This document shows, in pieces, positions 1 to 64,000 of a stretch of DNA of 64,000 nt. The stretch comes from an uncultured Candidatus Saccharibacteria bacterium (GTDB lineage Bacteria > Patescibacteriota > Minisyncoccia > Phycocordibacterales > PALSA-1337). Numbering within the stretch: the first letter of the stretch is position 1; the number at the start of each line of letters is the position of its first letter. The stretch is from positions 38,790 to 102,789 of the forward strand of contig CAZBVQ010000002.1 of NCBI GenBank assembly GCA_964495685.1, read 5' to 3'. The notes below the pieces were generated by a model, which was given only the letters and a program-made list of their open reading frames with translations, searched no databases and was not told where the DNA came from. The translations under genes were made by a program, and so were the position numbers.

Positions 1-55
1 ATTACGGAGGAATACAAGCGGACCTTCTTTGATGATTATTTTACGCATCGTAGTT

Positions 56-874
56 CTATAGTAGCACAGGAATGTGGTGAGGCGGAATTATTTTCGTCCT
101 CTTGATCGACAATGCGCACGCACCAGTACCGAGCTCTATGCCAATGCGATGTGCAAGCGAGCGCATATAGGTACCACTTGAACACCTGACTCGAACCTTA
201 GCGACAGTATATATACGTTCCTGGGCAAGAATGTGGCGCCAACGATCCACTATTTCTTGCTGTCTGAAATCACCACGAACGTTAGCTAGAGCCGCATCAA
301 TACGTTCTCGCAGCACCTTTGAAGAAATAGGTTCAATTCCGAGCATCTCAATATCATATATCTCCACCTCTTTGACAGGCATCTCCTCTGGCAATTCACC
401 GGCGCGTGCCAATTCGTGCAACTGTTTTCCGCCCACAGTTTTCGATGAATAAGGCGGGTATTCTTGACCGAAGCGGCCTCTGTATTTAGTCAGTGTGTTA
501 TCAATCGACTCAGAATCAAGAACTCCGCCCTTCCCTTCCACAGCAAGTCCCAACGTATCATATGTATCAGTTTCGATACCAAACAATATCTCAACCTCAT
601 ATTCTTTGTCCAGTCCAAGATACTTTTCTTTGTTTTTACATTCATCGCCGATAAGAATCAAAAGCTCCCCTTCAGCCATCGGGTCAAGGCGGCCGGCGTA
701 GGTCATGGGAACTGACTTCCAAAAAGTGACTAAATTTTGGTCATCTTTTTTATCTGCATGAATGAGTTGCTCTGCCCGATAACGTTCGAGGGCTTCGAGG
801 GGAGTTTCGCCCAATTTCTTGTAAATAATAGTGTGTTTAAGCATATCATCAGTAATCATAGTGTAACCCACCAT
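56..874 (-). CDS. truB: tRNA pseudouridine(55) synthase TruB-like
   Basis: The 272 aa ORF has the motifs YAGRLDPMAEGELLILIG and GIETDTYDTLG and a C-terminal GTYMRSLAHRIG, typical of the TruB family. The exact start is uncertain. Confidence 0.75.
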   Translation of the reverse strand: MVGYTMITDDMLKHTIIYKKLGETPLEALERYRAEQLIHADKKDDQNLVTFWKSVPMTYAGRLDPMAEGELLILIGDECKNKEKYLGLDKEYEVEILFGIETDTYDTLGLAVEGKGGVLDSESIDNTLTKYRGRFGQEYPPYSSKTVGGKQLHELARAGELPEEMPVKEVEIYDIEMLGIEPISSKVLRERIDAALANVRGDFRQQEIVDRWRHILAQERIYTVAKVRVRCSSGTYMRSLAHRIGIELGTGACALSIKRTKIIPPHHIPVLL

Positions 875-949
875 ATCATATAACCGACCATCAAGAAAAC
901 CGCCCTTTCGAGCGGTTTTCTTGTTAACTCAGAGGGGTCCTTCGATGAT

Positions 950-3900
950 TTATTCCTCTGGAGCAACCTCCTTCGGAGCAAGTGTCCCTACCATCTCATT
1001 CTTCTCTGATCCCTTGAACCCTGTACCAGCCGGTACAAGACGTCCGATGATAACGTTTTCCATAAGACCGGTCAGATTGTCCTCCGCACCACGAACAGCG
1101 TTGCCGATGAGCACGCGAGTCGTGTGCTGGAATGAAGCTGCTGACAAGAAGCTCTTGCGTGAGAGAGATGTCTCGGTAATACCCATAACCATCTTCTCTA
1201 CTTTGGCGGCAGAACCACCAGCATCCTTGGCGAGAGTATTCTCTTCGGAAAGCTGAATATCATCGACGATCATGCCTTCAGTGAGGTTGGTATCGCCCGC
1301 ATCCTTGACGCGACGACGTGAGAACATCTGCTTCACGATGAGCTCAATGTGCTTGCGTGAGACTGTTTCACCCTGAAGTTCGTAGATCTTACCAACTTCG
1401 GTAATGACGTAATCCTTGGCACGCTCTTCACCACCAAACTCGAAGACTTCATCAATATCAGCTGAACCATCAGTGAGGAGATCACCCTTCTTGACCTTGT
1501 CGCCTACTTTGACCAGAACGGTACGGCGATACGGGAAGGTGTACTCGACCTGAGCGGCCTTCTTTTTCTTGACGTCTTCAAGCTCAGGAAGGACGGCAAT
1601 GACTTTCTCCTTGCCGAGATCCTTGACCTCAGTCACTACGCCATCGACACTGGCGACCACAGCCGGATTCTTGGGACGGCGCTTCTCGAAGATCTCCTCG
1701 ACACGAGGAAGACCCTGAGTAATATCTCCACCCTGTGAGGCAGCACCACCAGCGTGGAAGACACGCATGGTGAGCTGTGTACCTGGTTCACCGATGGCCT
1801 GAGCAGCTACGGTACCGACAGCTTCACCGATATCAATCAGGCGATTCTTACCGAGGTCGAGACCGTAACACTGGGCACAGACACCACGAACCGTCTTGCA
1901 TGAAAGTGGTGAGCGAACACGTACATCTATCGTTCCTGCCTCTTCGATGACTAGTGCATCAGCCTTGGACACGAGGTGACCCTTCTCGAACAATACCTTG
2001 CCATCCATTCCTTTGACATCTTCAGCGAGGATACGGCCACGAATGTTCTTTGAGAGTGGGATGGTCAGACCTGAAGCTGTCTGACGACGAATGGTGACTG
2101 CCTCTTTGGTGCCACAATCATCTTCAGAGACGATGACGTCTTGAGCGACCACGAAGAGCTTACGTGTGAGGTAACCGGCCTTGGCGGTATTGAGTGCCGT
2201 GTCAGTGAGACCTTTGCGTGAACCGTGTGTCGTAATGAAGTATTCAATCGGTGTGAGACCTTCCTTGGCACACGAAAGAATCGGAAACTCAATCGTACCA
2301 CCAGAGACTGAAGCGATGAGACCCTTCATACCTGCCATGATAGTGATCTGTGAGAGTGAGCCACGAGCGCCTGAGTTGACCATGTCATAGACTGGTCCAT
2401 TCTTGTCGAGCGATCCTGGGATAGTCTTCTCGACTTCACCCTTGGCATGCTGCCAGATCTCAATATGCTTACGAACACGCTCTTCTTCGGTCAAGAGACC
2501 TTCGTTGAACTGACCAGTGACAGTATCTGCCTTATCTTTGGCTCTCTTGATGATCTCATACTTGGCTTCTGGGATGACGATATCATCAATACCCCATGTC
2601 GTACCTGAATAGGTAGCATAGAAGAATCCGAATGACTTGATACGGTCAAGAATCGGGGCTACATTCTCGGCACTATGCAAGGTGATCATGTCGTCGATGA
2701 TAGCAGCGACACGCTTGCGACCAGATTCTTCGTTGATGAACGGATAGTCGATCGGCAATACGTTGTTGAAGAGAATACGACCAACGGTAGTTTCGAAGAT
2801 CGTCTCTTTGAACTTGGCATATTTGGCTTCCTTGGGAGCCAACACTTTGACCTTGGCACGAAGATCGATATCTCCGAAACTGTGTGCAAGCATGGCGGCC
2901 TCCGGCGACTCGAAGATCTTGCCAGTACCCTTGGCACCATCGACAACCTTGGTCACCCAGAAACAACCGAGCACGATATCGAGCAATTTGGCGACAACTG
3001 TTGGATCATTGTTACCTGGCTTGAGGATGTTCTTGTCTGAAGCCATGATTTCACGAGCTTCCATCTGTGCTTCATCTGAGAGTGGGACGTGGACAGCCAT
3101 CTGGTCACCGTCGAAGTCGGCATTGAATGCTGAACATACGAGTGGGTGGACTTGGATAGCGTTACCTTCGATGAGGATTGGCTGGAACGCCTGAATACCG
3201 AGACGGTGCAAGGTCGGTGCACGGTTGAGCAATACGTATTTGCCCTTGATCACCTCTTCGAGAATTTCCCAGACTTCCTTGGAACCATCATCGATAAGGC
3301 GATTGGCGCCGCGAATGTTGTAGGCCAACTCCCTCTTGAGGAGACCCGAGATGACGAACGGGCGGAACAATTCGAGTGCCATGTGCTTGGGCAAACCACA
3401 CTGGTTGAGTCTGAGTTCTGGTCCGACGACGATAACTGAACGACCTGAGTAGTCGACACGCTTACCGAGCAAGTTCTGGCGGAAAAGACCACGCTTGGAC
3501 TTGAGTGAGTCAGAGAGTGACTTGAGAGCACGCTTCTGAGCGGCGGCTGCAGCGGCACCAGCTGACGAACTGTGACGGATAGAGTTGTCGATGAGTGCGT
3601 CGACGGCTTCTTGGAGAATACGCTTCTCGTTACGGAGAATGACTTCTGGTGCATTGATCTCTTTGAGTTTCAAGAGACGATTGTTGCGGTTGATCACACG
3701 ACGATAGAGGTCGTTGACATCCGAAGTGGCATAGCGACCACCATCGAGGGCCACCATCGGACGGATACCCGGCGGAATGACTGGAATACGGATAAGGAAC
3801 ATCCATTCAGGGCGAAGCTTGGCCTTGATCATCTGTTTGACCAATGAGAGACGCTTGGAGAGCTTCTCACGATCAGCAGAACCAGCATCTTCGAGATGCT

Positions 3901-4621
3901 TCTCGAGCTCGGTCTGGAGCTTGGCAAGGTCGATTTTCTTGAGCAAATCATAGATGACTTCAGCGCCAATTCCTGCCTCGAAAATAGAGCCATACTTCAT
4001 GGCGTACTTGTGATAGGTAGTTTCATCCATAACGAAGCCAAGTGAGATCATTTCGATTTCACGACGAGCGTTGACGACGAGCTCCTTGAGAGCTTCCTTG
4101 GTCTTGTCGTCCTGAGCAGTCTTGAGCTTGCTCTTGTATTCACCGTCGAGTTCCTTCAAGAATGACTCCTTCTCTGATTCGTTGACCTTGGTGACGATGT
4201 AGCCAGCGAAGTAGACGACCTTCTCAAGATCAGCCGTAGTCATACCGAGAATGAGACCGATGCGTGACGGGACTGAACGGAGGAACCAAATATGCGACAC
4301 AGGAGAAGCGAGTTCGATGTGGCCCATGCGTTCACGGCGGACGATCGAACGAGTGATTTCGACGCCACACTTCTCACAGACGATACCCTTGTAGCGGATA
4401 CCGCGGTATTTGCCACAGTAACACTCATAGTCTCGGTCTGGACCGAAGATACGCTCATCGAAGAGACCACTCTTCTCACTGCGCTGAGTGCGATAGTTGA
4501 TGGTTTCCGGCTTGGTGACTTCACCGAATGACCATTCCAAGATCTTGTCGGGCGATGCCAGTGACAGCTTGACGATGTCGAACTGTGCGAGATCCATTGA
4601 TTTTTTGATTGGGGTTGTCAT
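950..4621 (-). CDS. rpoC: DNA-directed RNA polymerase subunit beta'
   Basis: 1223 aa. It has the N-terminal zinc-binding CYCGKY...CEKCGV segment and the NADFDGDQMAVHVPLS catalytic motif. Confidence 0.95.
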   Translation of the reverse strand: MTTPIKKSMDLAQFDIVKLSLASPDKILEWSFGEVTKPETINYRTQRSEKSGLFDERIFGPDRDYECYCGKYRGIRYKGIVCEKCGVEITRSIVRRERMGHIELASPVSHIWFLRSVPSRIGLILGMTTADLEKVVYFAGYIVTKVNESEKESFLKELDGEYKSKLKTAQDDKTKEALKELVVNARREIEMISLGFVMDETTYHKYAMKYGSIFEAGIGAEVIYDLLKKIDLAKLQTELEKHLEDAGSADREKLSKRLSLVKQMIKAKLRPEWMFLIRIPVIPPGIRPMVALDGGRYATSDVNDLYRRVINRNNRLLKLKEINAPEVILRNEKRILQEAVDALIDNSIRHSSSAGAAAAAAQKRALKSLSDSLKSKRGLFRQNLLGKRVDYSGRSVIVVGPELRLNQCGLPKHMALELFRPFVISGLLKRELAYNIRGANRLIDDGSKEVWEILEEVIKGKYVLLNRAPTLHRLGIQAFQPILIEGNAIQVHPLVCSAFNADFDGDQMAVHVPLSDEAQMEAREIMASDKNILKPGNNDPTVVAKLLDIVLGCFWVTKVVDGAKGTGKIFESPEAAMLAHSFGDIDLRAKVKVLAPKEAKYAKFKETIFETTVGRILFNNVLPIDYPFINEESGRKRVAAIIDDMITLHSAENVAPILDRIKSFGFFYATYSGTTWGIDDIVIPEAKYEIIKRAKDKADTVTGQFNEGLLTEEERVRKHIEIWQHAKGEVEKTIPGSLDKNGPVYDMVNSGARGSLSQITIMAGMKGLIASVSGGTIEFPILSCAKEGLTPIEYFITTHGSRKGLTDTALNTAKAGYLTRKLFVVAQDVIVSEDDCGTKEAVTIRRQTASGLTIPLSKNIRGRILAEDVKGMDGKVLFEKGHLVSKADALVIEEAGTIDVRVRSPLSCKTVRGVCAQCYGLDLGKNRLIDIGEAVGTVAAQAIGEPGTQLTMRVFHAGGAASQGGDITQGLPRVEEIFEKRRPKNPAVVASVDGVVTEVKDLGKEKVIAVLPELEDVKKKKAAQVEYTFPYRRTVLVKVGDKVKKGDLLTDGSADIDEVFEFGGEERAKDYVITEVGKIYELQGETVSRKHIELIVKQMFSRRRVKDAGDTNLTEGMIVDDIQLSEENTLAKDAGGSAAKVEKMVMGITETSLSRKSFLSAASFQHTTRVLIGNAVRGAEDNLTGLMENVIIGRLVPAGTGFKGSEKNEMVGTLAPKEVAPEE

Positions 4622-4661
4622 GATAATTAATTGAAATTAGTGATGATGCTGATTCAATGGA

Positions 4662-7600
4662 TTATTCCTCCTCGACTGAAGGTTTGTTGGTAAGCTCGAC
4701 ATTGAGTGCTAGACCACGAAGTGTCTTCAAGAGCACGTTGAATGACGCCGGCAGATTCGGATTACGAGGACGTTCACCCTTGACGATGGCGTCGAATGTC
4801 TGTGAACGACCGATGATATCGTCTGACTTGACGGTCAAGATTTCGCGGAGCGTATGAGCGGCACCGTGACCCAAGAGTGCCCAGACCTCCATTTCACCGA
4901 AGCGTTGACCACCTCCCTGCGCCTTACCACCGAGTGGCTGCTGGGTGATGAGTGAGTATGGACCGATCGAACGCATGTGGATCTTGTCCTCTACCATGTG
5001 GTGCAGCTTGAGGATATACATGTATCCGACAGCGATGGGCTGATTGAAGTATTCACCTGTACGACCGTCACGAAGCTTCATTTTGCCTGAAGCATCATAC
5101 CCGGCCTTGACGAGTTCGGCTTTGATCTCTTCTTCGGTAGCACCAGCGAACGGCGGGACGATGGCCTGGTAGCCGAGTGTGTGAGCAGCCAAACCGAGGT
5201 GCAATTCGAGGATCTGACCGAGGTTCATACGTGACGGCACACCAAGAGGAGTCAATATAACATCGATCGGTGTACCATCTTCCATGTACGGCATATCCTC
5301 TTCTGGCAAGATACGTGAGATAACACCCTTGTTACCGTGACGACCGGCCATCTTGTCACCGACAGAAATATTACGGACCTGAGCGACCTCGATATAGATA
5401 CGCTTGATAATACCTGATTCGAGCTTGTCACCCTTCTCACGTGAGAAGATTTTGACTGAAATGACACGACCACGCTTGCCGTTTTCCATGCGCTTGGACG
5501 TATCCTTCACGTCGCGAGCTTTCTCGCCGAAGATTGAGCGGAGGAGGCGCTCTTCTGGCGTCAGCTGAGTCTCACCTTTCGGGGAGATCTTACCGACCAG
5601 AATGTCACCGGGACGGACCTCGGCACCGATGCGGACAATACCTTCTTCAGTGAGGTTCTTGAGCTTGGCTTCACCGACGTTCGGAATATCACAGGTCGTG
5701 ACTTCTGGACCGAGCTTGGTATCACGGACGTTGACCACGAACTCTTCGATGTGGACTGAGCTCCACTTGCTATTCTTGACGACACGCTCTGAGAGAATGA
5801 TGGCGTCTTCGTAGTTGTTACCCGACCATGACATGAAGGCAACCAAGGCATTGTGACCGAGAGCTGCTTCACCACGATCTGACGTAGAAGTATCGGCAAG
5901 CACATCACCTTTCTTGACCTTGTCTCCCGGAGAAATGATGGGACGATGATGGAGAGCAGTGAAACCATTGGTACGAGAGAAGAGCACGAGATCGTATTCA
6001 TGCTTCTTGCCCTTCTTGGAGACGAAGATGATCTTGCGAGCGTCGACGTGAGTGACCTCACCGTCTTCCGGAGCAACGATCAGACGGCCTGTGTCGAGGA
6101 CTGCACGCTTCTCGATACCCGTTGCCACGAATGGCGCTTCGGGGACGAGACATGGGGTGGCCTGCTTCAACATGTTCGATCCCATGAGTGCGCGGTTGGC
6201 ATCATCGTGGTTGACGAATGGAATAAGTGAAGTCGCGATCGAGAATGCCTGGTTGGTAGCAACGTCGATATAGTCGACTTCTTTCTTGGCGGCCAGTGCT
6301 GGCTTACCGTTGATACGAACCTCGACTTCATTGACAGTAATAGAACCATCCTTATCGAATGGTGTAGCGGCGTGAGCAATGCGGTAGTTCTCTTCTTCGA
6401 GCGCATTCAAGTACACAATCTCCTTGGTGATCTTGCCATCCTTGACCTTGGCATACGGAGTCTCGATCATGCCGAAATCATTGATGCGGGCATACATGGC
6501 CAAGCGGAGCACCAGACCGATGTTCGGACCTTCTGGTGTGTGGATCGGACAGAGGCGACCGTAGTGAGACGGGTGCACGTCGCGGACTTCGAAGCCGGCA
6601 CGTTCACGTGAAAGACCGCCAGGACCGAGGGCAGTAAGCTGGCGCAAGTTCTCGATTTCGCCCAGGGTGTTGGTCTGCTCCATGAACTGGGAGAGCTGGT
6701 TGGTGGTGAAGAATTCCTTGATACGAGCCTGGAGCGGGCGCGGATAGATGAATGAGACCGGCAGAGTCACGTCTGGCTCAACCGTCGACATCTTGTCTTG
6801 AATGTTGCGCTTCATTTGAGTGAGACCGAGGCGAATACGCTGCTCGAGGAGCTCACCGACATAGCGGACACGGCGTGAACCGAGGTGATCGATATCGTCA
6901 GGCTGCATATCAGGAGTGACCGTCAAGGTGACAATGTGACCAATCGTGGTCGCGATATCGTCGAGAGAGAGGGTGCGGCGTTCGAGCTCCTTGTCTTCCA
7001 TAGACTTACCGAAACGCTTGTTGAAACGGAAACGACCAACGCGAGAGAGGTCATATCGATCTTCTTTGAGGAGAGCTTGCACGAATGAGCGAGCGTTGTC
7101 AGCGGTAGCGAGATCACCATCGCGGAGGCGCTTGTGAATCTCCATATAGGCCTCATCTTTGGTCTTGGCGTGGTCCTTGGCCAAGGTCATCTCGATCACT
7201 TTGCGAGCGTCTGGATTGCCCTTGAAAATATCGAGAATCTTCTCATTGGTCTCTGCGCCGAGGATGCGCAGGAGTGAGGTGACGGGGAATTTGCGCTTGC
7301 GATCGACACGGCAATAGATAGTGCCGTCGGTATCAGTCTCGATCTCCATCCAGACACCACGGGCAGGAATGACCTTGGCGCCAAAATAGTTCTTACCCTT
7401 CACCTCATTGCCAGTGAAGAAAATACCGAATGAACGAGCGAGCTGTGGCACGATGACACGCTCGACACCGTTGATGATGAAGGTACCATGGTCAGTCATG
7501 AGCGGGATCTCGGAGAGCATCATTTCTTGCTCTTTGGTGATGTTCAGGGACTTGTTCTTGAGGGTCACTTTGACCTTGATCTGACCTTCGAAGTTGAGCT

Positions 7601-7841
7601 TGTTCTCTTTGGTGTAGTGCTCGTTCCACTTCGGCAGTACGACCTCTGGAGAACCGATCGAGAGCTCGAACTTCTTCTCGGCGTAGTCCTTGATCGGCGA
7701 GAATTCCTTGAGCAGTGTAGCGATGCCATTTTCGAGAAGTTGGGTGAATGATACCAACTGTGACTCGACGAGGTGCGGCATCTCAGTGAGCGGATCCTTG
7801 TAGCGGGAAAAGTATTTCTTCGGACGGTTTGCGATAGTCAT
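4662..7841 (-). CDS. rpoB: DNA-directed RNA polymerase subunit beta
   Basis: Long ORF with RpoB-type sequence throughout, lying immediately upstream of rpoC. The track ORF begins 25 codons upstream. I place the start at the internal ATG (MTIANRPKK, minus-strand ATG at 7841..7839). Confidence 0.93.
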   Translation of the reverse strand: MTIANRPKKYFSRYKDPLTEMPHLVESQLVSFTQLLENGIATLLKEFSPIKDYAEKKFELSIGSPEVVLPKWNEHYTKENKLNFEGQIKVKVTLKNKSLNITKEQEMMLSEIPLMTDHGTFIINGVERVIVPQLARSFGIFFTGNEVKGKNYFGAKVIPARGVWMEIETDTDGTIYCRVDRKRKFPVTSLLRILGAETNEKILDIFKGNPDARKVIEMTLAKDHAKTKDEAYMEIHKRLRDGDLATADNARSFVQALLKEDRYDLSRVGRFRFNKRFGKSMEDKELERRTLSLDDIATTIGHIVTLTVTPDMQPDDIDHLGSRRVRYVGELLEQRIRLGLTQMKRNIQDKMSTVEPDVTLPVSFIYPRPLQARIKEFFTTNQLSQFMEQTNTLGEIENLRQLTALGPGGLSRERAGFEVRDVHPSHYGRLCPIHTPEGPNIGLVLRLAMYARINDFGMIETPYAKVKDGKITKEIVYLNALEEENYRIAHAATPFDKDGSITVNEVEVRINGKPALAAKKEVDYIDVATNQAFSIATSLIPFVNHDDANRALMGSNMLKQATPCLVPEAPFVATGIEKRAVLDTGRLIVAPEDGEVTHVDARKIIFVSKKGKKHEYDLVLFSRTNGFTALHHRPIISPGDKVKKGDVLADTSTSDRGEAALGHNALVAFMSWSGNNYEDAIILSERVVKNSKWSSVHIEEFVVNVRDTKLGPEVTTCDIPNVGEAKLKNLTEEGIVRIGAEVRPGDILVGKISPKGETQLTPEERLLRSIFGEKARDVKDTSKRMENGKRGRVISVKIFSREKGDKLESGIIKRIYIEVAQVRNISVGDKMAGRHGNKGVISRILPEEDMPYMEDGTPIDVILTPLGVPSRMNLGQILELHLGLAAHTLGYQAIVPPFAGATEEEIKAELVKAGYDASGKMKLRDGRTGEYFNQPIAVGYMYILKLHHMVEDKIHMRSIGPYSLITQQPLGGKAQGGGQRFGEMEVWALLGHGAAHTLREILTVKSDDIIGRSQTFDAIVKGERPRNPNLPASFNVLLKTLRGLALNVELTNKPSVEEE

Positions 7842-8125
7842 GATGTTTATAAAAATATTAAAACTGACCAGACACCGGACGACACTTCCATACAACACGC
7901 AAAAATCCCGTTTCAATGAAAACGGTTATTAAGATCACTTCGTACTAGTAAGTGATATTCACGAGGTAGGACTAATGATGGACCTATCTAATCCTCCGCT
8001 ATCGGCCCTCCGAAGCCTTGGCGTAGGAGGACGTTGCAGAACACAATCTGCGAAGTTGCCATGAGCTTATCACAAGCTCTTATCTCGGTCAAGTACAACG
8101 TACTGATTATCCACAATGGTCAATG

Positions 8126-8154
8126 TTGACAACTTGTATTTAACATGTAATAAT
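8126..8154 (+). promoter_or_regulatory. sigma70-like promoter candidate (TTGACA, 17 nt spacer, TGTAATAAT) upstream of the ndk-like gene
   Basis: TTGACA at 8126-8131 and an extended -10 TGTAATAAT at 8146-8154, about 70 nt upstream of the ATG at 8224. Confidence 0.4.
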
Positions 8155-8223
8155 CGCACAAACAGCCTTCTTGTGAATCTACATTATCGGATTCGCGGGA
8201 ATACAACAAAATAGGGAGTCCGT

Positions 8224-8739
8224 ATGGGTACCGAAAGAACGCTAATCTTTATTAAGCCAATGCCGAATGGCACACTTCTAACAGCCAGTGAAACGAATAA
8301 GTGGGCACAAATACTCGCTATGCTTTTGGGATTAGGTCGCGGGTTGTATGTCTTGGAATCATTCCTGAGCAAATTGGATGCCGCTACACTGAGATGCATC
8401 TATCCTGATCCGCCGAACACGGTGTGGCAAGCAACCCTTGTTCACTTATGCGATACAGAAGTACCCGTGTTCATTCTCGCCGGCGAAGACGCAATCGCCA
8501 AGATGAGCGCGCATATCGGAACCGATCCCGACCCGAATAAGTGCTCCGCTATTTCGGTCCGCCGGCTTATGACTGAGCTCGTCTCAAATCACAGCCCGAA
8601 CATCGAGGTTCTCAAAAATGGTCTCCCGCTTGGTGACGGACGAAAGTATTATTTTAACTGCGTCCACGTCAGCAGATCTAAGGAGGAATTTGCTAGGCAG
8701 TTTGCCGCACTGCAGAAGGCACGTGTCCTGAGAACATGA
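8224..8739 (+). CDS. nucleoside diphosphate kinase family protein (divergent)
   Basis: Aligns by eye to NDK: ERTLIFIKP matches ERTFIIIKP, GTDPDPNKCSAISVRRL matches GATNPADSxPGTIRGDF, and NCVHVSRSKEE matches NIIHGSDSVESAxRE with the catalytic His retained. It is very divergent. Confidence 0.55.
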   Translation: MGTERTLIFIKPMPNGTLLTASETNKWAQILAMLLGLGRGLYVLESFLSKLDAATLRCIYPDPPNTVWQATLVHLCDTEVPVFILAGEDAIAKMSAHIGTDPDPNKCSAISVRRLMTELVSNHSPNIEVLKNGLPLGDGRKYYFNCVHVSRSKEEFARQFAALQKARVLRT

Positions 8740-8762
8740 CCCCCTTACAGCACCTTTCGCAC

Positions 8763-8797
8763 GACCGCGACCTTCCGAGGCCGCGGTCATTTTTTAT
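8763..8797 (+). terminator. Rho-independent terminator (stem GACCGCG / CGCGGTC followed by a T-run)
   Basis: GC stem-loop followed by TTTTTTATTTC directly after the ndk-like stop. It sits between convergent genes and may act on both. Confidence 0.55.
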
Positions 8798-9507
8798 TTC
8801 TTCTTTTTCATTCGCCACTCATTCTGCTTAGCATGATGTCCGCTCAAGAGAATCTTCGGCACTCTATATTTCTTGCCTTTATATTCGATCACTTCAGGAC
8901 GGGTATAGACATCCGGGCTCGCGATACGTTCTTCTTCTATTGAAAGACTATCTCCTAGAACTCCGGGAATGCGACGCGTAATAGTGTCTATCATAATCAT
9001 CGCTGGTAATTCCCCGCCAGTAACAACGTATGGTCCAACCGAAATATCTATCATAGGAAAAGCTTTCTTTACGCGAGCATCAATGCCCTCATAACGTCCA
9101 CAGACAAAGATGATGTCTGTATATTTCTTGAACGTATCGGCCATTTCATTTGAAAATTGTTTACCAGCAGGGCTAAAGAAGACGATTTTAATCTTTTTTG
9201 TAGCCTCGGCTTTTTTAGGAAATAGAATACGTCGCTTACCTTTGGCGACCTTCATCGCGGCCTCGATTGCTCTGATTACTGGCAATGCCTCGATGACCAT
9301 TCCTGGTCCACCACCATATGGACGATCATCAACACGACGATCAGCATATGTCTGGGGTGTGCCCTTCTTCTTGGATACGGTAAAGTCACGCGGATTGTAG
9401 TATTTGAGTGCAATCAATCCCTTTTCTTGGGCACGCTTCAAAATTGAGGCATTGAGATATGACTCGGTGCTTTCTGGGAAGAGAGTTATGAGGTGATAGG
9501 TGGTCAT
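8794..9507 (-). CDS. trmD: tRNA (guanine37-N1)-methyltransferase TrmD
   Basis: TrmD-like sequence throughout (YHLITLFPE..., RPYGGGPGMV, ...SGHHAKQNEWR). The start is set at the internal ATG MTTYHL (9507..9505). The 38 upstream codons do not resemble TrmD. Confidence 0.9.
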   Translation of the reverse strand: MTTYHLITLFPESTESYLNASILKRAQEKGLIALKYYNPRDFTVSKKKGTPQTYADRRVDDRPYGGGPGMVIEALPVIRAIEAAMKVAKGKRRILFPKKAEATKKIKIVFFSPAGKQFSNEMADTFKKYTDIIFVCGRYEGIDARVKKAFPMIDISVGPYVVTGGELPAMIMIDTITRRIPGVLGDSLSIEEERIASPDVYTRPEVIEYKGKKYRVPKILLSGHHAKQNEWRMKKKK

Positions 9508-9572
9508 GGTAACAAAAAATCGGGTACAGAGACTGTACCACGATTTCGAAAGTCTGTCACTATTACCAAAAA

Positions 9573-9761
9573 TCATTTCTCTAGACAACAGACCCAACCG
9601 AGTTTGCGGGTATTTTTCCAACCATCGGCTCGCAACTCTTTCACCACGCCAGCCAATGATCTACATCGAGCACCGGGCAAGATCTGTGTGTAAGAGCCAC
9701 ACTTACCACATGTCACTGTTGCCGTAATAACTATTTTACTTTTTGTCTTTTCCATAATCAA
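9573..9761 (-). CDS. small hypothetical protein with a CxxC motif (CGKCGSY) in the slot where rimM usually lies
   Basis: 62 codon ORF between the KH-protein gene and trmD. It uses a TTG/ATT start in the track, with an ATG two codons in. No recognisable family. Confidence 0.3.
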   Translation of the reverse strand: MIMEKTKSKIVITATVTCGKCGSYTQILPGARCRSLAGVVKELRADGWKNTRKLGWVCCLEK

Positions 9762-9802
9762 TCCTCATCACCATCTATTTGAAAGATAACACGCCATATT
9801 CA

Positions 9803-9833
9803 AAAAATCGAGCTTCCGCCCGATTTTTTGTTT
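9803..9833 (-). terminator. hairpin flanked by A and T runs between the KH-protein gene and the small ORF/trmD
   Basis: Sequence AAAAAATCGAGCTTCCGCCCGATTTTTTG with a short stem ATCG/CGAT flanked by A and T tracts. It could work in either direction. Confidence 0.4.
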
Positions 9834-9850
9834 TTGACTAGACTGAGGTT

Positions 9851-10192
9851 TTAATCCAACTTGAGATCTGCCATAGCTTCATCGACGGTCTTCGAATTCG
9901 GCGTAGAAAGCGGAACTGAACCCATGCGCTCAGGTGACTTGAGACCACCGACCGGCTCGTTGATCTTGAGGTTGACGCGACTATTGTTCTTCATACCGAC
10001 GACACGGAGGAGTGTACGGACCGCCTTGGCAGTATTGCCCTGACGACCGATAATCTTGCCCATATCTGCGGCGCCCACCTCAAGAGTGAGAAGTACACCC
10101 ATCTCATCGACAGTGCGAGTCGTCTTGACCTCGTTCGGATTGTCTACTAATGCTTTGATAACGTAATCGAGGAACTCTTGGTCTTTCTGCAT
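9851..10192 (-). CDS. KH-domain RNA-binding protein (YlqC/UPF0109-like)
   Basis: 113 aa. The MGKIIGRQGNTAKAVRTLL motif is typical of KH-domain proteins encoded next to rpsP. Confidence 0.8.
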   Translation of the reverse strand: MQKDQEFLDYVIKALVDNPNEVKTTRTVDEMGVLLTLEVGAADMGKIIGRQGNTAKAVRTLLRVVGMKNNSRVNLKINEPVGGLKSPERMGSVPLSTPNSKTVDEAMADLKLD

Positions 10193-10293
10193 AATCGTTA
10201 GATTTACTTCGTAATCGTACAGTTCGCTGTACTGTCCATTAGTGTACCAAATTAAGATGGGTTGAGCAAAAGTTGTTCACAGTTTTGGCGATA

Positions 10294-10317
10294 CAAAAAA
10301 TCCCCTCATCGGGGATC
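10294..10317 (-). terminator. minus-strand hairpin plus U-run immediately after the rpsP stop (attenuator or terminator)
   Basis: Stem ATCCCC / GGGGAT with loop TCATC, followed on the minus strand by TTTTTT. Confidence 0.45.
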
Positions 10318-10318
10318 T

Positions 10319-10669
10319 TTATGCAGCTGGTGCTGGAGCTGGTTGTGCTGCAGGAGCGGCCTCTGCTTTTGCCTCTTCAACCTTCTTGATAGGAGTATGT
10401 TTGGGCAACGCGTTGAGTTTCTTGCCAGTAATGACTTTGTTTGAGACGAGGAAATTGTGGAGGGTAACAGAAAGCTGAGCACCTTTGGACATCCAGTGTT
10501 TGATAGCATCAACATCGAGCTGATCTACCTTGTTCTTGATGCGTGTATCATACCAACCGAGATTCTTGAGGAACTTACCACTCTTCGGGCCATTCTTGGA
10601 ATCAGTCAAAACCACACGAAACGTAGGTTCGTGTATGCGTCCGACGCGCTGTAGACGTATCATTAACAT
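10319..10669 (-). CDS. rpsP: 30S ribosomal protein S16
   Basis: MLMIRLQRVGRIHEPTFRVVLTDSKNGPKSGKFLKNLGWYD is an S16 signature. It has an Ala/Pro-rich C-terminal tail. The start is set at the internal ATG at 10669. Confidence 0.9.
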   Translation of the reverse strand: MLMIRLQRVGRIHEPTFRVVLTDSKNGPKSGKFLKNLGWYDTRIKNKVDQLDVDAIKHWMSKGAQLSVTLHNFLVSNKVITGKKLNALPKHTPIKKVEEAKAEAAPAAQPAPAPAA

Positions 10670-10713
10670 GTCGCCGTATACTAACAGAATGCCTGAAAAT
10701 GCGCAACTCAAAT

Positions 10714-10753
10714 CCTAGGCCGGGCCTAGAAATGATTCTAGGCCCGGCCTAGA
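10714..10753. repeat. two inverted copies of the palindromic element CTAGGCCGGGCCTAG / CTAGGCCCGGCCTAG separated by AAATGATT
   Basis: Read directly. Copy 1 is at about 10717-10731 and copy 2 at 10739-10753. The second copy supplies the TAG stop codon of the cysteine desulfurase gene (10751..10749, minus strand). Confidence 0.9.
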
Positions 10754-11909
10754 AAAAAACGCTTCGAATGGCCTTGGTTGCAGCGCGTATATCCCCTTTG
10801 GTGGTCCATCTACCGAAGGAGAAACGGAGTGAAGTGCCGCTATCCACCTTCATGGCCCTCAATACATATGACTCTTCGGCGTCTCGAAGACACGAACTTT
10901 TGGTCGAACAAGCAATGCCACGAGCATCGAGCTGGAAGAGGAAAAATTCGTTATCAATTCCAGGAATAGATACGTTCGCAATATGAGGAGACTGCATATC
11001 CTCATCACCACCATTGACCTGAATGTCAGGCCGGATCTCTTTGAGCTCATTGATGAACATGTCGCGCAACGTTTTGATACGATCCGTTTCTTCAATCCGC
11101 TCTTCGACTGCCAACGTGACCGCTTTGGCGAATCCAGCAATCCCCGGAACATTCTCAGTACCTGACCTGAGCCCCTTCTCTTGTCCCCCACCGTACGTGG
11201 TAGCTCGAATGGGTATACCCCGCTTCACATAGAGACAACCCATACCGCGAGGACCGTATACTTTGCCCGCATCGAGCGTCAGGAGATCTACCCCGAGCTT
11301 CTCGACCAATACGTCTTGGAATAGAAATGCCTGTGCCGCATCAGTATGAAGCATTGGGTACTTGGATTCTAGGCCGGGCCTAGCATTTCGTTCCTTGCGT
11401 ACGAGATGTGCGACCTCGGCGATCGGTTGGATTGAACCGACTTCATTGTTGACCATCATGATGGATACCAGCACCGTATGTGGCTTGAATGATTTCTTGA
11501 GTTCATTCAAGTCGACGATCCCGTGAATGTCCACAGGAATCTGGGTAACCTCACACCCCCACCCCTCTAGAGCGGCGGTCATCTCTAGAATAGAGGAATG
11601 TTCGATAGCGGAAATGATGACATGTGGTCGCTCGATACCAGCTACCCGAGCGGCCTGAATGACACCGCTCAGTGCTAGATTGTTGGCTTCAGTACCACCA
11701 GAAGTGAAAATAATCTCATCTGGCTGGGCATGTATAGCAGAAGCAACGGATGCACGCGAAGCCGCCACTACTTTCTTGGCGGCAACACCCTCCTTGTATA
11801 AGGAAGATGGGTTTGCGTATGCAGATGCAGCATATACACCAATCTCCTTGGTAACTCGTGGATCGATGGGTGTCAGTGATGCGTAATCGAGATATATGCG
11901 TCGGGCCAT
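10749..11909 (-). CDS. cysteine desulfurase (NifS/IscS family, PLP-dependent)
   Basis: NifS/IscS-type sequence: TSGGTEANN, HTDAAQAF, and a SxHK-like region. The start is set at the internal ATG MARRIYLDYASL. It carries an in-frame palindromic-repeat insertion encoding NARPGLES just before HTDAAQ. Confidence 0.85.
   Translation of the reverse strand: MARRIYLDYASLTPIDPRVTKEIGVYAASAYANPSSLYKEGVAAKKVVAASRASVASAIHAQPDEIIFTSGGTEANNLALSGVIQAARVAGIERPHVIISAIEHSSILEMTAALEGWGCEVTQIPVDIHGIVDLNELKKSFKPHTVLVSIMMVNNEVGSIQPIAEVAHLVRKERNARPGLESKYPMLHTDAAQAFLFQDVLVEKLGVDLLTLDAGKVYGPRGMGCLYVKRGIPIRATTYGGGQEKGLRSGTENVPGIAGFAKAVTLAVEERIEETDRIKTLRDMFINELKEIRPDIQVNGGDEDMQSPHIANVSIPGIDNEFFLFQLDARGIACSTKSSCLRDAEESYVLRAMKVDSGTSLRFSFGRWTTKGDIRAATKAIRSVFF
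11369..11383. repeat. copy of the CTAGGCCGGGCCTAG palindrome inside the cysteine desulfurase CDS, in frame
   Basis: Identical 15-mer with the same flank GATT...CTAGC. On the minus strand it is translated as A-R-P-G-L-E. Confidence 0.9.
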
Positions 11910-11939
11910 ACCTAGAATGTAACACATATTTTCAGGGAG

Positions 11940-11976
11940 ACAAAAAGGCGCGCCTCCCAAGAACATGGAGGCGCGA
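11940..11976 (-). terminator. minus-strand GC hairpin (CGCGCCTCC / GGAGGCGCG) plus U-run, about 30 nt upstream of the nifS-like start
   Basis: Read on the minus strand: stem, loop ATGTTCTTG, stem, then CTTTTTG. It may be an attenuator of a long leader or the terminator of an unannotated RNA. Confidence 0.45.
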
Positions 11977-12320
11977 GTGGACGGAAGAGATAACTCACAC
12001 TGTGGGAATGTGTCTGCCGCAACGAGAACGGGCTACCCTGCATCCAGCGAGTCGCCAACGCAGTCCCCTGGAATCGCACTGGACACCACGTATGGTTGCA
12101 GATGTACGTCCATTGGTAAGAGTTGCTGTCCTCCATGAAGGAGTATTGTCGGGACGGCGGATCCAGTACATAGAGGATGCACCCAATATGATGAGGCACG
12201 AGACAACGCCTTCGAACTGATAGAATGAACTTTTCATAGCTGACCATACAATACGTCATATGCACACTGAATACAAGCATTAGTCATACAGGTGTCTATC
12301 CGCGCCACCGACTCTACACA

Positions 12321-12836
12321 ATGTTCATTTGTTATATTTTGAGATACACTATGTGCATGTTGAATCTATCCACGAATCCACTACTGATCGGCTTCGTCAT
12401 CTTGGCGGTCGCCACCCTCATCCTCCTTGGTCTCGTCATCTGGATGTACATCCGCATGCGTCGATTCCTGATCGTCGTCGATGCACATAGTATCAGTGAT
12501 TCACTGACACATGTGTCTCATAGTCTCAAGGAGCTCCAGCATTTTCGTGATGACATGGAAGGATATCTCACCGACGTCGAACGTCGTCTACGCAAAAGCA
12601 TACAGTCGGTCCACACGATCCGTTTCAATCCATTCAAAGGTACCGGCGGCGGGGGCAATCAGAGTTTCGCTACGACATTAGTCAATGAAAATGGCGACGG
12701 GGTCATCATTTCGAGTCTCTATTCACGTGACCACGTAAGCGTATTCTCCAAACCTGTCATCAAACATGGTTCTGATTATGAACTCTCCGTAGAGGAACGT
12801 GAATCCTTGGAACATGCCAAAAAAGGCCTAGAATAA
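12321..12836 (+). CDS. DUF4446-like membrane-anchored protein
   Basis: N-terminal transmembrane segment, then RFNPFKGTGGGGNQSFATTLVNENGDGVIISSLYSRDH, which resembles the DUF4446 consensus. Its last codons GGC-CTA-GAA-TAA lie in a half-copy of the palindromic repeat. Confidence 0.55.
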   Translation: MFICYILRYTMCMLNLSTNPLLIGFVILAVATLILLGLVIWMYIRMRRFLIVVDAHSISDSLTHVSHSLKELQHFRDDMEGYLTDVERRLRKSIQSVHTIRFNPFKGTGGGGNQSFATTLVNENGDGVIISSLYSRDHVSVFSKPVIKHGSDYELSVEERESLEHAKKGLE

Positions 12837-13063
12837 GGCCTCCCTGATTCGTATGACTTATTCACAAGGGGCAAGCTTGACAAGCTATTTACTTTCCTTG
12901 TCATATGTGCTATGATGTTGTCAGGTCGTATGAGGTGTAGATCTCATACATGCTCGTTGACATCGAGTATGAAGCAGTCTGTGGCCATGAGGCAGTGCGG
13001 ACTATAACGACTCTCAACAAACCCTTTCCTTCCCTGGAAAGACAACACAGAAAGGAGCAAACG

Positions 13064-13975
13064 ATGAAAACTCGTTTCCTCGCGATCTTCGTGATCGCTC
13101 TCTGCTTTCGTGCTGTCAACACGGAAGCTGCGGTAGGGTCACCCCTACCCAACAGGCTGTCAATTGGCAGTGACGCCGCCCTCAAAGAAGGGGCGGTAAC
13201 AAACGGGTCGCGGTCGGCAACTACGTTGCTCTATTACACCAATAATGCTGGGCAGCTAAAAGTTGCACAACTTCCTCAAGGACAACTACAATTTGTGTCA
13301 TACGAAGCATTTCGGATGTATGCAATAAGCAATGCAAGTAAGGTCTTTAACGCATGGAAAACAAACATGGACGGTGGAACAACACTACGCTGGATAGCCC
13401 TTATCGGCTATATCGAACCTGTCGAAGGGAACGCCTTCTACAGTTTGATATCTGATGTAAAAATTGGTCCAATATCGACAATCACCTCGAATTTGTTTGC
13501 GACATCCCTGAATCTGACGAATAACAGCGTGATTGTGCCGGTCTCTGGTCTGCAAGGGTTTAGTGTCGAAGTGCGTGGAGTGTACACAAATCATTGGCCA
13601 ACCACGTCTGGACGTACAGGGATCAACATCGTCCAACCGCCGCCGCCAGAACTCACCACAAACAATGTCGTGGTGATGAATCCTTGGTATTGTCGTGGAA
13701 CGAACGCCACCGAAGTCCGAATTTCTATTTCAGCTGGAGGCACCACGGCATGGTACACACAATCGGGTGATCGGTTGGGCCCTAGCACCTTGAGCATGAC
13801 GAACAACCTCAGTTGTTCGTTTGCGCGCGGAGCAATCGTCCAAATCGAATCCTCGACGAACCTGACCTCATGGTCAACGGTCACCAACTTTTCTGATCTC
13901 GGAAAAGTCGGCTTCATCTCGATACCAATCAACCGCAACCGACCCAGAGAATTTTTCCGGGTCGGTACACGATAA
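13064..13975 (+). CDS. secreted hypothetical protein (signal peptide MKTRFLAIFVIALCFRAVNTEAA)
   Basis: The start is set at the ATG preceded by AAAGGAG. It is Thr/Asn-rich with no recognisable domain. Confidence 0.5.
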   Translation: MKTRFLAIFVIALCFRAVNTEAAVGSPLPNRLSIGSDAALKEGAVTNGSRSATTLLYYTNNAGQLKVAQLPQGQLQFVSYEAFRMYAISNASKVFNAWKTNMDGGTTLRWIALIGYIEPVEGNAFYSLISDVKIGPISTITSNLFATSLNLTNNSVIVPVSGLQGFSVEVRGVYTNHWPTTSGRTGINIVQPPPPELTTNNVVVMNPWYCRGTNATEVRISISAGGTTAWYTQSGDRLGPSTLSMTNNLSCSFARGAIVQIESSTNLTSWSTVTNFSDLGKVGFISIPINRNRPREFFRVGTR

Positions 13976-14012
13976 GCTCCCACGCGACACACTGCGAGGG
14001 AGCTTATTTATA
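13975..14012 (+). terminator. Rho-independent terminator (AGCTCCC ... GGGAGCT followed by TATTTATAT)
   Basis: Stem-loop beginning at the stop codon, positioned between convergent genes. Confidence 0.5.
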
Positions 14013-14014
14013 TA

Positions 14015-15913
14015 TTAGATTTCCTCAAGAGAAGAATTCACTATTTGGAGTTTAACTGAGCTTGTTTTTGCACCAGCAGCACCCTTTGAACATGTCAGAT
14101 TAAAAATGTACCTATCGGCAGGAACTCCTGTTGTATTAAACAACCCCGAACCACTTTCGTTACCTGCATCAGGCACAATCTGTGAAGGTGCTGTGGTGAT
14201 AAAATAACACGTATCAAACTCTGACGCCGGATCAATATTCCACTGCAACCTAAATGGCTGTCCTGAAACAACCCTCAGTGATTTGTACAGTGCCGAATAA
14301 TCACTGGTATCCGAATAATCAACCGTCGTCGGCGCTTCATCATTGCGTGTAATCATGAGCTTGAGACCAGATGAAATTCCAGCGACTCCTTCGACATCAA
14401 CACTCGGACACATGACATTCGTAGAGGTATGACTCGCACTATCAGTGACTGTCACACTGGGACCGAATCCATCATCCGTAAATGGTATATTAATCGAATT
14501 TGATCCCGACGCCCCATTCCAATAATACGTATAGGGTGCAGTACCTCCACTAGCAACAGCAGTGAAAGTCACTTTATTTCCAGACACTATCGGACCAGTC
14601 GGACTCTTGGAACAACTCACCGAGACGCCACCAGGATTGACTGGCGGACAATTGGAGGTGCCCGTAACACAGAGTGACACACCGGGCGCGGTTGATGATG
14701 CCGCGAAATTGAGCCATCCTAGCGCACTCGACTCCCATGCATATCCAGAAAAATCGCCCGACGATGGATTGTAGGCCACGCCACCCGAACCGCTCACATG
14801 ATTGCTTCCAGAGAGATGAAGCCATCCTGAAGCAGCATCTTCGGTAACCATCGACAGTATACGAGCCCAACCAGTCACTTTGCCATTGAAGAGGTCCACG
14901 CGTGGTGTGCAAATACTCGAGACACCCGTCGGCAGATCCGCACCAACACCTCCCTGCGCAACTGGTTTGTCATAGGTAGACTCAGATGATGGACATCCCG
15001 TCACATCAGAAGCATTGAAACTCACCCACCCAACATTGGGTGACCAACCGTATCCACTGAAGAGTCCCACGGTCGGCGATGTAGTCGTAGCCACACGGAC
15101 ACTATAATAACTTCCTGCTTTTTGTTGATATAACTGCTGAATTTCTGGTACTGTCAATGCCCGATTGTATACAACAACATCGTCTACCTGGGCTCCACCG
15201 AGTGACGATCCAGCATATGATGAGCCAATGGCCATTTGAGTTGTATTAAGAGCCGCGGTCGATACGGTGTTTGATGTACTTACTGATGCACCATCACCGT
15301 ATATATAATGCGTGGCGCCACTACGAACAGAACACAGCTGATGCCATGTATTGTCACTCAAAGTAATGAAAATGCCATAAGGTGCAGCTGACTCTCGCAC
15401 ACCACCGCCCCACGAATTAGGTATGTTCGCGTTTCTCCCCAGCCACATGCCAGAACTATAGTTTTTGTCGAGAAGACGTTCGTTGTGTCCGTTGACAACA
15501 CCGTCATCCTTGAACCAAACACACACTGTAAAATCGGTGAGCGTCGCAGTAAACGTTGTCAGTACATAATCATTGACACCATCCAATATGAGTGCCTGAG
15601 GACCGGCAACGCCAGTCGTGAAGACTGGACTACCATTCAATGTACCGTTGTAGCCATTACCGCTCGAATCATTACCCGTCGCATTATCGAACGTATATTT
15701 TGCAACCAAACCATAAATAGGTGCCCCTGCATCAGTGTTCGACGCATTGAAACTCACCCAGCCAATATTGGACGACCATGCCCATCCAGTCAGATCATAC
15801 GCCGCGTGAGCACGTGGAATGCTGAAACTACCCAAACACACACATACGACAACCGAGGCAATGAGAGCTACAACCTTGTTAATTGGCATAAAAATAGGGG
15901 TTATGAAAAACAC
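14015..15913 (-). CDS. large secreted protein with a LamG/concanavalin-like domain and three GW..S.N(I/V)GW(V/L)SF repeats
   Basis: 632 aa with an N-terminal signal/TM segment. Repeats: GWAWSSNIGWVSFNAS, GYGWSPNVGWVSFNAS and GYAWESSALGWLNFAAS. The LamG-like stretch is LDGVNDYV...WHQLCSV. Start codon uncertain (GTG at 15913 or ATG at 15889). Confidence 0.55.
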   Translation of the reverse strand: MFFITPIFMPINKVVALIASVVVCVCLGSFSIPRAHAAYDLTGWAWSSNIGWVSFNASNTDAGAPIYGLVAKYTFDNATGNDSSGNGYNGTLNGSPVFTTGVAGPQALILDGVNDYVLTTFTATLTDFTVCVWFKDDGVVNGHNERLLDKNYSSGMWLGRNANIPNSWGGGVRESAAPYGIFITLSDNTWHQLCSVRSGATHYIYGDGASVSTSNTVSTAALNTTQMAIGSSYAGSSLGGAQVDDVVVYNRALTVPEIQQLYQQKAGSYYSVRVATTTSPTVGLFSGYGWSPNVGWVSFNASDVTGCPSSESTYDKPVAQGGVGADLPTGVSSICTPRVDLFNGKVTGWARILSMVTEDAASGWLHLSGSNHVSGSGGVAYNPSSGDFSGYAWESSALGWLNFAASSTAPGVSLCVTGTSNCPPVNPGGVSVSCSKSPTGPIVSGNKVTFTAVASGGTAPYTYYWNGASGSNSINIPFTDDGFGPSVTVTDSASHTSTNVMCPSVDVEGVAGISSGLKLMITRNDEAPTTVDYSDTSDYSALYKSLRVVSGQPFRLQWNIDPASEFDTCYFITTAPSQIVPDAGNESGSGLFNTTGVPADRYIFNLTCSKGAAGAKTSSVKLQIVNSSLEEI

Positions 15914-15993
15914 TTATATACCCCATCATTTTAACGCACAATCCATATAGAAACGAATATATGTGGGGATAAATTGGGGCGCGTCCCGATACA

Positions 15994-18237
15994 TTATGCC
16001 TGAGGCCACGATTCGACAATAAGTAGATTGCCGCCTTCTGATCCGGTGCCAGCGAAACCGCAATCAGCCCATATTTCTTCGGTCACATAGGGCATGAATG
16101 GGTGCATCAACTTGAGTGATGTGTTGAGCGCGTGGAGCAAGAATTGGACGCGTGACACCGCTGCCGCATCATTGGTAGCAATGATTGGCTTGCTCTCCTC
16201 GAGAATCTTGTCTGCTAATTCATGCCAGATGTAGTGATAGAGCTTCTCACCGACGAGGTAGAACTTGAATTCATCCATTTCTTTGGTGACTTCTGCAATA
16301 AGTGAATTCAAGCGCTTGAGATGTTCAAGGTCAGCAGGAGCCCAGGATGTGAAAGAAGAGTCGTAACTCACCGGAGTAGCCGCTGGCGCATTGTAACGTT
16401 CCCCTTCTGCAGTAGAAATAATGAAGCGCGCAATATTCCACATCTTGTTCGAAAAATTTTTGTAACCTTTGACCTTATCCTCCGATAATTTCATGTCATT
16501 GCCAGGACCCGTACCAATGATCAGCGACAGGCGTGTAGCGTCAGCGCCGTACTTCTTGATCATGTCGAGCGGATCGATGATATTATCGAGCGACTTCGAC
16601 ATTTTCCTGCCCTTACCGTCACGGACAAGGCCATGGAGATAGACAGTCTTGAATGGTACATCACCAAGAAGGCAGCCCGTCATGAGTATCATGCGCGCTA
16701 CCCAGAAAAAGAGGATATCATAGCCTGTTTCCAACACGCTGGTAGGATGAAATGCGGCGAGATCCCCTGTCTTTTCAGGCCAGCCGAGCGTTGAAAACGT
16801 CCACAAACCAGATGAGAACCACGTGTCGAGCGTATCTTCGTCCTGTATCCACCCTTCACCTTCTGGCGCTTCAATTCCAACGTAAATTTCCTGCTCAGAC
16901 TTTTGATTTCCCTTATACCACACCGGTATGCGATGCCCATACCAGATCTGCCTCGAAATGCACCAGTCGCGCAAATTGTCGATCCAGTGATAATAGGTCT
17001 TTTCGAAACGTTCAGGAATGATCTTGATGGCACCTGACTCTACTGCTTGATGCATAATCTGCTTGAGGGTGACCTCCTGCCCTTGCTTGATGCCCGGAAT
17101 CGCTGAATGTGGAATCTTGAATGGCTTATTTACTGCAATAAACCACTGCAATTTCGGCAACGGTTCAATAACTCCACCAGTACGCTCTGCGGTCGCAATA
17201 TTCTGCGTTATATCTTCAGTCTTTTCGATCAAAGAATGCTCCTCAAGCCACTTGATGACGGCCTCACGGGCAGGTGCGACCTTGAGTCCAGCAACAATGC
17301 CAGTGTTTGGCATCATTTTTGCAAATTCATCAATGACTTGGATCGATGGTAGGTCGTGACGCTTGGCAATCTCAGCGTCGACGAAACTATGAGCTGGTGT
17401 GACACCGACGGCACCGGTGCCGAACTCCTTGTCGACTTCAGCGTCACCGACGATCTTGATAGTCAGCTGTGCACCCGCAAAATCAACCTTGTATTCAGAG
17501 CCAATATATTTCTTGTACCGAACATCATCAGGATGGACAGCTACAGCAACATCACCAACCTTGGTCTCAGGACGAGTGGTGGCGATAGAAATAGGAAAAT
17601 CCTTGGTGTATTTGAATGTATATAATTTCGCTTTGCGCTCTTCGTAAACAATTTCATCATCAGAAATAGTTGTCTGCCCTTTTGGATCCCAATTGATGAT
17701 GCGATGACCACGATAAATGAGTCCAAGATCGTGCATGGCCTTGAATGCGGTACGTACGGCAAAATTCCTCTTGTCATCCAAGGTAAAAGCTTCACGTGAC
17801 CAATCGATAGACGCACCCATTTTACGAACCTGATTAACGATAGTATCATGACTCTCCTGGGCAAATGCATTGACGCGTTTAAGAAGCTCCTCACGACCAA
17901 GATCGTGACGGCGTTTGCCCTCTTTTTTTTCAATTTCCTTTTCAACTTTAGACTGAGTAGCAATAGCGGCATGGTCGGTCCCTGGAAGCCACAATGTCTT
18001 GTAGCCCTGCATGCGCTTGTAACGAATCATAATGTCCTCAATTGCCAACATGGCGGCATGACCCATGTGAAGAGTGCCGGTCACGTTGGGCGGAGGTAAT
18101 ACGATACTGAACGGCTGGCCTTGCTGGTTGCGTGGAGGAAGGGTGTCTGGATTAAAAAAGCCACTCTCTTGCCAGAGCTTATAAATGCGATCTTCAGTTG
18201 ATGCCGGATCATACGGCTTGAGGAATTTCTGGTGCAT
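15994..18237 (-). CDS. valS: valine--tRNA ligase (short form)
   Basis: PPPNVTGTLHMGHA (HIGH motif) and GRKMSKSLDN (KMSKS motif). At 747 aa it is shorter than typical ValS, lacking the C-terminal coiled coil. Confidence 0.88.
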   Translation of the reverse strand: MHQKFLKPYDPASTEDRIYKLWQESGFFNPDTLPPRNQQGQPFSIVLPPPNVTGTLHMGHAAMLAIEDIMIRYKRMQGYKTLWLPGTDHAAIATQSKVEKEIEKKEGKRRHDLGREELLKRVNAFAQESHDTIVNQVRKMGASIDWSREAFTLDDKRNFAVRTAFKAMHDLGLIYRGHRIINWDPKGQTTISDDEIVYEERKAKLYTFKYTKDFPISIATTRPETKVGDVAVAVHPDDVRYKKYIGSEYKVDFAGAQLTIKIVGDAEVDKEFGTGAVGVTPAHSFVDAEIAKRHDLPSIQVIDEFAKMMPNTGIVAGLKVAPAREAVIKWLEEHSLIEKTEDITQNIATAERTGGVIEPLPKLQWFIAVNKPFKIPHSAIPGIKQGQEVTLKQIMHQAVESGAIKIIPERFEKTYYHWIDNLRDWCISRQIWYGHRIPVWYKGNQKSEQEIYVGIEAPEGEGWIQDEDTLDTWFSSGLWTFSTLGWPEKTGDLAAFHPTSVLETGYDILFFWVARMILMTGCLLGDVPFKTVYLHGLVRDGKGRKMSKSLDNIIDPLDMIKKYGADATRLSLIIGTGPGNDMKLSEDKVKGYKNFSNKMWNIARFIISTAEGERYNAPAATPVSYDSSFTSWAPADLEHLKRLNSLIAEVTKEMDEFKFYLVGEKLYHYIWHELADKILEESKPIIATNDAAAVSRVQFLLHALNTSLKLMHPFMPYVTEEIWADCGFAGTGSEGGNLLIVESWPQA

Positions 18238-18298
18238 AGCAGGACGGCCTGACAGCTATACTCTAGCAAAATTGGGCCAAAAAATCACCTGCAGGCAA

Positions 18299-18321
18299 CA
18301 AAAAAAGGGGTGAGAGCCCCC
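18299..18321 (-). terminator. minus-strand hairpin GGGG-CTCTCA-CCCC followed by a U-run
   Basis: Read on the minus strand downstream of the 18387..18782 ORF. Confidence 0.4.
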
Positions 18322-18386
18322 TCGGAGTGAACTATGGGTTACGCAGCCTGCCCAGCATGCGTTGACCTCAAATTCCTCGAGAGCTC

Positions 18387-18782
18387 TCAACCCAAATGTG
18401 GGTGAAGGAGATGATGGTGACCATCTCCTTCATTGTCATGATGACCGATATACCGCGGCTTAGTGAGCCATCTAACGACTACCATTCGGCGACGTACCAA
18501 GAGCCAGCCGACGATAATCGTGGGTATCACCCAAAGCCACGTTTCCGGAATAATTGCGACCGAAGCCGCATATTCCGTCCATCCCTCCTGCAACTGCGGT
18601 GCTGGATGGTACCGGACGAACGCAACAACCGCCGCGTTCCCATTTGTTCCTCCTGGTGCCTGTGCCGGGTCGAGCACGAATGCTTGGACCGGCATGACCA
18701 GTAGGGCCAATAGGACAACCCAGACCGTGTGCACGATCTTCATGGTGAGCCTTTCGCTTTGTAGGAGTTCGGACGATCCCAT
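18387..18782 (-). CDS. hypothetical membrane protein with a His-rich C-terminus
   Basis: Hydrophobic segments and an HHDNEGDGHHHLLHPHLG tail. No family recognised. Likely start MKIVHTVW. Confidence 0.35.
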   Translation of the reverse strand: MGSSELLQSERLTMKIVHTVWVVLLALLVMPVQAFVLDPAQAPGGTNGNAAVVAFVRYHPAPQLQEGWTEYAASVAIIPETWLWVIPTIIVGWLLVRRRMVVVRWLTKPRYIGHHDNEGDGHHHLLHPHLG

Positions 18783-18814
18783 GACCGTACTCGCTCCGAC
18801 TATTTAACGTGATG

Positions 18815-19231
18815 CTAAACTATTTGCGCATCTTTGTCAAGCAGCTTATCCACAGTCCAGATACCCCCTCCGGCGAATACGATACTTAGCGTGGCCAATG
18901 CCAGACCGAAATCACGTACACCGATGGCACTGAGGCCGAGTGTGAGCGTAATGCTAAAAAGATGCAATCCGAGGAGGAGTGCAGATGTACGTGAGAAAAA
19001 ACCTATCAAGAGTGCTAGACCGAAGACGATCTCGAACGCACCATTGAAGTGAACGAGAGCAGCTGCCGAAAGATGCGACATGCTGATCGCGAAATCAGGG
19101 ACGAAACTCAACCACGCGCCAGTGTTGATGAGCTGCTGAGAGCCGAACCAGAGGAAGACCAAGGCCAGAGCGATGCGTACAATCGTCGGGCCAATTCCAG
19201 CCATAGTGATACGTGAAAATGTAGGATTCAT
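18815..19231 (-). CDS. DoxX-family membrane protein
   Basis: Four predicted TM helices. The pattern VRIALALVFLWFGSQQL is DoxX-like. Confidence 0.65.
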   Translation of the reverse strand: MNPTFSRITMAGIGPTIVRIALALVFLWFGSQQLINTGAWLSFVPDFAISMSHLSAAALVHFNGAFEIVFGLALLIGFFSRTSALLLGLHLFSITLTLGLSAIGVRDFGLALATLSIVFAGGGIWTVDKLLDKDAQIV

Positions 19232-19236
19232 GTGAT

Positions 19237-19692
19237 TTATTTGCTGAGTGTACCGATCTTGAATGAGGCGAGCTCATTGGTAGGGCGACGTTCACCGCCA
19301 TGTTGACCGTCGAACGCTTCTGAACCATCACGGCCACAGAGACCGATGATGGCCTGCTGACCACCGGGATGCCTGCTGATCCACGCAGTCACATCGTAGA
19401 CACTACCGTCGACAGTCGTCCAGCAGTTCGAGGCAACGGCGTGCTTGGCGATATCAGCCATGGTGTACGTACCGGCTGTGGTGGTAGGAGTAAGTGGCTT
19501 ACCATCTGGGCCAGTGGTCGGCTGAACCGATGTGTCAGGACCAGTGGTCGGTGCCTGCCAGCCAGATGAAGATCCTCCGCTGACCGCGGCGATAATAATA
19601 GCGATCACGATACATACGACGGCGAATATGATGGCTGAAAGGTATTTCTTGGGCATAGATATAATGTACGTAAATAAATTATAGAAGTTCAC
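19237..19692 (-). CDS. membrane-anchored cytochrome b5-like haem-binding domain protein
   Basis: YTMADIAKHAVASNCWTTVDGSVYDVTAWISRHPGG...GRDGSEAF matches the cyt-b5 HPGG motif. GTG start with GGAGGT 9 nt upstream. N-terminal TM helix. Confidence 0.7.
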   Translation of the reverse strand: MNFYNLFTYIISMPKKYLSAIIFAVVCIVIAIIIAAVSGGSSSGWQAPTTGPDTSVQPTTGPDGKPLTPTTTAGTYTMADIAKHAVASNCWTTVDGSVYDVTAWISRHPGGQQAIIGLCGRDGSEAFDGQHGGERRPTNELASFKIGTLSK

Positions 19693-19740
19693 TGGAAAGG
19701 ACCTCCGACGTTGCTGAGCTAGAATTAATTATAAAATCTA

Positions 19741-20004
19741 TCAGCGAATAGAAACTGCAATTAGATTTACTACGTTGATCACGATTGAGATAATACCAAG
19801 TGTCATACTCGCCATACCTAAAATTCGGGAGCCACCCTTTCTTGCTTGAAATCCAAGCCATGTACCAATAGCAGTAGCCACCAAGCCGATCAAGATAGCT
19901 AGCAATGCGGTCAGATGGAGACTGAGCATTCCCATCCAAACCCATGGAAAGAAAAATAATACTATAATTATTAAACCGATAACACCTTTGAATGATGGGC
20001 TCAT
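19741..20004 (-). CDS. small two-TM membrane protein (DUF4190-like)
   Basis: 87 aa, strongly hydrophobic, with a repeated G..A.ILG pattern. Confidence 0.4.
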   Translation of the reverse strand: MSPSFKGVIGLIIIVLFFFPWVWMGMLSLHLTALLAILIGLVATAIGTWLGFQARKGGSRILGMASMTLGIISIVINVVNLIAVSIR

Positions 20005-20041
20005 GTTTTTAGCTTATTTATTAGTAAGAACATATTATCAC

Positions 20042-20114
20042 AGAAAACTTAGTAGCCCTACGGGGAATCGAACCCCGCTTCCTGCCTTGAGAAGGCAGTG
20101 TCCTAGCCGATAGA
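20042..20114 (-). tRNA. tRNA-Glu (anticodon CUC)
   Basis: Cloverleaf folded by hand. Acceptor GGCCCUA / UAGGGCU. D stem GUCU / GGAC. Anticodon stem CUGCC / GGCAG with loop UUCUCAA. T arm CGGGG-UUCGAUU-CCCCG. Confidence 0.75.
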
Positions 20115-20148
20115 CGATAGGGCCGTGAAAAACAAAGTAACACGATTT

Positions 20149-21489
20149 TTACTTTTTCTCAAGCCACTCACGTTCTTGGCGTGCCACGAGACGAGAGGCG
20201 TCCGCAGGGTTGTCCATGAGTGACGTCACGATGCGCTCCATACGGATAGATTGCGATCCTTTGACCAGAATGACATCACCAGATGAGATCAGTAGCTTGA
20301 TATAGTCAGCAGCTTCGACTGAAGTATCGAATGATGTGACCTTCTCAGCAGCCAAACCTGCTTTGATCGCCTCATCAGCAGTCGCACGAGAACGTTGACC
20401 AACCGTAATGAGGAGGTCTGCCACACCGATGACTTCCCTACCAATCTTGCGATGTTCCTCAGCGGCATACTGACCGAGCTCGAGCATATCACCGAGTGCG
20501 GCGATCTTCCTGCCCGAAGTTTGGATAGATGCGAGTGTACGGAGCGCCGAAATGACCGCATCAGGCGATGAATTATATGTGTCATCAATGATAGTTGCTC
20601 CATTCAGACCAGCAATGATCCTCATACGACTCTTGGGTGCTTCGTAGTGATGCAAGCCTTGAATGATATCGGCTGTCGACACATTCTTGGCCAGACCGAC
20701 TGCTGCAGCAGCGAGAAGTGGGTACAGGTAGGAGTGACCGATGATGCCAGGAATGGAAACGGTGGAACTAGTGCCATTCATATTCAAGGTGAAAGAGAGG
20801 CCTGAGGGCGTATTATCTGTATAAGTAACAACTCCTGCCGAACCACGGACCATCGACTGCTCAGATGTACCAAACGAGATTACCTTCACATTCTTGCCCG
20901 CGACTCGCTCTGCGAGTGTCATGACTTTGGGATTATCAGCAAACAAGACCAGTGTACCCCCTGGTTTGACCGCAGTCGCCAGTGCAGCTTTCTCTTCGAA
21001 CACATGTTCTGGTGATTCGAAAAATTCCACGTGGACTGGCGTGCTACTGACTTGCGTTATCACTGAAATGTCAGGATGCAGCCACTGCGCTACACGACGA
21101 ATATCACCCGGATGATCAGCGCCCATTTCGAGCACCAGACAATCAGGATATTCTTTCTTGACTAGAATGAGTTTGAGGCCTTCGAACATGTTGCGCATCC
21201 ATGCTCGAGCATCGCGCCAGGCATTGGGTACGCCGATGACGGTCAGAGGCAGGCCGATCTCACTATTGAAACTCTTGTCACTCTTGCGAACGTAGCACAA
21301 CTCGCCACCATCGATCCCGCAGAGGTTGCCGTGACTCAGTACGTCATAGATAGCATCCTTGGTAGATGTCTTGCCGACACTGCCAGTTACCGCCACGATG
21401 AAGGGCTTGTATTTGGCCAGAATGAGGCGTGATTCGAGAATCAGCACGGCGACTACGGCTTTCTTAAGGAAATTCATAGGTGGAGACAT
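20149..21489 (-). CDS. murF: Mur ligase family protein, MurF-like, lacking the usual N-terminal domain
   Basis: VTGSVGKTSTKD P-loop about 30 aa from the start. Central and C-terminal Mur-ligase domains are present. Position is downstream of ftsI in the dcw cluster. Start ambiguous (21489, 21477, or TTG 21576). Confidence 0.65.
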   Translation of the reverse strand: MSPPMNFLKKAVVAVLILESRLILAKYKPFIVAVTGSVGKTSTKDAIYDVLSHGNLCGIDGGELCYVRKSDKSFNSEIGLPLTVIGVPNAWRDARAWMRNMFEGLKLILVKKEYPDCLVLEMGADHPGDIRRVAQWLHPDISVITQVSSTPVHVEFFESPEHVFEEKAALATAVKPGGTLVLFADNPKVMTLAERVAGKNVKVISFGTSEQSMVRGSAGVVTYTDNTPSGLSFTLNMNGTSSTVSIPGIIGHSYLYPLLAAAAVGLAKNVSTADIIQGLHHYEAPKSRMRIIAGLNGATIIDDTYNSSPDAVISALRTLASIQTSGRKIAALGDMLELGQYAAEEHRKIGREVIGVADLLITVGQRSRATADEAIKAGLAAEKVTSFDTSVEAADYIKLLISSGDVILVKGSQSIRMERIVTSLMDNPADASRLVARQEREWLEKK

Positions 21490-21572
21490 TATAGGCCAAA
21501 TTCGTAGATATATAAAGTAAAAACAGCGGAACCGATTGATTCCGCTGTTGCGAGACTGTTGTGTGTAGTGAC

Positions 21573-22415
21573 TCAATCCCGTGTCAGATCATAGAGCACG
21601 TGAAAGTCCTGGATGAGAGGCTGATCGAAGCCAAGTTCCACTGGCGCGCTCCTGATCGTGAATCCGGATGATCCGAAGCGCTTCACCCAATTTTCCTTCG
21701 TCTCAAATGTACCAGGGACCGACACATCCGCATCGTACGGAACACGGTTGTAGAACCAATCATTGAGCAGCGTGAGTGCGAAATCAACTTCGGTATCATG
21801 AGCGGGTACCGTTTCGATGACCACCAGATGACCACCTGGCTTGATGATACGGTGGAGTTGGGCCAGGATGATTTCGTTATTGACCTCATGGTGCAAGACA
21901 TTGGTCATCAAGCCACCACTGAAGAAGTGATCCTGATAACAGACGCCTTGATCGTCCGAGATGGCGAACGGGAACCGTGCACCTTCGAACAGATACTGCC
22001 GCGCGTCACAGCCGTACATATCGAGACCGAGTCGGGTACAGAGCATCTGGGTCACTTCACCTCGACCACACCCAAAATCAATTCCCCGCCCCTTCATATT
22101 CGATAGATAGGAAGAGACTTGATTGAAGATAATTTGCGCGCGACTGGCCAACCCCTCGGTAAAGGCTTCCGGGAATTTCATATTGCCCATCTTTTGCCAG
22201 GACAGATAATTCCTTGCCGTCGTCTCAGTCATCTCCACGTTCTTCATCTGCTGAACGCGACGGACCATCTCCGCAGCAAGCGCGAGAGCTTTGCGATGAC
22301 TCATCCCCAGTGATGTGAATGCGATGACGAGGTCACCCTTGAACCGATTAGCGACTCCAGGCACCTTGATGGCCGCCTTCAACTTCCTCTGCATTTGTTC
22401 GATGTGTGGGCGCAT
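21573..22415 (-). CDS. class I SAM-dependent methyltransferase
   Basis: IDFGCGRGEVTQ (motif I) and LVVIETV. It lies between ftsI and murF. Start set at MRPHIEQ. Confidence 0.65.
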   Translation of the reverse strand: MRPHIEQMQRKLKAAIKVPGVANRFKGDLVIAFTSLGMSHRKALALAAEMVRRVQQMKNVEMTETTARNYLSWQKMGNMKFPEAFTEGLASRAQIIFNQVSSYLSNMKGRGIDFGCGRGEVTQMLCTRLGLDMYGCDARQYLFEGARFPFAISDDQGVCYQDHFFSGGLMTNVLHHEVNNEIILAQLHRIIKPGGHLVVIETVPAHDTEVDFALTLLNDWFYNRVPYDADVSVPGTFETKENWVKRFGSSGFTIRSAPVELGFDQPLIQDFHVLYDLTRD

Positions 22416-22521
22416 AGCCCCTCCATTTCTTTGTTGGTTAAAACCTTTTGTCTCAAGCACACAAACATGCCAAAGAACTCACTACATATGAGTAACACAA
22501 AATACTATATTCGTCAATATA

Positions 22522-24240
22522 CTATCTATCCGGCGGCACGTTGTAGTAGTCGATCAGGAACTTGCTGAGCTCACCGAACGGCTCTGCCAACGTCTCAGAC
22601 GCATACTGAGCTCCTTTGGGATACTTCTGATAGAGGAAGACGATGAAGCGCGGATTATAAGCCGGGAAATAGCCGAAGAATGAGTGCAAATAGCGATCTG
22701 GATAGTATGTCTTGGTCGCCGGATCCGCCACCTGAGCAGTACCCGTCTTGGCAGCGATACTATAGTGTTCCATTTTGAGTGCACCTTTACGGAGTGCTTC
22801 ATCCACAACTTTGACCAACATACGCGTCACCGTGTCAGCTGTCTCCACCTTCATGACTTGAGGACCATCAGTCGGAGTGATGAGCTTCTTGGTACCGTCG
22901 ACGTAGTCAATTTCTTTGACCAGATGCGGCTGTACCAGTCGACCACTATTGGCAAGAACCGCCAGACCACGTGTCATGGCCACCGGTGAGAGTGCAATAC
23001 CTTGACCATATGCCATGGTCGCAATTTCGATATCACGCCCTGTCTTCAAGTTGGGCGTCAGACCCGCAGTCTCATTGGGCTGATCGACGCCCGTCTTCGA
23101 GCCGAAACCGAAGGCTGTGAAGTATCGTACGAAATCGCTCTTCCCTACTTCTAGGGCCACCGTGGCTGCTCCCACATTCAAGGACTGACTAAGAATTTCC
23201 TGCACCGGTGTCACTGGCCCGCGTGCCTTACCATCGAAGTTCGCAATCGTCTTGCCAGAAAGTGTCATCGTGCCCGTGTCGTCATATGTCGATGTCGGCT
23301 TGATGGCACCCGTATCGAGACCTGTCGCCACCGTGAGCGGCTTCATGATCGATCCCATTTCATATGCATGCTCGACAAGTGGATTCGACAGGACACTGAC
23401 ATCTTTGAGTTTGGAAATGTCATTGGGGTCGAAGGCGGGTACCGAAGCCATAGCGAAGATTTCACCCGTCTTGGGGTCCATGATGATTCCACCAATCTCA
23501 TCCGATTTCCACTGTGTATGTATTTTGACTAGAATTTTCTCGAGATATCCCTGCACCGTCGGCTCGATGGTCGTGACAATATCGCCAGCCGTATCTTCTT
23601 CATCTCCACCGACGACTGAGTCATGAATGTTGGTGAACAATTGCGCGAACACATTGGCGGAGACACCGACATGAGTACGATTGAGTATGTTCTCATACGA
23701 ACGTTCGAGTCCGTAACGACCTTGGACAGCACCATCACTTTCACCGACAATACCGAGTGTGTGTGCGGCCAATCCAGCGCCCGGATACGAACGGACCATG
23801 TCCTTGCTCACGGACACCCCTTTGAGTGACAACCCCTGGATCGATTGCGCAACGGTCGCATCAATTTTCTTGGCCAATTCCTCATACGGATCAGTTGCAT
23901 CCGCCGTCTTTTTCAAGAACTGATCATGATCGATAGGTAGATACTGCGTGATTGCTTGATACGTCCCTTCTGGGTCAGTAATACTTTTGGGACTTATAGA
24001 CAGCGAATAGGTAGCCGTCAATGTTGCCGCTGAAGGATGCGTACCATCCTTGGCCGTGAAGGCAATTGAGCCACGATCGAATGTACTGGCAGATGGCTTC
24101 ACATACTGTTTCTGGGCTTTGCTGGCATATTCCTGACCGTGAATGATCTGGATGTTATAGAGCACCGCGACAATACCAAGGGCGGCACACACGATGCCGC
24201 CGAGAATGATCCGTGCACGTAGTCGTTGATTAGAGTTCAT
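22522..24240 (-). CDS. ftsI: penicillin-binding protein / FtsI-type transpeptidase
   Basis: N-terminal TM segment. SIMKP (SxxK), SQSLN (SxN) and KTGTA (KTG) motifs are present. Confidence 0.85.
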   Translation of the reverse strand: MNSNQRLRARIILGGIVCAALGIVAVLYNIQIIHGQEYASKAQKQYVKPSASTFDRGSIAFTAKDGTHPSAATLTATYSLSISPKSITDPEGTYQAITQYLPIDHDQFLKKTADATDPYEELAKKIDATVAQSIQGLSLKGVSVSKDMVRSYPGAGLAAHTLGIVGESDGAVQGRYGLERSYENILNRTHVGVSANVFAQLFTNIHDSVVGGDEEDTAGDIVTTIEPTVQGYLEKILVKIHTQWKSDEIGGIIMDPKTGEIFAMASVPAFDPNDISKLKDVSVLSNPLVEHAYEMGSIMKPLTVATGLDTGAIKPTSTYDDTGTMTLSGKTIANFDGKARGPVTPVQEILSQSLNVGAATVALEVGKSDFVRYFTAFGFGSKTGVDQPNETAGLTPNLKTGRDIEIATMAYGQGIALSPVAMTRGLAVLANSGRLVQPHLVKEIDYVDGTKKLITPTDGPQVMKVETADTVTRMLVKVVDEALRKGALKMEHYSIAAKTGTAQVADPATKTYYPDRYLHSFFGYFPAYNPRFIVFLYQKYPKGAQYASETLAEPFGELSKFLIDYYNVPPDR

Positions 24241-24565
24241 GACCCGAAAGAGCAATACGTCCAAGTGATGTGGTGCGGGAGATGAACGTGCTCACCGGTG
24301 CCTGATCGAGACCATGGGTTTTGATGGAATCAGGAGTGATACTGTGTGACAAAGCGATGTATTGAGTATCCAATGTATTGATGGCGGCATCGATAGTGGC
24401 AGTTTGCGTACCGACCTGTTGCAGTGCAATAGTGTGTGAAATAACACGATAGAGATTGAATGCGTAGACCAGTACCATCATGGCACAGACGGCCAGAAGA
24501 GCCAGATTAATCTGGCGACGATATCCGTGTATGGTTGTGTATGTGTGTACTATTACTTTGGTCAT
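24230..24565 (-). CDS. FtsL-like small single-TM cell-division protein (putative)
   Basis: Position between rsmH and ftsI, with one TM helix (INLALLAVCAMMVLVYAF). Confidence 0.4.
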   Translation of the reverse strand: MTKVIVHTYTTIHGYRRQINLALLAVCAMMVLVYAFNLYRVISHTIALQQVGTQTATIDAAINTLDTQYIALSHSITPDSIKTHGLDQAPVSTFISRTTSLGRIALSGHEL

Positions 24566-24573
24566 ATGCGTTG

Positions 24574-25485
24574 TTATAAAAAAGGTTTCTCTATAATGCG
24601 AAGCTTGGCACTCCGTGAACGAGGATTCTCAGCAATTTCTTGATCGCAGGCCGTAATGGGCTTCTTGGTGATAATCTGTGCCCCATTCACCGCTAATTCT
24701 TTGTAAAAATCTTTGACGATACGGTCTTCGAGACTATGGAATGAGATGATGGCCATGCGTCCACCGCGATTGAGGGCTGCGTATCCTTTTGCCAGACCTT
24801 CCTTGAGTGCATTCAGTTCATCGTTGACTGCAATACGTAGTGCCTGGAATGTCTTGGTAGCTGGATGAAGTTTGGCTCGACGATAGAACGGCGGAACTGA
24901 TGATTTGATGATTTCAGCCAGCTCAAGTGTCGTTTCAATATGCTTCTTGGTTCGATAATTCACGATGGCTCGTGCGATCTTGCGCGCAAATCGTTCTTCA
25001 CCATAGCCGAAAATGATATTGGCAATGACTTCTTCGTCCCATTCATTGACGATGGTAGTCGCCGTGAATGGATAACTTGCCGGATCACCCATAGTCATGA
25101 GCAAGGGCTCATCTTTCTGGAACGTGAAGCCACGTCCTGAGGTGTCGAGTTCGTCAGATGAGATACCGAGATCCATGAGTACCATATCGACGCCGGGGAT
25201 GGCGTGATTGGTGAGGACTGCATCGAGTTTACGGTAGTCGACATTCTCGAGAATGAGCTTGGTGGCGAGACCAGCTAGCATCTTGCCCGCTCGATCGATA
25301 GCATGTAGATCGCGATCGAGACCGATGATGGTCAGATTGCCGCCACATGCCTTGGCGATAGCCAGTGCATGACCGGCGCCACCGAGTGTGCAGTCGAGAT
25401 ATATCGACGACTCATTTGTGACTCTTCCCGGGACAAGGTCCCGGACTATTTCATGTAAAAGTACTGGTACGTGTACAGTTTCCAT
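24574..25485 (-). CDS. rsmH: 16S rRNA (cytosine1402-N4)-methyltransferase RsmH (MraW)
   Basis: VPVLLHEIV, LDCTLGGAGHA and GVDMVLMDLGISS motifs. Confidence 0.9.
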   Translation of the reverse strand: METVHVPVLLHEIVRDLVPGRVTNESSIYLDCTLGGAGHALAIAKACGGNLTIIGLDRDLHAIDRAGKMLAGLATKLILENVDYRKLDAVLTNHAIPGVDMVLMDLGISSDELDTSGRGFTFQKDEPLLMTMGDPASYPFTATTIVNEWDEEVIANIIFGYGEERFARKIARAIVNYRTKKHIETTLELAEIIKSSVPPFYRRAKLHPATKTFQALRIAVNDELNALKEGLAKGYAALNRGGRMAIISFHSLEDRIVKDFYKELAVNGAQIITKKPITACDQEIAENPRSRSAKLRIIEKPFL

Positions 25486-25488
25486 ATG

Positions 25489-25929
25489 CTAGACCGCGCT
25501 TTCGCGACCAAGTTTGTCAGCCAAAGCATCAGCTTTGAGCTCGACTTCATGGACATACCTGTCCCACGCTTCTTCGTTCCACAGCTCGACTCGATCTTTG
25601 ACGCCGACGAAGGCAACCTTCGATACAAGCTGTGCTCGTTCGCGCAAATACTCGGGGATGAGCATGCGACCGACAGCGTCTACCTCGACCTCAACCGCTC
25701 GACCCAGAAGATAGCGGTTGAAGCCGCGGTTATCCGATGAGAGCATCGAAGATTCAGACACCGACAAACGTCCAGAAACTTTTTCCCATTCGCTCACCGT
25801 GAAGATGAACAAACAAGAATCGAGACCAGGCGTAACTACCACCGTCTTCCCCATTTCCTTGCGGAACTTGGACGGAAGAGACAAGCGGTTTTTGTCGTCG
25901 ATAGTGTGTCTATATTCCCCGATTAACAT
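25489..25929 (-). CDS. mraZ: transcriptional regulator MraZ
   Basis: Duplicated DDKNRLSLP / DRVELW MraZ halves at the head of the dcw cluster. Confidence 0.88.
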   Translation of the reverse strand: MLIGEYRHTIDDKNRLSLPSKFRKEMGKTVVVTPGLDSCLFIFTVSEWEKVSGRLSVSESSMLSSDNRGFNRYLLGRAVEVEVDAVGRMLIPEYLRERAQLVSKVAFVGVKDRVELWNEEAWDRYVHEVELKADALADKLGRESAV

Positions 25930-26038
25930 TGGATTGTGGAGATGTCGTAGATAGGAGCTGTTACCTATTTACCACTTCTTCCCACTTGATGGATATTATA
26001 TCCCACTTTACCCAAAAAAGCATGCAAAATAAGGTGTG

Positions 26039-26165
26039 GATAAGTAGAGGCATATCCCCACACGACATAATTCCTTCCTGACAAGCCGAAAATGTAGCCA
26101 GCGATCAGCGCTTTGAGGCTTGGAAGGAAGGAATTATGTCGTGTGGGGATATGCCTCGATAAGTA
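26039..26165. mobile_element. MITE-like element: 32-bp perfect terminal inverted repeats (GAGGCATATCCCCACACGACATAATTCCTTCC) around a 47-bp core, flanked by 8-bp direct repeats GATAAGTA
   Basis: Arm 1 at 26047-26078, arm 2 at 26126-26157. GATAAGTA at 26039-26046 and 26158-26165 is a TSD-like pair. Confidence 0.45.
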
Positions 26166-26166
26166 T

Positions 26167-26204
26167 CCAGGCCCGGCCTAGAAATATTTCTAGGCCGGGC
26201 CTGG
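26167..26204. repeat. 38-bp perfect palindrome CCAGGCCCGGCCTAGAAATATTTCTAGGCCGGGCCTGG (two inverted repeat units) plus a degenerate tail CTAGGGCCTGG at 26221-26231
   Basis: Read directly. Same family as 10714-10753. Confidence 0.9.
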
Positions 26205-26234
26205 AATCAGAACTTGGAATCTAGGGCCTGGAAC

Positions 26235-27704
26235 CTACCCCACATACCCCGCTCCACGTTCATACAACGTAAGCTGTGTCTGTTTCAAATTGTTGAGAAT
26301 AGACATGATGTACTTCCATGAAGCCATGATTTCATCAGTCGAAGCGAACAATGTCTGATCACCAACGAAGGCGTCATGAATGAGTCGCTCGTAGTCATTG
26401 GGAATCATGTCGAACGAGGCCGCATCACTGTACTTGAATTTGAGCGTCTTGGACTCCGTGGTGAAATCGTAACCTGGTTTCTTGACGAAGAAGCGAACGC
26501 GGATACCCTCATCCGGCTGTATACGGAAGGTCAGAATATTCTGCTGATTGCCGTTGACGCCATCCTTCTGACTTTCTCGTCCGCCATGACCTCGGCGAAG
26601 GTGGATACTTTTTGATTTGGGACTTTCTTTGAAATAAATGTCTACTTCGGCCTTCGTGTCGGCGAGCCCCTTGCCACTTTCGAGATAAAAAGGCACCCCC
26701 TTCCATCGCGGTGAGGCAATATGTGCCTGAATACGGAAATAGGTCTCTGTTTGTGAACTCGGCGAGATGCCTATCTCTTGCATATAACCCATGTACTGAC
26801 CTCGAACGACATGCGTGCCGATAGACCGTGCCGTCATCAGCTTCAATTTCGCCAATACCTTGGCACGTTCCTGACGAATATCACTAGCCTTGAATGAACG
26901 GGGTGGCTCCATCGCGATGATAGCGAGCATCATCAGCATATGATTCTGACCCACGTCCTTGAGTGCACCGATCGGATCGTAGAATGCACCACGTCCTTCC
27001 ATACCATTCTTCTCGAACAGCTTGATGTGGACCTTGTCGATGAATTCCCTGTTCCACAATGGCTCGAACATGGAATTGGCGAAACGAAATGCCGTGATGT
27101 TCTGTAATACCTCCTTCGCCAAATAATGATCGATGCGGAAGATCTGCTCTTCCTTGAAAAGCGCACCGAGTAATTTGTCCAAATGACGGGCCGTCTCACT
27201 ATCACTGCCGAAAGGCTTCTCGATCAGAATACGAGTCCACCCCGTACCATCGTCGCATGATTGGGCCAATCCTGAATGCGCAATATTACTCAAAATTTTC
27301 TCGTACAGGGTCGGCGGAACTGAGAGATGGTACAGCTTGTTGGAGCATTGACCCCATCGATCATCGATGCCTTTCATCTTGGTCGCCAGACGCGCATAGG
27401 CACCCGTGTCATCGAACATGCCTTGTTCGTAGACCATATGATCCAAGAAATGTTTGATGTCCTCCTCTTTGTATTGACCCGGTTTCACATTCATGCGACC
27501 ACGAATGTACTCACGAAATTCTTCACGACTGAAAACGCGCCGCGAAAAACCGATAATAGCAAATCGTTGTGGTAACAGCTGCTTTGCGTAGAGATTGAGC
27601 AGTGCAGGAATGAGTTTGCGCGCAGCCAAATCACCGGTGATACCGAATATCACGAAAATAGTCGGATGAAGTGCCGTTATTGATGAAGTACGAGTCTGTA
27701 TCAT
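26235..27704 (-). CDS. zwf: glucose-6-phosphate 1-dehydrogenase
   Basis: GITGDLAARKLIPAL NADP-binding motif, RIDHYLAKE, and a G6PD-like C-terminal domain. Confidence 0.9.
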   Translation of the reverse strand: MIQTRTSSITALHPTIFVIFGITGDLAARKLIPALLNLYAKQLLPQRFAIIGFSRRVFSREEFREYIRGRMNVKPGQYKEEDIKHFLDHMVYEQGMFDDTGAYARLATKMKGIDDRWGQCSNKLYHLSVPPTLYEKILSNIAHSGLAQSCDDGTGWTRILIEKPFGSDSETARHLDKLLGALFKEEQIFRIDHYLAKEVLQNITAFRFANSMFEPLWNREFIDKVHIKLFEKNGMEGRGAFYDPIGALKDVGQNHMLMMLAIIAMEPPRSFKASDIRQERAKVLAKLKLMTARSIGTHVVRGQYMGYMQEIGISPSSQTETYFRIQAHIASPRWKGVPFYLESGKGLADTKAEVDIYFKESPKSKSIHLRRGHGGRESQKDGVNGNQQNILTFRIQPDEGIRVRFFVKKPGYDFTTESKTLKFKYSDAASFDMIPNDYERLIHDAFVGDQTLFASTDEIMASWKYIMSILNNLKQTQLTLYERGAGYVG

Positions 27705-27728
27705 GGCAGCAATGTACCATGAATTGAA

Positions 27729-27932
27729 CTAAAAATCTTCTCCCCACTTCTGCCATTTGGGGTATAGCTCACCGGCAATGAATACACACGGCAAAATAAT
27801 GATACCTGAGATAGCCCACAGGAAAAAATGAAGAGCGACCGGTATGATTGCCCACGCGGCTGAGGCCATTTCTTTCCAGACCTCCCAGAGTGTTGAAAAC
27901 ACCATTTTGATAGCTTCTCCGAATGATTCCAT
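27729..27932 (-). CDS. small hydrophobic hypothetical protein upstream of zwf
   Basis: 67 aa with one clear TM segment. No family recognised. Confidence 0.3.
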   Translation of the reverse strand: MESFGEAIKMVFSTLWEVWKEMASAAWAIIPVALHFFLWAISGIIILPCVFIAGELYPKWQKWGEDF

Positions 27933-28016
27933 ATGAGCGTCGCCCGTGCCTCTCGACTACGGCGTATGGAAACATATCCTAGCGCGGAGTTATCGCTTCT
28001 GCAATAGTCACATTTG

Positions 28017-28087
28017 TCGGGGCGCCGAGAATCGAACTCGGACCTCACGCACCCGAAGCGTGTATACTACCACTATACTACGCCCCG
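28017..28087 (-). tRNA. tRNA-Pro (anticodon CGG)
   Basis: Acceptor CGGGGCG / CGCCCCG. Anticodon arm CACGC-UUCGGGU-GCGUG. T arm CCGAG-UUCGAUU-CUCGG. Unusual D arm GUAUA-GUGGUAG-UAUAC. Confidence 0.7.
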
Positions 28088-28090
28088 ATG

Positions 28091-28163
28091 TGGACCATAG
28101 CGGACTCGAACCGCTCACCTCACCCATGCCATGGGTGCGCTCTACCAGATGAGCTAATGGCCC
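28091..28163 (-). tRNA. tRNA-Ala (anticodon GGC)
   Basis: G3:U70 pair present. Anticodon arm CACCC-AUGGCAU-GGGUG. D arm GCUC / GAGC. T arm AGCGG-UUCGAGU-CCGCU. Confidence 0.75.
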
Positions 28164-28316
28164 TTCGTTGTAACAAGGCCAATCTAACACATATTTGAGT
28201 AATTTTCAAAAATAACGTAAACTTCGAAACGTACTCCTTGTAGATTCATGAGATGTGATACTCGGCACCACGTGGGCTTCGCCCGCCGAAGCTCCGAGCT
28301 TTGTGAGGAGCGAAGG

Positions 28317-28387
28317 CGGGCTGTAGTATAGTGGTAGTATACATCCATGGGGTGGATGCGGTCCGGGTTCGATTCCCGGCAGCCCGA
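28317..28387 (+). tRNA. tRNA-Pro (anticodon GGG)
   Basis: Acceptor CGGGCUG / CAGCCCG. Same unusual D arm as tRNA-Pro(CGG). Anticodon arm CAUCC-AUGGGGU-GGAUG. T arm CCGGG-UUCGAUU-CCCGG. Confidence 0.7.
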
Positions 28388-28403
28388 CAATAATACGCCC
28401 GAG

Positions 28404-28477
28404 GCACCCTTAGCTCAGTTGGCTAGAGCGCACCCTTCACACGGGTGAGGTCATAGGTTCGAGCCCTATAGGGTGCA
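28404..28477 (+). tRNA. tRNA-Val (anticodon CAC)
   Basis: Acceptor GCACCCU / AGGGUGC. D arm GCUC-AGUUGGCUA-GAGC. Anticodon arm CACCC-UUCACAC-GGGUG. T arm AUAGG-UUCGAGC-CCUAU. Confidence 0.8.
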
Positions 28478-28561
28478 CAGATATTAGACAACCACAAACC
28501 AATTCAAGACAGTATTATGGTATACTATCTTCACGGTTCGTTTATCAACTAATCAACTCCC

Positions 28562-28786
28562 ATGAAGACAACACACGTTATCGCCTTCATTCTGACGATC
28601 ATCGGTGGCCTCAATTGGCTCCTCGTTGCATTCAACTGGAACCTTGTCGATGCCATCTTCGGCGTCGGAAGTACTGGTTCGATGATCGTCTACATTCTTG
28701 TTGGTCTGTCAGCCATCTGGCTCATCATCGATCACAAGAAGAGCTGTAGCTGCTGCGTCAAAGACAGCACTCCGTCTCAGATGTAG
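28562..28786 (+). CDS. DUF378-family small membrane protein
   Basis: IIGGLNWLLVAFNWNLVDAIFG...IVYILVGLSAIW fits the DUF378 pattern. Confidence 0.6.
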   Translation: MKTTHVIAFILTIIGGLNWLLVAFNWNLVDAIFGVGSTGSMIVYILVGLSAIWLIIDHKKSCSCCVKDSTPSQM

Positions 28787-28804
28787 TCACTGCTACATAT
28801 GTAC

Positions 28805-28831
28805 AAAAAACCACCTTGCGGTGGTTTTTTG
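28805..28831 (+). terminator. Rho-independent terminator (AAAAAACCACC-TTGC-GGTGGTTTTTT)
   Basis: Perfect stem with flanking A and T runs after the DUF378 gene. Confidence 0.65.
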
Positions 28832-29006
28832 TTTGCTATTTCTGGTCACATCCGCAATCGCAGGTCTTGCCTGAGTGAGGATGATTGCATGACGAGCATA
28901 CAGGTGCATCTGCCATATGTGTAATAAAACATGAGGGCTGATAAAGCGACCTTTGGCATATTATTATACCGCGCTACACATAGAAGTGGAAGTGGGCCTA
29001 ACATCA

Positions 29007-29036
29007 AATAAAATAAGCCCTGATGGGCTTATTTTC
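29007..29036 (-). terminator. hairpin AAATAAGCCC-TGAT-GGGCTTATTT just downstream of tRNA-Ala(UGC)
   Basis: Perfect 10-bp stem flanked by A and T runs. It could act in either direction. Confidence 0.55.
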
Positions 29037-29041
29037 ATGTG

Positions 29042-29114
29042 TGGACCCGAGAGGAATCGAACCTCCGACCTTTGCTTTGCAAAAGCACTGCTCTACCAAC
29101 TGAGCTACGGGCCC
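29042..29114 (-). tRNA. tRNA-Ala (anticodon UGC)
   Basis: Acceptor GGGCCCG / CGGGUCC with G3:U70. Anticodon loop UUUGCAA. T arm GGAGG-UUCGAUU-CCUCU. Confidence 0.8.
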
Positions 29115-29156
29115 ATTACAGGGACCGAAAGACTATACCGTATTTCATGCCATTTT

Positions 29157-29351
29157 TCAATCACCTATATCCTTGGGTGTCTTATCGGCAAACGTCTGTT
29201 TCAGTCCGCACCACGGACAGAACCATTCATCACGAGCAGGTGCATCACCAATACTCCACCATTTCGAACACGAAGCACAGCGGAAATGTGAGAGTTTCTC
29301 TAGCGAGAATGTGCCTGATTCATTTGTAGCGCTCATGCGACGGATAGGCAT
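29157..29351 (-). CDS. small zinc-ribbon protein (CASC...CPWC)
   Basis: 64 aa ORF five nt downstream of ddl with a Cx2C-x16-Cx2C arrangement. No family assignment. Confidence 0.4.
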   Translation of the reverse strand: MPIRRMSATNESGTFSLEKLSHFRCASCSKWWSIGDAPARDEWFCPWCGLKQTFADKTPKDIGD

Positions 29352-29355
29352 AGCA

Positions 29356-30339
29356 TCAACGATAGTTACGAGCCCGGGAAATCAGATGATCGACCAATTC
29401 ATGCAAATCACTTCCGACCGCACGGAGCGCTTTGGGCACCAACGACTCCCCCGTCAAACCAGGAAGTGTATTGACTTCGAGCACATAAATCCCGCGTCGT
29501 GGGTGAATAATGAAATCAGAGCGTGAATACTGCTTGAGGCCGAGTGCACGATGGATGCGTGCCGACACATCCTCGAGTGCTGTTTTGATCGACTGAGGAA
29601 AAGTAGCAGGAACAATCTCCTCCGACTTGCCCTGATACTTCGCTTGGTAGTCAAAGAAACCACTATGAGGACGAATCTCGATCGGCGGTAACGCGTATAT
29701 TTCATGACCTCGAAATCCTTCGATTACCCCACACGTAGCCTCAATGCCAGGAATGAATTCTTCTACAAGAATGGTGTCTCCGTGTTCTGCGGCATTTGAT
29801 AAACCGGCAATCAGTTCGGGCAACGTACGTACGACAGAAACACCCACCGACGAGCCGCTCGAGGCTGGTTTGACTACGGCTGGGAAAACAAATGTTGTGA
29901 ATAATTCTTGCGCAACCGCATCTCCTTCATTCCTGATACGGTGAGAAGGAACCTCAGTCCAGTATGGACTCTTGATACCATGGCTCGCCAATGCCTTTTT
30001 GGTCAGAATTTTGTTCATACCCACCGCTGATGCCAATGAACCCGAACCAGTGAACGGCATACGATGCGCCTCGAGGAATGCCTGTATCTTGCCATCCTCT
30101 CCATATGCTCCATGGAGAGCGTTGAAAGCGACATCAATCTTCGATGCAATATCATGTGCTGGAAATGCCACACCGTCCAGATGCCAAACACCGTTCTTGT
30201 CTATGAGAATATCACGAGCTTCGTAGAGATGGTCGAGTCGTTTGCGGAGTGCATCGAGCACTGCTGCACCAGAATTGAGCGATACATCATATTCGTTACT
30301 TGGACCGCCACGAAGTACACCAATGCGAGGTTTGTGCAT
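29356..30339 (-). CDS. ddl: D-alanine--D-alanine ligase
   Basis: ATP-grasp ligase with the Ddl-typical N-terminus RIGVLRGGPSNEYDVSLNSG and a C-terminal EVNTLPGLT. Confidence 0.9.
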   Translation of the reverse strand: MHKPRIGVLRGGPSNEYDVSLNSGAAVLDALRKRLDHLYEARDILIDKNGVWHLDGVAFPAHDIASKIDVAFNALHGAYGEDGKIQAFLEAHRMPFTGSGSLASAVGMNKILTKKALASHGIKSPYWTEVPSHRIRNEGDAVAQELFTTFVFPAVVKPASSGSSVGVSVVRTLPELIAGLSNAAEHGDTILVEEFIPGIEATCGVIEGFRGHEIYALPPIEIRPHSGFFDYQAKYQGKSEEIVPATFPQSIKTALEDVSARIHRALGLKQYSRSDFIIHPRRGIYVLEVNTLPGLTGESLVPKALRAVGSDLHELVDHLISRARNYR

Positions 30340-30372
30340 GATGTATATTATAGTCTAAATCATATATACTCA

Positions 30373-30422
30373 CAAAAAAGGTGCTGGGAAGGAAATCCGG
30401 TAGGACTTCCCACTCCCAGCAC
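30373..30422 (-). terminator. minus-strand terminator: long hairpin GTGCTGGGA...TCCCAGCAC followed by a U-run
   Basis: Read on the minus strand between the uvrC stop and the ddl start. Confidence 0.5.
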
Positions 30423-30574
30423 TTGGAAAGGTCTTGGCGTGATGCAAGCGACCTAGGAGTACTCCTTGGTGTACTCCTTCAACGTTGTGATTTTTCCATC
30501 GCCCGACACAATCGCCTCCAAGAAAACACTCCCGAAGGATGGTCTGGCAATCCATTTTTCATTACTATACTACC

Positions 30575-31822
30575 TCACGTGAACTTCCTCCGCAAACGGT
30601 GGAACTTAATGGTAAACCGGTGCGCTTCTGCATTGAGTGCGACAATCTCCTTTTCGTATCGTGAAATAAGTTCTGGGTTTCCTATCAATCGGGCCGCTTT
30701 GTGCCGTTCATCTTTGGTGACAGCGATGACAGGTATCGAAACACGGCGGGCTTTGAGCACAGCCTCCGCATGTGCACGATGTGTCTCATTACCGTCGACA
30801 AGAATGAGATCTGGGTACGTCCATTCCGAGTGATTGAGGCGACGCGAAAGTATTTCTACCAGACCACCAATATCATCGTTACTCTGACGAGACATCTTGA
30901 ACGTACGGTACTGATTCGGTGCCAATTCCCCATTTTCAGAGACGACGAATGCTCCGACCACATTTGTACCCGAGAGATGCGCGACGTCATATGCCTCGAT
31001 GCGGAATGGTTCTTTTCGGATTTCGGATTTCGTATTTGTCTCGGATTTCGAATTTCGGATTTCGTTTTTAATTAAAGCAATATCATTGATATGATCCAGT
31101 GCGTAGATCAGCTTCTTCACTTGATCCGCCTCCTCGAATCTCATAGCCTTGGCAGCCGCATGCATCTCTTTCTCCAAACGTGCTTTGACCGTATCTTTCT
31201 TGCCTTCGAAGAAAAGAATCAAGTTATCAATCGTGTATTTGTATCGACGGCGTGCATTGGTATCATCCTCGCGAGGCGAACGACCAAGAGCGCGGTAGAA
31301 CGCATCATGTCGAGCGTCAAATGATTTCTTGTCCTTGAATGGGAACAATTTACGGAGAATTTTGAGAGCTTCTTTGATCAAACCTCCGTGTGGGTAGGGA
31401 CCAAAATAGCGTTTGATACGATAATCAATCGTCCCATCAGTCAGTGCACTATCAAAATCACGTGCACGTGCAAGGAATACACGCGGCCACACTTCGTCGG
31501 TAATAACAACATACTGTGAACTTTTATCATCACGCTCATCAACATTGTAATAGGGTTGATAGCGTTTGATTAGGGTGCTTTCAAGAATGATAGCTTCGAG
31601 TACCGAGTCAGTTTCCTGCCACCTGACCCCTGTAGCTTTGGTGATCATGTCGACAATACGTGGTCCACGCGTTTCGATAAGATCAGCCGCAAAGTAACTC
31701 CGTGTACGATCACGAAGTGACGTGGCGCGCCCAATATACAGTGGTCGACCTTTGGCATTGACGAAGGTGTATACACCCGGCTCGTCGGGCAACTTGACTT
31801 TGGCCAATTCTTGACTAGTCAT
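30575..31822 (-). CDS. uvrC: excinuclease ABC subunit C (short form without the C-terminal HhH region)
   Basis: GIY-YIG N-terminus (PGVYTFVNAKGRPLYIGRATSLRDR), a UVR-like motif (FEEADQVKKLIYAL), and an RNase H-like endonuclease region (EAYDVAHLSG). It contains an in-frame heptamer-repeat insertion. Start set at MTSQELAK (31822). Confidence 0.8.
   Translation of the reverse strand: MTSQELAKVKLPDEPGVYTFVNAKGRPLYIGRATSLRDRTRSYFAADLIETRGPRIVDMITKATGVRWQETDSVLEAIILESTLIKRYQPYYNVDERDDKSSQYVVITDEVWPRVFLARARDFDSALTDGTIDYRIKRYFGPYPHGGLIKEALKILRKLFPFKDKKSFDARHDAFYRALGRSPREDDTNARRRYKYTIDNLILFFEGKKDTVKARLEKEMHAAAKAMRFEEADQVKKLIYALDHINDIALIKNEIRNSKSETNTKSEIRKEPFRIEAYDVAHLSGTNVVGAFVVSENGELAPNQYRTFKMSRQSNDDIGGLVEILSRRLNHSEWTYPDLILVDGNETHRAHAEAVLKARRVSIPVIAVTKDERHKAARLIGNPELISRYEKEIVALNAEAHRFTIKFHRLRRKFT
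31014..31069. repeat. tandem heptamer array (CGGATTT and variants, about 7 units) inside the uvrC CDS
   Basis: Read directly. It contains the 16-mer TTCGAATTTCGGATTT, also found at 44901-44916 inside tktC. Translated in frame as a K/S/E/I/R/N-rich linker. Confidence 0.85.
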
Positions 31823-31851
31823 GAAATACAGAGTACAGTATTCCTTGAACT

Positions 31852-32340
31852 GTGGCAATCACGCCACAAAGAAGCCCCTTGTTACTTATGCCTCATACTA
31901 TTTCTGACCTCAGAGAAAGTGCGCGCTTTGACCCCGAAGGAGACACCTCCTTCTTTATCTTCTGCACCATCGTCAGGTTGGTGACCCTGGGATTTCTGTC
32001 CTGTATCACCGTGGGCGCCTGCTGGAACATTGTTACCCACTTCACGACGACGATGATAGTCATCGTGTCGAGTGTCGCTCTCATCCTACTCATTTATTTT
32101 TTGGGACCCGATGATGATGATTGGTCAAATCGGAGTATTGCAAGCGCACTACTCGTCGTACTGACACTCGCGAGCTTACTCGTCGTCTTGACGGTGTCGA
32201 GCATCTCGATCATCCTCCATTCCTGGAGTGCATTCGGTACATGGGTAGCGCTCACCGTAGCGTATCCGGCGTATTGCCGAATCATACGTCCAGTGATGCG
32301 GTTGTGCATAGATCTCCCCGAGGCACTAGCAGGACGATAA
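31852..32340 (+). CDS. hypothetical multi-TM membrane protein
   Basis: Hydrophobic stretches with a DDDD segment. Start uncertain (MPHTIS at 31888 possible). No family recognised. Confidence 0.35.
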   Translation: MAITPQRSPLLLMPHTISDLRESARFDPEGDTSFFIFCTIVRLVTLGFLSCITVGACWNIVTHFTTTMIVIVSSVALILLIYFLGPDDDDWSNRSIASALLVVLTLASLLVVLTVSSISIILHSWSAFGTWVALTVAYPAYCRIIRPVMRLCIDLPEALAGR

Positions 32341-32380
32341 TGAGATGTATGAAACTAAGTACCCTTGGATGATTCACTTG

Positions 32381-32408
32381 AGCCCAGCGGCAGCGCTGGG
32401 TTTTTTTA
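32381..32408 (+). terminator. Rho-independent terminator (CCCAGCG-GCAG-CGCTGGG followed by TTTTTTT)
   Basis: Sits between the convergent membrane-protein gene and uvrA. Confidence 0.6.
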
Positions 32409-32409
32409 T

Positions 32410-35187
32410 TTATTTCTTGAGAACCTTCTTCAAATATTTACCCGTATAACTCTTGTCGCTTTGCGCCACATCTTCCGGAGTTCCCTTTGCCACAATCTTG
32501 CCACCACGTTCTCCACCTTCAGGACCAATATCTATGACATAGTCAGCATTTTTGACCAAATCGAGGTTGTGCTCGATGACCACCACCGTATTTCCTTTGT
32601 CTACCAATTTTTGCAAAATATCGATCAATTTCTTCACGTCTTCGTAATGCAATCCGACTGTCGGCTCATCTAGCAAGTAAATAGTCTTCTGGAGATGGGC
32701 ACGATACAGCTCAGATGAAATTTTGACGCGCTGCGCTTCACCACCTGACAATGTAGTAGCTGATTGTCCCAACTTCACATAGCCGAGTCCCACATCCATC
32801 AAGCTTTGCAAACGATCTTCAACCGCAGGAATATCTTTGAAAAATTCGAGAGCCTCTTCGATGGTCAATTCGAGTACTTCATGAATATTTTTCTTGCGAT
32901 ACTTAATCTCAAGTGTCTCTTTGGTGAATCGCTTACCGTTACAGACATCACAGGTCACATAGACTGTCGGCAAGAAGTGCATTTCTACAGCGATCTCACC
33001 GTTACCTTCACAGGCTTCACAGCGACCACCAGGACGATTGAATGAGAAACGCCCCGCTCCCCAACCACGCGCACGCGCTTCAGCTTCTGATGCAAACAAA
33101 TCACGAATATGTGTCCATGATCCGGTGTAGGTTGCTGGATTTGAACGTGGTGTGCGGCCGATCGGACTTTGGTCTATAAGAATGACGCGACCAGCATATT
33201 CGGTGCCTTTAAATTCTTTGCAGTTGATCGGCTCATCTGTACGTTTACGCATCTCATAACGTGAAGAAAGATTGCGGTGGAGGATCTCGTACATAAAAGA
33301 AGACTTGCCAGAACCAGAAACTCCGGTGATGACATTCAAGCAACCCAGTGGCACGTCCACATTCATGTCCTTGATATTGAATGCATGACCGTTGCGGATC
33401 ATAATCTTTCCTTTTGGCTCACGGCGTGTAGCAGGCACTTCTATCTTCTCTTCGCCACGCAAGTACGCCAGAGTCAGTGAGCCAGATGCGTTCTTCTTGG
33501 CAGTCAGGAGATCATCGAGATAACCAGAAACAACAACTTTGCCACCATGCACACCAGCACCAGGACCGATGTCTACTATATAGTCAGAGGCGAACATGGT
33601 ATCTTCATCGTGCTCAACGACCAAGATGGTATTACCGAGGTCACGCAAATGAAGGAGTGTCTTGATGAGACGATCGTTGTCACGCTGATGAAGACCGATA
33701 GTCGGTTCATCCAATACGTACAGCGCTCCGACAAGACCTGAGCCAAGCTGTGAGGCCAGACGAATACGCTGAGCCTCTCCTCCAGAAAGTGTGTTGGCGC
33801 GACGATCGAGCGTCAGATATTCGATACCGACATTGACCATGAATGAAAGGCGGGCCTGAATTTCCTTGAGGACCACCTTGGAGATTTCTTTTTCCGCATC
33901 TGTGAGTTTGATGTGCTTGAAATATTCAATAGCATGCTCAATAGACATCGAAGTGGTATCAACGATGTTTTTGTCACCAATTTTGACATGAAGAGCTTCT
34001 TCACGCAGTCGAACTCCATTACATGCCTTACAAATCTCTTCTGCAAACAATCCTTCTGTACCCAATCCGTTACATACTGAACATGCGCCATACGGTGAAT
34101 TGAAGGAGAACAGACGAGGTTCGATTTCTGGATATGAAAAACCATCGTAGGGACACATGAATTTGACTGACATCAAAGTTTCATCTGGTCCAGCAGCCGA
34201 GAGATCCTCGTCGGGAACCGGCGTCGGACTCTGCTGAGTCCGCGCCTGCTTCTCGGCCGTCTTCACGGCCTCCGAAGGCTTCCCGCCGACGACTCTCGGC
34301 TGCTGTCCCCACGGATACTCTATTCGAATCAGTCCTTCAGCTTCATGGACAGCTCGCTCTATAGCTTCGGAGAGACGTTCACGAGCATTACCAGACTGTT
34401 TGGCATCTTTGAACTCACTGACGAATATCTCATCGACCAGCACATCGATGTCATGCTTTTTGTTCTTCTCGAGAATAATCTGGTCACGAAGACGCTGGAT
34501 CTTGCCGTCAATACGTACGCGATCATATCCTTTGCCGAGCATGTCGTAGAGCATCTGGTAGTACTCACCTTTACGACCAACGACGACTGGAGCATAGATA
34601 CGAATTTTGGCATCACTAATGCTGACACCATAGACTTTCTTGGCCTGCGTAGCACGAGTGGTGACAGTCTCCATTATGGTATTGAGAATCTCTTCTTGCG
34701 AAATGCGATGAATGATACGGCCACAGGTCAAACAATGAGGTTTACCGACACGCGCAAAGAGGATACGAAGGTAATCATAAATCTCCGTGATTGTGGCGAC
34801 TGTTGAACGTGGATTGTTCGAACGAGACTTTTGATCAATGGAAATAGCCGGAGAAAGTCCTGAAATCTCATCGACGTCAGGCTTCTGCATTTTATGAAGA
34901 AACTGTCGCGCATATGCTGAAAGTGACTCGACGTAGCGACGCTGTCCTTCGGCAAAAATAGTATCAAACGCGAGCGATGATTTGCCCGAACCAGAGAGAC
35001 CTGTCACGGCAATCATGGTGTTGCGTGGCATCTCGACCGTAATATTTTTGAGGTTATGCGTGCGCGCACCTTTAACGACGATTTTTTCTTCGCCAATGAC
35101 TGGCCTGCCTTCCGAAGCCTTGCGTCGCTCGTCCGAAACGTGTCGCGAAGGAGAGACGGAGGAGGCATGTTTGCGTGCTGCGGTCAT
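32410..35187 (-). CDS. uvrA: excinuclease ABC subunit A
   Basis: 925 aa with two ABC ATPase modules ([10 protein letters not shown] and [10 protein letters not shown]), zinc-finger cysteine clusters and two LSGGEAQR signatures. Confidence 0.95.
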
Positions 35188-35247
35188 AATGGGCGGAGAA
35201 TATCACGAAAACCGCAAAAAATCAACCGGAGTATCCCTACCCTCGTT

Positions 35248-35262
35248 CTAGGCCGGGCCTAG
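35248..35262. repeat. copy of CTAGGCCGGGCCTAG between the uvrA start and the response-regulator stop
   Basis: Identical 15-mer with the TTCTAGG...CTAGAATCC flank. Confidence 0.9.
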
Positions 35263-35269
35263 AATCCTC

Positions 35270-36052
35270 CTATCGAGTCAATCCCCTGACCTCTTCGACG
35301 ATCTGATCGAGTGAAGCGGCCGCTTTGACCAAGAATTTCTGTGCTCCAAGCACCTTGGCACGCTCGATATCGCTCTGTTTGTTGAGGTTGGAAAGTATCA
35401 TGGCTGGAACAGTCTTGAGACGAGGGTCCATCTTGGCCTTCTGGAGAATATCGAAACCACTCATTCCTGGCATCAAAAGATCCAAGATTATAGCATCGGG
35501 TACATGATCGGTGAGATACTGCAGTGCTTCTTGACCATTCTTGGCATGAAAGAGATCGAAGCCGGAAGCGATGAGCTTCTTGGAGAGAATACTACCGATG
35601 AGTTTGTCGTCTTCAACCCAGAGGATCTTCTTCTTTGATCCAGCATCATCGACACTATCAGACGAAGTATATCCGAAAAGTGTATTGACTCGTTTGATGA
35701 TTTCACGGCTATCAGCGTGCATATCCAGAATGAATTCTCGGACTGCACCTTGTGGTACACGAGCCATATTGATAGGTACACCTTGAGTCGAGAGCAGGAA
35801 TACAGGGATTTTAGCGAGGAGAGCTTCGGATTGTTTCTTGGCGAGAATCTGGTATCCATCCATGCCCGGCAACACAATGTCCACCAGGATGAGGTGCGGC
35901 AATGTATCGTAAATACTTTTCATGCCAGCAGTACCGTCAGTGGCAAGTGACGCACTGTAACCTTCTTTCTTGAGAGCTTCGACGACACGACCTCCGAAGA
36001 CGGCTTCGCCTTCGATAACAAGAATCTTCTCTTTCTTGGGAGTAGTTGCCAT
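35270..36052 (-). CDS. response regulator with two tandem receiver (REC) domains and no output domain
   Basis: Two CheY-like units (KILVIEGEAV...LILVDIVLPGMDG and KILWVEDDKL...AIILDLLMPGMSG). Confidence 0.75.
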   Translation of the reverse strand: MATTPKKEKILVIEGEAVFGGRVVEALKKEGYSASLATDGTAGMKSIYDTLPHLILVDIVLPGMDGYQILAKKQSEALLAKIPVFLLSTQGVPINMARVPQGAVREFILDMHADSREIIKRVNTLFGYTSSDSVDDAGSKKKILWVEDDKLIGSILSKKLIASGFDLFHAKNGQEALQYLTDHVPDAIILDLLMPGMSGFDILQKAKMDPRLKTVPAMILSNLNKQSDIERAKVLGAQKFLVKAAASLDQIVEEVRGLTR

Positions 36053-36095
36053 GTATATAGTCTATCACATATGCTAGACTCACCTATACACATCC

Positions 36096-36177
36096 GCCGG
36101 GGTGGTGAAATTGGTAGACACGCATGCCTTAGGAGCATGTAGAGCAATCTGTGGAGGTTCGAGTCCTCTCCCCGGCA
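36096..36177 (+). tRNA. tRNA-Leu (anticodon UAG), type II with a long variable arm
   Basis: Acceptor GCCGGGG / CCCCGGC. 3-bp D stem. Anticodon arm CAUGC-CUUAGGA-GCAUG. T arm GGAGG-UUCGAGU-CCUCU. Confidence 0.8.
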
Positions 36178-36308
36178 CATGAGCGAAGCGAATGGCAAGA
36201 GCAAGACACCTGCGTGTCTTGCGGGAGAAGGACTCGAAAAGGCTGAGTATATTTCTGAGGAGCTTTGCTCCGAAGAAATACGAAGCCTGTACTGCGCCTG
36301 TAAGGCGA

Positions 36309-36327
36309 GAGTCCTCTCCCCGGCACA
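36309..36327 (+). repeat. 19-bp perfect direct repeat of the tRNA-Leu 3' end (GAGTCCTCTCCCCGGCACA), 129 bp downstream of the tRNA
   Basis: Identical to 36161-36179. The region between contains no tRNA 5' half. Confidence 0.85.
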
Positions 36328-36331
36328 AACA

Positions 36332-37087
36332 CTACTTCCTCGAATCCCCCTTTATGGTGGCAATCGCCTCCTGCACCGTCGTCATGAATTGTGCAGGGAA
36401 AATAATAGTTGAGTTCTTCTCAGTAGCAATCTCCGCCATGGTCTGAAGTGTGCGTAGCTGGAGAGCGACTGGATGTTGAGCGATAAGATCAGCTGCTTCA
36501 CCGAGCTTCCGTGCAGCCTGGAATTCACCTTCTGCCGCCACGATCTTGGCACGACGTTCACGTTCTGCTTCTGCTTCCTTGGCCATAGCGCGCTGCATGT
36601 TGTCAGGAAGAACAATGTCTTTGATTTCGACAGCAGTCACTTGTGCGCCCCACGGTTCGGTATGAGCATCGATGACATCTTTGATCTGTACATTGATATC
36701 TGCAGTCTGTGACAAAAGCTGATCAAGTGAAAATCGTCCAACAATGTTACGCACCGTTGTCTGACTGATCTGATTGACCGCATCATAAACATTCTCGATG
36801 GCCACCACTGACTTTTGCGGATCTACGATATGGTAATACGCGACGGCAGCAATATCGATAGAGACGTTGTCCTTCGTAATGATTTTCTGCGAAGGAATAT
36901 TCATAGTGATCGTACGCAAAGTGACCTTGGTCATACGCTCGAATATCGGCACCAGAATAATGAGTCCTGGACCACGCACGCCCGTACACTTGCCGAGGAA
37001 GAAGATAACGCCGCGATCATACTCCTTTACTACTTTGAGTGATAATGCAAGGAGAATGATGACGACTACAATGATGGTATATAGCAT
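36332..37087 (-). CDS. SPFH/band-7 (stomatin/HflC-like) membrane protein
   Basis: N-terminal TM segment, SPFH core, and a coiled-coil tail ([22 protein letters not shown]). Confidence 0.85.
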
Positions 37088-37108
37088 AAATAGAGTATAG
37101 CGCGTTTT

Positions 37109-37639
37109 TTATTTTCCGCCAGACTCGAAATCTTGTGTCATTTTGAAAGTCACTTTCCCTCTCAATTTGCCACCCAAGCCTTTGGACTCTATGGATGACA
37201 TAGCTGCATAAAGATCCAGTAATGCCTCGGGCGACTTGTCGAGTTTGTATCTATTAAGTGTATAGCCATTTTTGAGATACTCTCGCAATACACCAGTAGC
37301 CCAGATGCGGAACTGGGTAGCCTTCTTTGAATTGACGCGGTAGCCGACGGCGATGATAGCATCGAGGTTGTAGCATTCAATTTGGCGTTTTACGGTTCTA
37401 CCACCCTCTTTTTGAACTTGTTCCAAAATGGAACAAGTTGAATTTTTTATTAATTCACCTTCTCCATATATATTCTGAAGATGCTTAGTTATAGCTTGTG
37501 AGTTTACATCAAATAATTCTGCTATCTGTCCCTGCGTCGCCCAAATCGTATCCTTCTCCACATCAGCTCGTAATTCTATATTCCCATCCTTACCTTCATA
37601 GATAATAATGTTATTCTTTGTGATCGTCTTTGTATTCAT
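37109..37639 (-). CDS. RhuM-family protein, N-terminal portion only (possibly a truncated remnant)
   Basis: ATQFRIWATGVLREYLKNGY is the RhuM-family signature. The ORF is about half the length of typical family members. Confidence 0.55.
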   Translation of the reverse strand: MNTKTITKNNIIIYEGKDGNIELRADVEKDTIWATQGQIAELFDVNSQAITKHLQNIYGEGELIKNSTCSILEQVQKEGGRTVKRQIECYNLDAIIAVGYRVNSKKATQFRIWATGVLREYLKNGYTLNRYKLDKSPEALLDLYAAMSSIESKGLGGKLRGKVTFKMTQDFESGGK

Positions 37640-37873
37640 AGTACTTTAAATTAACTAATAAAAAAACCTGATGACGTATGTATCATCAAGTATTTGTGTG
37701 TATTGAGGAGGAATTTCAGGTGGGAGAGCCGTTAAAAAGTTAGTTGATTAATGCATGAATTATATCACGGCTTTCGAAAAATTCCGGCTAGTTCAAATTT
37801 ACTGTTATTTCTAGTCACTCCCCAAAGCGACATACACCGGCGGAATCACTGATGGGCTTTGGGTGGTCTAAAC

Positions 37874-37898
37874 AAAAATCGGCCCGAGGCCGATTTTT
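37874..37898. terminator. perfect bidirectional terminator hairpin AAAAATCGGCC-CGA-GGCCGATTTTT
   Basis: 11-bp perfect stem with symmetric A and T runs between two minus-strand genes. Confidence 0.65.
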
Positions 37899-38090
37899 GT
37901 AATTTACCTTCTACTCTTCTTTGAAGTTTTTTTCTTTTTAGAAGATCCTTTCTTTTTCGTAGCCTTTTTCTTTTTTGCCATATATGTGGAGAAAATGTTA
38001 TTAAGGTCGACAGCCTTTAATTGATATGTAAATTATTGTATCACACATCCATTGAAAACAATCTTACTTTTTAAAATAAAATTTAATTTA

Positions 38091-38729
38091 TTATTTTTTT
38101 AACGCACTAAATTTATACTCCCACCCCGGCTGCCACTTGAACTTCGTGATCACCAACGTCTCTAGCGGCACCCCATTCACCACATGCTCAATACCATACT
38201 GCGTCGCACGATGACCGATCACCATGACACGCTTGCCTTGATAGTTCTTGATCAAATCCTCCAAGAATGACCTCATGCGCGCCGTCGTCTGCGTGTAGCT
38301 CTCACCGTTTGGAAATGGTGTCTCGATGCGCTTCGGCTTCTCCACATCCACCTGCTCGCTTGGCGCCTGCGTCAGATCGCCATAGTTACATTCACGAAGC
38401 CGGGCGTCCTGAATAATCGGCCATTTGGAACCAAAACCAATCTCGGCACTCTTGTATGCCCGCTGTAGATCCGAGCAGAAAATAGCGTCGAAGTGGTCTT
38501 CCTTGTAACGTTCTCCCATTTCCTTGGATTGCTGAATACCGAGAGGCGACAAGGCTACGTCATTGTGGCCAGATGACAAATGGGCTTCGTTATCAAATGT
38601 GGTGCCGTGAGCTTCGAAGATGAGGGTGAGTATGGGTGTAGGATAGTGTGATTTGAGGCTTATTTCTAGGCCTGTTTTTTGATATTGACAATATACTATA
38701 TTATATGTTAACATGTTATTGGCGGTCAA
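38091..38729 (-). CDS. histidine phosphatase (phosphoglycerate-mutase-like) family protein
   Basis: HGTT...SPLG...GHRATQ pattern, with the catalytic RHG replaced by AHG. It has an unusual 30-aa N-terminal extension that contains a half-copy (TCTAGGCCTG, 38655-38664) of the palindromic repeat. Confidence 0.6.
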   Translation of the reverse strand: MTANNMLTYNIVYCQYQKTGLEISLKSHYPTPILTLIFEAHGTTFDNEAHLSSGHNDVALSPLGIQQSKEMGERYKEDHFDAIFCSDLQRAYKSAEIGFGSKWPIIQDARLRECNYGDLTQAPSEQVDVEKPKRIETPFPNGESYTQTTARMRSFLEDLIKNYQGKRVMVIGHRATQYGIEHVVNGVPLETLVITKFKWQPGWEYKFSALKK

Positions 38730-38752
38730 ACATTCAAAACTGGAACGAAACT

Positions 38753-39250
38753 ATGAAAAGATTGAAAATCCTTGTGTTCGATGACAACGAAAATCATCGT
38801 AAAGCTGCCGGTGCGCAGCTCGGAAAGAAGCACGACTTGGAGGTTGTCGGGACCTACCGTGAAGCGGAGAAAGCCCTCGAGAATTTCGACGGCAAAACCA
38901 AGCTCTTCGACGCCGTTCTCACTGACTTACTCGTCCCCCCATCGGACCGGTCACAAACCACTCCAACACATGCTGGACAGGAAATGCCGATCGGGGTCTT
39001 CATCGGCCTCGCCGCGGCGGTCAACGCTGGTGCGAAACATGTCGTTGTTTTTACTGACATGAATCACCATAATCACCCGGCCTCGGCGTGCCTCGACCCG
39101 TTCGGGCGCACCCCATTCATGGTGAACGGCTGCAAGGTGGTCTTCAGCAATTCGCCAAATTGGATGTGCGAGCACAAAGGCCAGACAGTCAAAAACTGGG
39201 CCCACGCGCTTGAGTACATCCTCAAGACCCCGGCAAAAACTGGATCGTGA
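38753..39250 (+). CDS. receiver (CheY-like) domain protein, atypical
   Basis: KILVFDDNENHRKAAGAQL...FDAVLTDLLVPP resembles an REC fold. No output domain. Confidence 0.4.
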   Translation: MKRLKILVFDDNENHRKAAGAQLGKKHDLEVVGTYREAEKALENFDGKTKLFDAVLTDLLVPPSDRSQTTPTHAGQEMPIGVFIGLAAAVNAGAKHVVVFTDMNHHNHPASACLDPFGRTPFMVNGCKVVFSNSPNWMCEHKGQTVKNWAHALEYILKTPAKTGS

Positions 39251-39332
39251 CACAACGTCACACGAGCCGAAAGTGCTCATCACAAAACTTTTCACCCCGC
39301 CTGGCGCACTGCCGAGCGGGGTTTTTACTTAC

Positions 39333-39821
39333 TTATTTTTTCAGTAAAGCATCCCTTAGATTAGCAATTAACGTCATCTTTCCTCTGTTATCAGACAAGA
39401 GATAACCAGCATATTTCAACTCATTAAAACGACCATGCGCAACATGATTTCTAAGATCTTGGACCTGTCGCATAAGCTTAATAAATGGATCATTTTTCTC
39501 GGTATGCAATTCCTCAATAATTTTAATTTTTTCACCGAAATGAAGTTTTGAAATTATTATTTCCATAGCTTCTTTACGTGCACCCACATAAACTTCTGGT
39601 TCAATAATCAGTGATTCCGCTTCCCGCTCAACGAAATATGCAATCCAGAATACAAAATCAACCGCATCAAATTGATCATTTGATAATGAGAACCGCTCGC
39701 GCACCATTTTTTTAGCAATGTCTTTTTCGAGGCCACTAAAATCAATTCCATACTTGGCAGCGAACTTAATCAAGTCTGCAGGATTTCCATCTACAATTTT
39801 CTTTAATTCCTCTTCTGTCAT
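39333..39821 (-). CDS. hypothetical protein with a C-terminal HEPN-like R-x4-H motif (LRNHVAHGRF, HepT/DUF86-like)
   Basis: Motif read directly. The ORF start overlaps the uvrB 3' end by about 56 nt. An internal ATG at 39707 (MVRERF) would avoid the overlap. Confidence 0.35.
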   Translation of the reverse strand: MTEEELKKIVDGNPADLIKFAAKYGIDFSGLEKDIAKKMVRERFSLSNDQFDAVDFVFWIAYFVEREAESLIIEPEVYVGARKEAMEIIISKLHFGEKIKIIEELHTEKNDPFIKLMRQVQDLRNHVAHGRFNELKYAGYLLSDNRGKMTLIANLRDALLKK

Positions 39822-41913
39822 TTTTTAAGCTATTATTTCTCTTCCCCACCCCCTTCTCCTTCTTAGCCTTTTTTACTTCAGCAGCACTCCTCCTCTCCAA
39901 CTCAATCAACTCATCCCGTATAAGTGCCGCCGTCTCGAAATCCAACATCTTCACCGCCTCCTCCATAGCCTCCTGCTTCTGCTTCATCAGCAACTTGGGA
40001 TTGGTGCGCGCCAGTTCTTCATCGAGCTTCACGAGCTCATTCACGGCCTTATCATGCTCGGTGCGCAACTGATCGGTAATATCATGAATGGCCTTCTTGA
40101 TGGTCTGGGGGGTGATGCCATGCTCAGTATTGTAGGCAATTTGGAGAGCTCGTCGACGGTTGGTCTCCTTGATGGCATTGTCCATGGAGCCGGTGAGGTT
40201 GTCGGCATAAAGGATGACACGACCAGCAGCGTTACGAGCGGCACGACCGATGGTCTGGATGAGTGAAGTTTCGGAGCGCAGGAATCCTTCCTTGTCAGCA
40301 TCGAGGATACCGATGAGCGACACCTCGGGCAGGTCGAGTCCTTCACGCAGGAGATTGACGCCGACGAGGATGTCGTACTTCCCTTTGCGGAAATCGGTGA
40401 GAATAGTGATGCGCTCGATGGTCTTGACGTCACTGTGGAGATAGGCGGCCTTGATGTTTTTCTCCTTGAGAAACTCAGAAAGATCCTCGGCCATTTTCTT
40501 GGTCAAGGTCGTCGCCAAGACACGATCACCTTTGGCGATGGTCTTCTCCGCTTCATCGATGAAGTCGAAGATTTGACCTTTGTAATTGCCAGACTCCCGT
40601 ATCGGTCGTATCTCGACGATAGGATCAGTGAGCCCCGTCGGACGAATGACTTGCTCTGCCACCTGCTTACTCATTTCCTTCTCATACTTCCCTGGTGTCG
40701 CTGAGGTAAAAATCATCGGACCCACACGCTCCAAGAATTCATCGAACTTGAGTGGTCGGTTATCTTTTGCACTCGGCAGACGGAATCCATGTTCCACCAA
40801 CGTATTCTTGCGCGATGCATCACCGGCATACATACCATTGAGTTGCGGAATGGTCACATGCGATTCATCGACAATGGTGAGGAAGTCCGCCACCATCTTG
40901 CCTGTCTTGGGATCTTTCTTTTTAGGGAAATAGGACAGAAGCGTATCTGGTGGTTCGCCCGGCATCATTCCCGAGAAATGACGTGAGTAGTTCTCGATAC
41001 CGTTGGTGTAGCCAATTTCTTTGATCATCGAGAGATCGTACTTCACGCGGCGCTTGAGGCGCTCGGCTTCGAGCATCTTGCCAGCTTTCTCAAGCTCTTT
41101 GAGTCGCGCGACCAATTCTGCCTGAATAGTTTTGTACGCACGCTCACTCTGCTCATCAGTCGAGATGAAGTGCTTGGCCGGAAATATGAAAACGGTTTCG
41201 TGAGTGGCGCGTACCGATCGTGAGACTGGATCAAGTTCAGTGATAGTAGAAATGGCACTGCCTTCATATTCCAGACGATAAATAGTCTTCTCATTCACCG
41301 GCATAATCTCGATAGTATTACCGATGGCACGGAAATTGCCCGAATTGACATCGGCCGTGGTGCGCTCGAAATGAATGTCGATGAGTTTACGGATAAGTTC
41401 GGCACGCGAGAGTTCCATGCCAACTTTGAGTTTGAGATTCACTTTCTCGTATTCTTCAGGACTACCCAAACCATATATGCAAGAAACCGATGCCACGATG
41501 ATGACATCTTTCCTGGTGAGAAGTGCCTGCGTCGATGCGTGGCGCAATCGCTCGATCTCCTCGTTGATCATGGCCTCCTTTTCTATGTACGTATCGCTGG
41601 AAGGAATGTAAGCCTCAGGCTGATAGTAGTCATAGTACGAAACGAAGTAATGCACGGCATTGTTGGGGAAAAATTCGCGGTACTCCTGGGCGAGCTGAGC
41701 TGCCAGCGTCTTGTTGTGAGCAATGACGAGTGTTGGTTTGCCATACTGCGCGATGACATTGGCGGCGGTGAATGTTTTGCCGGAGCCGGTCACGCCGAGG
41801 AGGGTCTGCGGATCAAGACCCTTTTTGAGCCCCTCCACCAACGCAGAAATAGCCCGAGGCTGATCGCCGGCGGGTGTGAGGGTGGTTGCGAGTTTGAAGG
41901 GTGAAGAGCTCAT
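39766..41913 (-). CDS. uvrB: excinuclease ABC subunit B
   Basis: TPAGDQPRAI, GVTGSGKTFT Walker A, helicase motifs, and a C-terminal UVR motif (FETAALIRDELIELE) followed by a basic tail of about 45 aa. Start set at MSSSPFKL. Confidence 0.95.
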   Translation of the reverse strand: MSSSPFKLATTLTPAGDQPRAISALVEGLKKGLDPQTLLGVTGSGKTFTAANVIAQYGKPTLVIAHNKTLAAQLAQEYREFFPNNAVHYFVSYYDYYQPEAYIPSSDTYIEKEAMINEEIERLRHASTQALLTRKDVIIVASVSCIYGLGSPEEYEKVNLKLKVGMELSRAELIRKLIDIHFERTTADVNSGNFRAIGNTIEIMPVNEKTIYRLEYEGSAISTITELDPVSRSVRATHETVFIFPAKHFISTDEQSERAYKTIQAELVARLKELEKAGKMLEAERLKRRVKYDLSMIKEIGYTNGIENYSRHFSGMMPGEPPDTLLSYFPKKKDPKTGKMVADFLTIVDESHVTIPQLNGMYAGDASRKNTLVEHGFRLPSAKDNRPLKFDEFLERVGPMIFTSATPGKYEKEMSKQVAEQVIRPTGLTDPIVEIRPIRESGNYKGQIFDFIDEAEKTIAKGDRVLATTLTKKMAEDLSEFLKEKNIKAAYLHSDVKTIERITILTDFRKGKYDILVGVNLLREGLDLPEVSLIGILDADKEGFLRSETSLIQTIGRAARNAAGRVILYADNLTGSMDNAIKETNRRRALQIAYNTEHGITPQTIKKAIHDITDQLRTEHDKAVNELVKLDEELARTNPKLLMKQKQEAMEEAVKMLDFETAALIRDELIELERRSAAEVKKAKKEKGVGKRNNSLKNDRRGIKENCRWKSCRLD

Positions 41914-42085
41914 GAACATCAATAAGAATGTCACATTTTGGGAAGTAAGAATACTTGACTTATAACTATATAATATGTTATAATCGTGAAGTAAGCTCAT
42001 TGAGATCACCGAGTCAAGTTCACTTCAGGAATTGGTCCCTCCATGGTGAAGGGGTCAAAACTGTAGTGAACAAGTTGAAAACAAT

Positions 42086-42484
42086 ATGAACACGATAAAA
42101 AGTTCCTTCGTATGGATAGCTGGGCTGATCCTCGTCAGCATCACACTCGTCGGTTTTATCAAATTGGTCAACTGGTCCGGTAAAGAGAGCCGGAGACACT
42201 TCGATGAAACCCACCTGACCATTAATGATGGTATCGGGTACCACGTTGAACGCAAGGACGGAGGTATCGCCGATCTGAAAGGTTGGCGCGTACATAGTAA
42301 TTGCCCGAGCGTCCTGGGCGATCTGAATCTGCTCGTGATCACGAACAGTGGTCGAGTAGCTCAGGTATTCACAGGAAAACCTATCGAACCCGGGACGAAA
42401 GTGTTAATTAAGGGCATCACGCACAAGGTCGTCTCGACGGCGGTAGGTGAGATCAGCTTCCTAACCGCTGAAGTGGCGAAGTAA
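42086..42484 (+). CDS. hypothetical N-terminally membrane-anchored protein
   Basis: 132 aa with a signal/TM segment. No family recognised. Confidence 0.4.
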   Translation: MNTIKSSFVWIAGLILVSITLVGFIKLVNWSGKESRRHFDETHLTINDGIGYHVERKDGGIADLKGWRVHSNCPSVLGDLNLLVITNSGRVAQVFTGKPIEPGTKVLIKGITHKVVSTAVGEISFLTAEVAK

Positions 42485-42490
42485 CCCAAT

Positions 42491-42533
42491 AGCGCATCGT
42501 CCCCTCCCGGGCGGTGCGCTGGTTTTTTATATC
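42491..42533 (+). terminator. terminator module AGCGCATCGTCCCCTCCCGGGCGGTGCGCTGGTTTTTTATATC (copy 1)
   Basis: Stem GCGCAUCG / CGGUGCGC with a T-run. An almost identical copy is at 43066-43108. Confidence 0.6.
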
Positions 42534-42625
42534 AAAGTGTTTTACCACATGTTGACAAGAAATAAACCGTATGATTATATTCAACTAAACAACAGCAACA
42601 CAAACCGAAAACCTATCTCTGCCCT

Positions 42626-43054
42626 ATGAAAAGATCACAGCTCATCCTCACTATGGGTGGCCCTATGCCAGTCGAAAGTCTCAGCAACTTGTGCAGTGCC
42701 CTGATGACCATCATGAGTGCAACTGAGGAATGGCTTGAGGGGTGCGCGTCCACCGATTCATCAATGACCATAATCTGGCAGGTGGTCGCCAAAAGACCCG
42801 GCGCCGCAAGTTGCCAAGTATTTATCACTGAGCTATCTGGCTCGTGCATCTTGGGCAATTTGAGTCAGTATGGACAACACGCGCTATCCACTTCTGAACG
42901 TGTCGTCCTGGCCACTCATGGATTCGAGATCACCAACATGAAAGCGGCACCAGGTAAAACTTCGGCAAGCACTGGAATCGGCGAAAAGCTTACCGCCCAA
43001 AAACTTGCTGATATTCTCAATGCACAAGTCCTTAAGAAAAAATATGCTTCCTAG
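42626..43054 (+). CDS. hypothetical protein
   Basis: 142 aa ORF followed by the duplicated terminator module. No SD and no family. Weak. Confidence 0.3.
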   Translation: MKRSQLILTMGGPMPVESLSNLCSALMTIMSATEEWLEGCASTDSSMTIIWQVVAKRPGAASCQVFITELSGSCILGNLSQYGQHALSTSERVVLATHGFEITNMKAAPGKTSASTGIGEKLTAQKLADILNAQVLKKKYAS

Positions 43055-43065
43055 ACGCGTCCATC

Positions 43066-43108
43066 AAGCGCATCGTTCCCTCCCGGGCGGTGCGCTGGTT
43101 TTTTATAT
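43066..43108 (+). terminator. terminator module (copy 2, one mismatch relative to copy 1)
   Basis: AGCGCATCGTTCCCTCCCGGGCGGTGCGCTGGTTTTTTATATC. Confidence 0.6.
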
Positions 43109-43263
43109 CCCGCTTCGCTTCCTCCTCCGCTAAAGCTACAGAGGACAAGCAAGTTTCGCAGGACAAACAAAAAACCGCGCGCCATTCCAGAAATTCTGGA
43201 GTTGCGGCGCGCGGAATCAAGTCGCCATCGGCGGATCACGGTCCGCCATTAATAGCGACAAAA

Positions 43264-43860
43264 CTACAACCCAGGGTCACCATCAGTGAAGACCTCGACC
43301 CATTCCGAACCATTGAATCGGCATTGGAACCGTCCAGTGGCATGAGCGCATGGGCGCCAGCCACTAGAGCCGACGACTCGCTCTGCCAATTCGAAGCCAT
43401 GTTCGCTCGAATAGGCCTCACCCGGCGGCAATGTTTGGAGTTGGAGTGGTAGCGGCAATTCTTGTGCCGCACGCAATGAGTGTAATGCGTTGACTGCTTG
43501 TAATCCTTGAATACGTGATGCCATATATTTTCTTTCAACTTTTGGTTTGACCGGAATATCGTAGACGGGAAGACGCCGATGTACCGTAGGGATCAAGTTG
43601 AGGTTCCCTGACACGTACACACGACGCCTCCCGCCAAAAGTGTTATTGAGTGCCACGACCAACAAGGTGTTGGTCTTCCTGCTGAGCGCCGACTGTCGTA
43701 GGCGAGATTTCTCCAGGAGATAAAGGATGGAGTTCCCACTGACCGCGCCGACGAATAAATCGACGGCCGTCCAGCGTCCACCCGTGCCTGCCTCGGTTTG
43801 AGTTCCTGAGTAGCAGATAGCCACCTTCAGTTGGTTTTTTGGTGGCATACAACTGCGCAC
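43264..43860 (-). CDS. hypothetical ORF in a GC-richer, poorly coding region
   Basis: 198 codons with a GTG start. No recognisable family. Overlapping ORFs on both strands. Low confidence that it is a real gene. Confidence 0.2.
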   Translation of the reverse strand: MRSCMPPKNQLKVAICYSGTQTEAGTGGRWTAVDLFVGAVSGNSILYLLEKSRLRQSALSRKTNTLLVVALNNTFGGRRRVYVSGNLNLIPTVHRRLPVYDIPVKPKVERKYMASRIQGLQAVNALHSLRAAQELPLPLQLQTLPPGEAYSSEHGFELAERVVGSSGWRPCAHATGRFQCRFNGSEWVEVFTDGDPGL

Positions 43861-44161
43861 CGTCAGGAGTCATCGTACGATGATTGATCATGATGATAGG
43901 AGGGGGTTGTAGTTGTGGAAGAACTGTATTTCATCTTCATTCCTCGAGCACACGCTCGAGGATAGACGAAACCGGGCTCCTTTCGTTTGGAGCCCGTCGC
44001 TGTAACTAATTGAGAGAATTCGTTACAAAGACTGACTCCAAACACGTGCCCAGGTAATAAGCACGCGTGAAGTTGATGTCATCTTTGTAAAGTGGCAATT
44101 CATATGTTGTATACAAAATGGTAGCACTGCCACCAAAAAATGCAAGGAGTTATACACAGTA

Positions 44162-44192
44162 TAAAAAGGGGGGATCTGCTGCCAGACCCCCC
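44162..44192 (-). terminator. minus-strand terminator GGGGGGTCTG-GCAG-CAGATCCCCCC followed by a U-run
   Basis: Read on the minus strand, about 270 nt downstream of the tktC stop. Confidence 0.5.
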
Positions 44193-44455
44193 GTGTTCGC
44201 ACCTGACCGATCAATGATGTAGATGGTGCCGATCTTCAACTATCGCATCCCCAACACGTTCTGTAGTACGACGGAAAGGGTGTACCACGGATTGTCGTAA
44301 CTCCAGTTCGAGTTGTTCCTGACCAGTAACGTTCCCAAAGAAACTCAGGAATGATCCTCTTTGGCCGTAGAACTGACCGTCCATACACTCGCGATTGCGA
44401 GGTCTGACTTCATCAATCGTACAGAAGCTATTATATGACTCTTATTATTGATTGT

Positions 44456-45523
44456 CTACTTCCTCAACATCACCCTCTGAGCCGCCGCATATATATCCTT
44501 TTCGCCCATACCATAGTGTTCGATAAGCTCATCCGGCTTCCCTGTCTGACCAAACTGATTTTTAACACCAACAAATTCTATCGGCACAGGAAAATGTGCA
44601 GCCAAACATTCTGCTACCGCTGATCCCAGCCCTCCAGCAATCTGATGCTCTTCAACGGTAACAATTCCGCGAGTCTCATGAGCGAGTTTGATAACCGCAT
44701 GTTCGTCGAGCGGTTTGATCGTATGCACATTGAGCACTATTACTTCCTTCCCTTCTTCTTCCAGCTTCTGTGCGACCTTGAGTGCCTTGAACAAGAGTGC
44801 GCCTGTAGCGATGATGCCGACAGATTGTTTACTATTTTGTATGTTGAATTTGGAATTTGTTTCGGATTTTCCTCCGTCGGTACGCCCCGCTGGGCGCGTA
44901 CTTCGAATTTCGGATTTAAATACTATCTGCACCTTCCCTATCTCAAATGGCGTATCTTCGGTGGTAATTATCGGTGTCTTCTCGCGAGCTAGACGAATAT
45001 AGGTCGGGTCTGGAGTTTTCGCAGCAGCCAGAGTCGCCTTCTTGGCTTGAATGGCATCACAGGGTGAAATGACTACCATGCGCGGCAAGACACGGGTGAT
45101 GGCGATATCTTCGAGTGCTTGGTGACTTCCCCCATCGGGACCCACGGAAACACCTGCGTGTGAACCAGCAATCTTGACCGGCTGATTGTTGTAACAAATA
45201 GTCGTGCGAATCTGTTCCCAATTCCTGCCTGGACTGAAAACGGCGTATGAACTGACGAATGGGATTTTACCCATAGCGGCCATTCCAGATGCGACACTGA
45301 CCAGATTTTGTTCAGCCACACCGATCTCCACGAATCGTTCTGGGAATTTCTCTTTGAACTTCAACATCTGCGTCGACTCTGTAAGGTCTGCGCATAGACC
45401 GACAATATTCTTGTCCATTTCAGCCGCCTTCAAAAGCCCTTCACCAAATCCTTTACGAATAGGAACTTGCTCGACTGCTGGGTCGAAGAGTTTTTGATTG
45501 AGTTTGAGGGAGGGGTTGAGCAT
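44456..45523 (-). CDS. transketolase, C-terminal (pyrimidine-binding) subunit, with an in-frame insertion
   Basis: Transketolase C-terminal half (VAEQNLVSVASGMA...HTIKPLD). It carries a roughly 27-aa insertion (RSTRPAGRTDGGKSETNSKFNIQNSKQ) encoded by repeat DNA at 44846-44920. Confidence 0.85.
   Translation of the reverse strand: MLNPSLKLNQKLFDPAVEQVPIRKGFGEGLLKAAEMDKNIVGLCADLTESTQMLKFKEKFPERFVEIGVAEQNLVSVASGMAAMGKIPFVSSYAVFSPGRNWEQIRTTICYNNQPVKIAGSHAGVSVGPDGGSHQALEDIAITRVLPRMVVISPCDAIQAKKATLAAAKTPDPTYIRLAREKTPIITTEDTPFEIGKVQIVFKSEIRSTRPAGRTDGGKSETNSKFNIQNSKQSVGIIATGALLFKALKVAQKLEEEGKEVIVLNVHTIKPLDEHAVIKLAHETRGIVTVEEHQIAGGLGSAVAECLAAHFPVPIEFVGVKNQFGQTGKPDELIEHYGMGEKDIYAAAQRVMLRK
44846..44920. 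repeat. repeat element inside tktC: GAATTTG/CGGATTT heptamers flanking a GC hairpin (GTACGCC...GGCGCGTAC); shares TTCGAATTTCGGATTT with the uvrC array
   Basis: Read directly. Confidence 0.8.
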
Positions 45524-45918
45524 TAATTTTTCAAATCAATATTCATAGGAGTTACCTGGTAGGAAGGATTCTGTGGATACTGATATGGTGGCGGAGCACA
45601 ACAAGTTTGGAACGTTCTGGTCATTTGATACACAAAAAATCCTCCATAGATAATCATAAGCACGAGTATGAACCAGAATAATCCACTTTTATGTTCTGGT
45701 TTAAATTGATAACGCCTCTTCAAGATCATATACACAACAAGCAAAATGATATCTACACAAACAACAATCCAGAATAGCCAGAGGAAGCCATCAGGATAGA
45801 ACGAACTATACGTTATAAGTTTTTCAAGCGAATTGTTTTGTATTATGAGAATGATTATCCATGGCAAAATTACTAGAACAGTATTTATTGTTAAAAGGGT
45901 TTTGCGTAATTTATTCAT
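45523..45918 (-). CDS. hypothetical multi-TM membrane protein encoded between the two transketolase halves
   Basis: 131 aa, very hydrophobic, with a Pro/Tyr/Gln-rich C-terminus. Confidence 0.45.
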   Translation of the reverse strand: MNKLRKTLLTINTVLVILPWIIILIIQNNSLEKLITYSSFYPDGFLWLFWIVVCVDIILLVVYMILKRRYQFKPEHKSGLFWFILVLMIIYGGFFVYQMTRTFQTCCAPPPYQYPQNPSYQVTPMNIDLKN

Positions 45919-45924
45919 AGTAAT

Positions 45925-46806
45925 TTAATTATGATGTGGGCTCTTAATCCTACCCCCAAGCGTCCTCACACCCTCGAGCGCCTTCCTCGCCGTCTCTATC
46001 TCCTCCGGAGTCGTCGGTGGCTTACCATGCCATTCGAACTTACGTTCAAATGCTGGCACACCCTTCGAGGCAATGGTATTGGCAATAATAACTGACGGCT
46101 TATCAAACACCGCCTGCGCCTGACCTATAGCCGCATCTATAGCGCGGAAATTGTGACCATCAATCTCCTGCACATGCCAATTCCAGGCACGCCATTTGTC
46201 GGCCAATGGATTGAGCGGCATGATATCTTCGGTGAATCCATCTATCTGAATATTGTTGCGATCGATGATAGCAGTGAGATTTTGTAGTTTCTCTTTGCCC
46301 GCAAGCATGGCACCTTCCCAGCTGTTGCCTGCATTGAGTTCCCCGTCACTCATCAGACAGTAGAATTGTTTGCCTGAGGTCTTGCCATTGTCGATCCTAT
46401 CCGCCAGTGCCATACCAACTGTTTGTGACAAACCTGAACCGAGCGGACCCGATGATGTCTCTAGTCCCGGCAACCATTCACGATGAGGGTGTCCCTGTAA
46501 TTTTGAACCGAACTTCCTTAGTGTCTTCAATTCTGATACAGGAAAATAGCCGGCGTGCGCCATAGTGGCATACAAGACGGGTGCGATGTGGCCATTGGAA
46601 AGCACGACACGATCGCGATACGACCAGTCAGGCTTCTTGGGATCATGCTTGAGCGCATGGAAATAGAGATAGGTGAAAATATCAGCCATGTCGAGCGGAC
46701 CGGCGGTGTGGCCAGAACCAGCTTCGATGAGTGACTCGAGAATAGAGCGACGGATGTCCAGCGCCTTCTTTTCGAGGAGTTTTACCTTGTCATCGGTGAG
46801 GGACAT
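45925..46806 (-). CDS. transketolase, N-terminal (TPP-binding) subunit
   Basis: GSGHTAGPLDMADI...GHPH...GPLGSGLSQTVGMA motifs of the transketolase N-terminal half. Start set at MSLTDDK. Confidence 0.85.
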   Translation of the reverse strand: MSLTDDKVKLLEKKALDIRRSILESLIEAGSGHTAGPLDMADIFTYLYFHALKHDPKKPDWSYRDRVVLSNGHIAPVLYATMAHAGYFPVSELKTLRKFGSKLQGHPHREWLPGLETSSGPLGSGLSQTVGMALADRIDNGKTSGKQFYCLMSDGELNAGNSWEGAMLAGKEKLQNLTAIIDRNNIQIDGFTEDIMPLNPLADKWRAWNWHVQEIDGHNFRAIDAAIGQAQAVFDKPSVIIANTIASKGVPAFERKFEWHGKPPTTPEEIETARKALEGVRTLGGRIKSPHHN

Positions 46807-46851
46807 TACTACATAAGTATACCACAAGCAGCATCACCACTATCTCGATTT

Positions 46852-47511
46852 TTACCTAACCGCCTTGAACCTCTGTATCGCTTCCAAATAGTTATCTGCA
46901 TTGAAAATAGCTGAGCCGACCACAAGACGAGTAGCTCCAGCGTCGACCAACTGCTTTGCATTATCGAGTGACACACCACCATCCACCGATATAATCATAC
47001 CTGGATAAGCTGCGCGCACTTCTCGGATCTTATCAATCACTTTGGTATCAAACGGCTGATGTTGAAATCCCACAGTATCAATACCCATAAGCTGAATGAA
47101 TGTCACCGCACCTTCTGGAATATCCTTGACTGGTGTTTCGATATTGAACGCCAGCCCGACTTCGACACGCCCCTTGAGTATCTCGATTGCTTTTCTGACA
47201 TCTCCTTTTGCCTCAGCATGAATGATGATCCGTGTCGCACCTGCCTGTACCCAATTTTCGACGACTTCTTCTGGCCGATTTGCCATCAGATCTATCTCGA
47301 AATTGAGCTTCTGCCAACCAGGTAGACCATCTTCCTCAGTGATGATTCTTTCGAATGAGTCGTCATGCTTACGATACGGCCAACTCGGTTGTGGCGTGAA
47401 CTGCCCGTCACAGACATCTATCTGCACCGTTTTGACAAAATCCTTAATAAGCTCCACTTTTTCTTGGAGCTCTGCGAAATCTTTGGGAAGTATGGCGGGA
47501 ATTAGTTCCAT
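46852..47511 (-). CDS. rpe: ribulose-phosphate 3-epimerase
   Basis: IPAILPKDFAELQEKV...IDVCDGQF and a TIM-barrel Rpe pattern. Confidence 0.88.
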   Translation of the reverse strand: MELIPAILPKDFAELQEKVELIKDFVKTVQIDVCDGQFTPQPSWPYRKHDDSFERIITEEDGLPGWQKLNFEIDLMANRPEEVVENWVQAGATRIIIHAEAKGDVRKAIEILKGRVEVGLAFNIETPVKDIPEGAVTFIQLMGIDTVGFQHQPFDTKVIDKIREVRAAYPGMIISVDGGVSLDNAKQLVDAGATRLVVGSAIFNADNYLEAIQRFKAVR

Positions 47512-47518
47512 GACATTT

Positions 47519-47533
47519 CTAGGCCGGGCCTAG
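47519..47533. repeat. copy of CTAGGCCGGGCCTAG in the 25-nt spacer between rpiB and rpe
   Basis: Identical 15-mer, 5 nt from the rpiB stop and about 7 nt from the rpe start. Confidence 0.9.
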
Positions 47534-47536
47534 GAA

Positions 47537-48004
47537 TTATTCAATCGCATCTATCTGTTCAATCCGTCTCTGGTGTCTCTCATCTCCACTGAAAGGTGTA
47601 CTCAACCAAACTCCCACAGCATCACATGCTCCATCTGCATCGACATATCGCGCACCTATGGAAAGTACATTGGCATCATTGTGCTCGCGTGACTTCTTCA
47701 GGATATCCTGATCCCCACCATACCAGACCGCAGCACGGACTCCGGGGAAGCGATTGGCGACCATGGCTTCACCCTGCCCTGATGCACCGAAAATGATGGC
47801 TTTGGTATTCCCGGTAATATCTTCGGCGACTTTGAGCGCAGCGGCCGACATGAAAACGGGATAATCATCGCCGTCTACCAGCTCATGCGCCCCCACGTCG
47901 AGAACGGTGTACATATCTGCATGTTCACGTGCCAGAAATGCTTTGACGGCTTCTTTGGCGGCGAAACCAGCGTGATCGGAGGCGAGGATGATAGTGGTGT
48001 TCAT
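47537..48004 (-). CDS. rpiB: ribose-5-phosphate isomerase B
   Basis: MNTTIILASDHAGF and an RpiB/LacAB fold of 155 aa. Confidence 0.88.
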   Translation of the reverse strand: MNTTIILASDHAGFAAKEAVKAFLAREHADMYTVLDVGAHELVDGDDYPVFMSAAALKVAEDITGNTKAIIFGASGQGEAMVANRFPGVRAAVWYGGDQDILKKSREHNDANVLSIGARYVDADGACDAVGVWLSTPFSGDERHQRRIEQIDAIE

Positions 48005-48103
48005 GCCCCTATCTTAGCACACTAGTTTTCTTTTTGTTCACCAACTAATAGAGCCCCCGAGACGATCGTCACAGCAAGCATTCCAGGCGTAGCTACCTAT
48101 AAC

Positions 48104-48478
48104 CTATTGATTTGGATACCTAACATTTGAAGTAGACGTATCATTCACATAAACTGTCGCTGGTTTTTCTAGTCGATTACAACGTCTGCCGAGAGATAAT
48201 TGCAGATCGCAATTAGTACCGAAAACATATACGGCTCCAACTGATACCAGAATAATTACTACAAATGTCACGCTTCTAATCGTGAGACTCTGAATAGCGA
48301 AAATCAAATGACCGATAAGCCAGGCCAAAAATAAAGCCAGAAACGGTGACAACAAGAATACTGGTATCAAAAACTCTCCACCATCTGTTACTTGGTCCGA
48401 GATAAGAATCAAAACAACCGCACTGAGAGCAAAAGCTGGTAACAAACCAATAACTACTCGCTTAAAGATATTTGTCAT
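48104..48478 (-). CDS. hypothetical multi-TM membrane protein
   Basis: 124 aa, hydrophobic. Preceded by conserved leader element copy 1. Confidence 0.45.
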   Translation of the reverse strand: MTNIFKRVVIGLLPAFALSAVVLILISDQVTDGGEFLIPVFLLSPFLALFLAWLIGHLIFAIQSLTIRSVTFVVIILVSVGAVYVFGTNCDLQLSLGRRCNRLEKPATVYVNDTSTSNVRYPNQ

Positions 48479-48483
48479 GTTTT

Positions 48484-48562
48484 TTAATTATTACACTAAC
48501 CTCCCCGCTCTGATCACCTGCCCCACCACTGTATACATGTACCCATCTCATTATCACGTTAG
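48484..48562 (-). promoter_or_regulatory. conserved leader element, copy 1 (in gene orientation: ...GTATAC..GTGG.GCA.GTGATCA.AGCGGGGAG.TTA...TAATAATTAA then ATG)
   Basis: About 80% identical to 49469-49547 over roughly 50 nt. Contains TGATCA and GTATAC palindromes. Confidence 0.5.
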
Positions 48563-48566
48563 AACT

Positions 48567-49466
48567 TTATCTCGTAATGGTGAAATACTTATCACTCGTA
48601 TCGACAATGCCTCTTCCTCCTCCATAATTTGTCACCCCAATTTCTATTTTATAGTTACCTGGAGAAAGGCTGAATCTGTCCTCGGGCAAACTCGATGTCT
48701 TACCTATACACATAGTAGTCGCAGGAGTAAAAATAAAGACTCCTTGTTTCGCTGAAACTTCTCCATCAACAGGATCACAGAAATCAGAGAAGTCTGTCCC
48801 CGATCTAAGTCTGATAGCAACTTTGGCGTCATTAGATAAACCCGATGATGTCCACTTGATCGATTTTGATTCAGACATTTTCCAGATCTCTCCGCCATTA
48901 GGAGAAATAATGGTTATGGAAGGGACTGAAACAGGCTGTGTCACGGGACTATTAGTCGTCTCACTTACTTTAGGTTGAGCTGAGATTGTAAACAGCTCGC
49001 TCTTATTCCCTACCCCCACAATTTCTCCAGTTGAATAAAGACCTATGCGATATTTACCAGGCTGTACAACTCCTTGAACTTCGTCGCCTTGAATAATCCA
49101 GCTAAACGAGCCTGAGTTTGGCGATCCTTGAGAAATTTTTCGAACCGTATTGCCATTCTGGTCAATAAGATTAATGCCAATCCCTGCCGTATTAATGTCC
49201 ATTCCCAATCCACTGGAATTCCAATTAATCTTCAAATTGTCTCCAATTTTATATGTCTCTCCGTTTTTCGGCGAAGTAATCATAATTGAAGGCGAAGCAG
49301 CTGGTTGTGATGTTACTGAGGCATCATCAGTTTGATTAACTTGGGGTTGCTGTTGGTCAATACTTACTGATTTTTTAATAAATGCAAAATAACCGACAGC
49401 AACTAAAAGAACAATTATAAGTACAATCAACCAAATATTTACTGATCCCTTTTGTGTATTCTTCAT
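48567..49466 (-). CDS. secreted/anchored protein with two tandem beta-sandwich-like repeats
   Basis: N-terminal TM segment. Repeat units ITSPKNGETYKIGDNLKINWNSSG...GKYRIGLYS...ELFTI and IISPNGGEIWKMSESKSIKWTSSG...GNYKIEIGV...KYFTI. Confidence 0.5.
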   Translation of the reverse strand: MKNTQKGSVNIWLIVLIIVLLVAVGYFAFIKKSVSIDQQQPQVNQTDDASVTSQPAASPSIMITSPKNGETYKIGDNLKINWNSSGLGMDINTAGIGINLIDQNGNTVRKISQGSPNSGSFSWIIQGDEVQGVVQPGKYRIGLYSTGEIVGVGNKSELFTISAQPKVSETTNSPVTQPVSVPSITIISPNGGEIWKMSESKSIKWTSSGLSNDAKVAIRLRSGTDFSDFCDPVDGEVSAKQGVFIFTPATTMCIGKTSSLPEDRFSLSPGNYKIEIGVTNYGGGRGIVDTSDKYFTITR

Positions 49467-49468
49467 AA

Positions 49469-49547
49469 ATTTAAATTATTAAATTAATCTCCCCGCCTTG
49501 ATCACATGCTCCACAAGCGTATACGTATACCCCATTTCGTTGTTATA
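49469..49547 (-). promoter_or_regulatory. conserved leader element, copy 2
   Basis: See copy 1. It lies immediately upstream of the ATG at 49466. Confidence 0.5.
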
Positions 49548-49768
49548 CCATGCGGGTAATTTTTCCCTGTTTTTTGTCATATTGCAGAAATTATATCATG
49601 AGTTCAATCTTTAAATCTCCGTTCGCCCGTCTTTTGAAACAGCAAAAATTTGTAGTCTCAAAAGGCGAGCGAGAGATAAAATATGCTGTCAATGTTCTTG
49701 CTTTACATGATAAACAAACACTTGTTTAATAGCAAGCGCTGAAATATGGCCTGAACACTGCTTAATTC

Positions 49769-50740
49769 CTAGCAATGAACAGCTCTTGTTCTTGGAATCT
49801 TGTATTTCTTGTGTCTCTGGTTTCTTGGTACATTTCTGAAGGAATCGTAACGACGCTGGAGATCGGGACCGGTCATCATCGTATAAATCATCGAACTCTC
49901 AAGACTTGAGTGACCGAGAATATTTGAAACGTCTGAATTTGATCCGCCCTTGTTCACAATATCTCGACCCATATAATGTCGCATTGAGTGCGCATTCATT
50001 GTTGGTATACCAGCACGGTTAGAATTAGTGCGGAGCATTTCAGCCACGTTGAAGGTGGTCATTCTTTTTCCTCTCACATCATTCTGACCACACTTTGAAA
50101 CTGTAACAAATAGCGCATCGAGGTCTTCAAAGCTAAATAGTTTATATAAATGTTTTCTCTTGCTTACCCACTTTTTGAGGAGAGCATTTGTGGTTGGTGT
50201 CCAAAAAATTTCACGAATCGGTCTACGACCGCGTGATTTTTCTGTGCGTATGAGCGCTTTGCGATTATCCAAATCAAGATCGCCAACATTTAAAGAAACG
50301 ATCTCGCCGTTTCGAGCGCCCGTATCCCAGAGTAATGATATGACTGCCCTGTTTCTAATGTGATGAGGATTATTACCCTTTGGAATAGAGTTAAGTAATT
50401 TTTTGAAACCTTGTTCAGTTGCAATTCGAGGTATGTTGTACTCTTTCTTGGGGGTTGGAATAAGAAATTCATTAATAACTTTAAAGCCTTGAAGGTTATA
50501 AAATTCAAAGAATTTCTTGAGGGCCAAGGTGACAATACGAATGCCGTTTCTTTTCCAGCCGAGCTCTGTCATCAAATTCAAATAATCCATCACGTGCTGA
50601 ATAGTGATGTTTTCTATATGCGGATTTTTGAGATAGAGACAAAAGATGCGAAGCACTTTGTCGTATCGTTTGACCGTATGACCGGTCACTTTGATCTGTC
50701 TCCAACCGCTGAATTGGTCGATAGCGTCTTTGAATAGCAT
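49769..50740 (-). CDS. tyrosine-type site-specific recombinase/integrase
   Basis: C-terminal catalytic region AHSMRHYMG...LGHSSLESSMIYT (R..H..R..Y residues) and an N-terminal SAM-like domain. Confidence 0.85.
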   Translation of the reverse strand: MLFKDAIDQFSGWRQIKVTGHTVKRYDKVLRIFCLYLKNPHIENITIQHVMDYLNLMTELGWKRNGIRIVTLALKKFFEFYNLQGFKVINEFLIPTPKKEYNIPRIATEQGFKKLLNSIPKGNNPHHIRNRAVISLLWDTGARNGEIVSLNVGDLDLDNRKALIRTEKSRGRRPIREIFWTPTTNALLKKWVSKRKHLYKLFSFEDLDALFVTVSKCGQNDVRGKRMTTFNVAEMLRTNSNRAGIPTMNAHSMRHYMGRDIVNKGGSNSDVSNILGHSSLESSMIYTMMTGPDLQRRYDSFRNVPRNQRHKKYKIPRTRAVHC

Positions 50741-51154
50741 ACATGGCCAACCAAAAAGCCCACTCGATGCTACTCAAAGTGGACTTCTGGTGGCCGTCTG
50801 CTCATAGAGCTTATTGCCATTCCCTAGCTAGGGAGACATAACCTCGCGGTCACATCATCAACATTTTCCCCTATCCTTTAGGAAATAGCAAGGTCATGTT
50901 TTGATCAAAAGTCCATCGGTAGCATCAGGTCATTCTGACCCTGATCCCTTACGGGGCGATGGAGCATATTCGGTTGTCACTACATCCTAGTGTAGTGCCT
51001 TTCCATTGTCAAGAAGGATATTTCATTGGATAGTAATATGGAGAGCAGAACATCAAAATAGTCAATTAAAATAAGGCTTTTTTGAGATATATAAAGAAAA
51101 GTCACATCACCTTTTAAGCAATGCGACTGTGTTTTTCGGAAAATGATCTATTTG

Positions 51155-52153
51155 TCAGAGCTTTTCCCGAATCTGCTCCAAAAAGGCAGCGATGCTCATA
51201 TCCAAGGCCGGTAAATGCCCTTGAGCGTCAATTTCGATAGGTAATGATACCCTCGGATTCTTGCTCAAAAGCTCACTTATCGTCATTTTGGACCCCATAA
51301 GGCTGAAGATTTCGATGCTGATATCAAGGCAAAGCCTCGACAAGTCTCGTGCTCCTTCAGTCGGCAGACTTGCCCACTCCTCGATCCTGCCGAATGGAAG
51401 GATGTATGGATAAGCACAACTGAAACCGTCTGGGGTTCGGACCGGCATCAAACTTTGCGATGTCTGCTCACCGATGACACGTCCACAGTTCGGACTGAAT
51501 GGGATGAGGTCGTGATCGGGAATCCAATCAATGAGATCTTTGATCGGATGCACCATCACAATCTCGCCGGTAAATACTTCCTGAATAGTTGATCGTGAGC
51601 CATTACAACAGAATCCGAGAATGATCGCCGTAACCTTGATACTTCTGCTTTCAAGCTCATGGAGGACAAACTTGAGTGTGCCTCCAGTGAATGCACCGTC
51701 TTCAATTAGCACGATTGAACGACCGGCGATCTTCTCGGTTAGCTCATCAAGCTGTGTCCCCAGCGGATCGAATCCTGGACGCGGACCATACCCTATCATC
51801 ACTCCGTCTGAATTAAACAACCGATTGATGTTGAGGAGTAAACCTTCGCTTTTTGGATTTGAGTCTGCGATCTCGAAGCAGGTGCTGAGAACTGCTTGCT
51901 GACTGAGGTCGGTGATACGACCATCGACTTGTTCCCAGATTTTTCGCCGAAGCTCATTCATCTCGATTGTGTCGATCGTGATGCTTGGCAGAGCTCGTTG
52001 TATCTTTTTAAACAAACCGATGTGGAAGCGCTCAAACAATAAATCATCCGGCTGTGGGACAGCAAAGCCTTTTGCACGGAATGACTGAAGCCGACTGGCA
52101 ACATCGTAGGTAACCACATAGGTTCCACGACGATCCGAATGGATTTCTGACAT
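51155..52153 (-). CDS. phosphoribosyltransferase (PRTase)-domain protein of unknown specificity
   Basis: PRPP-binding motif SIVLIEDGAFTGGTL in the middle of a 332 aa protein. The flanking regions match no family I recognise. Confidence 0.5.
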   Translation of the reverse strand: MSEIHSDRRGTYVVTYDVASRLQSFRAKGFAVPQPDDLLFERFHIGLFKKIQRALPSITIDTIEMNELRRKIWEQVDGRITDLSQQAVLSTCFEIADSNPKSEGLLLNINRLFNSDGVMIGYGPRPGFDPLGTQLDELTEKIAGRSIVLIEDGAFTGGTLKFVLHELESRSIKVTAIILGFCCNGSRSTIQEVFTGEIVMVHPIKDLIDWIPDHDLIPFSPNCGRVIGEQTSQSLMPVRTPDGFSCAYPYILPFGRIEEWASLPTEGARDLSRLCLDISIEIFSLMGSKMTISELLSKNPRVSLPIEIDAQGHLPALDMSIAAFLEQIREKL

Positions 52154-52235
52154 GGAAACCTCCTATGGTTGAATTGTTTATGGAAAAGAACTGATTGAAA
52201 TCAGTTCTCAGTGTATCTCTATATCAATGAATTAG

Positions 52236-52559
52236 CTAATTATTCCCCTCATCCTTCATTCGATCGATGAGCATTTTGTATCCGCCACAGCCTTCTTTGA
52301 GCCAACGATTAATTTTGGTGATTGTCACGGGAGACTCGCCTGACTCCTCTTGAATCTGAGAAAAAGGAACGCCTGCATCAAGCTTCTTGGCAACCTCCCA
52401 GCGCATGGCAAATTCTCGGAGATCACGCTCACTCATCAGGTCACGGAAGAATGCTTTGAGTTCATCCTCGTTTTTGAGCGACAAAAAAGCCTTGATCAAA
52501 TCGGGAGATTTTTGTTGTATCTCAGCCCATATTCCGTTTTTTTCTTCATCAGGAATCAT
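52236..52559 (-). CDS. TrpR-like YerC/YecD family DNA-binding protein
   Basis: FFRDLMSERDLREFAMRWEVAKKL...GESPVTITKINRWLKEGCGGY is close to the YerC/YecD consensus. Confidence 0.75.
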   Translation of the reverse strand: MIPDEEKNGIWAEIQQKSPDLIKAFLSLKNEDELKAFFRDLMSERDLREFAMRWEVAKKLDAGVPFSQIQEESGESPVTITKINRWLKEGCGGYKMLIDRMKDEGNN

Positions 52560-52577
52560 ATTTAATAAATTATAACA

Positions 52578-53330
52578 TTACTTCCCTTTCCAGTGAACCA
52601 CTCGATTTTCGATAAACATCATTATTTTGTTCAATACAAATCCGATGACACCAGTCATGAGTATAGCTGCGTACATATCAGCTGTTTGGTACACAAGTTG
52701 AGCATCAATAATACGTTTTCCAAGACCTGCTTCAGTACCGATAAACATTTCAGTAACGATGACGATTATGAGGGAGAGTGAGATCGCGACACGGAAGCCC
52801 GAAAAGATTTGTGGCAATGCTTCAGGAAAAATGACCTTCCGGAAAAGTTCAAATCCTTTCACTTTCATTGTTTTGGCAACACGCACACGTAACTCTTTGC
52901 CGAGGTGTACTCCGTACATTGAGTTAATAAGGATCACCAGACCAGCTCCCCATGCAGTGACGGCAAATTTAGCCTGATCGCCAATTCCAAATACAAGAAG
53001 AAATAGAGGAAACAATGCTGTTGTCGGAATGCCTCGAAAAAACTCAACAGTGAATTCAAGAGCATTGTAAATCTTACTTGAATAGCCCATGAGAAGTCCG
53101 AGTGGTACTCCAATAATTGCCGCAACAGCAAAGCCAACCAGAACACGATATAGTGTGTGCCCTATGTCATTCAACATTGTTCCATTTTGGATTGAATCAA
53201 TAAGGTGGATAAATACATCATATGGAGATGCTAGGAATAGAGGACTGACAAGTTGTAAATATGAAATTACCCACCAGAGGCAGAGTAGAATTATCGGTAT
53301 CAGAACGTAATATAATTTCTTATTTTTCAT
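52578..53330 (-). CDS. ABC transporter permease (nitrate/sulfonate/taurine/ThiX type)
   Basis: Six TM segments and a binding-protein-dependent transport motif (ALNSMYG...). Confidence 0.85.
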   Translation of the reverse strand: MKNKKLYYVLIPIILLCLWWVISYLQLVSPLFLASPYDVFIHLIDSIQNGTMLNDIGHTLYRVLVGFAVAAIIGVPLGLLMGYSSKIYNALEFTVEFFRGIPTTALFPLFLLVFGIGDQAKFAVTAWGAGLVILINSMYGVHLGKELRVRVAKTMKVKGFELFRKVIFPEALPQIFSGFRVAISLSLIIVIVTEMFIGTEAGLGKRIIDAQLVYQTADMYAAILMTGVIGFVLNKIMMFIENRVVHWKGK

Positions 53331-54072
53331 ATTCGAAAGTATTTAGAATTGCATTACGAAGCTCGGTAAATTCAGGACTTGAAAGCATATCGAGGGTTCT
53401 TGGGCGTGGAAGTTTTACCTCAAAAATCTTTTTTATACTCGCGGGGCGAGGAGAAAGTACTACTACTTTATCGGCCAGAAAAATTGCCTCGTCTATATCA
53501 TGACTTACAAATAAAGTAGTTATCTTTTTCTCTTGCCAAATATCGAGAAGCTCCAATTCCATCTTTCGCGTGGTTGAATAATCAAGAGCAGAAAATGGCT
53601 CATCCATAATCAGAATATCTGGGTCATAGGCAATAGAGCGACATATAGAAACAAGCTGACGTTGACCGCCAGAGAGTTCGTAGACAAACCTATCTTTTGA
53701 GTGAAGTAGACCCACCTTGTTCAATAAGTGCTCAGCGATTTTTTGCTGCTTATCCTTATTGACTCTCGCAATCTCGAGTGGAAAAACAATATTTTCCAAA
53801 ACTGTCCGCCAAGGGAATAGGCTCTCGTTATAATTCTGAAATACAAAACCCACTTGAGCATCTTTAGGATTTTTGCCGCTTACCTTTACTTCACCTGATT
53901 CAGGGATTTCAATTCCAGCAACAATATTGAGTAGAGTTGTTTTACCTGATCCATTCGGGCCGAAAACAGTTACGAATTCACCTTTATTCACCTCAAGGTC
54001 AATGCCGTCAATAACTCTGGTATCACCAGAATCTTTTTTAAAGGTTTTTGCTATTCCGGCAAGTGAAATCAT
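53320..54072 (-). CDS. ABC transporter ATP-binding protein
   Basis: GPNGSGKTTL Walker A, LSGGQRQLVSICRS signature, ILIMDEPFSALD Walker B. Confidence 0.9.
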   Translation of the reverse strand: MISLAGIAKTFKKDSGDTRVIDGIDLEVNKGEFVTVFGPNGSGKTTLLNIVAGIEIPESGEVKVSGKNPKDAQVGFVFQNYNESLFPWRTVLENIVFPLEIARVNKDKQQKIAEHLLNKVGLLHSKDRFVYELSGGQRQLVSICRSIAYDPDILIMDEPFSALDYSTTRKMELELLDIWQEKKITTLFVSHDIDEAIFLADKVVVLSPRPASIKKIFEVKLPRPRTLDMLSSPEFTELRNAILNTFEYEK

Positions 54073-54078
54073 TACAGT

Positions 54079-55035
54079 CTATTTGTAATACGCATTGGTC
54101 AAATCTGGTTTTGATGTGAACTCTCCAGAGGCGACTAAAATGTCAAGTAATTTAGCAACAAGAGTTTTATCTATCTGCTGCGAATTTCTAAAGTAAGTCA
54201 TCCCGAGAACATCAACTACTTTCTGATCTAGCTTGAAAAGTGTCCTCGTCATATCCCTTACGTCTTTATCATTTGTATGGAGATAATCGAAAGCCCGATC
54301 AAAAGCATTTACAACTTTCTTAGCCTCACGAGGATGATTATTCACAAATTGAGTGCTTACGAGCGCTACCCCTAATGGACTGTGCTCTAATTGTTCAGAA
54401 TAGACTGAACCATAAATCTTCCTTATTCCACCACTTGTAAGTGCGATAGATATTGTAGGTTCATATGTGAATAAGGCGTCAATTGAACCTGCTGTAAGCG
54501 CAGTGAGGTGTTGTGGTGGTGGTAATTGTACAAATTGGATTGTGGAAGAATCTATGCCCTTTTCCTTAAGAAAAAGTTTGAACATATTTGAAGCACTCGT
54601 GCCTGGAAATACCCCAATCTTTTTGCCCTTCAAATCCTCGAGAGTCTTAATGGTAGAGTTTTCTTTTACCAAAAGGGAGTCAAACGGCACATCGCTCGTA
54701 ATATCAGTTAGAGCGATAATTTTCATTTTGCCAGGATCAACCATTTCAGCATTCAGATATGGAAGTATAGATATTTCAGGAGTGAGATCTATGTCTCCCC
54801 GAGCAAGCGCATCAACAATTTGATTTGAGGTCTGAAGTTGTGTGGCTTGAACAGTGATACCCTGATCTTCAAAAAACTTTTTCTGTTGAGCTATTTCTAA
54901 AGGAAGTTGGCTGGCTGTTATAGGTAGATATCCAATTTTTACCACATAGTCTGAGGGTTTATTTGAGCTTCCGATCCGAACAGCTACTAAAGCCAACACT
55001 ACTACGATTCCTATTATCCAAAATGATTTTTTCAT
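54079..55035 (-). CDS. ABC substrate-binding protein, NMT1/THI5/SsuA-like (paralogue 1)
   Basis: Signal peptide, then IGYLPITASQLPL. The C-terminal SKPDLTNAYYK is shared with the paralogue at 56931. Confidence 0.8.
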   Translation of the reverse strand: MKKSFWIIGIVVVLALVAVRIGSSNKPSDYVVKIGYLPITASQLPLEIAQQKKFFEDQGITVQATQLQTSNQIVDALARGDIDLTPEISILPYLNAEMVDPGKMKIIALTDITSDVPFDSLLVKENSTIKTLEDLKGKKIGVFPGTSASNMFKLFLKEKGIDSSTIQFVQLPPPQHLTALTAGSIDALFTYEPTISIALTSGGIRKIYGSVYSEQLEHSPLGVALVSTQFVNNHPREAKKVVNAFDRAFDYLHTNDKDVRDMTRTLFKLDQKVVDVLGMTYFRNSQQIDKTLVAKLLDILVASGEFTSKPDLTNAYYK

Positions 55036-55165
55036 GCTAATAAAATTAATGTTTTTTGATAAAATCTGAATTCTAAAGGCTTGCAACATTCTACCACAAA
55101 TGATGCCCCGTGTGTAGTTTTTTTAGGATTTTTGGACTCTAATCAAAAGAAGGACAATTAGAATA

Positions 55166-55864
55166 CTATTGCATAGCACTGTCCTTACCTAGAATCGCCT
55201 TATTTAAATACATGAAAGGAATGTTCACCAACCCGACCAACCACTTGATTGCTGTTTGTCCGATTATAAGAGGCATGATTGGTAATGTACCCAGAAATGC
55301 TATTGGAATAAATATCAAACTATCCAGAAGTAATGCAGGTATAGAACTGAATACATTTCTAGACCACAAATGCTTACCATTGGTAAATTTCTTGAACCAT
55401 GAATACACATAGGCATCGAAGTTTTCGGTAATAAGAAATGCTATCCAGCTTGCAATTGTAATTCTTGGAACTAAATTGAAGATCTGCTCCCATGATCCCT
55501 GAAGTGTCCAAAATGGTGCCGCAGGAAATTTGACTCCAAGCCAGAAAAAGAACATCATCGCTATCTGAGATACAAAAGCGATCATAATCATCTTAGAGAC
55601 TTCCCTTCTCCCAAATTTTTCATTCACTATGTCAGTGAAGAGATATGTAATAGAAAAAACAAGAACCCCACTTGGCCCGTAGAATGCACCAAACCCGAGA
55701 TCGAAAGCGGAAATCTTTGCAGCCAAAACTTGTGCAACCAACACAAATGTCACATACAATCCAATAAGTAAATCAGATCTATTGTATTTTCGGGCATACC
55801 AGCTTCCGAGAAGTGTAAAACTGGTAATACCCACAATCCAGATTATTAGTAGATATATGCTCAT
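55166..55864 (-). CDS. queuosine-precursor transporter YhhQ (DUF165) family
   Basis: VFSITYLFTDIVNEKFGRREVSKMIMIAFVSQIAMMFFFW matches the YhhQ core. Multi-TM. Confidence 0.7.
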   Translation of the reverse strand: MSIYLLIIWIVGITSFTLLGSWYARKYNRSDLLIGLYVTFVLVAQVLAAKISAFDLGFGAFYGPSGVLVFSITYLFTDIVNEKFGRREVSKMIMIAFVSQIAMMFFFWLGVKFPAAPFWTLQGSWEQIFNLVPRITIASWIAFLITENFDAYVYSWFKKFTNGKHLWSRNVFSSIPALLLDSLIFIPIAFLGTLPIMPLIIGQTAIKWLVGLVNIPFMYLNKAILGKDSAMQ

Positions 55865-55871
55865 ATGCTGT

Positions 55872-56591
55872 TTATTTTAACTTAATCCTATAATTTATCC
55901 AAACAAAACCATCTTCGCTTCTTTCATGTCTCTCTACCACCTGATATCCATAGTCGTTTATCATTTTTTCTATTATCTCAAAATCGTGACGAGGCTCTAA
56001 GGTATGTGCACTTTGAAGATTGGCGTGCGGTAAATGAATGATCCCTTCTCTACTCAAGAAAATTTTTGCCTCAGTAAAAAATCGCTTGTGTAATGTAAAA
56101 TCATTATCGTATAGAGCCTGGTCAATAAAATCATTGCCCGCAGGAAAATTTACAAAAGGTAAATTTGCAATAATGAGATCATATTTTTTACTTGGATAAT
56201 TTGAGAAAAGGTTAGATGAAAAAACTGTTATCTTGTCCTGTAAACCATTAAGCAATACATTGTGTTCGGCGCACTCAACCGCTTGAGGATTAATGTCAGA
56301 GCAATCTACGTGCACCGCACCAGCAAGTGACGCAACGATTGATTGGACTCCAGTGCCACATCCAATGTCTGCGACATTGAAGCCTCTTAAATCGCCGAAT
56401 GTTTCAAAAACAGACTTTGAGCTTGGTGCATGATCTGGAGGAAATACAGTTGGAAATACATCTATAAGAACTGACTTATCTTCAAAATTTATTTTGGTAC
56501 GATAAATACCTTCTATGGATTTATTTTTTAGGAATGAGGAAAATTTCTTAGTGTGCTCTGGATTAATTTTTGTTATAGGGTCTAAGGTCAT
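55872..56591 (-). CDS. class I SAM-dependent methyltransferase (HemK/RsmC-like, NLPF variant of the NPPY motif)
   Basis: ADIGCGTGVQS (motif I) and DLIIANLPF (motif IV). Confidence 0.65.
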   Translation of the reverse strand: MTLDPITKINPEHTKKFSSFLKNKSIEGIYRTKINFEDKSVLIDVFPTVFPPDHAPSSKSVFETFGDLRGFNVADIGCGTGVQSIVASLAGAVHVDCSDINPQAVECAEHNVLLNGLQDKITVFSSNLFSNYPSKKYDLIIANLPFVNFPAGNDFIDQALYDNDFTLHKRFFTEAKIFLSREGIIHLPHANLQSAHTLEPRHDFEIIEKMINDYGYQVVERHERSEDGFVWINYRIKLK

Positions 56592-56597
56592 GATCGT

Positions 56598-56918
56598 TTA
56601 GTCTTCTATCCAAACCTGTGCTGGGCGATGAGCATCAGAATGCTTTATATCTATGAATATTTTTAGATATTTCGGTTTAATCGATTCTTTCACTTGAGAA
56701 AATACTTCATGCGCCAGTTCTTCAGCTGTAATTTTATTTCTTGCAATCTCATTAACCGCTCGCTCAGCATCAACATACTCAAGTGCTCTTTTTTTGGGAT
56801 GATATTCAATGACAACATCTCCTGAAAATTCCTTGTCAGTGACAGAGCAAATAGCCTTAAAGGGTATGAATATCTTTGTGCCGCTAATCTTATAGCCCAA
56901 TGGTATTGTCCCGATCAT
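56598..56918 (-). CDS. QueF-like T-fold protein (possible preQ0 reductase homologue, divergent)
   Basis: Parallels unimodular QueF: CSVTDKE vs CPKTGQPD, VVIEYHP vs IEYIP, KPKYLKIF vs DPRYIEVW. It lacks the ESKSLKLY motif. Context is next to a YhhQ-family gene. Confidence 0.35.
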   Translation of the reverse strand: MIGTIPLGYKISGTKIFIPFKAICSVTDKEFSGDVVIEYHPKKRALEYVDAERAVNEIARNKITAEELAHEVFSQVKESIKPKYLKIFIDIKHSDAHRPAQVWIED

Positions 56919-56930
56919 TGTTTTTCCAAT

Positions 56931-57890
56931 CTAAGGCTTATAGAAAAAATTTGAGAGATCCGGTTTTGATTTAAGTTCGCCTATCGAGATCAGCCAATTA
57001 AGCCACTCGTCATTTTTCTGAATATCGATTGTTCTACCAAATCTAGTAGGTAGAATTGACATCAGGCTTGTGGCATCCTCACTGATGTTTGACTTTTCAG
57101 CTATGAGTTTCTTTGTTGCGACCTCATTGTTCAAAGCGTAGTCGTTAGCCTTCTGAAAAACCTCGACAACATCTTTCGCAAGAGACGCATGTCCTTCTAT
57201 GAATTTCTCTGAGATGATACCGACAGCAAAAGGTGAATCAGGTACATTTTCAGTATAGAGAGATCCTGAAACCTTTCGTGCAATTCCTTTTGAAATCGCT
57301 ACTGAAGTATTTGGTTCATATGAATACAACGCATCAACAGACCCAACTTCGAGGGCTTGAAGATAATTTTGTGGAGAAAGAGGAATGATTTCTACCTTTG
57401 ACACGTCAACTGAGTTTTTTACGAGTGAAGCTTTCAAGATGTTTGTTGCGGTACTGCCCGGAAACACTGCAACTTTTTTGCCATCGAGATCCTTAAGTGT
57501 TTTTATTGATGAATCAATCTTAGTTATGACAGCATCACCTGGATCTTTAGTAAAATTCATTATCGAAAATCCCTTTACCCCCTTTGGATCAATAAGCTGG
57601 GCAACATATACGGGGATACTTGAAATGTTAGGCACTAGATCAACATCGTTTCGGACAACTGCTTCAAGGGCTTGATTGGAACTCTGGAAAGGGATGATCT
57701 CAACTTTTATTCCAGCTTTTTGAAAAAGATTTTGCTGCTCAACAATCCATATAGGTAAGGCTGCGATCGTTGCGGTTGGTAAGTACCCGATCTTGACTGT
57801 TGTGTCATCTTTCGGCTGCTTAAAAAATGCAAAACCAACTACGATAACGATAACAATCACTATTAATGCCCACAAATATTTTTTAGTCAT
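56931..57890 (-). CDS. ABC substrate-binding protein, NMT1/THI5/SsuA-like (paralogue 2)
   Basis: Same architecture as paralogue 1 (IGYLPTATIAALPI, SKPDLSNFFYKP). Confidence 0.8.
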   Translation of the reverse strand: MTKKYLWALIVIVIVIVVGFAFFKQPKDDTTVKIGYLPTATIAALPIWIVEQQNLFQKAGIKVEIIPFQSSNQALEAVVRNDVDLVPNISSIPVYVAQLIDPKGVKGFSIMNFTKDPGDAVITKIDSSIKTLKDLDGKKVAVFPGSTATNILKASLVKNSVDVSKVEIIPLSPQNYLQALEVGSVDALYSYEPNTSVAISKGIARKVSGSLYTENVPDSPFAVGIISEKFIEGHASLAKDVVEVFQKANDYALNNEVATKKLIAEKSNISEDATSLMSILPTRFGRTIDIQKNDEWLNWLISIGELKSKPDLSNFFYKP

Positions 57891-57943
57891 AAAAGTTAGT
57901 AATAAATCTATGGCTCTAGGGCCAATCTATATAATTTGTTATA

Positions 57944-58564
57944 ATGCGACCATATTACCATAAAAATATGGAAACGGGAAGCAATTTCTTAGCTGAACAT
58001 AAAGGGAAAATAGTTACCGTTTTCGGCGGTTTTTCAGAGGTATCAAGTGATCAATCCGCAGACATATCGAGGCTTGGGCTATTCCTCAGTAGCCAAAACA
58101 GTTCGGCTTCTTTTTTGATTGGAGGAGTGGTTGGATATCTCAAATCATTTATAAAAGATATACCGGAAAGAAGTTCGAGAATCTGTCTTATAGGATCAAC
58201 TCAGGGAAAGGAAAAGGGATTTCATTCTGAATATGAAAATGAGCTACCCTCTTTATTTTTTGATGGATATTTTGGAAAAAAGAAAATGTTATTTGATGCA
58301 AGGGTTGCGAGTTTTTTAATCTTGCCTGATGGAGGCACGAGCCTCGGTGCGTTAACAGAGCTAATCGAAGCTATTGATCAGGTAAAATCTTTTGACCTAC
58401 TTGTTGATCAGACACCTCGACCTATAGTTTTTTATGGAAAACATTGGAAAGCTTTTTTGGAAAGTATAATCTATCCACGAATAAACGGTGTCACCAAAAG
58501 CTGCATTCATTTTGTCGACGAGGGTGATTACAAAAGTGCAGCAAAAATGCTAAAATTGATGTGA
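57944..58564 (+). CDS. LOG-family (TIGR00730-like) Rossmann-fold protein
   Basis: VFGG near the N-terminus and ILPDGGTSLGALTELIEAI (PGGxGTxxE motif). Confidence 0.55.
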   Translation: MRPYYHKNMETGSNFLAEHKGKIVTVFGGFSEVSSDQSADISRLGLFLSSQNSSASFLIGGVVGYLKSFIKDIPERSSRICLIGSTQGKEKGFHSEYENELPSLFFDGYFGKKKMLFDARVASFLILPDGGTSLGALTELIEAIDQVKSFDLLVDQTPRPIVFYGKHWKAFLESIIYPRINGVTKSCIHFVDEGDYKSAAKMLKLM

Positions 58565-59364
58565 TTTATATGGACTACGATTTCAAAAAACTAGACTACG
58601 GGAAAATAGAGACGAAAATTGTATCTTTTATTAAAGATATAGTTGGAGAAAAAAGTGTGGTCATGGGATTAAGTGGTGGCATTGATTCTTCTGTATCCTG
58701 TGCCCTTGCTGTGAAAGCTTTAGGAAAAGAGCGGGTGAAAGTAATTATTGTTAAAAATACCCAATTTACCAAGGAAGGCATCGATACCGCTCGAGCTTAC
58801 GCGAAGAGCCTGGATGTCCATGTCCAGGAGGTGGACTGCGAAGGTATACGCGATACGTTATTAAAAAATCTTGAAATAAGGAACCCTGATCTAATTCTTC
58901 AGGCGTCCATCGATGTTCGCATATGCGATTTGATTATACGCACAGTCGCTCAAACAGAGAATCGTCTTTATATGGGCACAATAAACAGCACCGAACGCAT
59001 TGTTGGCTGGTATCCGAAAGGAACATTAGTTGGAGATTTTTGCCCCATTAGCGGCCTCTTAAAACAACAACTCAAGGGAATCGCCGAATATATGGGTCTT
59101 GAACAATTAGCGGAGGGTGTTTCAAATGACGCAAGCATTGTATGTGGAGGTTGTGGTGAATTGCCCGAATTTAGGGGTATTCCCTACACAACTTTGGACA
59201 CAGCACTTTATATTTACGAGACAACGACACAGGAAAATCTTTTACAAAAACTTGCTGAATGTGGAATTACTGGTGACCAATGGAGTAAGATTTTGAAAAG
59301 AATTGAGTCAGTTTCTCACAAAAACGATGTATTTCCAAAATTTTGCAGAGTTAATATAAAGTAA
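58561..59364 (+). CDS. nadE: NH3-dependent NAD+ synthetase
   Basis: PP-loop VMGLSGGIDSSV, then RICDLIIRTVAQTENRLYMGTINSTERIVGWYPKGTLVGDFCPISGLLKQQL, matching the NadE pattern (GTgNksE..GY.TkyGDg). Confidence 0.8.
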   Translation: MIYMDYDFKKLDYGKIETKIVSFIKDIVGEKSVVMGLSGGIDSSVSCALAVKALGKERVKVIIVKNTQFTKEGIDTARAYAKSLDVHVQEVDCEGIRDTLLKNLEIRNPDLILQASIDVRICDLIIRTVAQTENRLYMGTINSTERIVGWYPKGTLVGDFCPISGLLKQQLKGIAEYMGLEQLAEGVSNDASIVCGGCGELPEFRGIPYTTLDTALYIYETTTQENLLQKLAECGITGDQWSKILKRIESVSHKNDVFPKFCRVNIK

Positions 59365-59365
59365 G

Positions 59366-60247
59366 CTATCTTTTTATCCATCGCAGAAAATGGTCCGGTG
59401 CATATCCAATCACATAGTCAACCTCACAGCGTTTAAAGCCCGAGTGCACTTCATCAAATATCTCAGCTTCATCAAGTATGCCTGTTTTAGCACCTTCCTT
59501 AAGCATTGAATACTCTCCGCTGACATGATACACAGCTAGGGGTAGTTTTGTCATCTGTCGTGCTTGAAAAACTATATCAAGATAGAACATGGCTGGTTTA
59601 ACCATAACAATATTTGCCCCTTGTTCTTCATCCGCAACAATTTGAGCAAGTGCTTCTTTTGGATTTGAGTAATCAGTTTGATAATATTTTTTATCCTTGC
59701 CCTTGAGAGGTGATTGAATTGTGGCGCGATAAGGACCATACAAGGTGGAGGAAAACTTAGAACTATAGGCCATGATTTTAGTTTTCTGGCATTCATTTTT
59801 ATCGAGAGCCTCTCTCAGGATTTTTACTTGTTTATGAAGAGATAGGCAAGGTGCAATGTAATCGGCACCTGCTTGGGCAAAGGCAATTGCAAGTCTAGAT
59901 GCAAGTTCGTAGCTTTTTTCGTAATCTATTTCTCCATCATTCATGACAGTGCTGTGGCCATCTTCTGAATATGGGGAAAGACCTACATCGGCATATATAA
60001 CCACATCATCACCAAACCTATCCTTAGCACTCTTTATAAAGTTTTTTATCAACCCGGTGGTACAAGCATGATCCACTGATTTATTCTGAGTTGATCCAAA
60101 TACTAAAAAGTCATTAATCCCCTTCTGTAAATACTCATTTATATATTCCAAACCTGAAAATAAAGTATGATAATCCACTCCATTCATTGGAGATCTTTCT
60201 CTCATCTTAGCTTCTTCCTTTAGAAAAATACAAGCAATGTACTTCAT
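59366..60247 (-). CDS. hemB: porphobilinogen synthase (delta-aminolevulinate dehydratase)
   Basis: AQAGADYIAPC, KIMAYSSKFSSTLYGPYR, ANIVMVKPAMFYLDIV and YHVSGEYSM all match HemB blocks. The metal site reads DVGLSPYSEDGHS, a non-cysteine variant. Confidence 0.8.
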   Translation of the reverse strand: MKYIACIFLKEEAKMRERSPMNGVDYHTLFSGLEYINEYLQKGINDFLVFGSTQNKSVDHACTTGLIKNFIKSAKDRFGDDVVIYADVGLSPYSEDGHSTVMNDGEIDYEKSYELASRLAIAFAQAGADYIAPCLSLHKQVKILREALDKNECQKTKIMAYSSKFSSTLYGPYRATIQSPLKGKDKKYYQTDYSNPKEALAQIVADEEQGANIVMVKPAMFYLDIVFQARQMTKLPLAVYHVSGEYSMLKEGAKTGILDEAEIFDEVHSGFKRCEVDYVIGYAPDHFLRWIKR

Positions 60248-60257
60248 ATATTACTTA

Positions 60258-61541
60258 TTATTTAGACCTATTTTCAATTAACCACTCCCAGAGGGGAATG
60301 AACTGTACAGTGGCTCCGTCTTTTTTGACTTCACGCTTTTCATTCCAAGTAATTACAGTAAGCCTCGTAACGCCCAACTCTTGTCCGGCTTCTATGAGTG
60401 CTTTCACTTCTCTTTCTTCCACATCAGGAGTTGTAGATTCATAGGAGACTTGAATCAGCTCTGTGACCTGATAGCCTTTTCTGAGAATGAAATCTATTTC
60501 TCTGTCGTTTCGGGTTTTATAATAGAACAATTCGCGATTTGGTTCGTTTCCCTTTTTAACAAGTTCGACAAATACAAGATTCTCCATGAGCTTGCCGTTA
60601 TTTGGAGAATGCTGAACAGCTTTTGCGGTGACAAGTCCGTTATCGACCACATATGTCTTTCTTGGCGCAAGCATTCTTCCACTTGCTTTTGTGGAATGAC
60701 GCTCGAGAGAAAATATGAGATACGCTTCATTAAGATAGCCGAGATATTTTTCAAGCGTCACGCCGCTTTTAAAGCCGAGAATGTTTACCAGTTTTCGAAC
60801 GCTATATTGACTCGATACGTTGTTTATGAGGAATGATCCCAGGCTGTCTATCTGCTTTGAAAAACGAACTTTGTGTCTTTTTATAACATCCTTGAAGAGA
60901 ACGGCATCAAAAAGCACGTCTAGGTAACCGCGCGGGTCCACGCCTTTCGTCACCACTTCAGGATATCCACCATTAGTCATGTATTGGGTAACATATCCCT
61001 GGAGCTTTGCTTTTTCATCCGGCAATGAAAGTCGCTCCGGCTTTATCTCATACTGTTTTGCTTTGAGAATTTCAGTGAAGCTAAACGGTAATATCTCTAT
61101 GGGTATATGACGACCGGTAAGATGGGTAGCAAGTTCTTTTGAAAGAAGACTCGCATTTGATCCCGTAAGTACGAGGTTATACCCCGCACGATGGAGCCGA
61201 TTGGCAAAAAGTTCCCAGTTTGGAAGATTTTGTATTTCATCAAAAAGAATATATTTAGTGTCGCCGTATGCCTGCTTAAGTTCCGAAAGAAGTTCGTCGA
61301 GGTTTATTTTTTCCTCACCAGGAAGTGCCTCGTCATCAAAATTAAAGTATGCAAAATTCTTGCTTTTAAGAAGCATCAAAGCGAAGACAGATTTTCCTGC
61401 TCGTCGGGGACCGAGAATGACTTTTATGAGATCGGAGGCTATCCATTTTTCTGCATCCATCTCTTTTATTCGGGAAACGTAAGGAAGCGAGAGAAGCCTC
61501 TCCTTATCCTCTTTTTGCTTTGAAACTAAATCTTTTAGCAT
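60258..61541 (-). CDS. AAA+ ATPase with a DUF4143-type C-terminal domain
   Basis: ILGPRRAGKS Walker A, ILFDEIQ Walker B, 427 aa. Confidence 0.7.
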   Translation of the reverse strand: MLKDLVSKQKEDKERLLSLPYVSRIKEMDAEKWIASDLIKVILGPRRAGKSVFALMLLKSKNFAYFNFDDEALPGEEKINLDELLSELKQAYGDTKYILFDEIQNLPNWELFANRLHRAGYNLVLTGSNASLLSKELATHLTGRHIPIEILPFSFTEILKAKQYEIKPERLSLPDEKAKLQGYVTQYMTNGGYPEVVTKGVDPRGYLDVLFDAVLFKDVIKRHKVRFSKQIDSLGSFLINNVSSQYSVRKLVNILGFKSGVTLEKYLGYLNEAYLIFSLERHSTKASGRMLAPRKTYVVDNGLVTAKAVQHSPNNGKLMENLVFVELVKKGNEPNRELFYYKTRNDREIDFILRKGYQVTELIQVSYESTTPDVEEREVKALIEAGQELGVTRLTVITWNEKREVKKDGATVQFIPLWEWLIENRSK

Positions 61542-61639
61542 AGTATTTATATTGTACTGTGCATTTTAGCTCTTTTTTGCACAGTACACCTATTTTACTG
61601 GACAAAATGGTGGCAAGTCAAGGGGATAATAACCAAACT

Positions 61640-61665
61640 AAAACGCCAGAATTAGCTGGCGTTTT
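61640..61665. terminator. perfect hairpin AAAACGCCAG-AATTAG-CTGGCGTTTT
   Basis: 10-bp stem with A and T flanks in a 430-nt intergenic region. Confidence 0.55.
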
Positions 61666-62039
61666 CCAACGGTTTGTTAGTACACGGCTTCCGCCCACTA
61701 TCCCTGTGGTTGAAACTGCTTGGCCGTGCGAGCCTTCGGATTAAAATAGAGTGATCATTCTCTACCCTCCTCCTTATTTAAGCCAGGTAACAGCTCGATG
61801 AAATTGTCTGGCCGAGTACACGGACTTGGGATAAGATCCATGTGCCAAGGCTTTAATAGTAGCACGGGTAGAGTAAATGGCAATCATTAACTGGAATAAG
61901 AAGTAGCCTTATTCCAAACATTAGAATAAGCTGTTGGAATTCAAAATTTCGTATATAATATAGGCAACATATTGTGGGTGCAGGTTTCTTGTCTATGATC
62001 CACAGCCAATTAGTGCCGCGTTCGACACGCATTAATAAA

Positions 62040-62579
62040 ATGAATCCACAAAAAATATTTATTTATGGAGTTCCTGGTTCTGGAAAAACTACATTTTCTA
62101 TAAATTTAAAGGAGAAGATGGGTTACCCACTTGTTGAGGGGGATAATCTTCGGGTCTTAGCTCAAAAAGATAAAACCAAAAAAGAAGCTCCATTTGCTTA
62201 TATGGGGATTAGTGGTGCATTTCGAAAGTTCGGTGGTTTAACAGAAGAAAATGTAATAAAAGGTTTAAGAGCTGTACGGGAGAATATGATTACGTATATA
62301 GAGGAAGAAATAAAAAAATATCCTCATGAATTAATATTGGAATGTGCTTTTTTAGACCCAGAACAAGTAATAAACAAAGGTAGAGTTCTTTTATTGACTA
62401 AAATGGACGAAGACGGTCACAGAAAACAATTCTTTACTCACAGAGAAGAGAACGAAAAAAGTTTGGAACATTTTAAAGCCTCAAGAATTATTCAAGATTT
62501 TTTAATAAAAGAAGCAAAAAATTACCCAATTGAGATTATCGAAAATAATTTTGATTTTAAAGAGGTTGGAAAAGTATAA
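62040..62579 (+). CDS. P-loop NTPase/kinase-like protein (hypothetical)
   Basis: IFIYGVPGSGKTTFS Walker A. Start set at MNPQKIF. Confidence 0.5.
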   Translation: MNPQKIFIYGVPGSGKTTFSINLKEKMGYPLVEGDNLRVLAQKDKTKKEAPFAYMGISGAFRKFGGLTEENVIKGLRAVRENMITYIEEEIKKYPHELILECAFLDPEQVINKGRVLLLTKMDEDGHRKQFFTHREENEKSLEHFKASRIIQDFLIKEAKNYPIEIIENNFDFKEVGKV

Positions 62580-62684
62580 ATTACCATGTCTGCACTATCC
62601 TGAACCAATTCAGGTCTGATATACTGATTAACGAGGTTCTAACGTCGTCTAAGACTCGCAAGGATCAGGGTGTCACTGGTCGGC

Positions 62685-62709
62685 AAAAGGTCCCGAAAGG
62701 GACTTTTTG
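62685..62709 (+). terminator. terminator AAAAGGTCCC-GAAA-GGGACTTTTT
   Basis: GNRA-looped stem followed by a T-run after the kinase-like gene. Confidence 0.55.
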
Positions 62710-62761
62710 CTATCCGCCATATCTCCTATAGCCGATTGTAGCGGATTATAGCGGATTCGAA

Positions 62762-62941
62762 TTATTTCCCTGCAAAAGGCTGATCTCCTTCTCCTTTATT
62801 CGCAAAGTAGAAAGAGAAAGCCATGGAAGCGAGAACCATGAAGTCCTTAGCATCTATCTTTCCATAGAACATTCCTACAATCGTTGCCACTGCCATGAGG
62901 ATAAATACGATCTTTGATGCTGATGAGTATATGCTTTTCAT
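62762..62941 (-). CDS. small two-TM membrane protein (59 aa) immediately downstream of the amidase gene
   Basis: Hand-translated as MKSIYSSASKIVFILMAVATIVGMFYGKIDAKDFMVLASMAFSFYFANKGEGDQPFAGK. It is below the 60-aa cutoff of the ORF track. Confidence 0.3.
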   Translation of the reverse strand: MKSIYSSASKIVFILMAVATIVGMFYGKIDAKDFMVLASMAFSFYFANKGEGDQPFAGK

Positions 62942-62945
62942 AAAA

Positions 62946-63542
62946 TTATAATTGATTTAGTAAACTGATAATCTGATTTTTAATTGCTTCCTTACCGGTC
63001 GGAAACAGTCTTTTAAGAAGTTCCGTTCGGACGATCTCGGGCTTTTCCTTATAGTCCGTAATATCGCCGTGAATTAAAATATTTTTCTCATCGAGGACAA
63101 ACGCTGTGTCAGGGTTATTGGCAAATGACTGCACGAGCTTGGTTAGCTGTTCATACTGCCATTCAGTAATATTATTTTCACTTAGCTCCACTACACCATC
63201 GTGGTCAACGTCATACCCTGCCGCGAGTTCTATACCGATTGTGTATTGATTGGGATTGACCCAGAGATCCGGGAAGTTTTTCTCCATGATTCGCTGTGCT
63301 CGATCATTGGGATTACTTACAACGCCCGCGTGCCAAGCGATATCCGTGAGCTTTACAAGCTGTATGATTTCCCCAGTATTTCTTCCGATAACATAATGAG
63401 CTGATGATCGATTGGGTCTGTTTGCGTTGCACAACCATTCCACGGCACCTTTATAGGCTCCTAGGGTAAAATGAAGCACGACGGCTTTCTTCTTTGTGGG
63501 ACCAGCTGTGAAATTTGGGGATTGTTGAAATGGGACATTCAT
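62946..63542 (-). CDS. N-acetylmuramoyl-L-alanine amidase (Amidase_2/PGRP fold, endolysin-like)
   Basis: SAHYVIGRNTGEIIQLV...DIAWHAG matches the Amidase_2 core. Confidence 0.75.
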   Translation of the reverse strand: MNVPFQQSPNFTAGPTKKKAVVLHFTLGAYKGAVEWLCNANRPNRSSAHYVIGRNTGEIIQLVKLTDIAWHAGVVSNPNDRAQRIMEKNFPDLWVNPNQYTIGIELAAGYDVDHDGVVELSENNITEWQYEQLTKLVQSFANNPDTAFVLDEKNILIHGDITDYKEKPEIVRTELLKRLFPTGKEAIKNQIISLLNQL

Positions 63543-63546
63543 AAAA

Positions 63547-63750
63547 TTATTTGATTAAAAGGTTGATAATTCCGGTAATAAGCCCGGCAATCGAAGCAGA
63601 CATGACGATCCAGAAGAACTTCATAATCCACTCTTGATTCGTCTTCACCACGGCCAAATCTTCCTGAATATGGCTCAGGTGATTTTCCTTGATGTCTTTG
63701 ATTGAAGACTCGATTGTTTCTATTCGTTTTTCCATGTGTGGGAAGGACAT
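63547..63750 (-). CDS. holin-like small membrane protein
   Basis: 67 aa with a charged N-terminus, one TM helix (FFWIVMSASIAGLITGIINLLI) and a position immediately upstream of the amidase gene. Confidence 0.4.
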   Translation of the reverse strand: MSFPHMEKRIETIESSIKDIKENHLSHIQEDLAVVKTNQEWIMKFFWIVMSASIAGLITGIINLLIK

Positions 63751-64000
63751 TTGATTTAGTTTCTTTAGTATGCGTTCATAGGTGTATGTTTTATATTGTT
63801 TTGCTTTGCGTCTTGCTTTTCATATTCGTCTTTGTTGGCGGAGCCTTGCTTGGCTGGATTGGAATAATCATAGGCGGTGTTTTGGCTTTCATGGCGACGG
63901 CTGGTCTAGCTGTTCTTTTGGCGTACTTAGGAATTGGTTGATCGCCTTTGTACCTTGGGAGTTTAAAATTTGAATCCAATATTTTGCTCCGTTCAATGTT

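Follow-up and report, generated by a model that had tools for sequence, protein, structure and literature searches.

The window (the whole 64-kb stretch of DNA that was analysed) carries a 15-mer palindrome, CTAGGCCSGGCCTAG, in exact form at positions 10715-10729, 10738-10752, 11369-11383, 35248-35262 and 47519-47533 (n = 5). Two additional units with one mismatch are present at 26167-26181 (CCAGGCCCGGCCTAG, CCAGG...) and 26190-26204 (CTAGGCCGGGCCTGG, ...CCTGG). All window genes adjoining the copies are on the minus strand. Domain matches identified them as LacAB_rpiB and Ribul_P_3_epim (rpiB, rpe), a response regulator and UvrA (uvrA), G6PD and MraZ (zwf, mraZ), and Aminotran_5 and ribosomal protein S16 (cysteine desulfurase, rpsP). 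An earlier note on this DNA had guessed the same flanking genes, and the domain matches upheld it. It had also called the units identical, which is correct for the five exact copies but not for the two units at 26 kb, each one base off the consensus. Its coordinates for the copies at 11369, 35248 and 47519 match ours, but those for the first two copies were 1-2 nt off.

The first two units form a REPIN-like doublet at 10713-10754. Units 10715-10729 (centre G) and 10738-10752 (centre C) are inverted and 8 nt apart, giving 17-nt perfect arms and a 4-nt loop. The doublet is located 45 nt upstream of the rpsP start (rpsP as called at 116 aa), and its 10738 unit (TTC TAG GCC...) supplies the last codon TTC (Phe) and the TAG stop of cysteine desulfurase, a contribution to the stop codon that had been recognised before. 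The single exact unit at 11369-11383 is within the cysteine desulfurase coding sequence (CDS; 10749-11909, minus strand). The gene reads it in the sole frame free of stops, giving A-R-P-G-L-E-S, and these residues are part of a loop that is hypervariable in length and sequence among homologues.

The second REPIN-like doublet, at 26166-26205 between zwf and mraZ, is a 40-bp perfect palindrome with 20-nt arms and no loop; it had been described as 38 bp (26167-26204), and this is corrected here. A degenerate unit, CTAGGGCCTGG, was read directly at 26221-26231 and equals the CTAGGCCGGGCCTGG unit minus 4 central nt. In mRNA sense, it begins 3 nt past the zwf TAG stop (26235-26237), and the doublet is 15 nt further on. 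The single unit at 35246-35264 is a 19-bp perfect palindrome (TTCTAGGCCGGGCCTAGAA, core 35248-35262). In mRNA sense, 7 nt separate it from the preceding TAG stop of the response regulator, and 60 nt from the uvrA start that follows. The single exact unit at 47519-47533 is in the rpiB-rpe spacer, 3 nt past the rpiB TAA and 7 nt before the rpe ATG. Two possible remnant half-units were recorded with low confidence: GGCCTAGAA at 12825-12833, followed by TAA and coding for the C-terminal G-L-E of a DUF4446 gene, and TTCTAGGCC at 38664-38672, followed by a T-run. Neither the half-units and CTAGGGCCTGG nor the in-frame position of the 11369 copy had been mentioned in the earlier note.

Copy number, placement and folding

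Exact copies of CTAGGCCSGGCCTAG in the window numbered 5, against 0.00 expected from 100 dinucleotide-preserving shuffles of the window, and sites with up to 3 mismatches numbered 7, against 0.5 expected. The observation of a repeated palindrome was thus confirmed. Its core is the most repeated 11-mer and 13-mer of the window, even though CTAG is three-fold under-represented there (77 vs. 247 expected). Locus density is approximately 1 per 10 kb. Two further, diverged copies were found in the flanking 9 kb to the left of the window (locus L152): a one-mismatch unit that begins 2 nt past a TAA stop, and a three-mismatch unit, ACAGGCCGGGCCTGG, at L152:16775, which ends 3 nt from the stop of BipA within a convergent spacer of 311 nt. 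By extrapolation, approximately 60-100 loci may be guessed genome-wide. The copies are not an assembly artefact, since identical copies were found in independent assemblies from several sequencing runs. CRISPR and tandem repeats were ruled out, as the copies are dispersed. An Rfam scan identified no family at the elements and reported seven tRNAs only.

Each unit is a palindrome of 15-19 bp with a predicted stem of 6-9 bp and a 3-nt loop. TAG occurs in two of its three frames on either strand, and the third frame reads ...RPGL.... The flank consensus around the units is TT-core-AA. The flank ATTC...GAAT had been proposed as conserved; a longer GATTC...GAATC extension was indeed observed, but in some copies only. 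Left flanks of three units share GAA(A)TAATT, TAA stop included, and this stop may have been brought by the element or targeted by it.

Spacers hosting the copies measure 25 nt (rpiB/rpe), 82 nt (response regulator/uvrA) and 305 nt (zwf/mraZ), so that the earlier description of very tight spacers applies to the first but not to the other two. At each intergenic locus (four in the window plus two in L152; 6/6), a unit was 0-7 nt from a stop codon, even in spacers of up to 82-311 nt. The joint chance of six loci at ≤7 nt from a stop under uniform placement is of the order of 1e-6 (arithmetic from the coordinates). Across the seven loci, six were extragenic, downstream of ORFs and between co-directional or convergent genes, and the seventh was intragenic and in frame.

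Unit starts are 23 bp apart in both doublets, and the units are inverted with respect to the central S base, which is the sole asymmetric base. Approximately 74 kb contained 2 doublets vs. 5 single or degenerate units, one of the latter beside the 26-kb doublet; the sample is small. The central base of the single units in mRNA sense was C in 3 cases vs. G in 1, numbers too small for an orientation bias to be read.

RNA folds of the doublets were predicted at -42.9 kcal/mol (z = -8.6) for 10713-10754 and -45.8 kcal/mol (z = -5.5) for 26166-26205. The unit at 35246-35264 folded at -10 to -12 kcal/mol, and single units in mRNA sense folded no better than shuffled sequences (z = -0.1 to -1.8). The sequence behind single units is A-rich whichever strand is read. 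The terminator scan scored the 10713-10754 doublet as terminator-like on the minus strand, and the 26-kb doublet as not terminator-like. As this one doublet alone passed the scan, membership of the intrinsic (Rho-independent) terminator class was rejected for the family.

Strains, relatives and the link to Y1 transposases

The host is a sparsely sampled Patescibacteria (CPR) lineage, Paceibacteria-like, because the best homologues of its cysteine desulfurase, from Parcubacteria, Paceibacteria and Patescibacteria MAGs, are 57-65% identical, with one relative at 71%. Public contigs of the organism reach 521 kb, and host G+C is 48%. The last 15 kb of the window (48.5-64 kb) has 39-42% G+C, carries a tyrosine integrase and is missing from another strain, and is therefore an integrated element. 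No palindrome copies were found in this island or its 10-kb extension. Over these 26 kb approximately 2.7 copies would be expected (P ~0.07, own arithmetic), and the depletion is weakly significant. The flanked 17-mer TCTAGGCCSGGCCTAGA gave 4 unrelated single chance matches in 185,579 species-representative genomes and was otherwise absent. The organism and its family are therefore outside that set, and the palindrome family is not widespread.

Strains 95-100% identical to the window shared all copies examined, with no presence/absence polymorphism; thus no very recent movement was seen. The rpiB-rpe element is kept in strains 95-97% identical, but with no more than 2 substitutions in the 180 bp around it, its conservation is uninformative on constraint. 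The check for empty orthologous sites that had been suggested in the earlier note was positive in one relative, L011, the closest available (71% protein identity), which has no motif on its whole 1.7-kb contig. Its cysteine desulfurase stop is followed directly by TTGCGCATTTT (conserved rpsP leader), whereas the doublet lies between the two in the window. The L011 loop matching the 11369 site is 3 residues shorter, unrelated in sequence and motif-free. Both cysteine desulfurase copies are therefore lineage-specific additions, L011 being the one relative that gave an empty site.

The metagenome scan with the 16-mer returned 104 loci. Approximately 90 of these were rejected as chance single matches on unrelated, mostly high-GC contigs, and L062, L067 and L097 were rejected because, although multi-copy, they carry the 15-mer inside unrelated longer or tandem repeats. 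Viral contigs gave 8 single matches, taken as chance. At the remaining multi-copy loci (L061 and the L034 group, with L075 on the L061 contig), Y1_Tnp (PF01797) genes are flanked by the motif or close variants.

The contig of L061 and L075, ERZ1048872 NODE-212, is a SUP05-clade metagenome contig with 37-39% G+C. Its gene at 2260-2904(-) encodes 214 aa and matched PF01797 Y1_Tnp above the Pfam cut-off (E = 9.6e-9). One doublet (CTAGGCCCGGCCTAG|CTAGGCCGGGCCTAG) is 1 nt upstream of the ATG of this gene, and a second extends over its stop codon. The third doublet of the contig (L075) is away from this gene, between convergent genes. These doublets are zero-spaced inverted pairs of a 15-mer identical to CTAGGCCSGGCCTAG. 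Homologues of the Y1 protein were SUP05/Thioglobus and Bathymodiolus-symbiont proteins, many of them JGI-named 'REP element-mobilizing transposase RayT'. The complete genome AP013042.1 (Bathymodiolus septemdierum thioautotrophic symbiont) has a 71%-identical Y1 orthologue in the same neighbourhood, flanked by doublets of CTAAGCCSGGCTTAG, in which a compensatory G:C to A:T change keeps the hairpin. Within 20 kb there, five CTAAGCCSGGCTTAG doublets occur, each situated wholly or partly in an intergenic spacer. Such a pattern typically marks a REPIN family that co-evolves with its REP-associated transposase (RAYT).

A second RAYT lineage (L034, L049, L052, L094, L098, L106 and L115) encodes a Y1 protein 33-36% identical to the SUP05 type, and the L052-group clade includes one 'Patescibacteria group bacterium' transposase. 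In this lineage, 15-bp palindromes of 7-1-7 structure, in which two 7-base arms enclose a single central base, flank the Y1 genes (CCGGGCTSAGCCCGG, CCGGACTSAGTCCGG, and in L052 CTAGGCCCGGCCTAG itself), often as 29-30-bp doublets. Gene order around the transposase is shared by L061 and AP013042.1, and likewise by L052 and L141. The L061, L052 and P0123 proteins fit the description of RAYTs, as Y1 HUH proteins (PF01797 above cut-off; precomputed for all search matches) encoded by REP-flanked genes at conserved loci. RAYT-like proteins scored 31-44 bits against the NCBIfam RAYT equivalog model, below its cut-off of 80, and no solved structure was matched by sequence.

No Y1_Tnp/RAYT gene was found in the window plus approximately 20 kb of same-organism extensions (~84 kb in total) by tblastn, profile HMM or phmmer on six-frame ORFs. 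This search covered approximately 10% of a genome of >0.6 Mb. None of the top 120 matches in each of two database searches, with SUP05-type and Patescibacteria-type RAYT seeds, was tied to this organism; two RAYT candidates seen only in Logan and ENA were rejected as not of this organism. A REP-associated transposase, for which the earlier note had proposed a search, is therefore linked to the same 15-mer elsewhere, but none was seen in the ~84 kb of this organism.

Origin and possible function of the palindromes

We interpret the palindromes as REP sequences of a Patescibacteria genome, present as single units and inverted doublets (REPINs), which make up a family of miniature mobile DNA that does not move autonomously. 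We give this reading a probability of roughly 70%. The family, its over-representation, hairpin potential and placement, one empty site in a relative, and the exact-sequence link to RAYT-type genes elsewhere were observed. We infer RAYT-dependent mobility in this organism and effects on RNA. As in described REPs, the copies are dispersed and near-identical (7 in the window and 2 in the flanking 9 kb), are mainly extragenic and 3' of ORFs, and are short hairpin palindromes at the short end of the published ranges (stem 5-13 bp, short loop; PMC3733652). Both doublets are inverted REP pairs with a short spacer that can form one long hairpin, as in REPINs. The unpaired GTAG or CGTC end is absent: the units end in CTAG (or CCAG/CTGG) within the stem. 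For this reason they fall outside the GTAG and CGTC super-families (PMC3733652) and share xTAG only. The REP/RPE-like character proposed in the earlier note was thus supported for REP, by the RAYT-flanking copies elsewhere and the empty site, but likeness to RPE is limited to the in-frame CDS copy.

In the proposed mechanism, the 15-19-nt unit would fold in single-stranded DNA into a G+C-rich hairpin of 6-9 bp. A RAYT-type Y1 HUH transposase, now or formerly encoded elsewhere in the genome, would recognise and cut this hairpin and so disperse units and doublets. Insertions near gene 3' ends would re-terminate the ORF through TAG in two frames, and third-frame insertions would be read through as ...RPGL.... 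Because the unit has TAG in two of three frames, the copies that survive in densely coding DNA would be those that abut or supply stop codons, or that sit in frame in tolerant protein loops, which matches the placement observed. Fixed copies would be transcribed within operons, single units as small hairpins directly behind the stop codon and doublets as very stable ones. Such hairpins probably keep 3' exonucleases away from the mRNA segment before them, or make termination and re-initiation less efficient.

Whether the family is still active bears on a related reading, in which the palindromes are orphan relics whose RAYT has since been lost, or horizontally acquired remnants, now immobile and decaying. 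We consider this rather unlikely, though a serious candidate. The lack of a RAYT gene in ~84 kb would agree with it, as would the sharing of all examined copies by strains down to 95% identity, the mutated or deleted units (CCAGG/CCTGG, the 4-nt deletion, the three-mismatch copy in L152 and the half-sites) and the loss of REPtrons in some strains (PMC3733652). However, 5/8 full-length units are still identical over 15 nt, and the stretch searched for a transposase was ~10% of the genome. Placement and folding would suit another reading, in which the units are host RNA elements evolved for function that selection, and no transposase, has spread or kept, for example as hairpins behind stop codons that terminate transcription, stabilise the mRNA before them or adjust translational coupling. 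At each of the six intergenic loci a unit is 7 nt or less from a stop codon, long spacers included, both doublets fold far below shuffles, one of them is terminator-like, and CTGG variants still pair as G-U in RNA. E. coli REPs located ~15 nt or less from a stop codon reportedly lower translation, which would fit the same idea. We consider this reading unlikely. Five identical 15-mers with common flanks cannot have arisen independently and call for copying whichever reading is taken, and single units gain nothing over shuffles. Generic terminators were likewise rejected, with no T-rich tail save at one doublet and the other examined units not terminator-like for minus-strand genes. Moreover, one copy is within a CDS, and the same sequence flanks transposase genes of unrelated bacteria. 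Host RNA function is compatible with secondary co-option of REP sequences and is treated here in that sense.

A protein binding site was also considered, in which a global regulator, nucleoid protein or DNA-uptake receptor of the host keeps the palindrome identical. The perfect 15-bp dyad is very strongly conserved, and its absence from the low-GC island and the 10-kb extension is as expected for a 'self' uptake signature. This absence is only weakly significant, and the copies are at gene 3' ends and in a CDS, not in promoters. Known uptake sequences are about ten-fold denser than the ~1 locus per 10 kb observed. DNA uptake sequences of the DUS/USS type, which are non-palindromic 9-12-mers at ~1/kb and common in CDS, were rejected, as the unit is palindromic and almost all copies are extragenic. 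Inversion within doublets and a copy with a central deletion are what REPINs typically show, and a protein site, which we regard as very improbable, would not predict a RAYT association in three lineages.

The REP family itself is new, and the REP/REPIN kind is already well known. Almost all work on REP/REPIN-RAYT systems has concerned Proteobacteria, and our literature search found no report on REP or RAYT in Patescibacteria/CPR. Three points are noteworthy: a CPR genome contains REPs, their placement relative to stop codons is very strict, and two phyla share one REP sequence. With a genome well below 1 Mb, the host would show that miniature mobile DNA is tolerated or used even by extremely streamlined bacteria, which are probably symbiotic, and that it survives there on stop codons or by in-frame read-through. 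In practice, the palindromes break metagenome assemblies at the mraZ locus, can cause wrong gene ends or starts in annotation, and are usable as a lineage-specific marker. The CTAGGCC/CTAAGCC compensatory pair at orthologous RAYT genes offers a natural test of transposase hairpin recognition.

RAYTs are described as single-copy, vertically inherited and REPIN-flanked (PMC5581495, PMC3116915). The identical 15-mer in Patescibacteria and SUP05 might reflect cross-phylum horizontal transfer of a RAYT/REPIN system, or a constrained hairpin specificity under which the same REP arose twice, with the copies then recruited as obligatory 'stop-codon hairpins' to mark the limits of mRNA segments in operons without ordinary terminators. 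This proposal is speculative and we think it quite unlikely. If transfer or convergence were true, strictly vertical REPIN-RAYT inheritance would be challenged, and CPR would gain a repeat-based layer of post-transcriptional control.

Comparison with known repeat systems

The Rickettsia RPE shares with the present family the ability of a palindromic repeat to sit in frame in a CDS, as the 11369 copy does. An RPE measures ~100-150 bp and is CGTC-tagged, with no transposase of its own (PMC3733652), whereas the elements here are 15-40 bp with xTAG. RPE membership was rejected, as the elements are about ten times shorter and lack the CGTC tag, with 1 of ~9 copies in a CDS.

The RAYT palindromes of Patescibacteria-like MAGs (L140 = GCA_019428825.1, L141 and the L052 group) have the same 7-1-7 architecture with C-N-R-G ends and form doublets of 29-30 bp, and an L052 insertion is in frame in a UvrD/PcrA CDS. 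They differ in that the core sequence is mostly other and the RAYT is at a conserved position beside UvrD or LepA.

Several features of unit and placement are also shared with the classical GTAG REPs and BIMEs of Enterobacteria and Pseudomonas. The first nine bases of the present unit, CTAGGCCGG, resemble the E. coli REP head, GTAGGCCGG. Classical REPs and RAYTs have been described in detail (Nunvar 2010; Bertels and Rainey 2011, PMC3116915; Ton-Hoang 2012; Di Nocera 2013, PMC3733652), with REPs mostly downstream of ORFs, often supplying TAG stops, sometimes within ORFs and in closely spaced dimers (PMC3733652). Both sets comprise short G+C-rich hairpins 3' of ORFs between co-directional or convergent genes, head-to-head or tail-to-tail dimers, termini that supply TAG stops, occasional in-frame intragenic copies, and an association with Y1 transposases (here, via genes of other bacteria). 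In contrast to the unpaired GTAG head and imperfect 20-40-bp palindromes there, the elements here have a base-paired CTAG head, are perfect over 15-19 bp with a 1-3-nt loop, and are hosted by a Patescibacteria genome.

The SUP05 REP/REPIN-RAYT system differs in phylum and in G+C (37-39% in SUP05 vs. 48% here). SUP05 units abut and were seen as doublets only, whereas here they are 8 nt apart and singles predominate; the SUP05 RAYT gene is doublet-flanked, and here none was found in ~84 kb. Its likeness to the present family extends to the sequence itself, with CTAGGCCSGGCCTAG identical in NODE-212 and the compensatory CTAAGCCSGGCTTAG in AP013042.1. In both, inverted doublets form 30-40-bp perfect palindromes, copies are in short spacers and overlap stop codons, and the read-through frame codes for RPGL.

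CTAG avoidance, half-units and the repeat beside mraZ

The tetranucleotide CTAG, with which the 15-bp REP units end, was strongly avoided across the whole window (77 sites observed vs. 247 expected from base composition), and REP units accounted for about one-sixth of all CTAG sites. Two half-units were also found, at 12825-12833 (GGCCTAGAA) and 38664-38672 (TTCTAGGCC), against a rough estimate of about 0.5 expected. The former encodes G-L-E, the last three residues of the DUF4446 gene product, just before the TAA stop codon. These half-units may be REP remnants, or may have arisen by chance.

Upstream of mraZ, the REP doublet is directly adjoined by an inverted repeat at 26047-26157, with arms of 46 nt (91% complementary) and a loop of 19 nt, and no second copy of this repeat was identified in the window. 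Public assemblies of the same organism break here, with contig starts corresponding to window positions 26122, 26076 and 26060.

Low-GC block and tRNA genes

From about 48500 to 64000, G+C content was 39-42%, vs. 48-50% otherwise, and this low-GC block extends past the right end of the window into L016, the contig continuing it. The block carries a tyrosine integrase gene on the minus strand (49769-50740), and as it continues it runs into LysM and Amidase_2 genes, together with hypothetical genes of large size. Of two other strains of the organism, one (L020) was without the block, and in the other (L019) this position was occupied by a different insert, also with an integrase gene. Lying adjacent to the pentose-phosphate operon, the block probably represents an integrated element or a prophage. 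No REP copies were found within it, either in the window or in its L016 continuation.

Five tRNA genes (Pro-CGG, Ala-GGC, Pro-GGG, Val-CAC and Ala-TGC) were clustered at 28016-29114, on both strands. Two further tRNA genes stand alone, one for Glu at 20052 and one for Leu at 36096, a short distance upstream of the response-regulator gene.

REP-like palindromes and RAYT neighbors in other contigs

In L052, a contig from an activated-sludge MAG resembling Patescibacteria, G+C-rich 15-bp palindromes were clustered in frame at 6411-6457 (...SPGRTRARLSPARAEPGGRPGGGG...), inside a minus-strand UvrD/PcrA-like helicase coding sequence (4709-6691). This gene is a second example of a coding sequence that tolerates REP-like units. 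In the SUP05 contig L061, the DUF2927 gene on the minus strand (1458-2279) has a longest ORF that begins within the REP doublet and reads MKISISRPGLARPGLG..., with two occurrences of the REP-encoded RPGL; the annotated start is therefore probably wrong, or else the REPIN is translated. In two Patescibacteria-like contigs, L141 (1285-3772) and L144 (1065-4823), the RAYT gene is immediately adjoined by genes resembling those of diversity-generating retroelements, namely an RVT_1 reverse transcriptase, bAvd and Lcl_C targets.

Follow-up and report, generated by a model that had tools for sequence, protein, structure and literature searches.

The cysteine desulfurase locus

The window, by which we mean the whole 64-kb stretch of DNA that was analysed, carries a cysteine desulfurase gene in which a short palindrome is read in frame, and the argument below turns on the following three features of this locus.

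10749..11927 (ORF 10749..11966), minus strand: class-V aminotransferase / cysteine desulfurase, 392 aa as called in Logan
11361..11396, minus strand: codons K172-K183 of a variable loop, between the invariant R171 and Y184, as delimited by alignment and model
11369..11383: copy of the palindrome inside the cysteine desulfurase coding sequence, CTAGGCCGGGCCTAG; on the gene strand CTAGGCCCGGCCTAG-AATC

The methionine of MARRIYLDY at 11909 is the likelier start of the protein, and all desulfurase residue numbers given here count from it. The ORF at 10749..11966 on the minus strand matches Pfam Aminotran_5 (PF00266) with E=5.6e-59, its best matches among solved structures are cysteine desulfurases (E=4e-71), and its AlphaFold model (mean pLDDT 89.3) has a TM score of 0.87-0.90 to NFS1 and E. 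coli IscS. The enzyme is intact, with K216, C340, H104, D190 and Q193 all present, and K216, C340 and the H188/D190/Q193 of the HxDxxQ block are furthermore invariant across the orthologue alignment. In family, fold, PLP-lysine and catalytic cysteine loop the gene is thus that of a group I (IscS/NifS-type) cysteine desulfurase. Its orthology is likewise secure, since the best protein homologues are all 'cysteine desulfurase family' proteins of Patescibacteria/Paceibacteria and since the gene order DUF4446 (divergent), desulfurase, S16, KhpA, TrmD is kept in relatives.

The first-pass annotation had placed a 15-mer with its GATT flank inside a NifS/IscS-like coding sequence, and both the letters of the window, which read CTAGGCCGGGCCTAG at 11369-11383 with GATT directly ahead, and the Pfam match bear this out. 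The repeat had also been described as being read in frame ahead of the HTDAAQ block, and the predicted translation agrees, the codons GCT AGG CCC GGC CTA GAA giving A176-R-P-G-L-E181, followed by S-K-YPMLHTDAAQ. In the model the loop falls between helix 163-175 and strand 186-190, in a block of pLDDT 91-94 that includes a short helix at residues 179-183, and by homology with IscS the repeat-encoded residues would be situated at the end of the strand opposite the PLP-contacting aspartate D190. The sole near-identical sequence, L002, comes from the same species and is a Logan contig of 2.4 kb, which occurs in run DRR274959; this second sample, at 99.4% nucleotide identity, encodes the very same protein and has retained each of the three palindromes nearby.

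A family of perfect palindromes in the window

When up to two mismatches are allowed, CTAGGCCSGGCCTAG has seven matches in the 64-kb window against 0.02 expected, and none of 100 shuffled sequences gets to seven copies, which rules out a chance origin of the 15-mer. Five of the seven copies are exact, raising the limit to three mismatches brings in no further copies, and this is the sole family of 14-mers with at least three occurrences in the window. The seven copies make up five loci, namely two inverted doublets, the copy in the desulfurase coding sequence and two single copies, and the four loci outside coding sequence are as follows.

10715..10752: inverted doublet with copies at 10715 and 10738, two 15-mers with an 8-nt spacer and a 17-bp stem
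26166..26205: inverted doublet with copies at 26167 and 26190, one mismatch per copy
35246..35264: single copy with the full TT/AA extension, TTCTAGGCCGGGCCTAGAA, the 15-mer being at 35248
47519..47533: single copy within the 25-nt rpiB-rpe spacer

Both ends of the palindrome are CTAG, and its 15-nt core grows to 19 nt with the TT/AA extension and to at most 23 nt with the GATT/AATC flank that adjoins several of the copies. Four of the five loci fall within the roughly 11.6% of the window that has no called ORFs (binomial P ~8e-4), and each of the four is found 0-30 nt past the stop of an upstream, co-directional gene on the minus strand. The doublet at 10715..10752, which is REPIN-like, overlaps the TAG stop of the desulfurase gene and lies upstream of rpsP; the doublet at 26166..26205, a perfect 40-nt palindrome with 20-bp arms, is found 30 nt past the stop of the G6PD gene and upstream of mraZ; the copy at 35246..35264 begins 7 nt past the stop of a response-regulator gene and is upstream of uvrA; and the copy at 47519..47533 is squeezed in 3 nt past the rpiB stop and 7 nt ahead of the rpe ATG.

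As RNA the doublets are predicted to form stable hairpins, with -39 kcal/mol (z -7.9) for 10715..10752 and -39.6 kcal/mol (z -8.1) for 26166..26205, and the single copies fold weakly, with -8.7 to -10.5 kcal/mol and z values that are not significant. A loose terminator scan picked the first doublet on the minus strand (10713-10754, 19 pairs, tail TTTGAGTTGC), and on inspection for terminators a U tract is absent after the single copies and after the 26166 doublet. A search of Rfam at gathering thresholds returned only tRNAs and no known family for the palindrome, and a check for restriction-site avoidance was uninformative, CTAG, GGCC and CCGG being mildly under-represented with ratios of 0.82-0.87.

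The palindrome leaves little choice as to how it can be translated. The TAG at its positions 2-4 and 13-15 leaves just one frame open on either strand, and this only usable genic frame is xCT-AGG-CCS-GGC-CTA-Gxx, in which R-P-G-L is forced. Gly-Leu-Glu had been described as a repeatedly occurring reading of the half-sites, but it follows directly from the palindrome sequence, since the TAGs stop both other frames, and for purposes of annotation the G-L-E reading should be regarded as a by-product of these stops.

Loop length and the origin of the genic copy

In the alignment to solved IscS/NifS structures the query has about seven extra residues at the loop, and the extra length over typical IscS that had been reported is to this extent confirmed. 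It had furthermore been proposed that repeat DNA encodes an insertion of 8-10 residues here, and it is this part of the proposal that the orthologues contradict. We aligned the 120 best homologues and, leaving out the identical P0001, counted loop lengths in 119 Patescibacteria orthologues, in which the R171-Y184 segment spans 6-40 residues with a median of 14 and a mean of 15.4. The query loop of 12 residues is equalled or exceeded in 71% of these 119 proteins, and the repeat makes up at most 5-6 codons of it; with five codons taken away a loop of seven residues would be left, which is still inside the observed range. Since orthologues without the palindrome have loops that are equal or longer, the excess of length over E. 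coli-type IscS is, judging from this alignment, native to the clade and not made by the repeat. This is essentially the outcome that had been named beforehand as refuting the insertion claim, even though it is the length that the orthologues have in common and not the sequence, and a difference in loop length from E. coli-type enzymes is in annotation no evidence of a recent insertion.

No part of the protein is less conserved among the 119 orthologues than the loop, and none of these orthologues has the peptide ARPGLE; the 15-mer was not found in any orthologue locus whose DNA was examined. The nearest orthologue (P0002, with its DNA in L001) is 71% identical and has a loop of nine residues, three shorter than that of the query, and no palindrome. 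No presence/absence polymorphism of the 15-mer was found, the sole close relative, L002, carrying the same three copies; we consider an insertion into the loop a plausible reading of the sequences compared, not an event seen in them.

The copy need not have arrived by transposition, since the gene itself has a doublet of the repeat at its 3' end, at a distance of 617-654 bp, which could have served as donor in local gene conversion or template switching that overwrote part of an older loop. Such a course of events would agree with a net length relative to the nearest orthologue of +3 codons, not +5, and with a loop length that is ordinary for the clade. Past the 15-19 nt core, however, the copy and the doublet are without common flanks that might seed conversion, and the nearest orthologue is at 71% identity too distant for the ancestral loop to be recovered. 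We hold conversion to be improbable, and it would in any case address how the copy arrived and not what the repeat is.

It may likewise be asked whether selection maintains the genic copy for something that it does itself, for example as an internal RNA hairpin at which translation or transcription pauses, or as a useful ARPGLE surface patch on the desulfurase. Its retention in the second sample and the confident model with its short helix at this position could be taken to speak for this notion, but a nucleotide identity of 99.4% is too close to reveal selection, the local RNA fold at 11369 is weak (-10.5 kcal/mol, z -1.75), and low conservation of the loop together with the absence of the peptide from all 119 orthologues is in poor agreement with a conserved role. 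Selection for such a function thus seems very improbable indeed.

Association with RayT transposases in other lineages

The 45 loci obtained on scanning GTDB representative genomes and JGI metagenomes for the 17-mer TTCTAGGCCSGGCCTAG are for the most part singletons in high-GC taxa that are unrelated; the GTDB representatives alone gave singletons only, again in unrelated taxa. The same 15-mer is nonetheless found beside RayT genes in two other settings. One 71-kb contig (L025/L029) carries three back-to-back doublets of the 15-mer, CTAGGCCCGGCCTAG abutting CTAGGCCGGGCCTAG, and two of these doublets, which are also CTAG-ended, bracket a gene for a Y1_Tnp protein of 214 aa (Pfam E=9.6e-9) whose homologues are annotated 'REP element-mobilizing transposase RayT'. 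Judging by the transposase homologues, this contig appears to belong to a SUP05/Thioglobus-like gammaproteobacterium. In the other setting, an element of the L006 type found at eight loci with a GC content of 0.38-0.47, the 15-mer precedes, by about 80 nt, the gene of a second RayT lineage, which is 33-36% identical to the RayT of L025, is set among GC-rich palindromes and has relatives that include a 'transposase [Patescibacteria group bacterium]'.

The RayT loci of Patescibacteria that were examined (L049/L050, L051 and, for the upstream side only, L048) are themselves flanked by perfect palindromes. The palindromes of L049-L051 have a single central base, that of L051 reading TTCCAAGGTC-A-GACCTTGGAA on both sides of the gene, and the architecture of the latter matches the TTCTAGGCC-S-GGCCTAGAA of the window. 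In the 64-kb window itself no RayT gene was found, either by tblastn or with an HMM built from 240 RayTs and run on six-frame ORFs.

A probable REP-type element

We think it probable that CTAGGCCSGGCCTAG is a selfish REP-type (repetitive extragenic palindrome, REPIN-forming) element and that its genic copy is a tolerated in-frame passenger in a hypervariable loop. A tyrosine transposase of the RayT type (HUH/Y1), which the genome would encode at some other place at present or would have encoded in the past, would recognise the element as a single-stranded hairpin, cut it and copy it, and such copying would spread single copies as well as REPIN-like inverted doublets. RayT enzymes are REP-associated tyrosine transposases of the IS200/IS605-like Y1 HUH kind. 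The copies that survive would mostly be those just past stop codons, where their hairpins, once transcribed, may attenuate the 3' ends of mRNAs or make them more stable, and the copy at 11369-11383 would have landed in the desulfurase loop or overwritten part of it. This copy is presumably translated and may well be neutral; it would be tolerated because its 15 nt correspond to five codons, because it is placed in the sole stop-free frame, and because the loop varies freely, between 6 and 40 residues, in this protein family.

Known REPs are mostly extragenic and occur shortly after the upstream ORF ends, where the neighbouring genes are co-directional or convergent (PMC3733652), and their arrangement as inverted doublets is termed a REPIN (PMC3337134, PMC3116915); the REP/REPIN-RayT system is described in PMC3116915, PMC3337134, PMC5581495 and PMC3733652. 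In-frame genic REPs have been described in several species and phyla, notably in uvrA, uvrB and uvrD, and short repeat families of R. conorii are CGTC-tagged (Di Nocera et al., PMC3733652). The repeat of the window agrees with this system in being a short, GC-rich and strongly over-represented palindrome (7 copies vs 0.02 expected), in being extragenic and just 3' of co-directional genes at four of its five loci, in forming inverted doublets whose 17- and 20-bp arms give long hairpins, in being found, as an identical 15-mer, beside RayT genes of other genomes, on either side of the gene at L025 and ahead of it at the L006-type loci, and in having an occasional in-frame genic copy, as is known for REPs in other phyla (PMC3733652). 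It differs in that its unit measures 15-19 nt against about 20-40 nt for REPs, in that its palindrome is perfect with one central base whereas REPs are imperfect, in that it ends in CTAG where classical RayT-associated REPs of the GTAG-REP superfamily have a GTAG tag, and in that its host is a Patescibacterium and no cognate RayT was seen in the 64-kb window. The weak RNA folds of the single copies and the lack of a presence/absence polymorphism of the 15-mer speak against the REP-type reading as well.

The in-frame copy is accordingly a known kind of event in a new lineage, the Patescibacteria, in which a REP-like family, with RayT in relatives, can now be recognised. To our knowledge, nearly all work on REP/RayT systems has been done in Proteobacteria.

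The palindrome could alternatively be a DNA site with a function for the host, such as the operator of a dimeric regulator, the site of a nucleoid protein or a DNA-uptake signal in a Patescibacterium with natural competence, and the genic copy would then be just another such site that fits the loop by coincidence. Its perfect dyad and strict conservation, with five of the seven copies exact and no degenerate copies at three mismatches, are what such a site would be expected to have, and each intergenic copy indeed has a gene downstream of it as well (rpsP, mraZ, uvrA and rpe). In Neisseria, too, inverted pairs of uptake sequences are met behind genes as well as within them, which the placement of the copies in the window resembles, and with these and Correia-type repeats the family has in common that the repeats are short and exact, that inverted pairs behind genes are terminator-like, and that some copies are genic. 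However, the genes downstream of the copies are unrelated in function, the sites lie close behind the stop codon of the preceding gene and outside promoter regions, and a host site does not predict that the identical 15-mer should be found beside RayT in two other lineages. In addition, the density of copies is much lower than that of the Neisseria repeats, the motif is linked to a transposase in other genomes, and there is no sign of an uptake function for it. A host function is for these reasons an unlikely explanation in our view.

Palindromic inserts in relatives

The REP-type reading of the genic copy is further supported by in-frame inserts in related organisms. In one direct case of presence and absence, the UvrD-like protein of L006 has, compared with a 77%-identical orthologue in L049, a clean in-frame insertion of 19 residues, which is encoded by an 81-nt region folding with -52.6 kcal/mol and carrying the GC-rich palindrome that flanks RayT, and the RayT gene itself is found 1 kb upstream of the insertion. 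The desulfurase loop is likewise affected, and it is new here that, of the five long-loop orthologues read, three (L053, L052 and L056) have other inserts at this position that form hairpins. The loop of L053, which is a Minisyncoccia MAG, has a predicted fold of -55.6 kcal/mol (z -6.6 vs other windows of the gene), and a core of 71 nt recurs in the IF-2 gene with 98.6% identity and in the same frame, so that the predicted desulfurase and IF-2 proteins both contain RALSA(G/R)GALPPISPLRSEITGDSS. The loop of L052 has a hairpin of about 100 nt (-38.8 kcal/mol, z -5.0), and in L056 a hairpin of 39 nt (z -4.6) coincides exactly with the insert AVSSTSKNEEENG. The two remaining long-loop orthologues, L054 and L055, have no hairpin in the desulfurase loop, and variation in loop length is therefore not all palindrome-derived.

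A likeness to the palindromic elements of Rickettsia (RPEs) had been drawn for the copy in the window, and it stands in so far as an intact gene includes repeat DNA in its reading frame. As in RPEs, a palindromic repeat is found in frame within conserved genes and at insertion-tolerant regions, and the same holds for the longer elements of the relatives, such as the 71-nt repeat in the desulfurase and IF-2 genes of L053; for the relatives, in-frame palindromic repeats as in Rickettsia are thus right in kind. Membership in the RPE family was on the other hand rejected. Rickettsia RPE-1 elements measure about 100-150 nt and we know of no dedicated transposase for RPEs, whereas the element of the window has 15-19 nt, provides at most 5-6 residues, is CTAG-ended, has a Patescibacteria host, is RayT-linked elsewhere and is without sequence similarity to RPEs.

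Four examples, namely the 15-mer of the window, the 71-nt repeat of L053, the hairpin of about 100 nt in L052 and the 39-nt hairpin of L056, raise the tentative idea that the desulfurase loop, from the helix that ends at R171 to the strand of the PLP-binding Asp, might throughout Patescibacteria serve as a landing pad on which palindromic mobile repeats of unrelated kinds settle again and again, a notion that we find worth considering but do not presently favour. If it were general, in-frame insertion of RayT/REP-like and MITE-like hairpins would be a main source of the lineage-specific insertions that are typical of proteins of the candidate phyla radiation (CPR). Patescibacteria have small, streamlined genomes, and their proteins often carry unexplained insertions; there is a hint in the present material that the desulfurase loop, and proteins of Patescibacteria generally, repeatedly absorb palindromic mobile DNA. 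The 19-residue insert of UvrD, the 71-nt repeat of IF-2 and desulfurase and the hairpins of the loop in any case represent a testable source of some of the variation in protein length.

Solo half-sites

Two half-sites outside the full copies had been put forward as further in-frame readings of Gly-Leu-Glu, and neither supports that interpretation. The first, GGCCTAGAA, is found at the 3' end of the DUF4446 gene at 12825-12833 and is followed by TAA at 12834-12836, which corrects the range 12828-12836 reported for it. The KKGLE that precedes this stop is conserved in orthologues using other codons, L053 having AAG GGG TTG GAA TAA, and the DUF4446 C-termini read KKGLE in L053, KKGL in L054, KKNL in L052 and KGGLR in L055; going by these codons, the KKGLE tail is conserved native sequence. 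The second half-site belongs to the histidine-phosphatase gene and is situated at 38664-38672 on the minus strand, in place of the 38655-38664 first given. Its G20-L21-E22 fall in a stretch that has no counterpart in homologues, which align with their own residue 2-5 from query residue 33-36 onwards, and the half-site is found just downstream of a promoter-like TTGACC-18-TATAAT; the stretch is probably 5' leader.

The 7-mer GGCCTAG occurs 14 times against 3.25 expected, with 12 of these occurrences within full copies, and of the 9-mer half-site there are two solo occurrences, the expectation for all sites together being 0.30. The notion that solo half-sites are remnants of the repeat was rejected, as they are not clearly above chance, as the DUF4446 tail is native and as the histidine-phosphatase site falls in a stretch without counterpart in homologues. 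As a minor observation, the two half-sites have a similarity over 18 nt, AGGCCTAGAA(A)TAAG(G)CCT, a pattern that was defined post hoc.

Palindromic repeats read in frame

In a Minisyncoccia relative, two nearly alike copies (98.6% identity) of a hairpin-forming repeat sit in two genes and are read in a shared frame, one falling in the variable loop of the cysteine desulfurase orthologue (locus L053) and the other in IF-2, and the two proteins have RALSA(G/R)GALPPISPLRSEITGDSS in common. At locus L006, which carries a gene for a REP-associated tyrosine transposase (RayT), one palindrome copy encodes a clean in-frame insertion of 19 residues in a UvrD-like protein when compared with its 77%-identical L049 orthologue, and the C-terminal tail of the RayT ORF likewise runs through such repeats (LSPGRAEP / FSPGRAEP).

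Repeat features outside the window
L053:6517-6587 and L053:4409-4479, 71-nt hairpin-forming repeat, two copies (MAG GCA_049997795.1, contig JBEKVT010000003.1)
L006:2459-2539, 645-746, 1412-1553 and 2183-2228, GC-rich palindromes (GGGCTCAGCCCGGSACGGGCTGAGCCC) around the RayT gene
L006:780 to about 1300, RayT gene
L006:2234 to 4216, UvrD-like ORF containing palindrome region 2459-2539
L025:2234-2263, L025:2906-2935 and L029:1570-1599, spacer-less doublets of the identical 15-mer (contig ERZ1048872 NODE-212, GC 0.37)

The last of these loci lie in a SUP05/Thioglobus-like gammaproteobacterial contig, where two of the doublets bracket a RayT gene. An identical REP core in so distant a lineage suggests that the core either arose by convergence, as a hairpin recognised by RayT, or was transferred horizontally.

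Half-sites and the histidine-phosphatase start

The two Gly-Leu-Glu half-sites of the first-pass annotation share an 18-nt motif that forms a small hairpin, and shuffling gave an expectation of 0 for its pattern, which was drawn up post hoc from both sites.

12824-12841 (+) and 38656-38673 (-), 18-nt motif AGGCCTAGAA(A)TAAG(G)CCT
38631-38729 (-), putative start region of the histidine-phosphatase ORF

The first copy overlaps the conserved KKGLE-stop of DUF4446. At the start position of its homologues, the histidine-phosphatase ORF has no ATG, GTG or TTG, the equivalent codon being ATA (38631-38633), and the only start codons available to it in frame further upstream overlap with a strong promoter-like TTGACC-18-TATAAT. 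The putative enzyme furthermore has AHG in place of the catalytic RHG motif.

Other elements of the window

The G6PD-mraZ spacer also contains, right next to its REP doublet, an inverted repeat of 111 nt (26047-26157; arms of 46 nt, 91% complementary), which may constitute a second, larger palindromic element. Immediately upstream of mraZ, GTGGG repeats (25960-26020, minus strand) overlap a TATAAT and look like candidate MraZ operator boxes.

tRNA-Leu (36096-36178) has its 3' end repeated about 148 nt downstream (GAGTCCTCTCCCCGGCACA; copies at 36161-36179 and 36309-36327), which looks like an attachment-site scar left by an integrated element. In its final 16 kb (48001-64000) the window has a lower GC content, 0.39-0.42 as against about 0.48-0.52 before, and every copy of the 15-mer palindrome in the window precedes this drop.

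Follow-up and report, generated by a model that had tools for sequence, protein, structure and literature searches.

Bacterial MITEs, compared here by description only, include Correia in Neisseria, RUP in Streptococcus pneumoniae, ERIC/IRU in enterobacteria and MITE_Aba12 in Acinetobacter. These families consist of non-coding, intergenic units of ∼100–150 bp with terminal inverted repeats (TIRs), which fold over their whole length into a single hairpin and have a short target duplication at their flanks; they are often located between the 3′ end of a gene and the promoter that follows, where they can influence the ends of transcripts. A 111-bp hairpin element with perfectly inverted ends, located at 26047–26157 of the 64-kb window (the whole stretch of Patescibacteria DNA analysed here) between zwf and the mraZ promoter, resembles these families in size, anatomy and position. 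Unlike the described MITEs, which number from tens to hundreds per genome and for which a parent insertion sequence (IS) is usually known, the element has one known copy and no parent. In addition, Correia and RUP duplicate TA (2 bp), whereas the duplication that flanks the 111-bp element is 8 bp.

Target duplications of 8 bp are found in the IS families IS256, ISL3, IS1595, IS6 and IS66. The element is similar to members of these families in displaying an 8-bp duplication and inverted ends within the range of ∼25–40 bp, and an IS of this type that lost its interior would persist as a remnant of this kind. In contrast to these IS families, however, the element lacks a transposase gene, and any assignment of its end, GAGGCAT..., to one of them is putative.

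Two further systems bear on the locus. The REP/BIME sequences of proteobacteria are, like the motif that forms a palindrome adjacent to the element, short palindromic sequences located mostly after stop codons and sometimes arranged as inverted doublets; the motif reported here is 15 bp and occurs about eight times in 77 kb. REP/BIME sequences lack a flanking duplication, whereas the 111-bp element has one and is not repeated, and no RAYT (Y1) transposase gene was seen in the window. Intrinsic (Rho-independent) terminators also comprise a stable hairpin that separates a stop codon from the promoter downstream, and relatives have true terminators at this position. While such terminators have a stem of 5–15 bp followed by a U-tract, the stem of the element is 33–46 bp and no U-tract is present.

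Anatomy and setting of the element

All the genes around the element are on the minus strand. The features of the locus are as follows, where features without a direction are listed as unstranded.

22522–24264, minus strand: PBP gene
24230–24565, minus strand: ftsL
24574–25485, minus strand: rsmH
25489–25929, minus strand: mraZ (Pfam MraZ), with which the dcw cluster (mraZ-rsmH-ftsL-PBP) begins
25970–26008, minus strand: mraZ promoter core, three AAGTGG(G/T)A repeats around a TATAAT −10 sequence, nearly invariant in relatives
26035–26043, minus strand: TTATCCACA box, which fits the DnaA-box consensus perfectly and comes first among the conserved elements of the mraZ promoter block
26039–26046, unstranded: promoter-proximal copy of the direct repeat, GATAAGTA (TACTTATC on the gene strand), the TTATC of which opens the conserved mraZ promoter block
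26047–26079, unstranded: arm 1, perfect 33-bp TIR, GAGGCATATCCCCACACGACATAATTCCTTCCT, which includes TATCCCCACA
26080–26124, unstranded: internal spacer, 45 nt
26125–26157, unstranded: arm 2, perfect 33-bp TIR
26158–26165, unstranded: distal copy of the direct repeat, GATAAGTA, which carries the TTATC part of the box only
26166–26205, unstranded: perfect 40-bp palindrome, not part of the element, an inverted doublet of the 15-bp motif CTAGGCCGGGCCTAG
26235–27704, minus strand: zwf (glucose-6-phosphate dehydrogenase; Pfam G6PD_N and G6PD_C), the 3′ region of which is occupied by the palindrome and the element
10715–10752, 11369–11383, 26166–26205, 35248–35262 and 47519–47533 in the window and L105:4038–4052 outside it, unstranded: occurrences of the CTAGGCCGGGCCTAG motif

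On the gene strand the order is thus the zwf stop, 29 nt, the palindrome (26205–26166), TACTTATC, the element (26157–26047), TACTTATC and the mraZ promoter. This is the position, between the zwf stop and the mraZ promoter, that an earlier note on the sequence had given, and the identities of zwf and mraZ are confirmed by Pfam. The same note described perfect TIRs of 32 bp separated by 47 bp and an abutting perfect palindrome of 38 bp (26167–26204). Both structures are real, although blastn and folding extend the TIRs to 33 bp, with a spacer of 45 nt, and the true extent of the palindrome is 40 bp. The 8-bp direct repeat was as described, with both copies of GATAAGTA touching the arm ends directly. 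The A and the G that border the arms on the outside are unable to pair, so the ends of the direct repeat are sharply defined. The probability of eight identical flanking bases at fixed positions by chance is 4^-8 (∼1.5e-5), and the arm match was recovered in none of 100 shuffles of the window.

The outer 13–14 nt on each side of the spacer (26080–26092 and 26112–26124) continue the inverted repeat imperfectly, with A·G-type mismatches, bringing it to 46 nt with 91% identity around a loop of 19 nt. Beyond the perfect outer 33 bp, pairing, as read from the sequence, drops to 10 of 14 inner positions, a pattern that would be expected if the ends are transposase-binding sites. The spacer contains neither an ORF nor a promoter-like site, and no ORF is contained within the element; the sole ORF of at least 40 aa that touches it (25929–26081, 50 aa) starts far outside the element and ends in arm 1. 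As RNA read from the gene strand the element folds at −75.5 kcal/mol (z = −13.7), and as DNA at −47.8 kcal/mol. The pairing is exclusively Watson–Crick, without any G-U pair, and symmetric between the two strands, and the mismatches are A·G or C·T; these features fit an origin at the DNA level rather than selection at the RNA level. The string GAGGCATATCCCCACACGAC could serve to trace further copies of the element in reads or genomes.

The neighbouring palindrome forms an 18-bp hairpin (−38.8 kcal/mol) 29 nt past the zwf stop. The 13-nt core of its motif, CTAGGCCGGGCCTAG, has 14 strand-matches in the window with up to two mismatches, compared with 0.5 expected. The motif occurs at positions 10715 and 10738 (another doublet), 11369, 26167, 26190, 35248 and 47519, with one occurrence outside the window. 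Six of the seven positions in the window are intergenic, mostly 0–30 nt past the stop codons of minus-strand genes, while one copy lies inside a class-V aminotransferase ORF. The two inverted doublets form hairpins of 17–20 bp. The motif is absent from ∼0.93 Mb of related loci, and Pfam identified no RAYT (Y1) transposase among the window ORFs. CTAGGCCGGGCCTAG is a REP-like, species-specific family that is distinct from the 111-bp element.

The direct repeats AAGTGG(G/T)A of the mraZ promoter are at 25970–25977, 25980–25987 and 26001–26008, and the TATAAT −10 sequence is at 25995–26000. By analogy with the published MraZ operators of E. coli and Mycoplasma we take these repeats to be MraZ operator boxes, and together they presumably form the MraZ operator. 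The element is inserted within the upstream TTATCCACA box, between TTATC and CACA, and the duplication keeps the box intact. The box could be a DnaA site or, alternatively, an inverted or distal MraZ box. Of 77 Patescibacteria loci, 38 have a perfect DnaA-box consensus sequence (TTATCCACA or TGTGGATAA) in the 200 nt that precede mraZ, compared with 0.1% of control windows; when up to one mismatch is allowed these values are 59 of 77 loci and 4%, respectively. Further copies of the consensus are present in the window at 8107–8115 (plus strand) and 18846–18854 (plus strand), and a copy in the window is 10 nt upstream of a promoter-like site (TTGACA-16-TAATAA) that precedes the ORF at 8224–8739. 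Literature searches on MraZ together with DnaA boxes returned nothing relevant. A replication origin, considered in view of the DnaA-box-like motifs, was rejected: the cumulative GC skew keeps falling through the 26-kb region with no lasting reversal, and the flanking genes are co-oriented.

The insertion point in related loci

The mraZ and zwf loci of relatives were collected, and the promoter alignment comprised the window and nine Patescibacteria loci. The window belongs to an uncultivated Patescibacteria (CPR) bacterium of Parcubacteria- or Paceibacteria-like appearance. RsmH is only 71–72% identical in the nearest GTDB genomes, and the nearest zwf proteins anywhere are 84–86% identical, excepting conspecific contigs (99–100%). 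The mraZ promoter block is nearly invariant, with the form (G)TTATCC(A/C)CAC...TTGCATGC...AAAGTGGGATATAATATCCATCAAGTGGGAAGAAGTGGTA. In the nine relatives the conserved block opens at TTATCC(A/C)CA, and upstream of TTATCC nothing is alignable. When the element and one copy of the repeat are removed from the window (...CCTGGATACTTATCCACACCTTATTTTGCATGC...), the remaining sequence can be aligned, gap-free, with every one of the nine relatives beginning at TTATCC. The element interrupts the conserved block 5 nt from its edge, and the conserved TTATC recurs on the far side of the hairpin. The earlier note had proposed that the flanking repeat is a target-site duplication; this is borne out by the overlap of the proximal copy with the conserved promoter block and by the gap-free alignment that removal restores, and the 8-bp duplication behaves as a true target-site duplication. 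Growth of a structure in place within the variable spacer would stop at the boundary of the block without duplicating conserved bases, whereas insertion at a staggered cut would explain the second TTATC exactly. We regard the gap-free alignment in combination with the duplicated conserved bases as the strongest single evidence for a putative transposition event.

The element and the palindrome are absent from every related locus examined. The relatives that lack the element include loci whose zwf products are 84–86% (L094–L104) and 76–79% (L007, L008 and L087–L091) identical at the amino acid level. In the search for empty sites in relatives that the earlier note advised, the orthologous sites were empty in all the related species examined, while the conspecific assemblies all carry the element, the nearest other species being only 86% identical in zwf. 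Absence at ≤85% amino acid identity is weaker evidence than a true empty-site polymorphism, because the zwf-mraZ spacer is hypervariable, with genes, hairpins and terminators that come and go. Upstream of TTATCC there are only 29 nt in L088 and L091, a small hairpin and a T-run in L096, L006 and L099, a terminator and an unrelated 140-nt imperfect hairpin in L007, and one to three extra genes in L087, L089, L094, L095 and L099. Terminators were called in L099 and L007, and a hairpin with a T-run was seen in the sequences of L006 and L096. The spacer is a hotspot of gene gain in the clade (L087, L089, L094, L095 and L099–L104), and depending on the relative it contains a two-component system, unknown small ORFs or a gene that runs in the opposite direction.

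Two candidate homologues in relatives were considered. The 140-nt hairpin of L007 would, as a diverged homologue, have favoured a conserved structure, but this was rejected: its alignment score is below the shuffle mean, and two terminator T-runs account for the repeat at its flanks. An element in L012, the arms of which contain CCCCCACA at the same offset, displayed no significant similarity to the window element and is a lead only.

Long hairpin elements of 68–171 nt (most 100–171 nt), with arms of 22–33 nt, are common in related Patescibacteria loci (L012:1551–1721, L051:5882–5987, L053:5888–5993, L060:5926–5993, L074:5427–5533 and L014:10211–10311). Several occupy the mraZ–rsmH interval or the mraZ leader, and none is similar in sequence to the window element. 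L013:906–1047 (CAYIQG010000032.1) is a 142-bp element with perfect 29-bp inverted ends inside the rsmH frame, in frame and with no stop; the L013 RsmH is 371 aa compared with 303 aa in the window. This insertion is reminiscent of the Rickettsia palindromic elements, although it could also be an assembly artefact. The occurrence of hairpin elements of 100–170 bp with perfect or near-perfect inverted ends in related loci, one of them in rsmH, indicates that such elements exist in the group. In addition, the same 21–27-nt inverted repeat (TGTATACTACCACTATACTAC...), with identical flanks, is present upstream of zwf in L007 (2964–3246) and L087 (1326–1508).

Copy number, transposase and assembly support

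The earlier note suggested a search for further copies of the TIR and for a cognate transposase, and neither was found. No second copy is present in the 64-kb window or in 13 kb of extra DNA from the same genome, which together represent perhaps a tenth of the genome, and probably no more (a 521-kb scaffold gives a lower bound on genome size). Searches with blastn-short, allowing up to 8–9 mismatches in 32 nt, of ∼1 Mb of related loci, the window and the extra 13 kb returned only the element itself. A terminal arm 20-mer had no exact match in GTDB representatives, JGI metagenomes or IMG/VR, collections without this species; a second arm 19-mer had no exact match in IMG/VR; and blastn of the 127-nt element with its repeats against plasmids and phages also returned no match. 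These negative results mainly reflect the absence of the species from the collections searched. Pfam revealed no DDE or Y1 transposase in 38 window ORFs, and none was present in precomputed Pfam calls on same-species contigs, which covered the remaining ORFs. Literature searches for MITEs in Patescibacteria or CPR returned nothing relevant. The element was also compared by eye with the anatomy of attC, dif, CRISPR and retron sequences, all of which were rejected, since a core-site motif, an array and an RT gene are missing.

These data bear on the earlier identification of the element as a MITE. The TIRs, the 8-bp target-site duplication, the small size and the lack of an ORF are consistent with that term, whereas a repeated family and a link to a transposase were not found where searched. 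The single copy, as far as searched, is a feature that the note had listed as pointing away from a mobile element; the lack of any empty site, which it had listed alongside, does not apply to the relatives.

The sole recombinase found in the Pfam scans is a tyrosine recombinase (49769–50740). Next to this gene the GC content falls from ∼0.49 to ∼0.39 past 48 kb (48000–64000). Elsewhere in the window the 3′ end of a tRNA (36096–36177) is repeated in inverted orientation at 36222–36238, and a RhuM-like gene (37109–37639) follows the repeat. An ORF for a cell-wall amidase (Amidase_2) is located at the window end (62946–63542), and past the right end of the window are several large ORFs without a Pfam match, one of which has a LysM domain. 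These features may mark integrated or foreign DNA.

Public assemblies of the same species comprise ENA ERZ28656156 and Logan DRR274959, DRR198513, SRR6747782 and SRR12487013. All five of these independent assemblies carry parts of the element, and all end inside the element or the palindrome; none of the sampled assemblies represents a conspecific strain with an empty site, an allele that in reads would be visible as the direct join ...CCTGGATACTTATCCACACC.... That every public short-read assembly of the species breaks at this point raises the question of an assembly artefact, either a false join or a fold-back chimera. De Bruijn graphs, however, break at inverted repeats longer than k, and the breaks read as this signature rather than that of a false join. 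Moreover, ENA scaffold_1 and scaffold_3052 each read through one arm and the whole loop, with a unique loop overlap of 22 nt in the same orientation, the arm sequence is identical in Logan contigs from other samples, and the zwf-mraZ adjacency is confirmed in relatives. An artefact is, in view of these data, extremely unlikely. The tendency of the element and the palindrome to break short-read assemblies of the species at an exact point will be useful to note when such genomes are closed.

Origin and possible role of the element

The 111-bp element is probably the product of DNA transposition, a non-autonomous foldback element that is either a MITE or the remnant, through deletion in place, of a full IS. 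It can be labelled an orphan MITE-like element, although it could equally be a full IS whose interior was lost in place. The basis for transposition is the anatomy of the element, the insertion point within a conserved block, the empty orthologous sites and the presence of the element in all sampled conspecific assemblies. In the proposed mechanism a presumed transposase would have cut the target with an 8-bp stagger, placing the element into TACTTATC; this target corresponds to the first bases of the TTATCCACA box, which is conserved upstream of the mraZ promoter. Repair of the gaps would have duplicated the 8 bp, so that the box and promoter stayed intact, while a truncated copy of the box (TTATC only) would have remained on the zwf side. 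The perfect arms need not mean that the insertion was recent, because the adjacent palindrome is also perfect and a process that perfects palindromes, such as template switching, may operate.

Alternatively, the hairpin may have evolved in place as a structure of the zwf 3′ region, a stable RNA that acts as a terminator, insulator or 3′-end stabilizer, the 8-bp repeat being a coincidence or by-product. The position, past the zwf stop and ahead of the mraZ promoter, fits such a role, as does the extreme stability of the predicted fold; a hairpin of some kind immediately precedes the TTATCC box in most of the relatives examined (L099, L007, L006 and L096), and the window has no canonical terminator there. 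However, neither the element hairpin nor the palindrome hairpin is followed by a U-tract (the sequence after the hairpin is UACUUAUCCACA), and the lack of G-U pairs, together with mismatches confined to A·G or C·T, provides no indication of selection at the RNA level. Rfam searches, at gathering thresholds and at E≤10, returned only generic matches to miRNA-precursor-like hairpins far below the gathering scores. The structure is conserved in no relative, the L007 hairpin being unrelated in sequence, and evolution in place does not account for a precise 8-bp duplication that takes in 5 nt of the conserved promoter block. Evolution in place is, on this balance, unlikely, and the structured RNA of ∼110 nt that the earlier note offered as its second interpretation is not supported by the Rfam searches, the pairing or the comparison with relatives. 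A local replication error, in which a template switch or snap-back event generated an inverted duplication of pre-existing sequence with no transposase involved, would draw on the observation that each arm contains TATCCCCAC, identical to the native box of the closest relatives (GGTTATCCCCACC; L096, L099, L006, L094 and L088), and that the start of the arm, GAGGCATATCCCCAC, resembles TAGGTTATCCCCAC of these relatives; the perfect 40-bp palindrome next to the element also hints at a process in this genome that generates or corrects palindromes. The similarity extends over only ∼9–14 nt, however, and was noticed post hoc, with a roughly estimated chance of ∼0.003 for a local 9-mer match, while no relative has, at this locus, a match to the spacer or to the other parts of the arm. 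Furthermore, inverted duplications do not normally make an exact flanking direct repeat, and the inner part of the element is asymmetric (10 of 14 positions paired), whereas a fresh inverted duplication would be symmetric. A replication error is thus quite unlikely.

The occurrence of box-like sequences in the arms also raises the possibility that the element is a regulatory DNA module, in which two extra copies of the box (TATCCCCACA, DnaA-box-like or MraZ-box-like) beside the native TTATCCACA alter control of the dcw operon by a box-binding protein; its origin could still be transposition. The strong conservation of the box upstream of mraZ across the phylum, the identity of the arm motif to the box variant of the closest relatives, an additional copy in the window upstream of another gene (15962) and an insertion that is exactly in the box and leaves it intact are consistent with such a module. 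The element is, however, found in only one species and relatives function without it, the motif match is short, and the box-binding protein is putative; we consider a regulatory module very unlikely. The match of the arm motif could mean either that the ends of the element resemble its preferred target, as is known for some IS families, for example IS30, or that they add regulatory copies of the box. A further reading is that of a site-seeking foldback element rather than a random insertion, the ends of which would mimic the conserved TTATCC(A/C)CA box of Patescibacteria promoters (DnaA-box-like or distal MraZ-box-like), target it, add two copies of the box by the dcw promoter and so rewire the control of division by replication or MraZ. 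We view this site-seeking reading as highly improbable; it would be consistent with the arms, which carry the relatives' version of the box, with the insertion exactly within the box and with the striking conservation of the box across the phylum.

Returning to the probable transposition product, the element is today most likely inert selfish DNA, and we can only infer any present-day mobility. As RNA it would form a hairpin of −75 kcal/mol in the 3′ region of zwf, after the 40-bp palindrome. In contrast to most relatives examined, there is no terminator composed of a hairpin and a T-run between zwf and mraZ, and no terminator-like site on the minus strand in this interval; the two hairpins may therefore incidentally stabilize the zwf 3′ end or block read-through. 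A role of this kind, which is speculative, would be a by-product of the element and not its origin.

If the element is the footprint of transposition, cut-and-paste mobile DNA was active in a very small Patescibacteria (CPR) genome. The site is a sensitive one, with a metabolic gene on one side and the cell-division operon promoter on the other, and the element may have replaced the usual terminator there. Should the site-seeking reading be true, the control of cell division by replication or MraZ signals would have been rewired in a reduced-genome symbiont. The DnaA-box-like motif upstream of mraZ, the REP-like motif and the hairpins inside genes of relatives may hold a broader interest than the 111-bp element.

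Follow-up and report, generated by a model that had tools for sequence, protein, structure and literature searches.

A dispersed heptamer-built repeat element probably supplies the inter-domain linker of UvrC

Nearly the whole inter-domain linker of UvrC appears, with a probability of roughly 0.6, to be encoded by a heptamer-built, dispersed repeat element, present there as a full-length copy in frame. The copy lies in the window, a stretch of 64,000 nt (contig CAZBVQ010000002.1 of GCA_964495685.1, positions 38,790 to 102,789, forward strand), whose positions serve as coordinates throughout (Table 1). The element has a fixed architecture, which is common to uvrC, to a second gene of the window, tkt, to unrelated MAGs of many phyla and to viral contigs.

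Table 1. Positions of the two element copies, their parts and their host genes in the window
Feature	Position	Strand	Basis or remark
Short-form uvrC ORF (domains GIY-YIG, UVR and RNase H-like, without HhH)	30575..31858	minus	Pfam
Codons for UvrC residues 265-284, NEIRNSKSETNTKSEIRKEP, inter-domain linker	31007..31066	minus	in-frame translation
Full-length heptamer-block element in uvrC	31012..31069	minus	sequence, Tandem Repeats Finder (TRF), profile R1
Four-heptamer block, 5' half of the uvrC element (coding strand)	31042..31069	minus	
4-nt junction AGAC, family landmark ARAC	31038..31041	minus	sequence
Three further units AAATACG AAATCCG AAATCCG	31017..31037	minus	layout 4 + AAAC + 3 also in foreign element L052b
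Heptamers of uvrC as read on the plus strand	CGGATTT 31017, CGGATTT 31024, CGTATTT 31031, CGGATTT 31042, CGAATTT 31049, CGGATTT 31056, CGTTTTT 31063	plus	
4-nt spacer GTCT of the uvrC tract as read on the plus strand	31038-31041	plus	
Transketolase C-terminal subunit gene (tkt)	44456..45523	minus	Pfam
Second element copy, tkt linker	44835..44920	minus	sequence, R1 match
27-nt (9-codon) G+C-rich insertion in the tkt element	44870..44896	minus	between units 3 and 4 (R1)

Results

The uvrC tract and its linker

The uvrC product comprises GIY-YIG (aa 27-104), UVR (aa 224-249) and UvrC_RNaseH (aa 279-413) domains in Pfam, and its true start is likely to be Met13 at 31822, which gives 415 aa, the length of P0001, a 100% identical protein. 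The residues encoded by the tract account for nearly all of the linker, predicted to be disordered, that joins the UVR motif to the RNase H-like nuclease domain; translation and Pfam confirm the K/S/E/I/R/N-rich in-frame linker that an earlier first-pass annotation of this DNA had described as linking the UVR motif to the endonuclease domain. AlphaFold2 gives pLDDT < 50 at residues 261-282, the sole long low-confidence segment inside the protein. An alignment of orthologues, as that annotation had proposed, showed the linker to be lineage-specific, hypervariable and unconserved, with 9-54 aa among 120 orthologues. Apart from this species, only a sister lineage at 4% divergence has a KSEIR-type linker. 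In relatives whose amino-acid identity is 78% or lower, the tract is missing and the linkers cannot be aligned with it; the linker has 20 aa here compared with 12-16 aa in the nearest relatives.

On the coding strand, the tract at 31014-31069 consists of seven heptamers and one 4-nt junction, all in frame, and reads AAAAACG AAATCCG AAATTCG AAATCCG, AGAC, AAATACG AAATCCG AAATCCG, followed by AAAAG. The roughly seven tandem 7-mers first noticed inside the uvrC frame are thus real, and TRF independently reports period 7 at 31014-31064 (7.7 copies, 74% matches, 12% indels), with a score of 60, the top score anywhere in the 64-kb window. Directly before the four-unit block stands TTAATT, which is not unit-like, so that the block boundary is sharp on the 5' side. 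The AGAC junction shifts the heptamer phase, resulting in the peptide S-E-T-N. The units are imperfect, and no more than two identical ones stand in a row. The tract goes beyond a loose microsatellite; it is composed of four AAATYCG-like units, ARAC and three more units.

A fixed architecture recovered by an external profile

We used a profile, R1, of 65 model positions; its source was 17 foreign elements, and no window sequence entered it. Its E-values are rough, coming from a shortened calibration. R1 matches uvrC at 31013-31072 (minus strand), covering model positions 4-63 of 65 (49 bits, E 2.7e-14) and tkt over model positions 4-62 (35 bits, E 6.3e-10). On the rest of the 64-kb window there is no further significant match (next best E 0.61), and none was found in the approximately 12 kb searched past the window ends, giving a total of two copies in about 76 kb. 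Shuffles together with the R1 search rule out a chance or compositional artefact.

The order of parts is equally constant elsewhere. Four heptamers starting with AA precede the junction in 19 of 22 foreign junction-bearing elements, and a unit-like fifth upstream heptamer is found in 0 of those 19. Perfect arrays have mostly three (83) or four units (48), rarely five (7) or more than five (4). Where arrays end (n = 195), the continuation is AAAT in 95 cases and AAAC in 21, the latter being the commonest that does not simply start another unit. A fixed reading frame for the element was considered and rejected, as uvrC, tkt and the foreign locus L105 use one frame and L107 another.

The second copy in tkt and the shared 16-mer

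The tkt copy sits between Transket_pyr (aa 19-183) and Transketolase_C (aa 225-344) and reads AAATCCG AAATTCG AAGTACG, the 27-nt insert, AAATCCG, AAAC, AAATTCC AAATTCA ACATACA, with AAAC at 44859-44862 as its ARAC-type junction. Beyond the element, degenerate heptamers (AAATAGT AAACAAT) run on to 44824. The copy is present and diverged in relatives, where R1 scores 36 bits in L030, 36 bits in L248 and 24 bits in L028; it is a remnant in L246 and absent in L247, both of which are too diverged for exact boundaries. Being common to related species, the tkt copy is not a recent insertion, and since the uvrC copy is limited to this species and its sister lineage, the two differ in age. The first tkt unit coincides with native K-S-E codons that are also present in the element-free orthologue L247 (AAGTCAGAA), which is compatible with seeding in situ, and the orthologue comparison indicates that tkt linkers tolerate varied length.

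Together with its flanks, the insertion in tkt forms a hairpin, GUACGCGCCCAGCGGGGCGUAC, and the RNA of a 101-nt region there folds at -20.8 kcal/mol (z -2.6); the sister-lineage tkt genes L028 and L030 lack the insertion. We rejected this G+C hairpin as a mobile unit: its 18-mer core has 92 metagenome matches, 0 of them with the full hairpin or the heptamer context, and these matches are due to chance.

The 16-mer TTCGAATTTCGGATTT has exactly two occurrences in the window, at 31047-31062 and 44902-44917; the first-pass annotation had correctly seen the copy inside tkt and had given 44901-44916 for it, with an offset of one base. Allowing up to two mismatches, there are 4 matches in the 64-kb window against 0.09 expected, and 0 of 100 shuffles gave as many. 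Furthermore, TTCGNATTT occurs 8 times in the 64 kb, all at the uvrC and tkt loci. The proposal that the 16-mer betrays copying between uvrC and tkt did not survive, because it covers uvrC units 2-3 and tkt units 1-2, an offset of one unit when ARAC is taken as the reference, and recurs in about a dozen unrelated viral contigs. The shift of register points to a shared unit vocabulary and not to direct copying; the 16-mer is a family signature.

Spread in other genomes

A search with the heptamer pattern returned at least 120 stretches, against about 2 expected by chance by our own arithmetic, which assumes uniform base composition. The second repeat family surmised in the first pass thus exists, with its copy in tkt, and is far larger than had been claimed. 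Among the matches listed, all MAGs, are Verrucomicrobiota, Acidobacteriota, Planctomycetota, Chloroflexota, Bacteroidota, Deltaproteobacteria, Patescibacteria, Omnitrophota and others. In 699 kb R1 gave 161 matches at E <= 1e-3, about 30 of them near full length.

Many foreign arrays are translated. With gene calls that are crude in these loci and a Pfam check on 17 ORFs, in-frame arrays in the KSEIRNP orientation were found in RecJ, UvrA, TsaD, a class I aminoacyl-tRNA synthetase, PheT and DnaE, which carry plain arrays of the AAATYCG heptamer, and also in a debranching enzyme, an FtsX-type permease, a fused methylmalonyl-CoA mutase and a GT4 glycosyltransferase, the last with a full-length element copy between its two domains. 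ArsA, GcpE and an RHS-repeat protein have in-frame arrays in the opposite orientation. Arrays deep inside ORFs show a sense-strand bias of 22:6 (p = 0.004). These in-frame copies in housekeeping genes bear out the earlier view that the repeat tolerates coding sequence. Other arrays lie near gene starts and ends, by start codons and terminator-like hairpins, and beside tRNA genes and a 23S rRNA gene. Inverted array pairs, potential hairpins or long imperfect palindromes, occur at L006, L018, L052, L091 and L109; such pairs are confined to some intergenic copies elsewhere, and the units of uvrC and tkt are all direct.

Around 139 arrays there are no conserved flanks or termini beyond partial units (flank information about 0 bits), and a search for terminal inverted repeats, target-site duplications and an associated enzyme or transposase found none for the element. 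Mobility as proposed in the first pass was not substantiated by these arrays or by the tkt copy that related species have in common. Of recombinases, only a tyrosine integrase was noticed in the window; it lies some 19 kb from the element, in a region of low G+C, and has no link to it. Period-7 arrays number 197 in the foreign loci, compared with 2-8 for periods 5, 6 and 8-10, and several period-7 units other than AAATYCG are strongly enriched in the same loci.

Coding tolerance and RNA structure

The uvrC tract is free of stop codons in all six frames, and the commoner orientation of the element encodes a hydrophilic K/S/E/I/R/N/P peptide. Six-frame stop-freeness is a property of 50% of all heptamers, and we therefore rejected it as a sufficient reason for the AAATYCG unit. 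The RNA of the tract has a minimum free energy of -2 kcal/mol, compared with -7.5 for shuffles, and 200 of 200 shuffles fold at least as well. Open frames, a hydrophilic peptide and low RNA structure are together compatible with persistence in linkers that tolerate length changes. Rfam gave no match at E <= 1 on the uvrC region; on 11 element-bearing loci it identified tRNAs, 23S rRNA and a glycine riboswitch only, none at the elements.

Stability of the uvrC tract

Two contigs from further samples (L026 and L027) are 100% identical to the window across the region, and the identical UvrC protein is encoded on seven contigs, two of which were compared as DNA. In the sister lineage (P0121; L151-L153, three samples), uvrC differs by 50 substitutions in 1248 nt, with 0 in the 57 nt of the tract and no indel. 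No length variant of the tract was found among assemblies from at least five samples, including the 96%-identical lineage. Since at 4% divergence 57 nt without any change would arise by chance with a probability of about 0.10, the case for stability rests mainly on the missing indels. A 23-mer across the left flank and first uvrC unit gave 0 matches in JGI metagenomes, which indicates that this collection lacks the species. The first-pass annotation had reasoned correctly that a change of one 7-nt unit breaks the reading frame and that three units leave it intact. The slippage-prone length change that it anticipated finds no support, given imperfect units, runs of two at most and the lack of indels in the sister lineage or the further samples, and the comparison between strains that it suggested brought out no variation of unit number among assembled contigs. 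To judge from these sequences, the uvrC copy appears to be as stable as any ordinary coding sequence, and not to act as a slippage switch.

Discussion

We propose that a recent ancestor would have acquired the uvrC copy as one block, by the copying of an element that existed already, through a templated repair patch, ectopic recombination or another mobilisation; the element would then be mobile. Because the linker is only 20 aa long against 12-16 aa in the nearest relatives, the older UvrC linker would apparently have been replaced, not simply added to. The copy may have no function of its own beyond that of a linker.

Alternatively, the tract could be a microsatellite born in place, in which a chance AAATCCG-like proto-repeat was amplified by slippage, in-frame lengths were selected, and the likeness to tkt and to other genomes is convergence. 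We hold this to be possible, if unlikely. The excess of period-7 arrays means that a general heptamer-generating slippage process exists and could build tracts in place, array flanks are unique, linkers tolerate any length, and the K-S-E codons native to the tkt site look like a single unit. Period 7 is also the dominant and most abundant class of longer simple-sequence repeats in prokaryotes according to PMC4679880 and PMC4692102, which cite Mrazek and co-workers 2007 and the Calothrix work; the STRR heptamers of heterocystous cyanobacteria are another such case, and in our foreign loci period 7 dominates too. Simple-sequence repeats are, however, defined by variable unit number, and slippage predicts such variation along with idiosyncratic interruptions, whereas exactly four units followed by ARAC recur in uvrC as in 19 of the 22 foreign elements. 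Furthermore, R1 matches uvrC end to end although it contains no window sequence, tract length is unchanged across 4% divergence, and with half of all heptamers open in six frames, tolerance alone cannot explain the reuse of one unit.

The TAACTGA direct repeats found in marine Beggiatoaceae, in cyanobacteria and in some Bacteroidetes are comparable (MacGregor 2015, PMC4679880). They too favour one heptamer in short arrays (2-6 copies), often directly upstream of start codons, and they are patchy across distant phyla without an evident transfer mechanism. TAACTGA has stop codons in its forward orientation and is mostly kept out of coding sequence, whereas AAATYCG is open in six frames and is translated.

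A bolder version of block copying sees an actively propagating, cross-phylum and possibly phage-carried element that is written as a block and overwrites short stretches of essential genes in frame. We consider it doubtful. Block writing might then occur by templated patch synthesis in break repair or through a dedicated enzyme recognising four heptads. If true, such an element would be a recurrent source of new disordered linkers and would represent a class of coding-tolerant mobile DNA without termini or target duplications.

A classical miniature transposable element, mobilised by a transposase in trans, is improbable. Copies are dispersed, their internal order is conserved, and several contigs have inverted pairs that make up long, imperfect palindromes. 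Their in-frame presence in coding genes recalls the Rickettsia palindromic elements, which are roughly 100-150 bp long and restricted to Rickettsia; these are likewise short, lie in frame in conserved genes and add a surface-exposed peptide while function is kept. The element described here is 53-57 nt long and built of heptamers, and it spans many phyla. Its coding copies are single arms, not palindromes, and the 139 arrays have no terminal inverted repeats, target-site duplication or conserved flanks. In uvrC, the small difference in linker length looks like replacement and not insertion, and the integrase of the window is unlinked.

Equally improbable, in our judgement, is a nucleic-acid signal kept in uvrC, such as protein-bound heptad iterons or an unstructured RNA tuning translation or processing. 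The conservation of the architecture across phyla, the arrays that adjoin start codons, terminator-like hairpins, tRNA genes and a 23S rRNA gene, and the exceptionally low predicted RNA structure would suit such a role. Indeed, a four-unit preference is also reported for the GGGAATC repeats of Xanthomonas, which together with the GGGGA(C/T)T repeats of Nostoc are dispersed tandem heptamers (Rehm et al. 2015, PMC4692102). However, nothing links such a role to uvrC, whose relatives at 78% amino-acid identity lack the tract, no Rfam family matches, and in-frame copies sit in unrelated genes in both orientations.

The Xanthomonas and Nostoc repeats, of which those species have many copies per genome, also resemble the element in lying near ORF starts and ends. 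GGGAATC and CGAAATC, in the same rotation, agree at 5 of 7 positions (our own comparison). Those repeats are G-rich and form G-quadruplexes, by which the authors explain the four-unit preference, and they are under-represented within coding sequence (PMC4692102); the element has no G-tracts, is predicted to be unstructured and lies in frame in many housekeeping genes. The ARAC junction with a second unit block is a feature of the element that sets it apart from those repeats.

A phase-variable contingency locus, in which 7-nt gain or loss would toggle uvrC into a reversible mutator state, is very improbable: the tract resembles the contingency loci of Haemophilus influenzae (PMC2651432) as an in-ORF tandem repeat with a period that three does not divide, so that gain or loss of a single unit would frameshift, but it has none of their long perfect tracts, unit-number variation between strains or surface and restriction-modification targets, identical runs stop at two units, seven contigs encode an identical protein (two compared as DNA, 100% identical), three runs of the sister lineage have no tract indel, uvrC is a housekeeping repair gene and not a surface, virulence or restriction-modification target, and elsewhere the element lies in the essential DnaE, PheT, aminoacyl-tRNA synthetase and TsaD, where switching off would be lethal.

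Tandem heptamers of bacteria (STRR, TAACTGA, GGGAATC) have been noted for decades, the published cases being mostly intergenic. Copies in frame in housekeeping genes can be aligned exactly, before and after, in orthologues, and comparative genomics could then decide between block insertion, patch replacement and unit-by-unit slippage as their origin. If uvrC did receive a copy of the dispersed element, this would be one concrete route by which essential proteins have their disordered inter-domain linkers renewed. In annotation, KSEIRNPK and RISDFGF peptides mark the element, and not a protein motif, a domain signature or a contingency gene. A literature search by sequence string returned no match for AAATCCGAAATCCG, KSEIRNP, IRNPKSE or RISDFGF, and found CGGATTTCGGATTT in one unrelated paper, on Phaeobacter.

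Results and Discussion

The uvrC Tract Encodes a Predicted Disordered Linker

The uvrC tract consists of seven heptamers and one 4-nt spacer (see table) and is the top-scoring tandem repeat of the window in Tandem Repeats Finder (period 7, 7.7 copies, 74% matches, score 60). On the coding strand it reads AAAAACG AAATCCG AAATTCG AAATCCG, then AGAC, then AAATACG AAATCCG AAATCCG. Its in-frame translation lies between the UVR motif and the RNase H-like domain, confirming the first-pass annotation, which had described an in-frame heptamer array forming a linker between the UVR motif and the endonuclease domain. In an AlphaFold2 model built with an orthologue alignment, residues 261–282 have pLDDT <50 and form the sole long low-confidence stretch inside the protein. 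The closest homologues are from Patescibacteria (Parcubacteria: Taylorbacteria, Pacebacteria and relatives), and those listed are short throughout (404–479 aa). Across 120 homologues, the segment from HINDIALIK to FRIEAYD is unconserved (9–54 aa), and a KSEIR-type linker occurs only in the protein of the window species (P0001) and in a 98%-identical sister-lineage variant (P0121). The tract itself is a harmless linker. A Pfam search found no C-terminal helix-hairpin-helix (HhH) domain in the window's UvrC; the UvrC of this lineage (P0001–P0120) is a short form that terminates after the RNase H-like domain. In P0115, a homologue from another Patescibacterium, a different repeat is translated within this linker (...IPAKAGIQ...LDSRLHGNDK...), which suggests that this site accepts further repeat families.

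Features of the window
Feature	Position	Strand	Details
uvrC ORF	30575-31858	minus	Pfam: GIY-YIG aa 27-104; UVR motif 224-249; UvrC RNase H-like nuclease domain 279-413
uvrC tract	31014-31069		+ strand order: CGGATTT, CGGATTT, CGTATTT, GTCT, CGGATTT, CGAATTT, CGGATTT, CGTTTTT; encodes NEIRNSKSETNTKSEIRKEP, aa 265-284
16-mer TTCGAATTTCGGATTT	31047-31062; 44902-44917		exactly two occurrences in window
tkt copy	in 44456-45523 (transketolase C-terminal-subunit gene)	minus	between that gene's two Pfam domains
27-nt (9-codon) G+C-rich insertion in tkt copy	44870-44896		encodes roughly RPAGRTDGG; forms hairpin with flanks
Palindromic repeat TTCTAGGCCGGGCCTAGAA	10713-10756; 11367-11387; 26167-26208; 35246-35266; 47517-47537		seven copies, some in tandem pairs
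G+C-rich hairpin then T-run AGCGCATCGTCCCCTCCCGGGCGGTGCGCTGGTTTTTT	42491-42533; 43067-43109		43 nt each, 98% identical, 576 nt apart
Tandem repeat TCTTTTTAGAAGATTTTT	37915-37975		period 18, 3.4 copies, TRF score 59
Tyrosine integrase	49769-50740		

The Tract Belongs to a Family with a Fixed Architecture

The number of 16-mer matches in the window was reached by no shuffle, and TTCGNATTT, with 8 occurrences in 64 kb, is confined to the uvrC and tkt loci. Elsewhere, the 16-mer matched 25 viral contigs, about a dozen of which have heptamer context and a junction of the form (AAATYCG)n-AAAC-AAAT. A three-unit pattern, for which we calculate about 2 chance matches in 596 Gb assuming uniform base composition, was found in at least 120 stretches of species-representative genomes. 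Among the matches listed, all source titles are MAGs, from Verrucomicrobiota, Acidobacteriota, Planctomycetota, Chloroflexota, Bacteroidota, Deltaproteobacteria, Patescibacteria, Omnitrophota and others.

At array ends in the matched loci, AAAC is the commonest non-unit continuation (21/195; AAAT continues 95/195). Exactly four AA-initial heptamers precede the junction in 19 of 22 distinct junction-bearing elements, none of the 19 having a unit-like fifth heptamer upstream, and perfect arrays seldom exceed four units (83 with three, 48 with four, 7 with five, 4 with more than five). A profile (R1) was built without any window sequence, the input being 17 foreign elements. It matched the uvrC tract end to end (model positions 4–63 of 65; 49 bits, E 2.7e-14) and the tkt copy with 35 bits (E 6.3e-10), where the 27-nt insert fell exactly between units 3 and 4; no further match was found in the window (next best E 0.61). 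In 699 kb of foreign loci, R1 has 161 matches at E <= 1e-3, about 30 of them near full length, the majority of these outside the 17 building elements. The uvrC tract is more than a plain microsatellite: it belongs to a family with a fixed architecture and a wide distribution, unexpectedly well defined and widespread.

Of 142 arrays, crude ORF-based calls put 77 within ORFs, 26 close to a gene start and 33 close to a gene end. Among arrays located 300 nt or more from both ends of a long ORF, 22 of 28 carry AAATYCG on the sense strand (p = 0.004). Host genes identified by Pfam in the KSEIRNP orientation encode RecJ (Taylorbacteria), UvrA (Verrucomicrobiota), TsaD (Roizmanbacteria), a class I aminoacyl-tRNA synthetase, PheT, DnaE, a glycogen-debranching enzyme, a GT4 glycosyltransferase (array between its two domains), an FtsX-type permease and a fused methylmalonyl-CoA mutase; in the RISDFGF orientation they encode ArsA (aa 368, between two ATPase-domain matches), GcpE and an RHS-repeat protein. 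The array in the Roizmanbacteria tsaD (L089, 4655–4684) encodes IRNSKFEIRN, which appears to stand in place of an equally long stretch that presumably precedes the AVT-GPGL motif in E. coli TsaD; this comparison hints at patch replacement and not insertion. On several contigs, two half-elements face each other and form long imperfect palindromes. Paired elements lie between tRNA genes on a viral contig (L018, ~100–260); in a Planctomycetia MAG (L091, ~3100–3310) they lie a few hundred bases outside a 23S rRNA gene, past its 5′ end. In both places they may be transcribed spacers.

The uvrC tract is compatible with coding sequence. All six of its frames are free of stop codons, and a perfect (AAATCCG)n translates in every sense frame to one cyclic heptapeptide, K-S-E-I-R-N-P. 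Freedom from stops is merely permissive, since 50% of all heptamers share it. The tract RNA is also exceptionally unstructured (MFE −2 versus a shuffle mean of −7.5 kcal/mol; 200/200 shuffles fold at least as well).

The tkt Copy Is Older

The tkt copy reads AAATCCG AAATTCG AAGTACG, the 27-nt insert, AAATCCG, then AAAC, then AAATTCC AAATTCA ACATACA on the coding strand. The length of the Tkt linker (FEIGKAQxVF to DVGIIATG) varies among relatives from a few residues to >50 aa, and in many of them it has the same peptide style, with motifs such as KSEIRNPK, SETNSKF and IQNSKQ. Since relatives have diverged versions, the tkt copy is old: it scores 36 bits in L030 (full length), 36 bits in L248 and 24 bits in L028; L246 retains a remnant and L247 lacks it (F-K-S-E-K-P-D-V-G). 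The 27-nt insertion is private to the window's lineage and missing from sister lineages; the fold of the 101-nt region has −20.8 kcal/mol (z −2.6), and no related sequence was among the 92 metagenome matches to the hairpin's core. Short G+C hairpins also adjoin heptamer arrays at four other loci (L032, L125, L115, L133).

The uvrC copy is younger: its units are nearer the consensus, and only the window species and the sister lineage have it. When the ARAC landmark is used to bring them into register, the two copies are only ~74% identical by manual count. The 16-mer, whose tkt coordinates the first-pass annotation had shifted by one base, pairs uvrC units 2–3 with tkt units 1–2 and is therefore out of register, reflecting a shared unit vocabulary and no direct copying, so that the meaning given there to the shared 16-mer does not hold.

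Origin and Stability of the uvrC Copy

We favor, with a probability of roughly 0.6, the idea that the uvrC copy came as one block from a pre-existing element. The incoming block seems to have taken the place of an older linker, as the present one has 20 aa against 12–16 aa in the nearest relatives. Growth in situ by slippage, which we consider unlikely, would fit the abundance in the same loci of period-7 arrays of several other units (197, versus 2–8 for neighboring periods), and native K-S-E codons coincide with the first tkt unit. The evidence speaks against a classical transposon: no information is contained in the flanks of 139 arrays, coding copies have no inverted termini, and no target duplication or associated enzyme was found. 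Of the mobile, coding-tolerant family proposed in the first-pass annotation, the tolerance is borne out by copies in housekeeping genes far beyond the window genome; mobility is putative.

The tract is stable. The exact P0001 protein is encoded on seven contigs; the two of these compared as DNA, which come from two other samples, match the window at 100% identity over 4.5–5.8 kb. In the P0121 sister lineage (three samples), 50 of 1248 uvrC positions differ (96.0% identity), with 0 substitutions and 0 indels in the 57-nt tract; as zero substitutions has a chance probability of ~0.10, the informative part is the unchanged length. Given this constant length, a longest run of only two identical units and the presence of the element in genes that are impossible to switch off, a slippage-driven phase switch is very improbable, and the array is not slippage-prone as had been suggested.

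Perfect arrays of at least three copies of AAGAATT, ACTCTCC, AATTAGG, AATCCGC, ATCCGCC and AATGACC also occur in 843 kb of foreign loci (L031–L150), where periods 5, 6 and 8–10 are nearly absent.

Relation to Known Heptamer Repeats

Among the longer simple-sequence repeats of prokaryotes, heptanucleotides are reported to be the most abundant (PMC4679880, PMC4692102). Specific families include TAACTGA (Beggiatoaceae, cyanobacteria and Bacteroidetes; PMC4679880), GGGAATC and GGGGA(C/T)T (Xanthomonas and Nostoc; PMC4692102), and the STRR heptamers of Calothrix (cited in PMC4692102). GGGAATC repeats prefer four units, which the authors explain by G-quadruplex formation (PMC4692102). The AAATYCG element shares this preference but lacks G-tracts, raising the question of whether four heptads represent something more general. 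Furthermore, the published families are mainly intergenic by description, whereas the AAATYCG element also lies in frame in conserved genes. In this it resembles the Rickettsia palindromic elements, which, however, are palindromic and known from a single genus only. As text strings, the repeat and its peptides were absent from the searched literature save for one unrelated Phaeobacter paper, and no Rfam family matched the uvrC region or the elements in the other loci searched. Through its in-frame copies, the family gives practical access to the unsolved question of how bacterial heptamer repeats originate.

Other Features of the Window

Most TTCTAGGCCGGGCCTAGAA copies directly follow the end of a minus-strand gene on its 3′ side. 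The family therefore resembles terminators or REP-like elements, and is probably the "first" one implied by the first-pass annotation. The AGCGCATCGTCCCCTCCCGGGCGGTGCGCTGGTTTTTT pair looks like intrinsic terminators. G+C content drops from ~0.50 to 0.37–0.44 at ~48000–64000 and over positions 1–10000 of L250, the same genome past the right end, where an Amidase_2 protein, a LysM protein and several large proteins without a Pfam match are encoded just outside the window; this region, which includes the tyrosine integrase gene, may be an integrated phage-like element. TCTTTTTAGAAGATTTTT is the second-strongest tandem repeat of the window.
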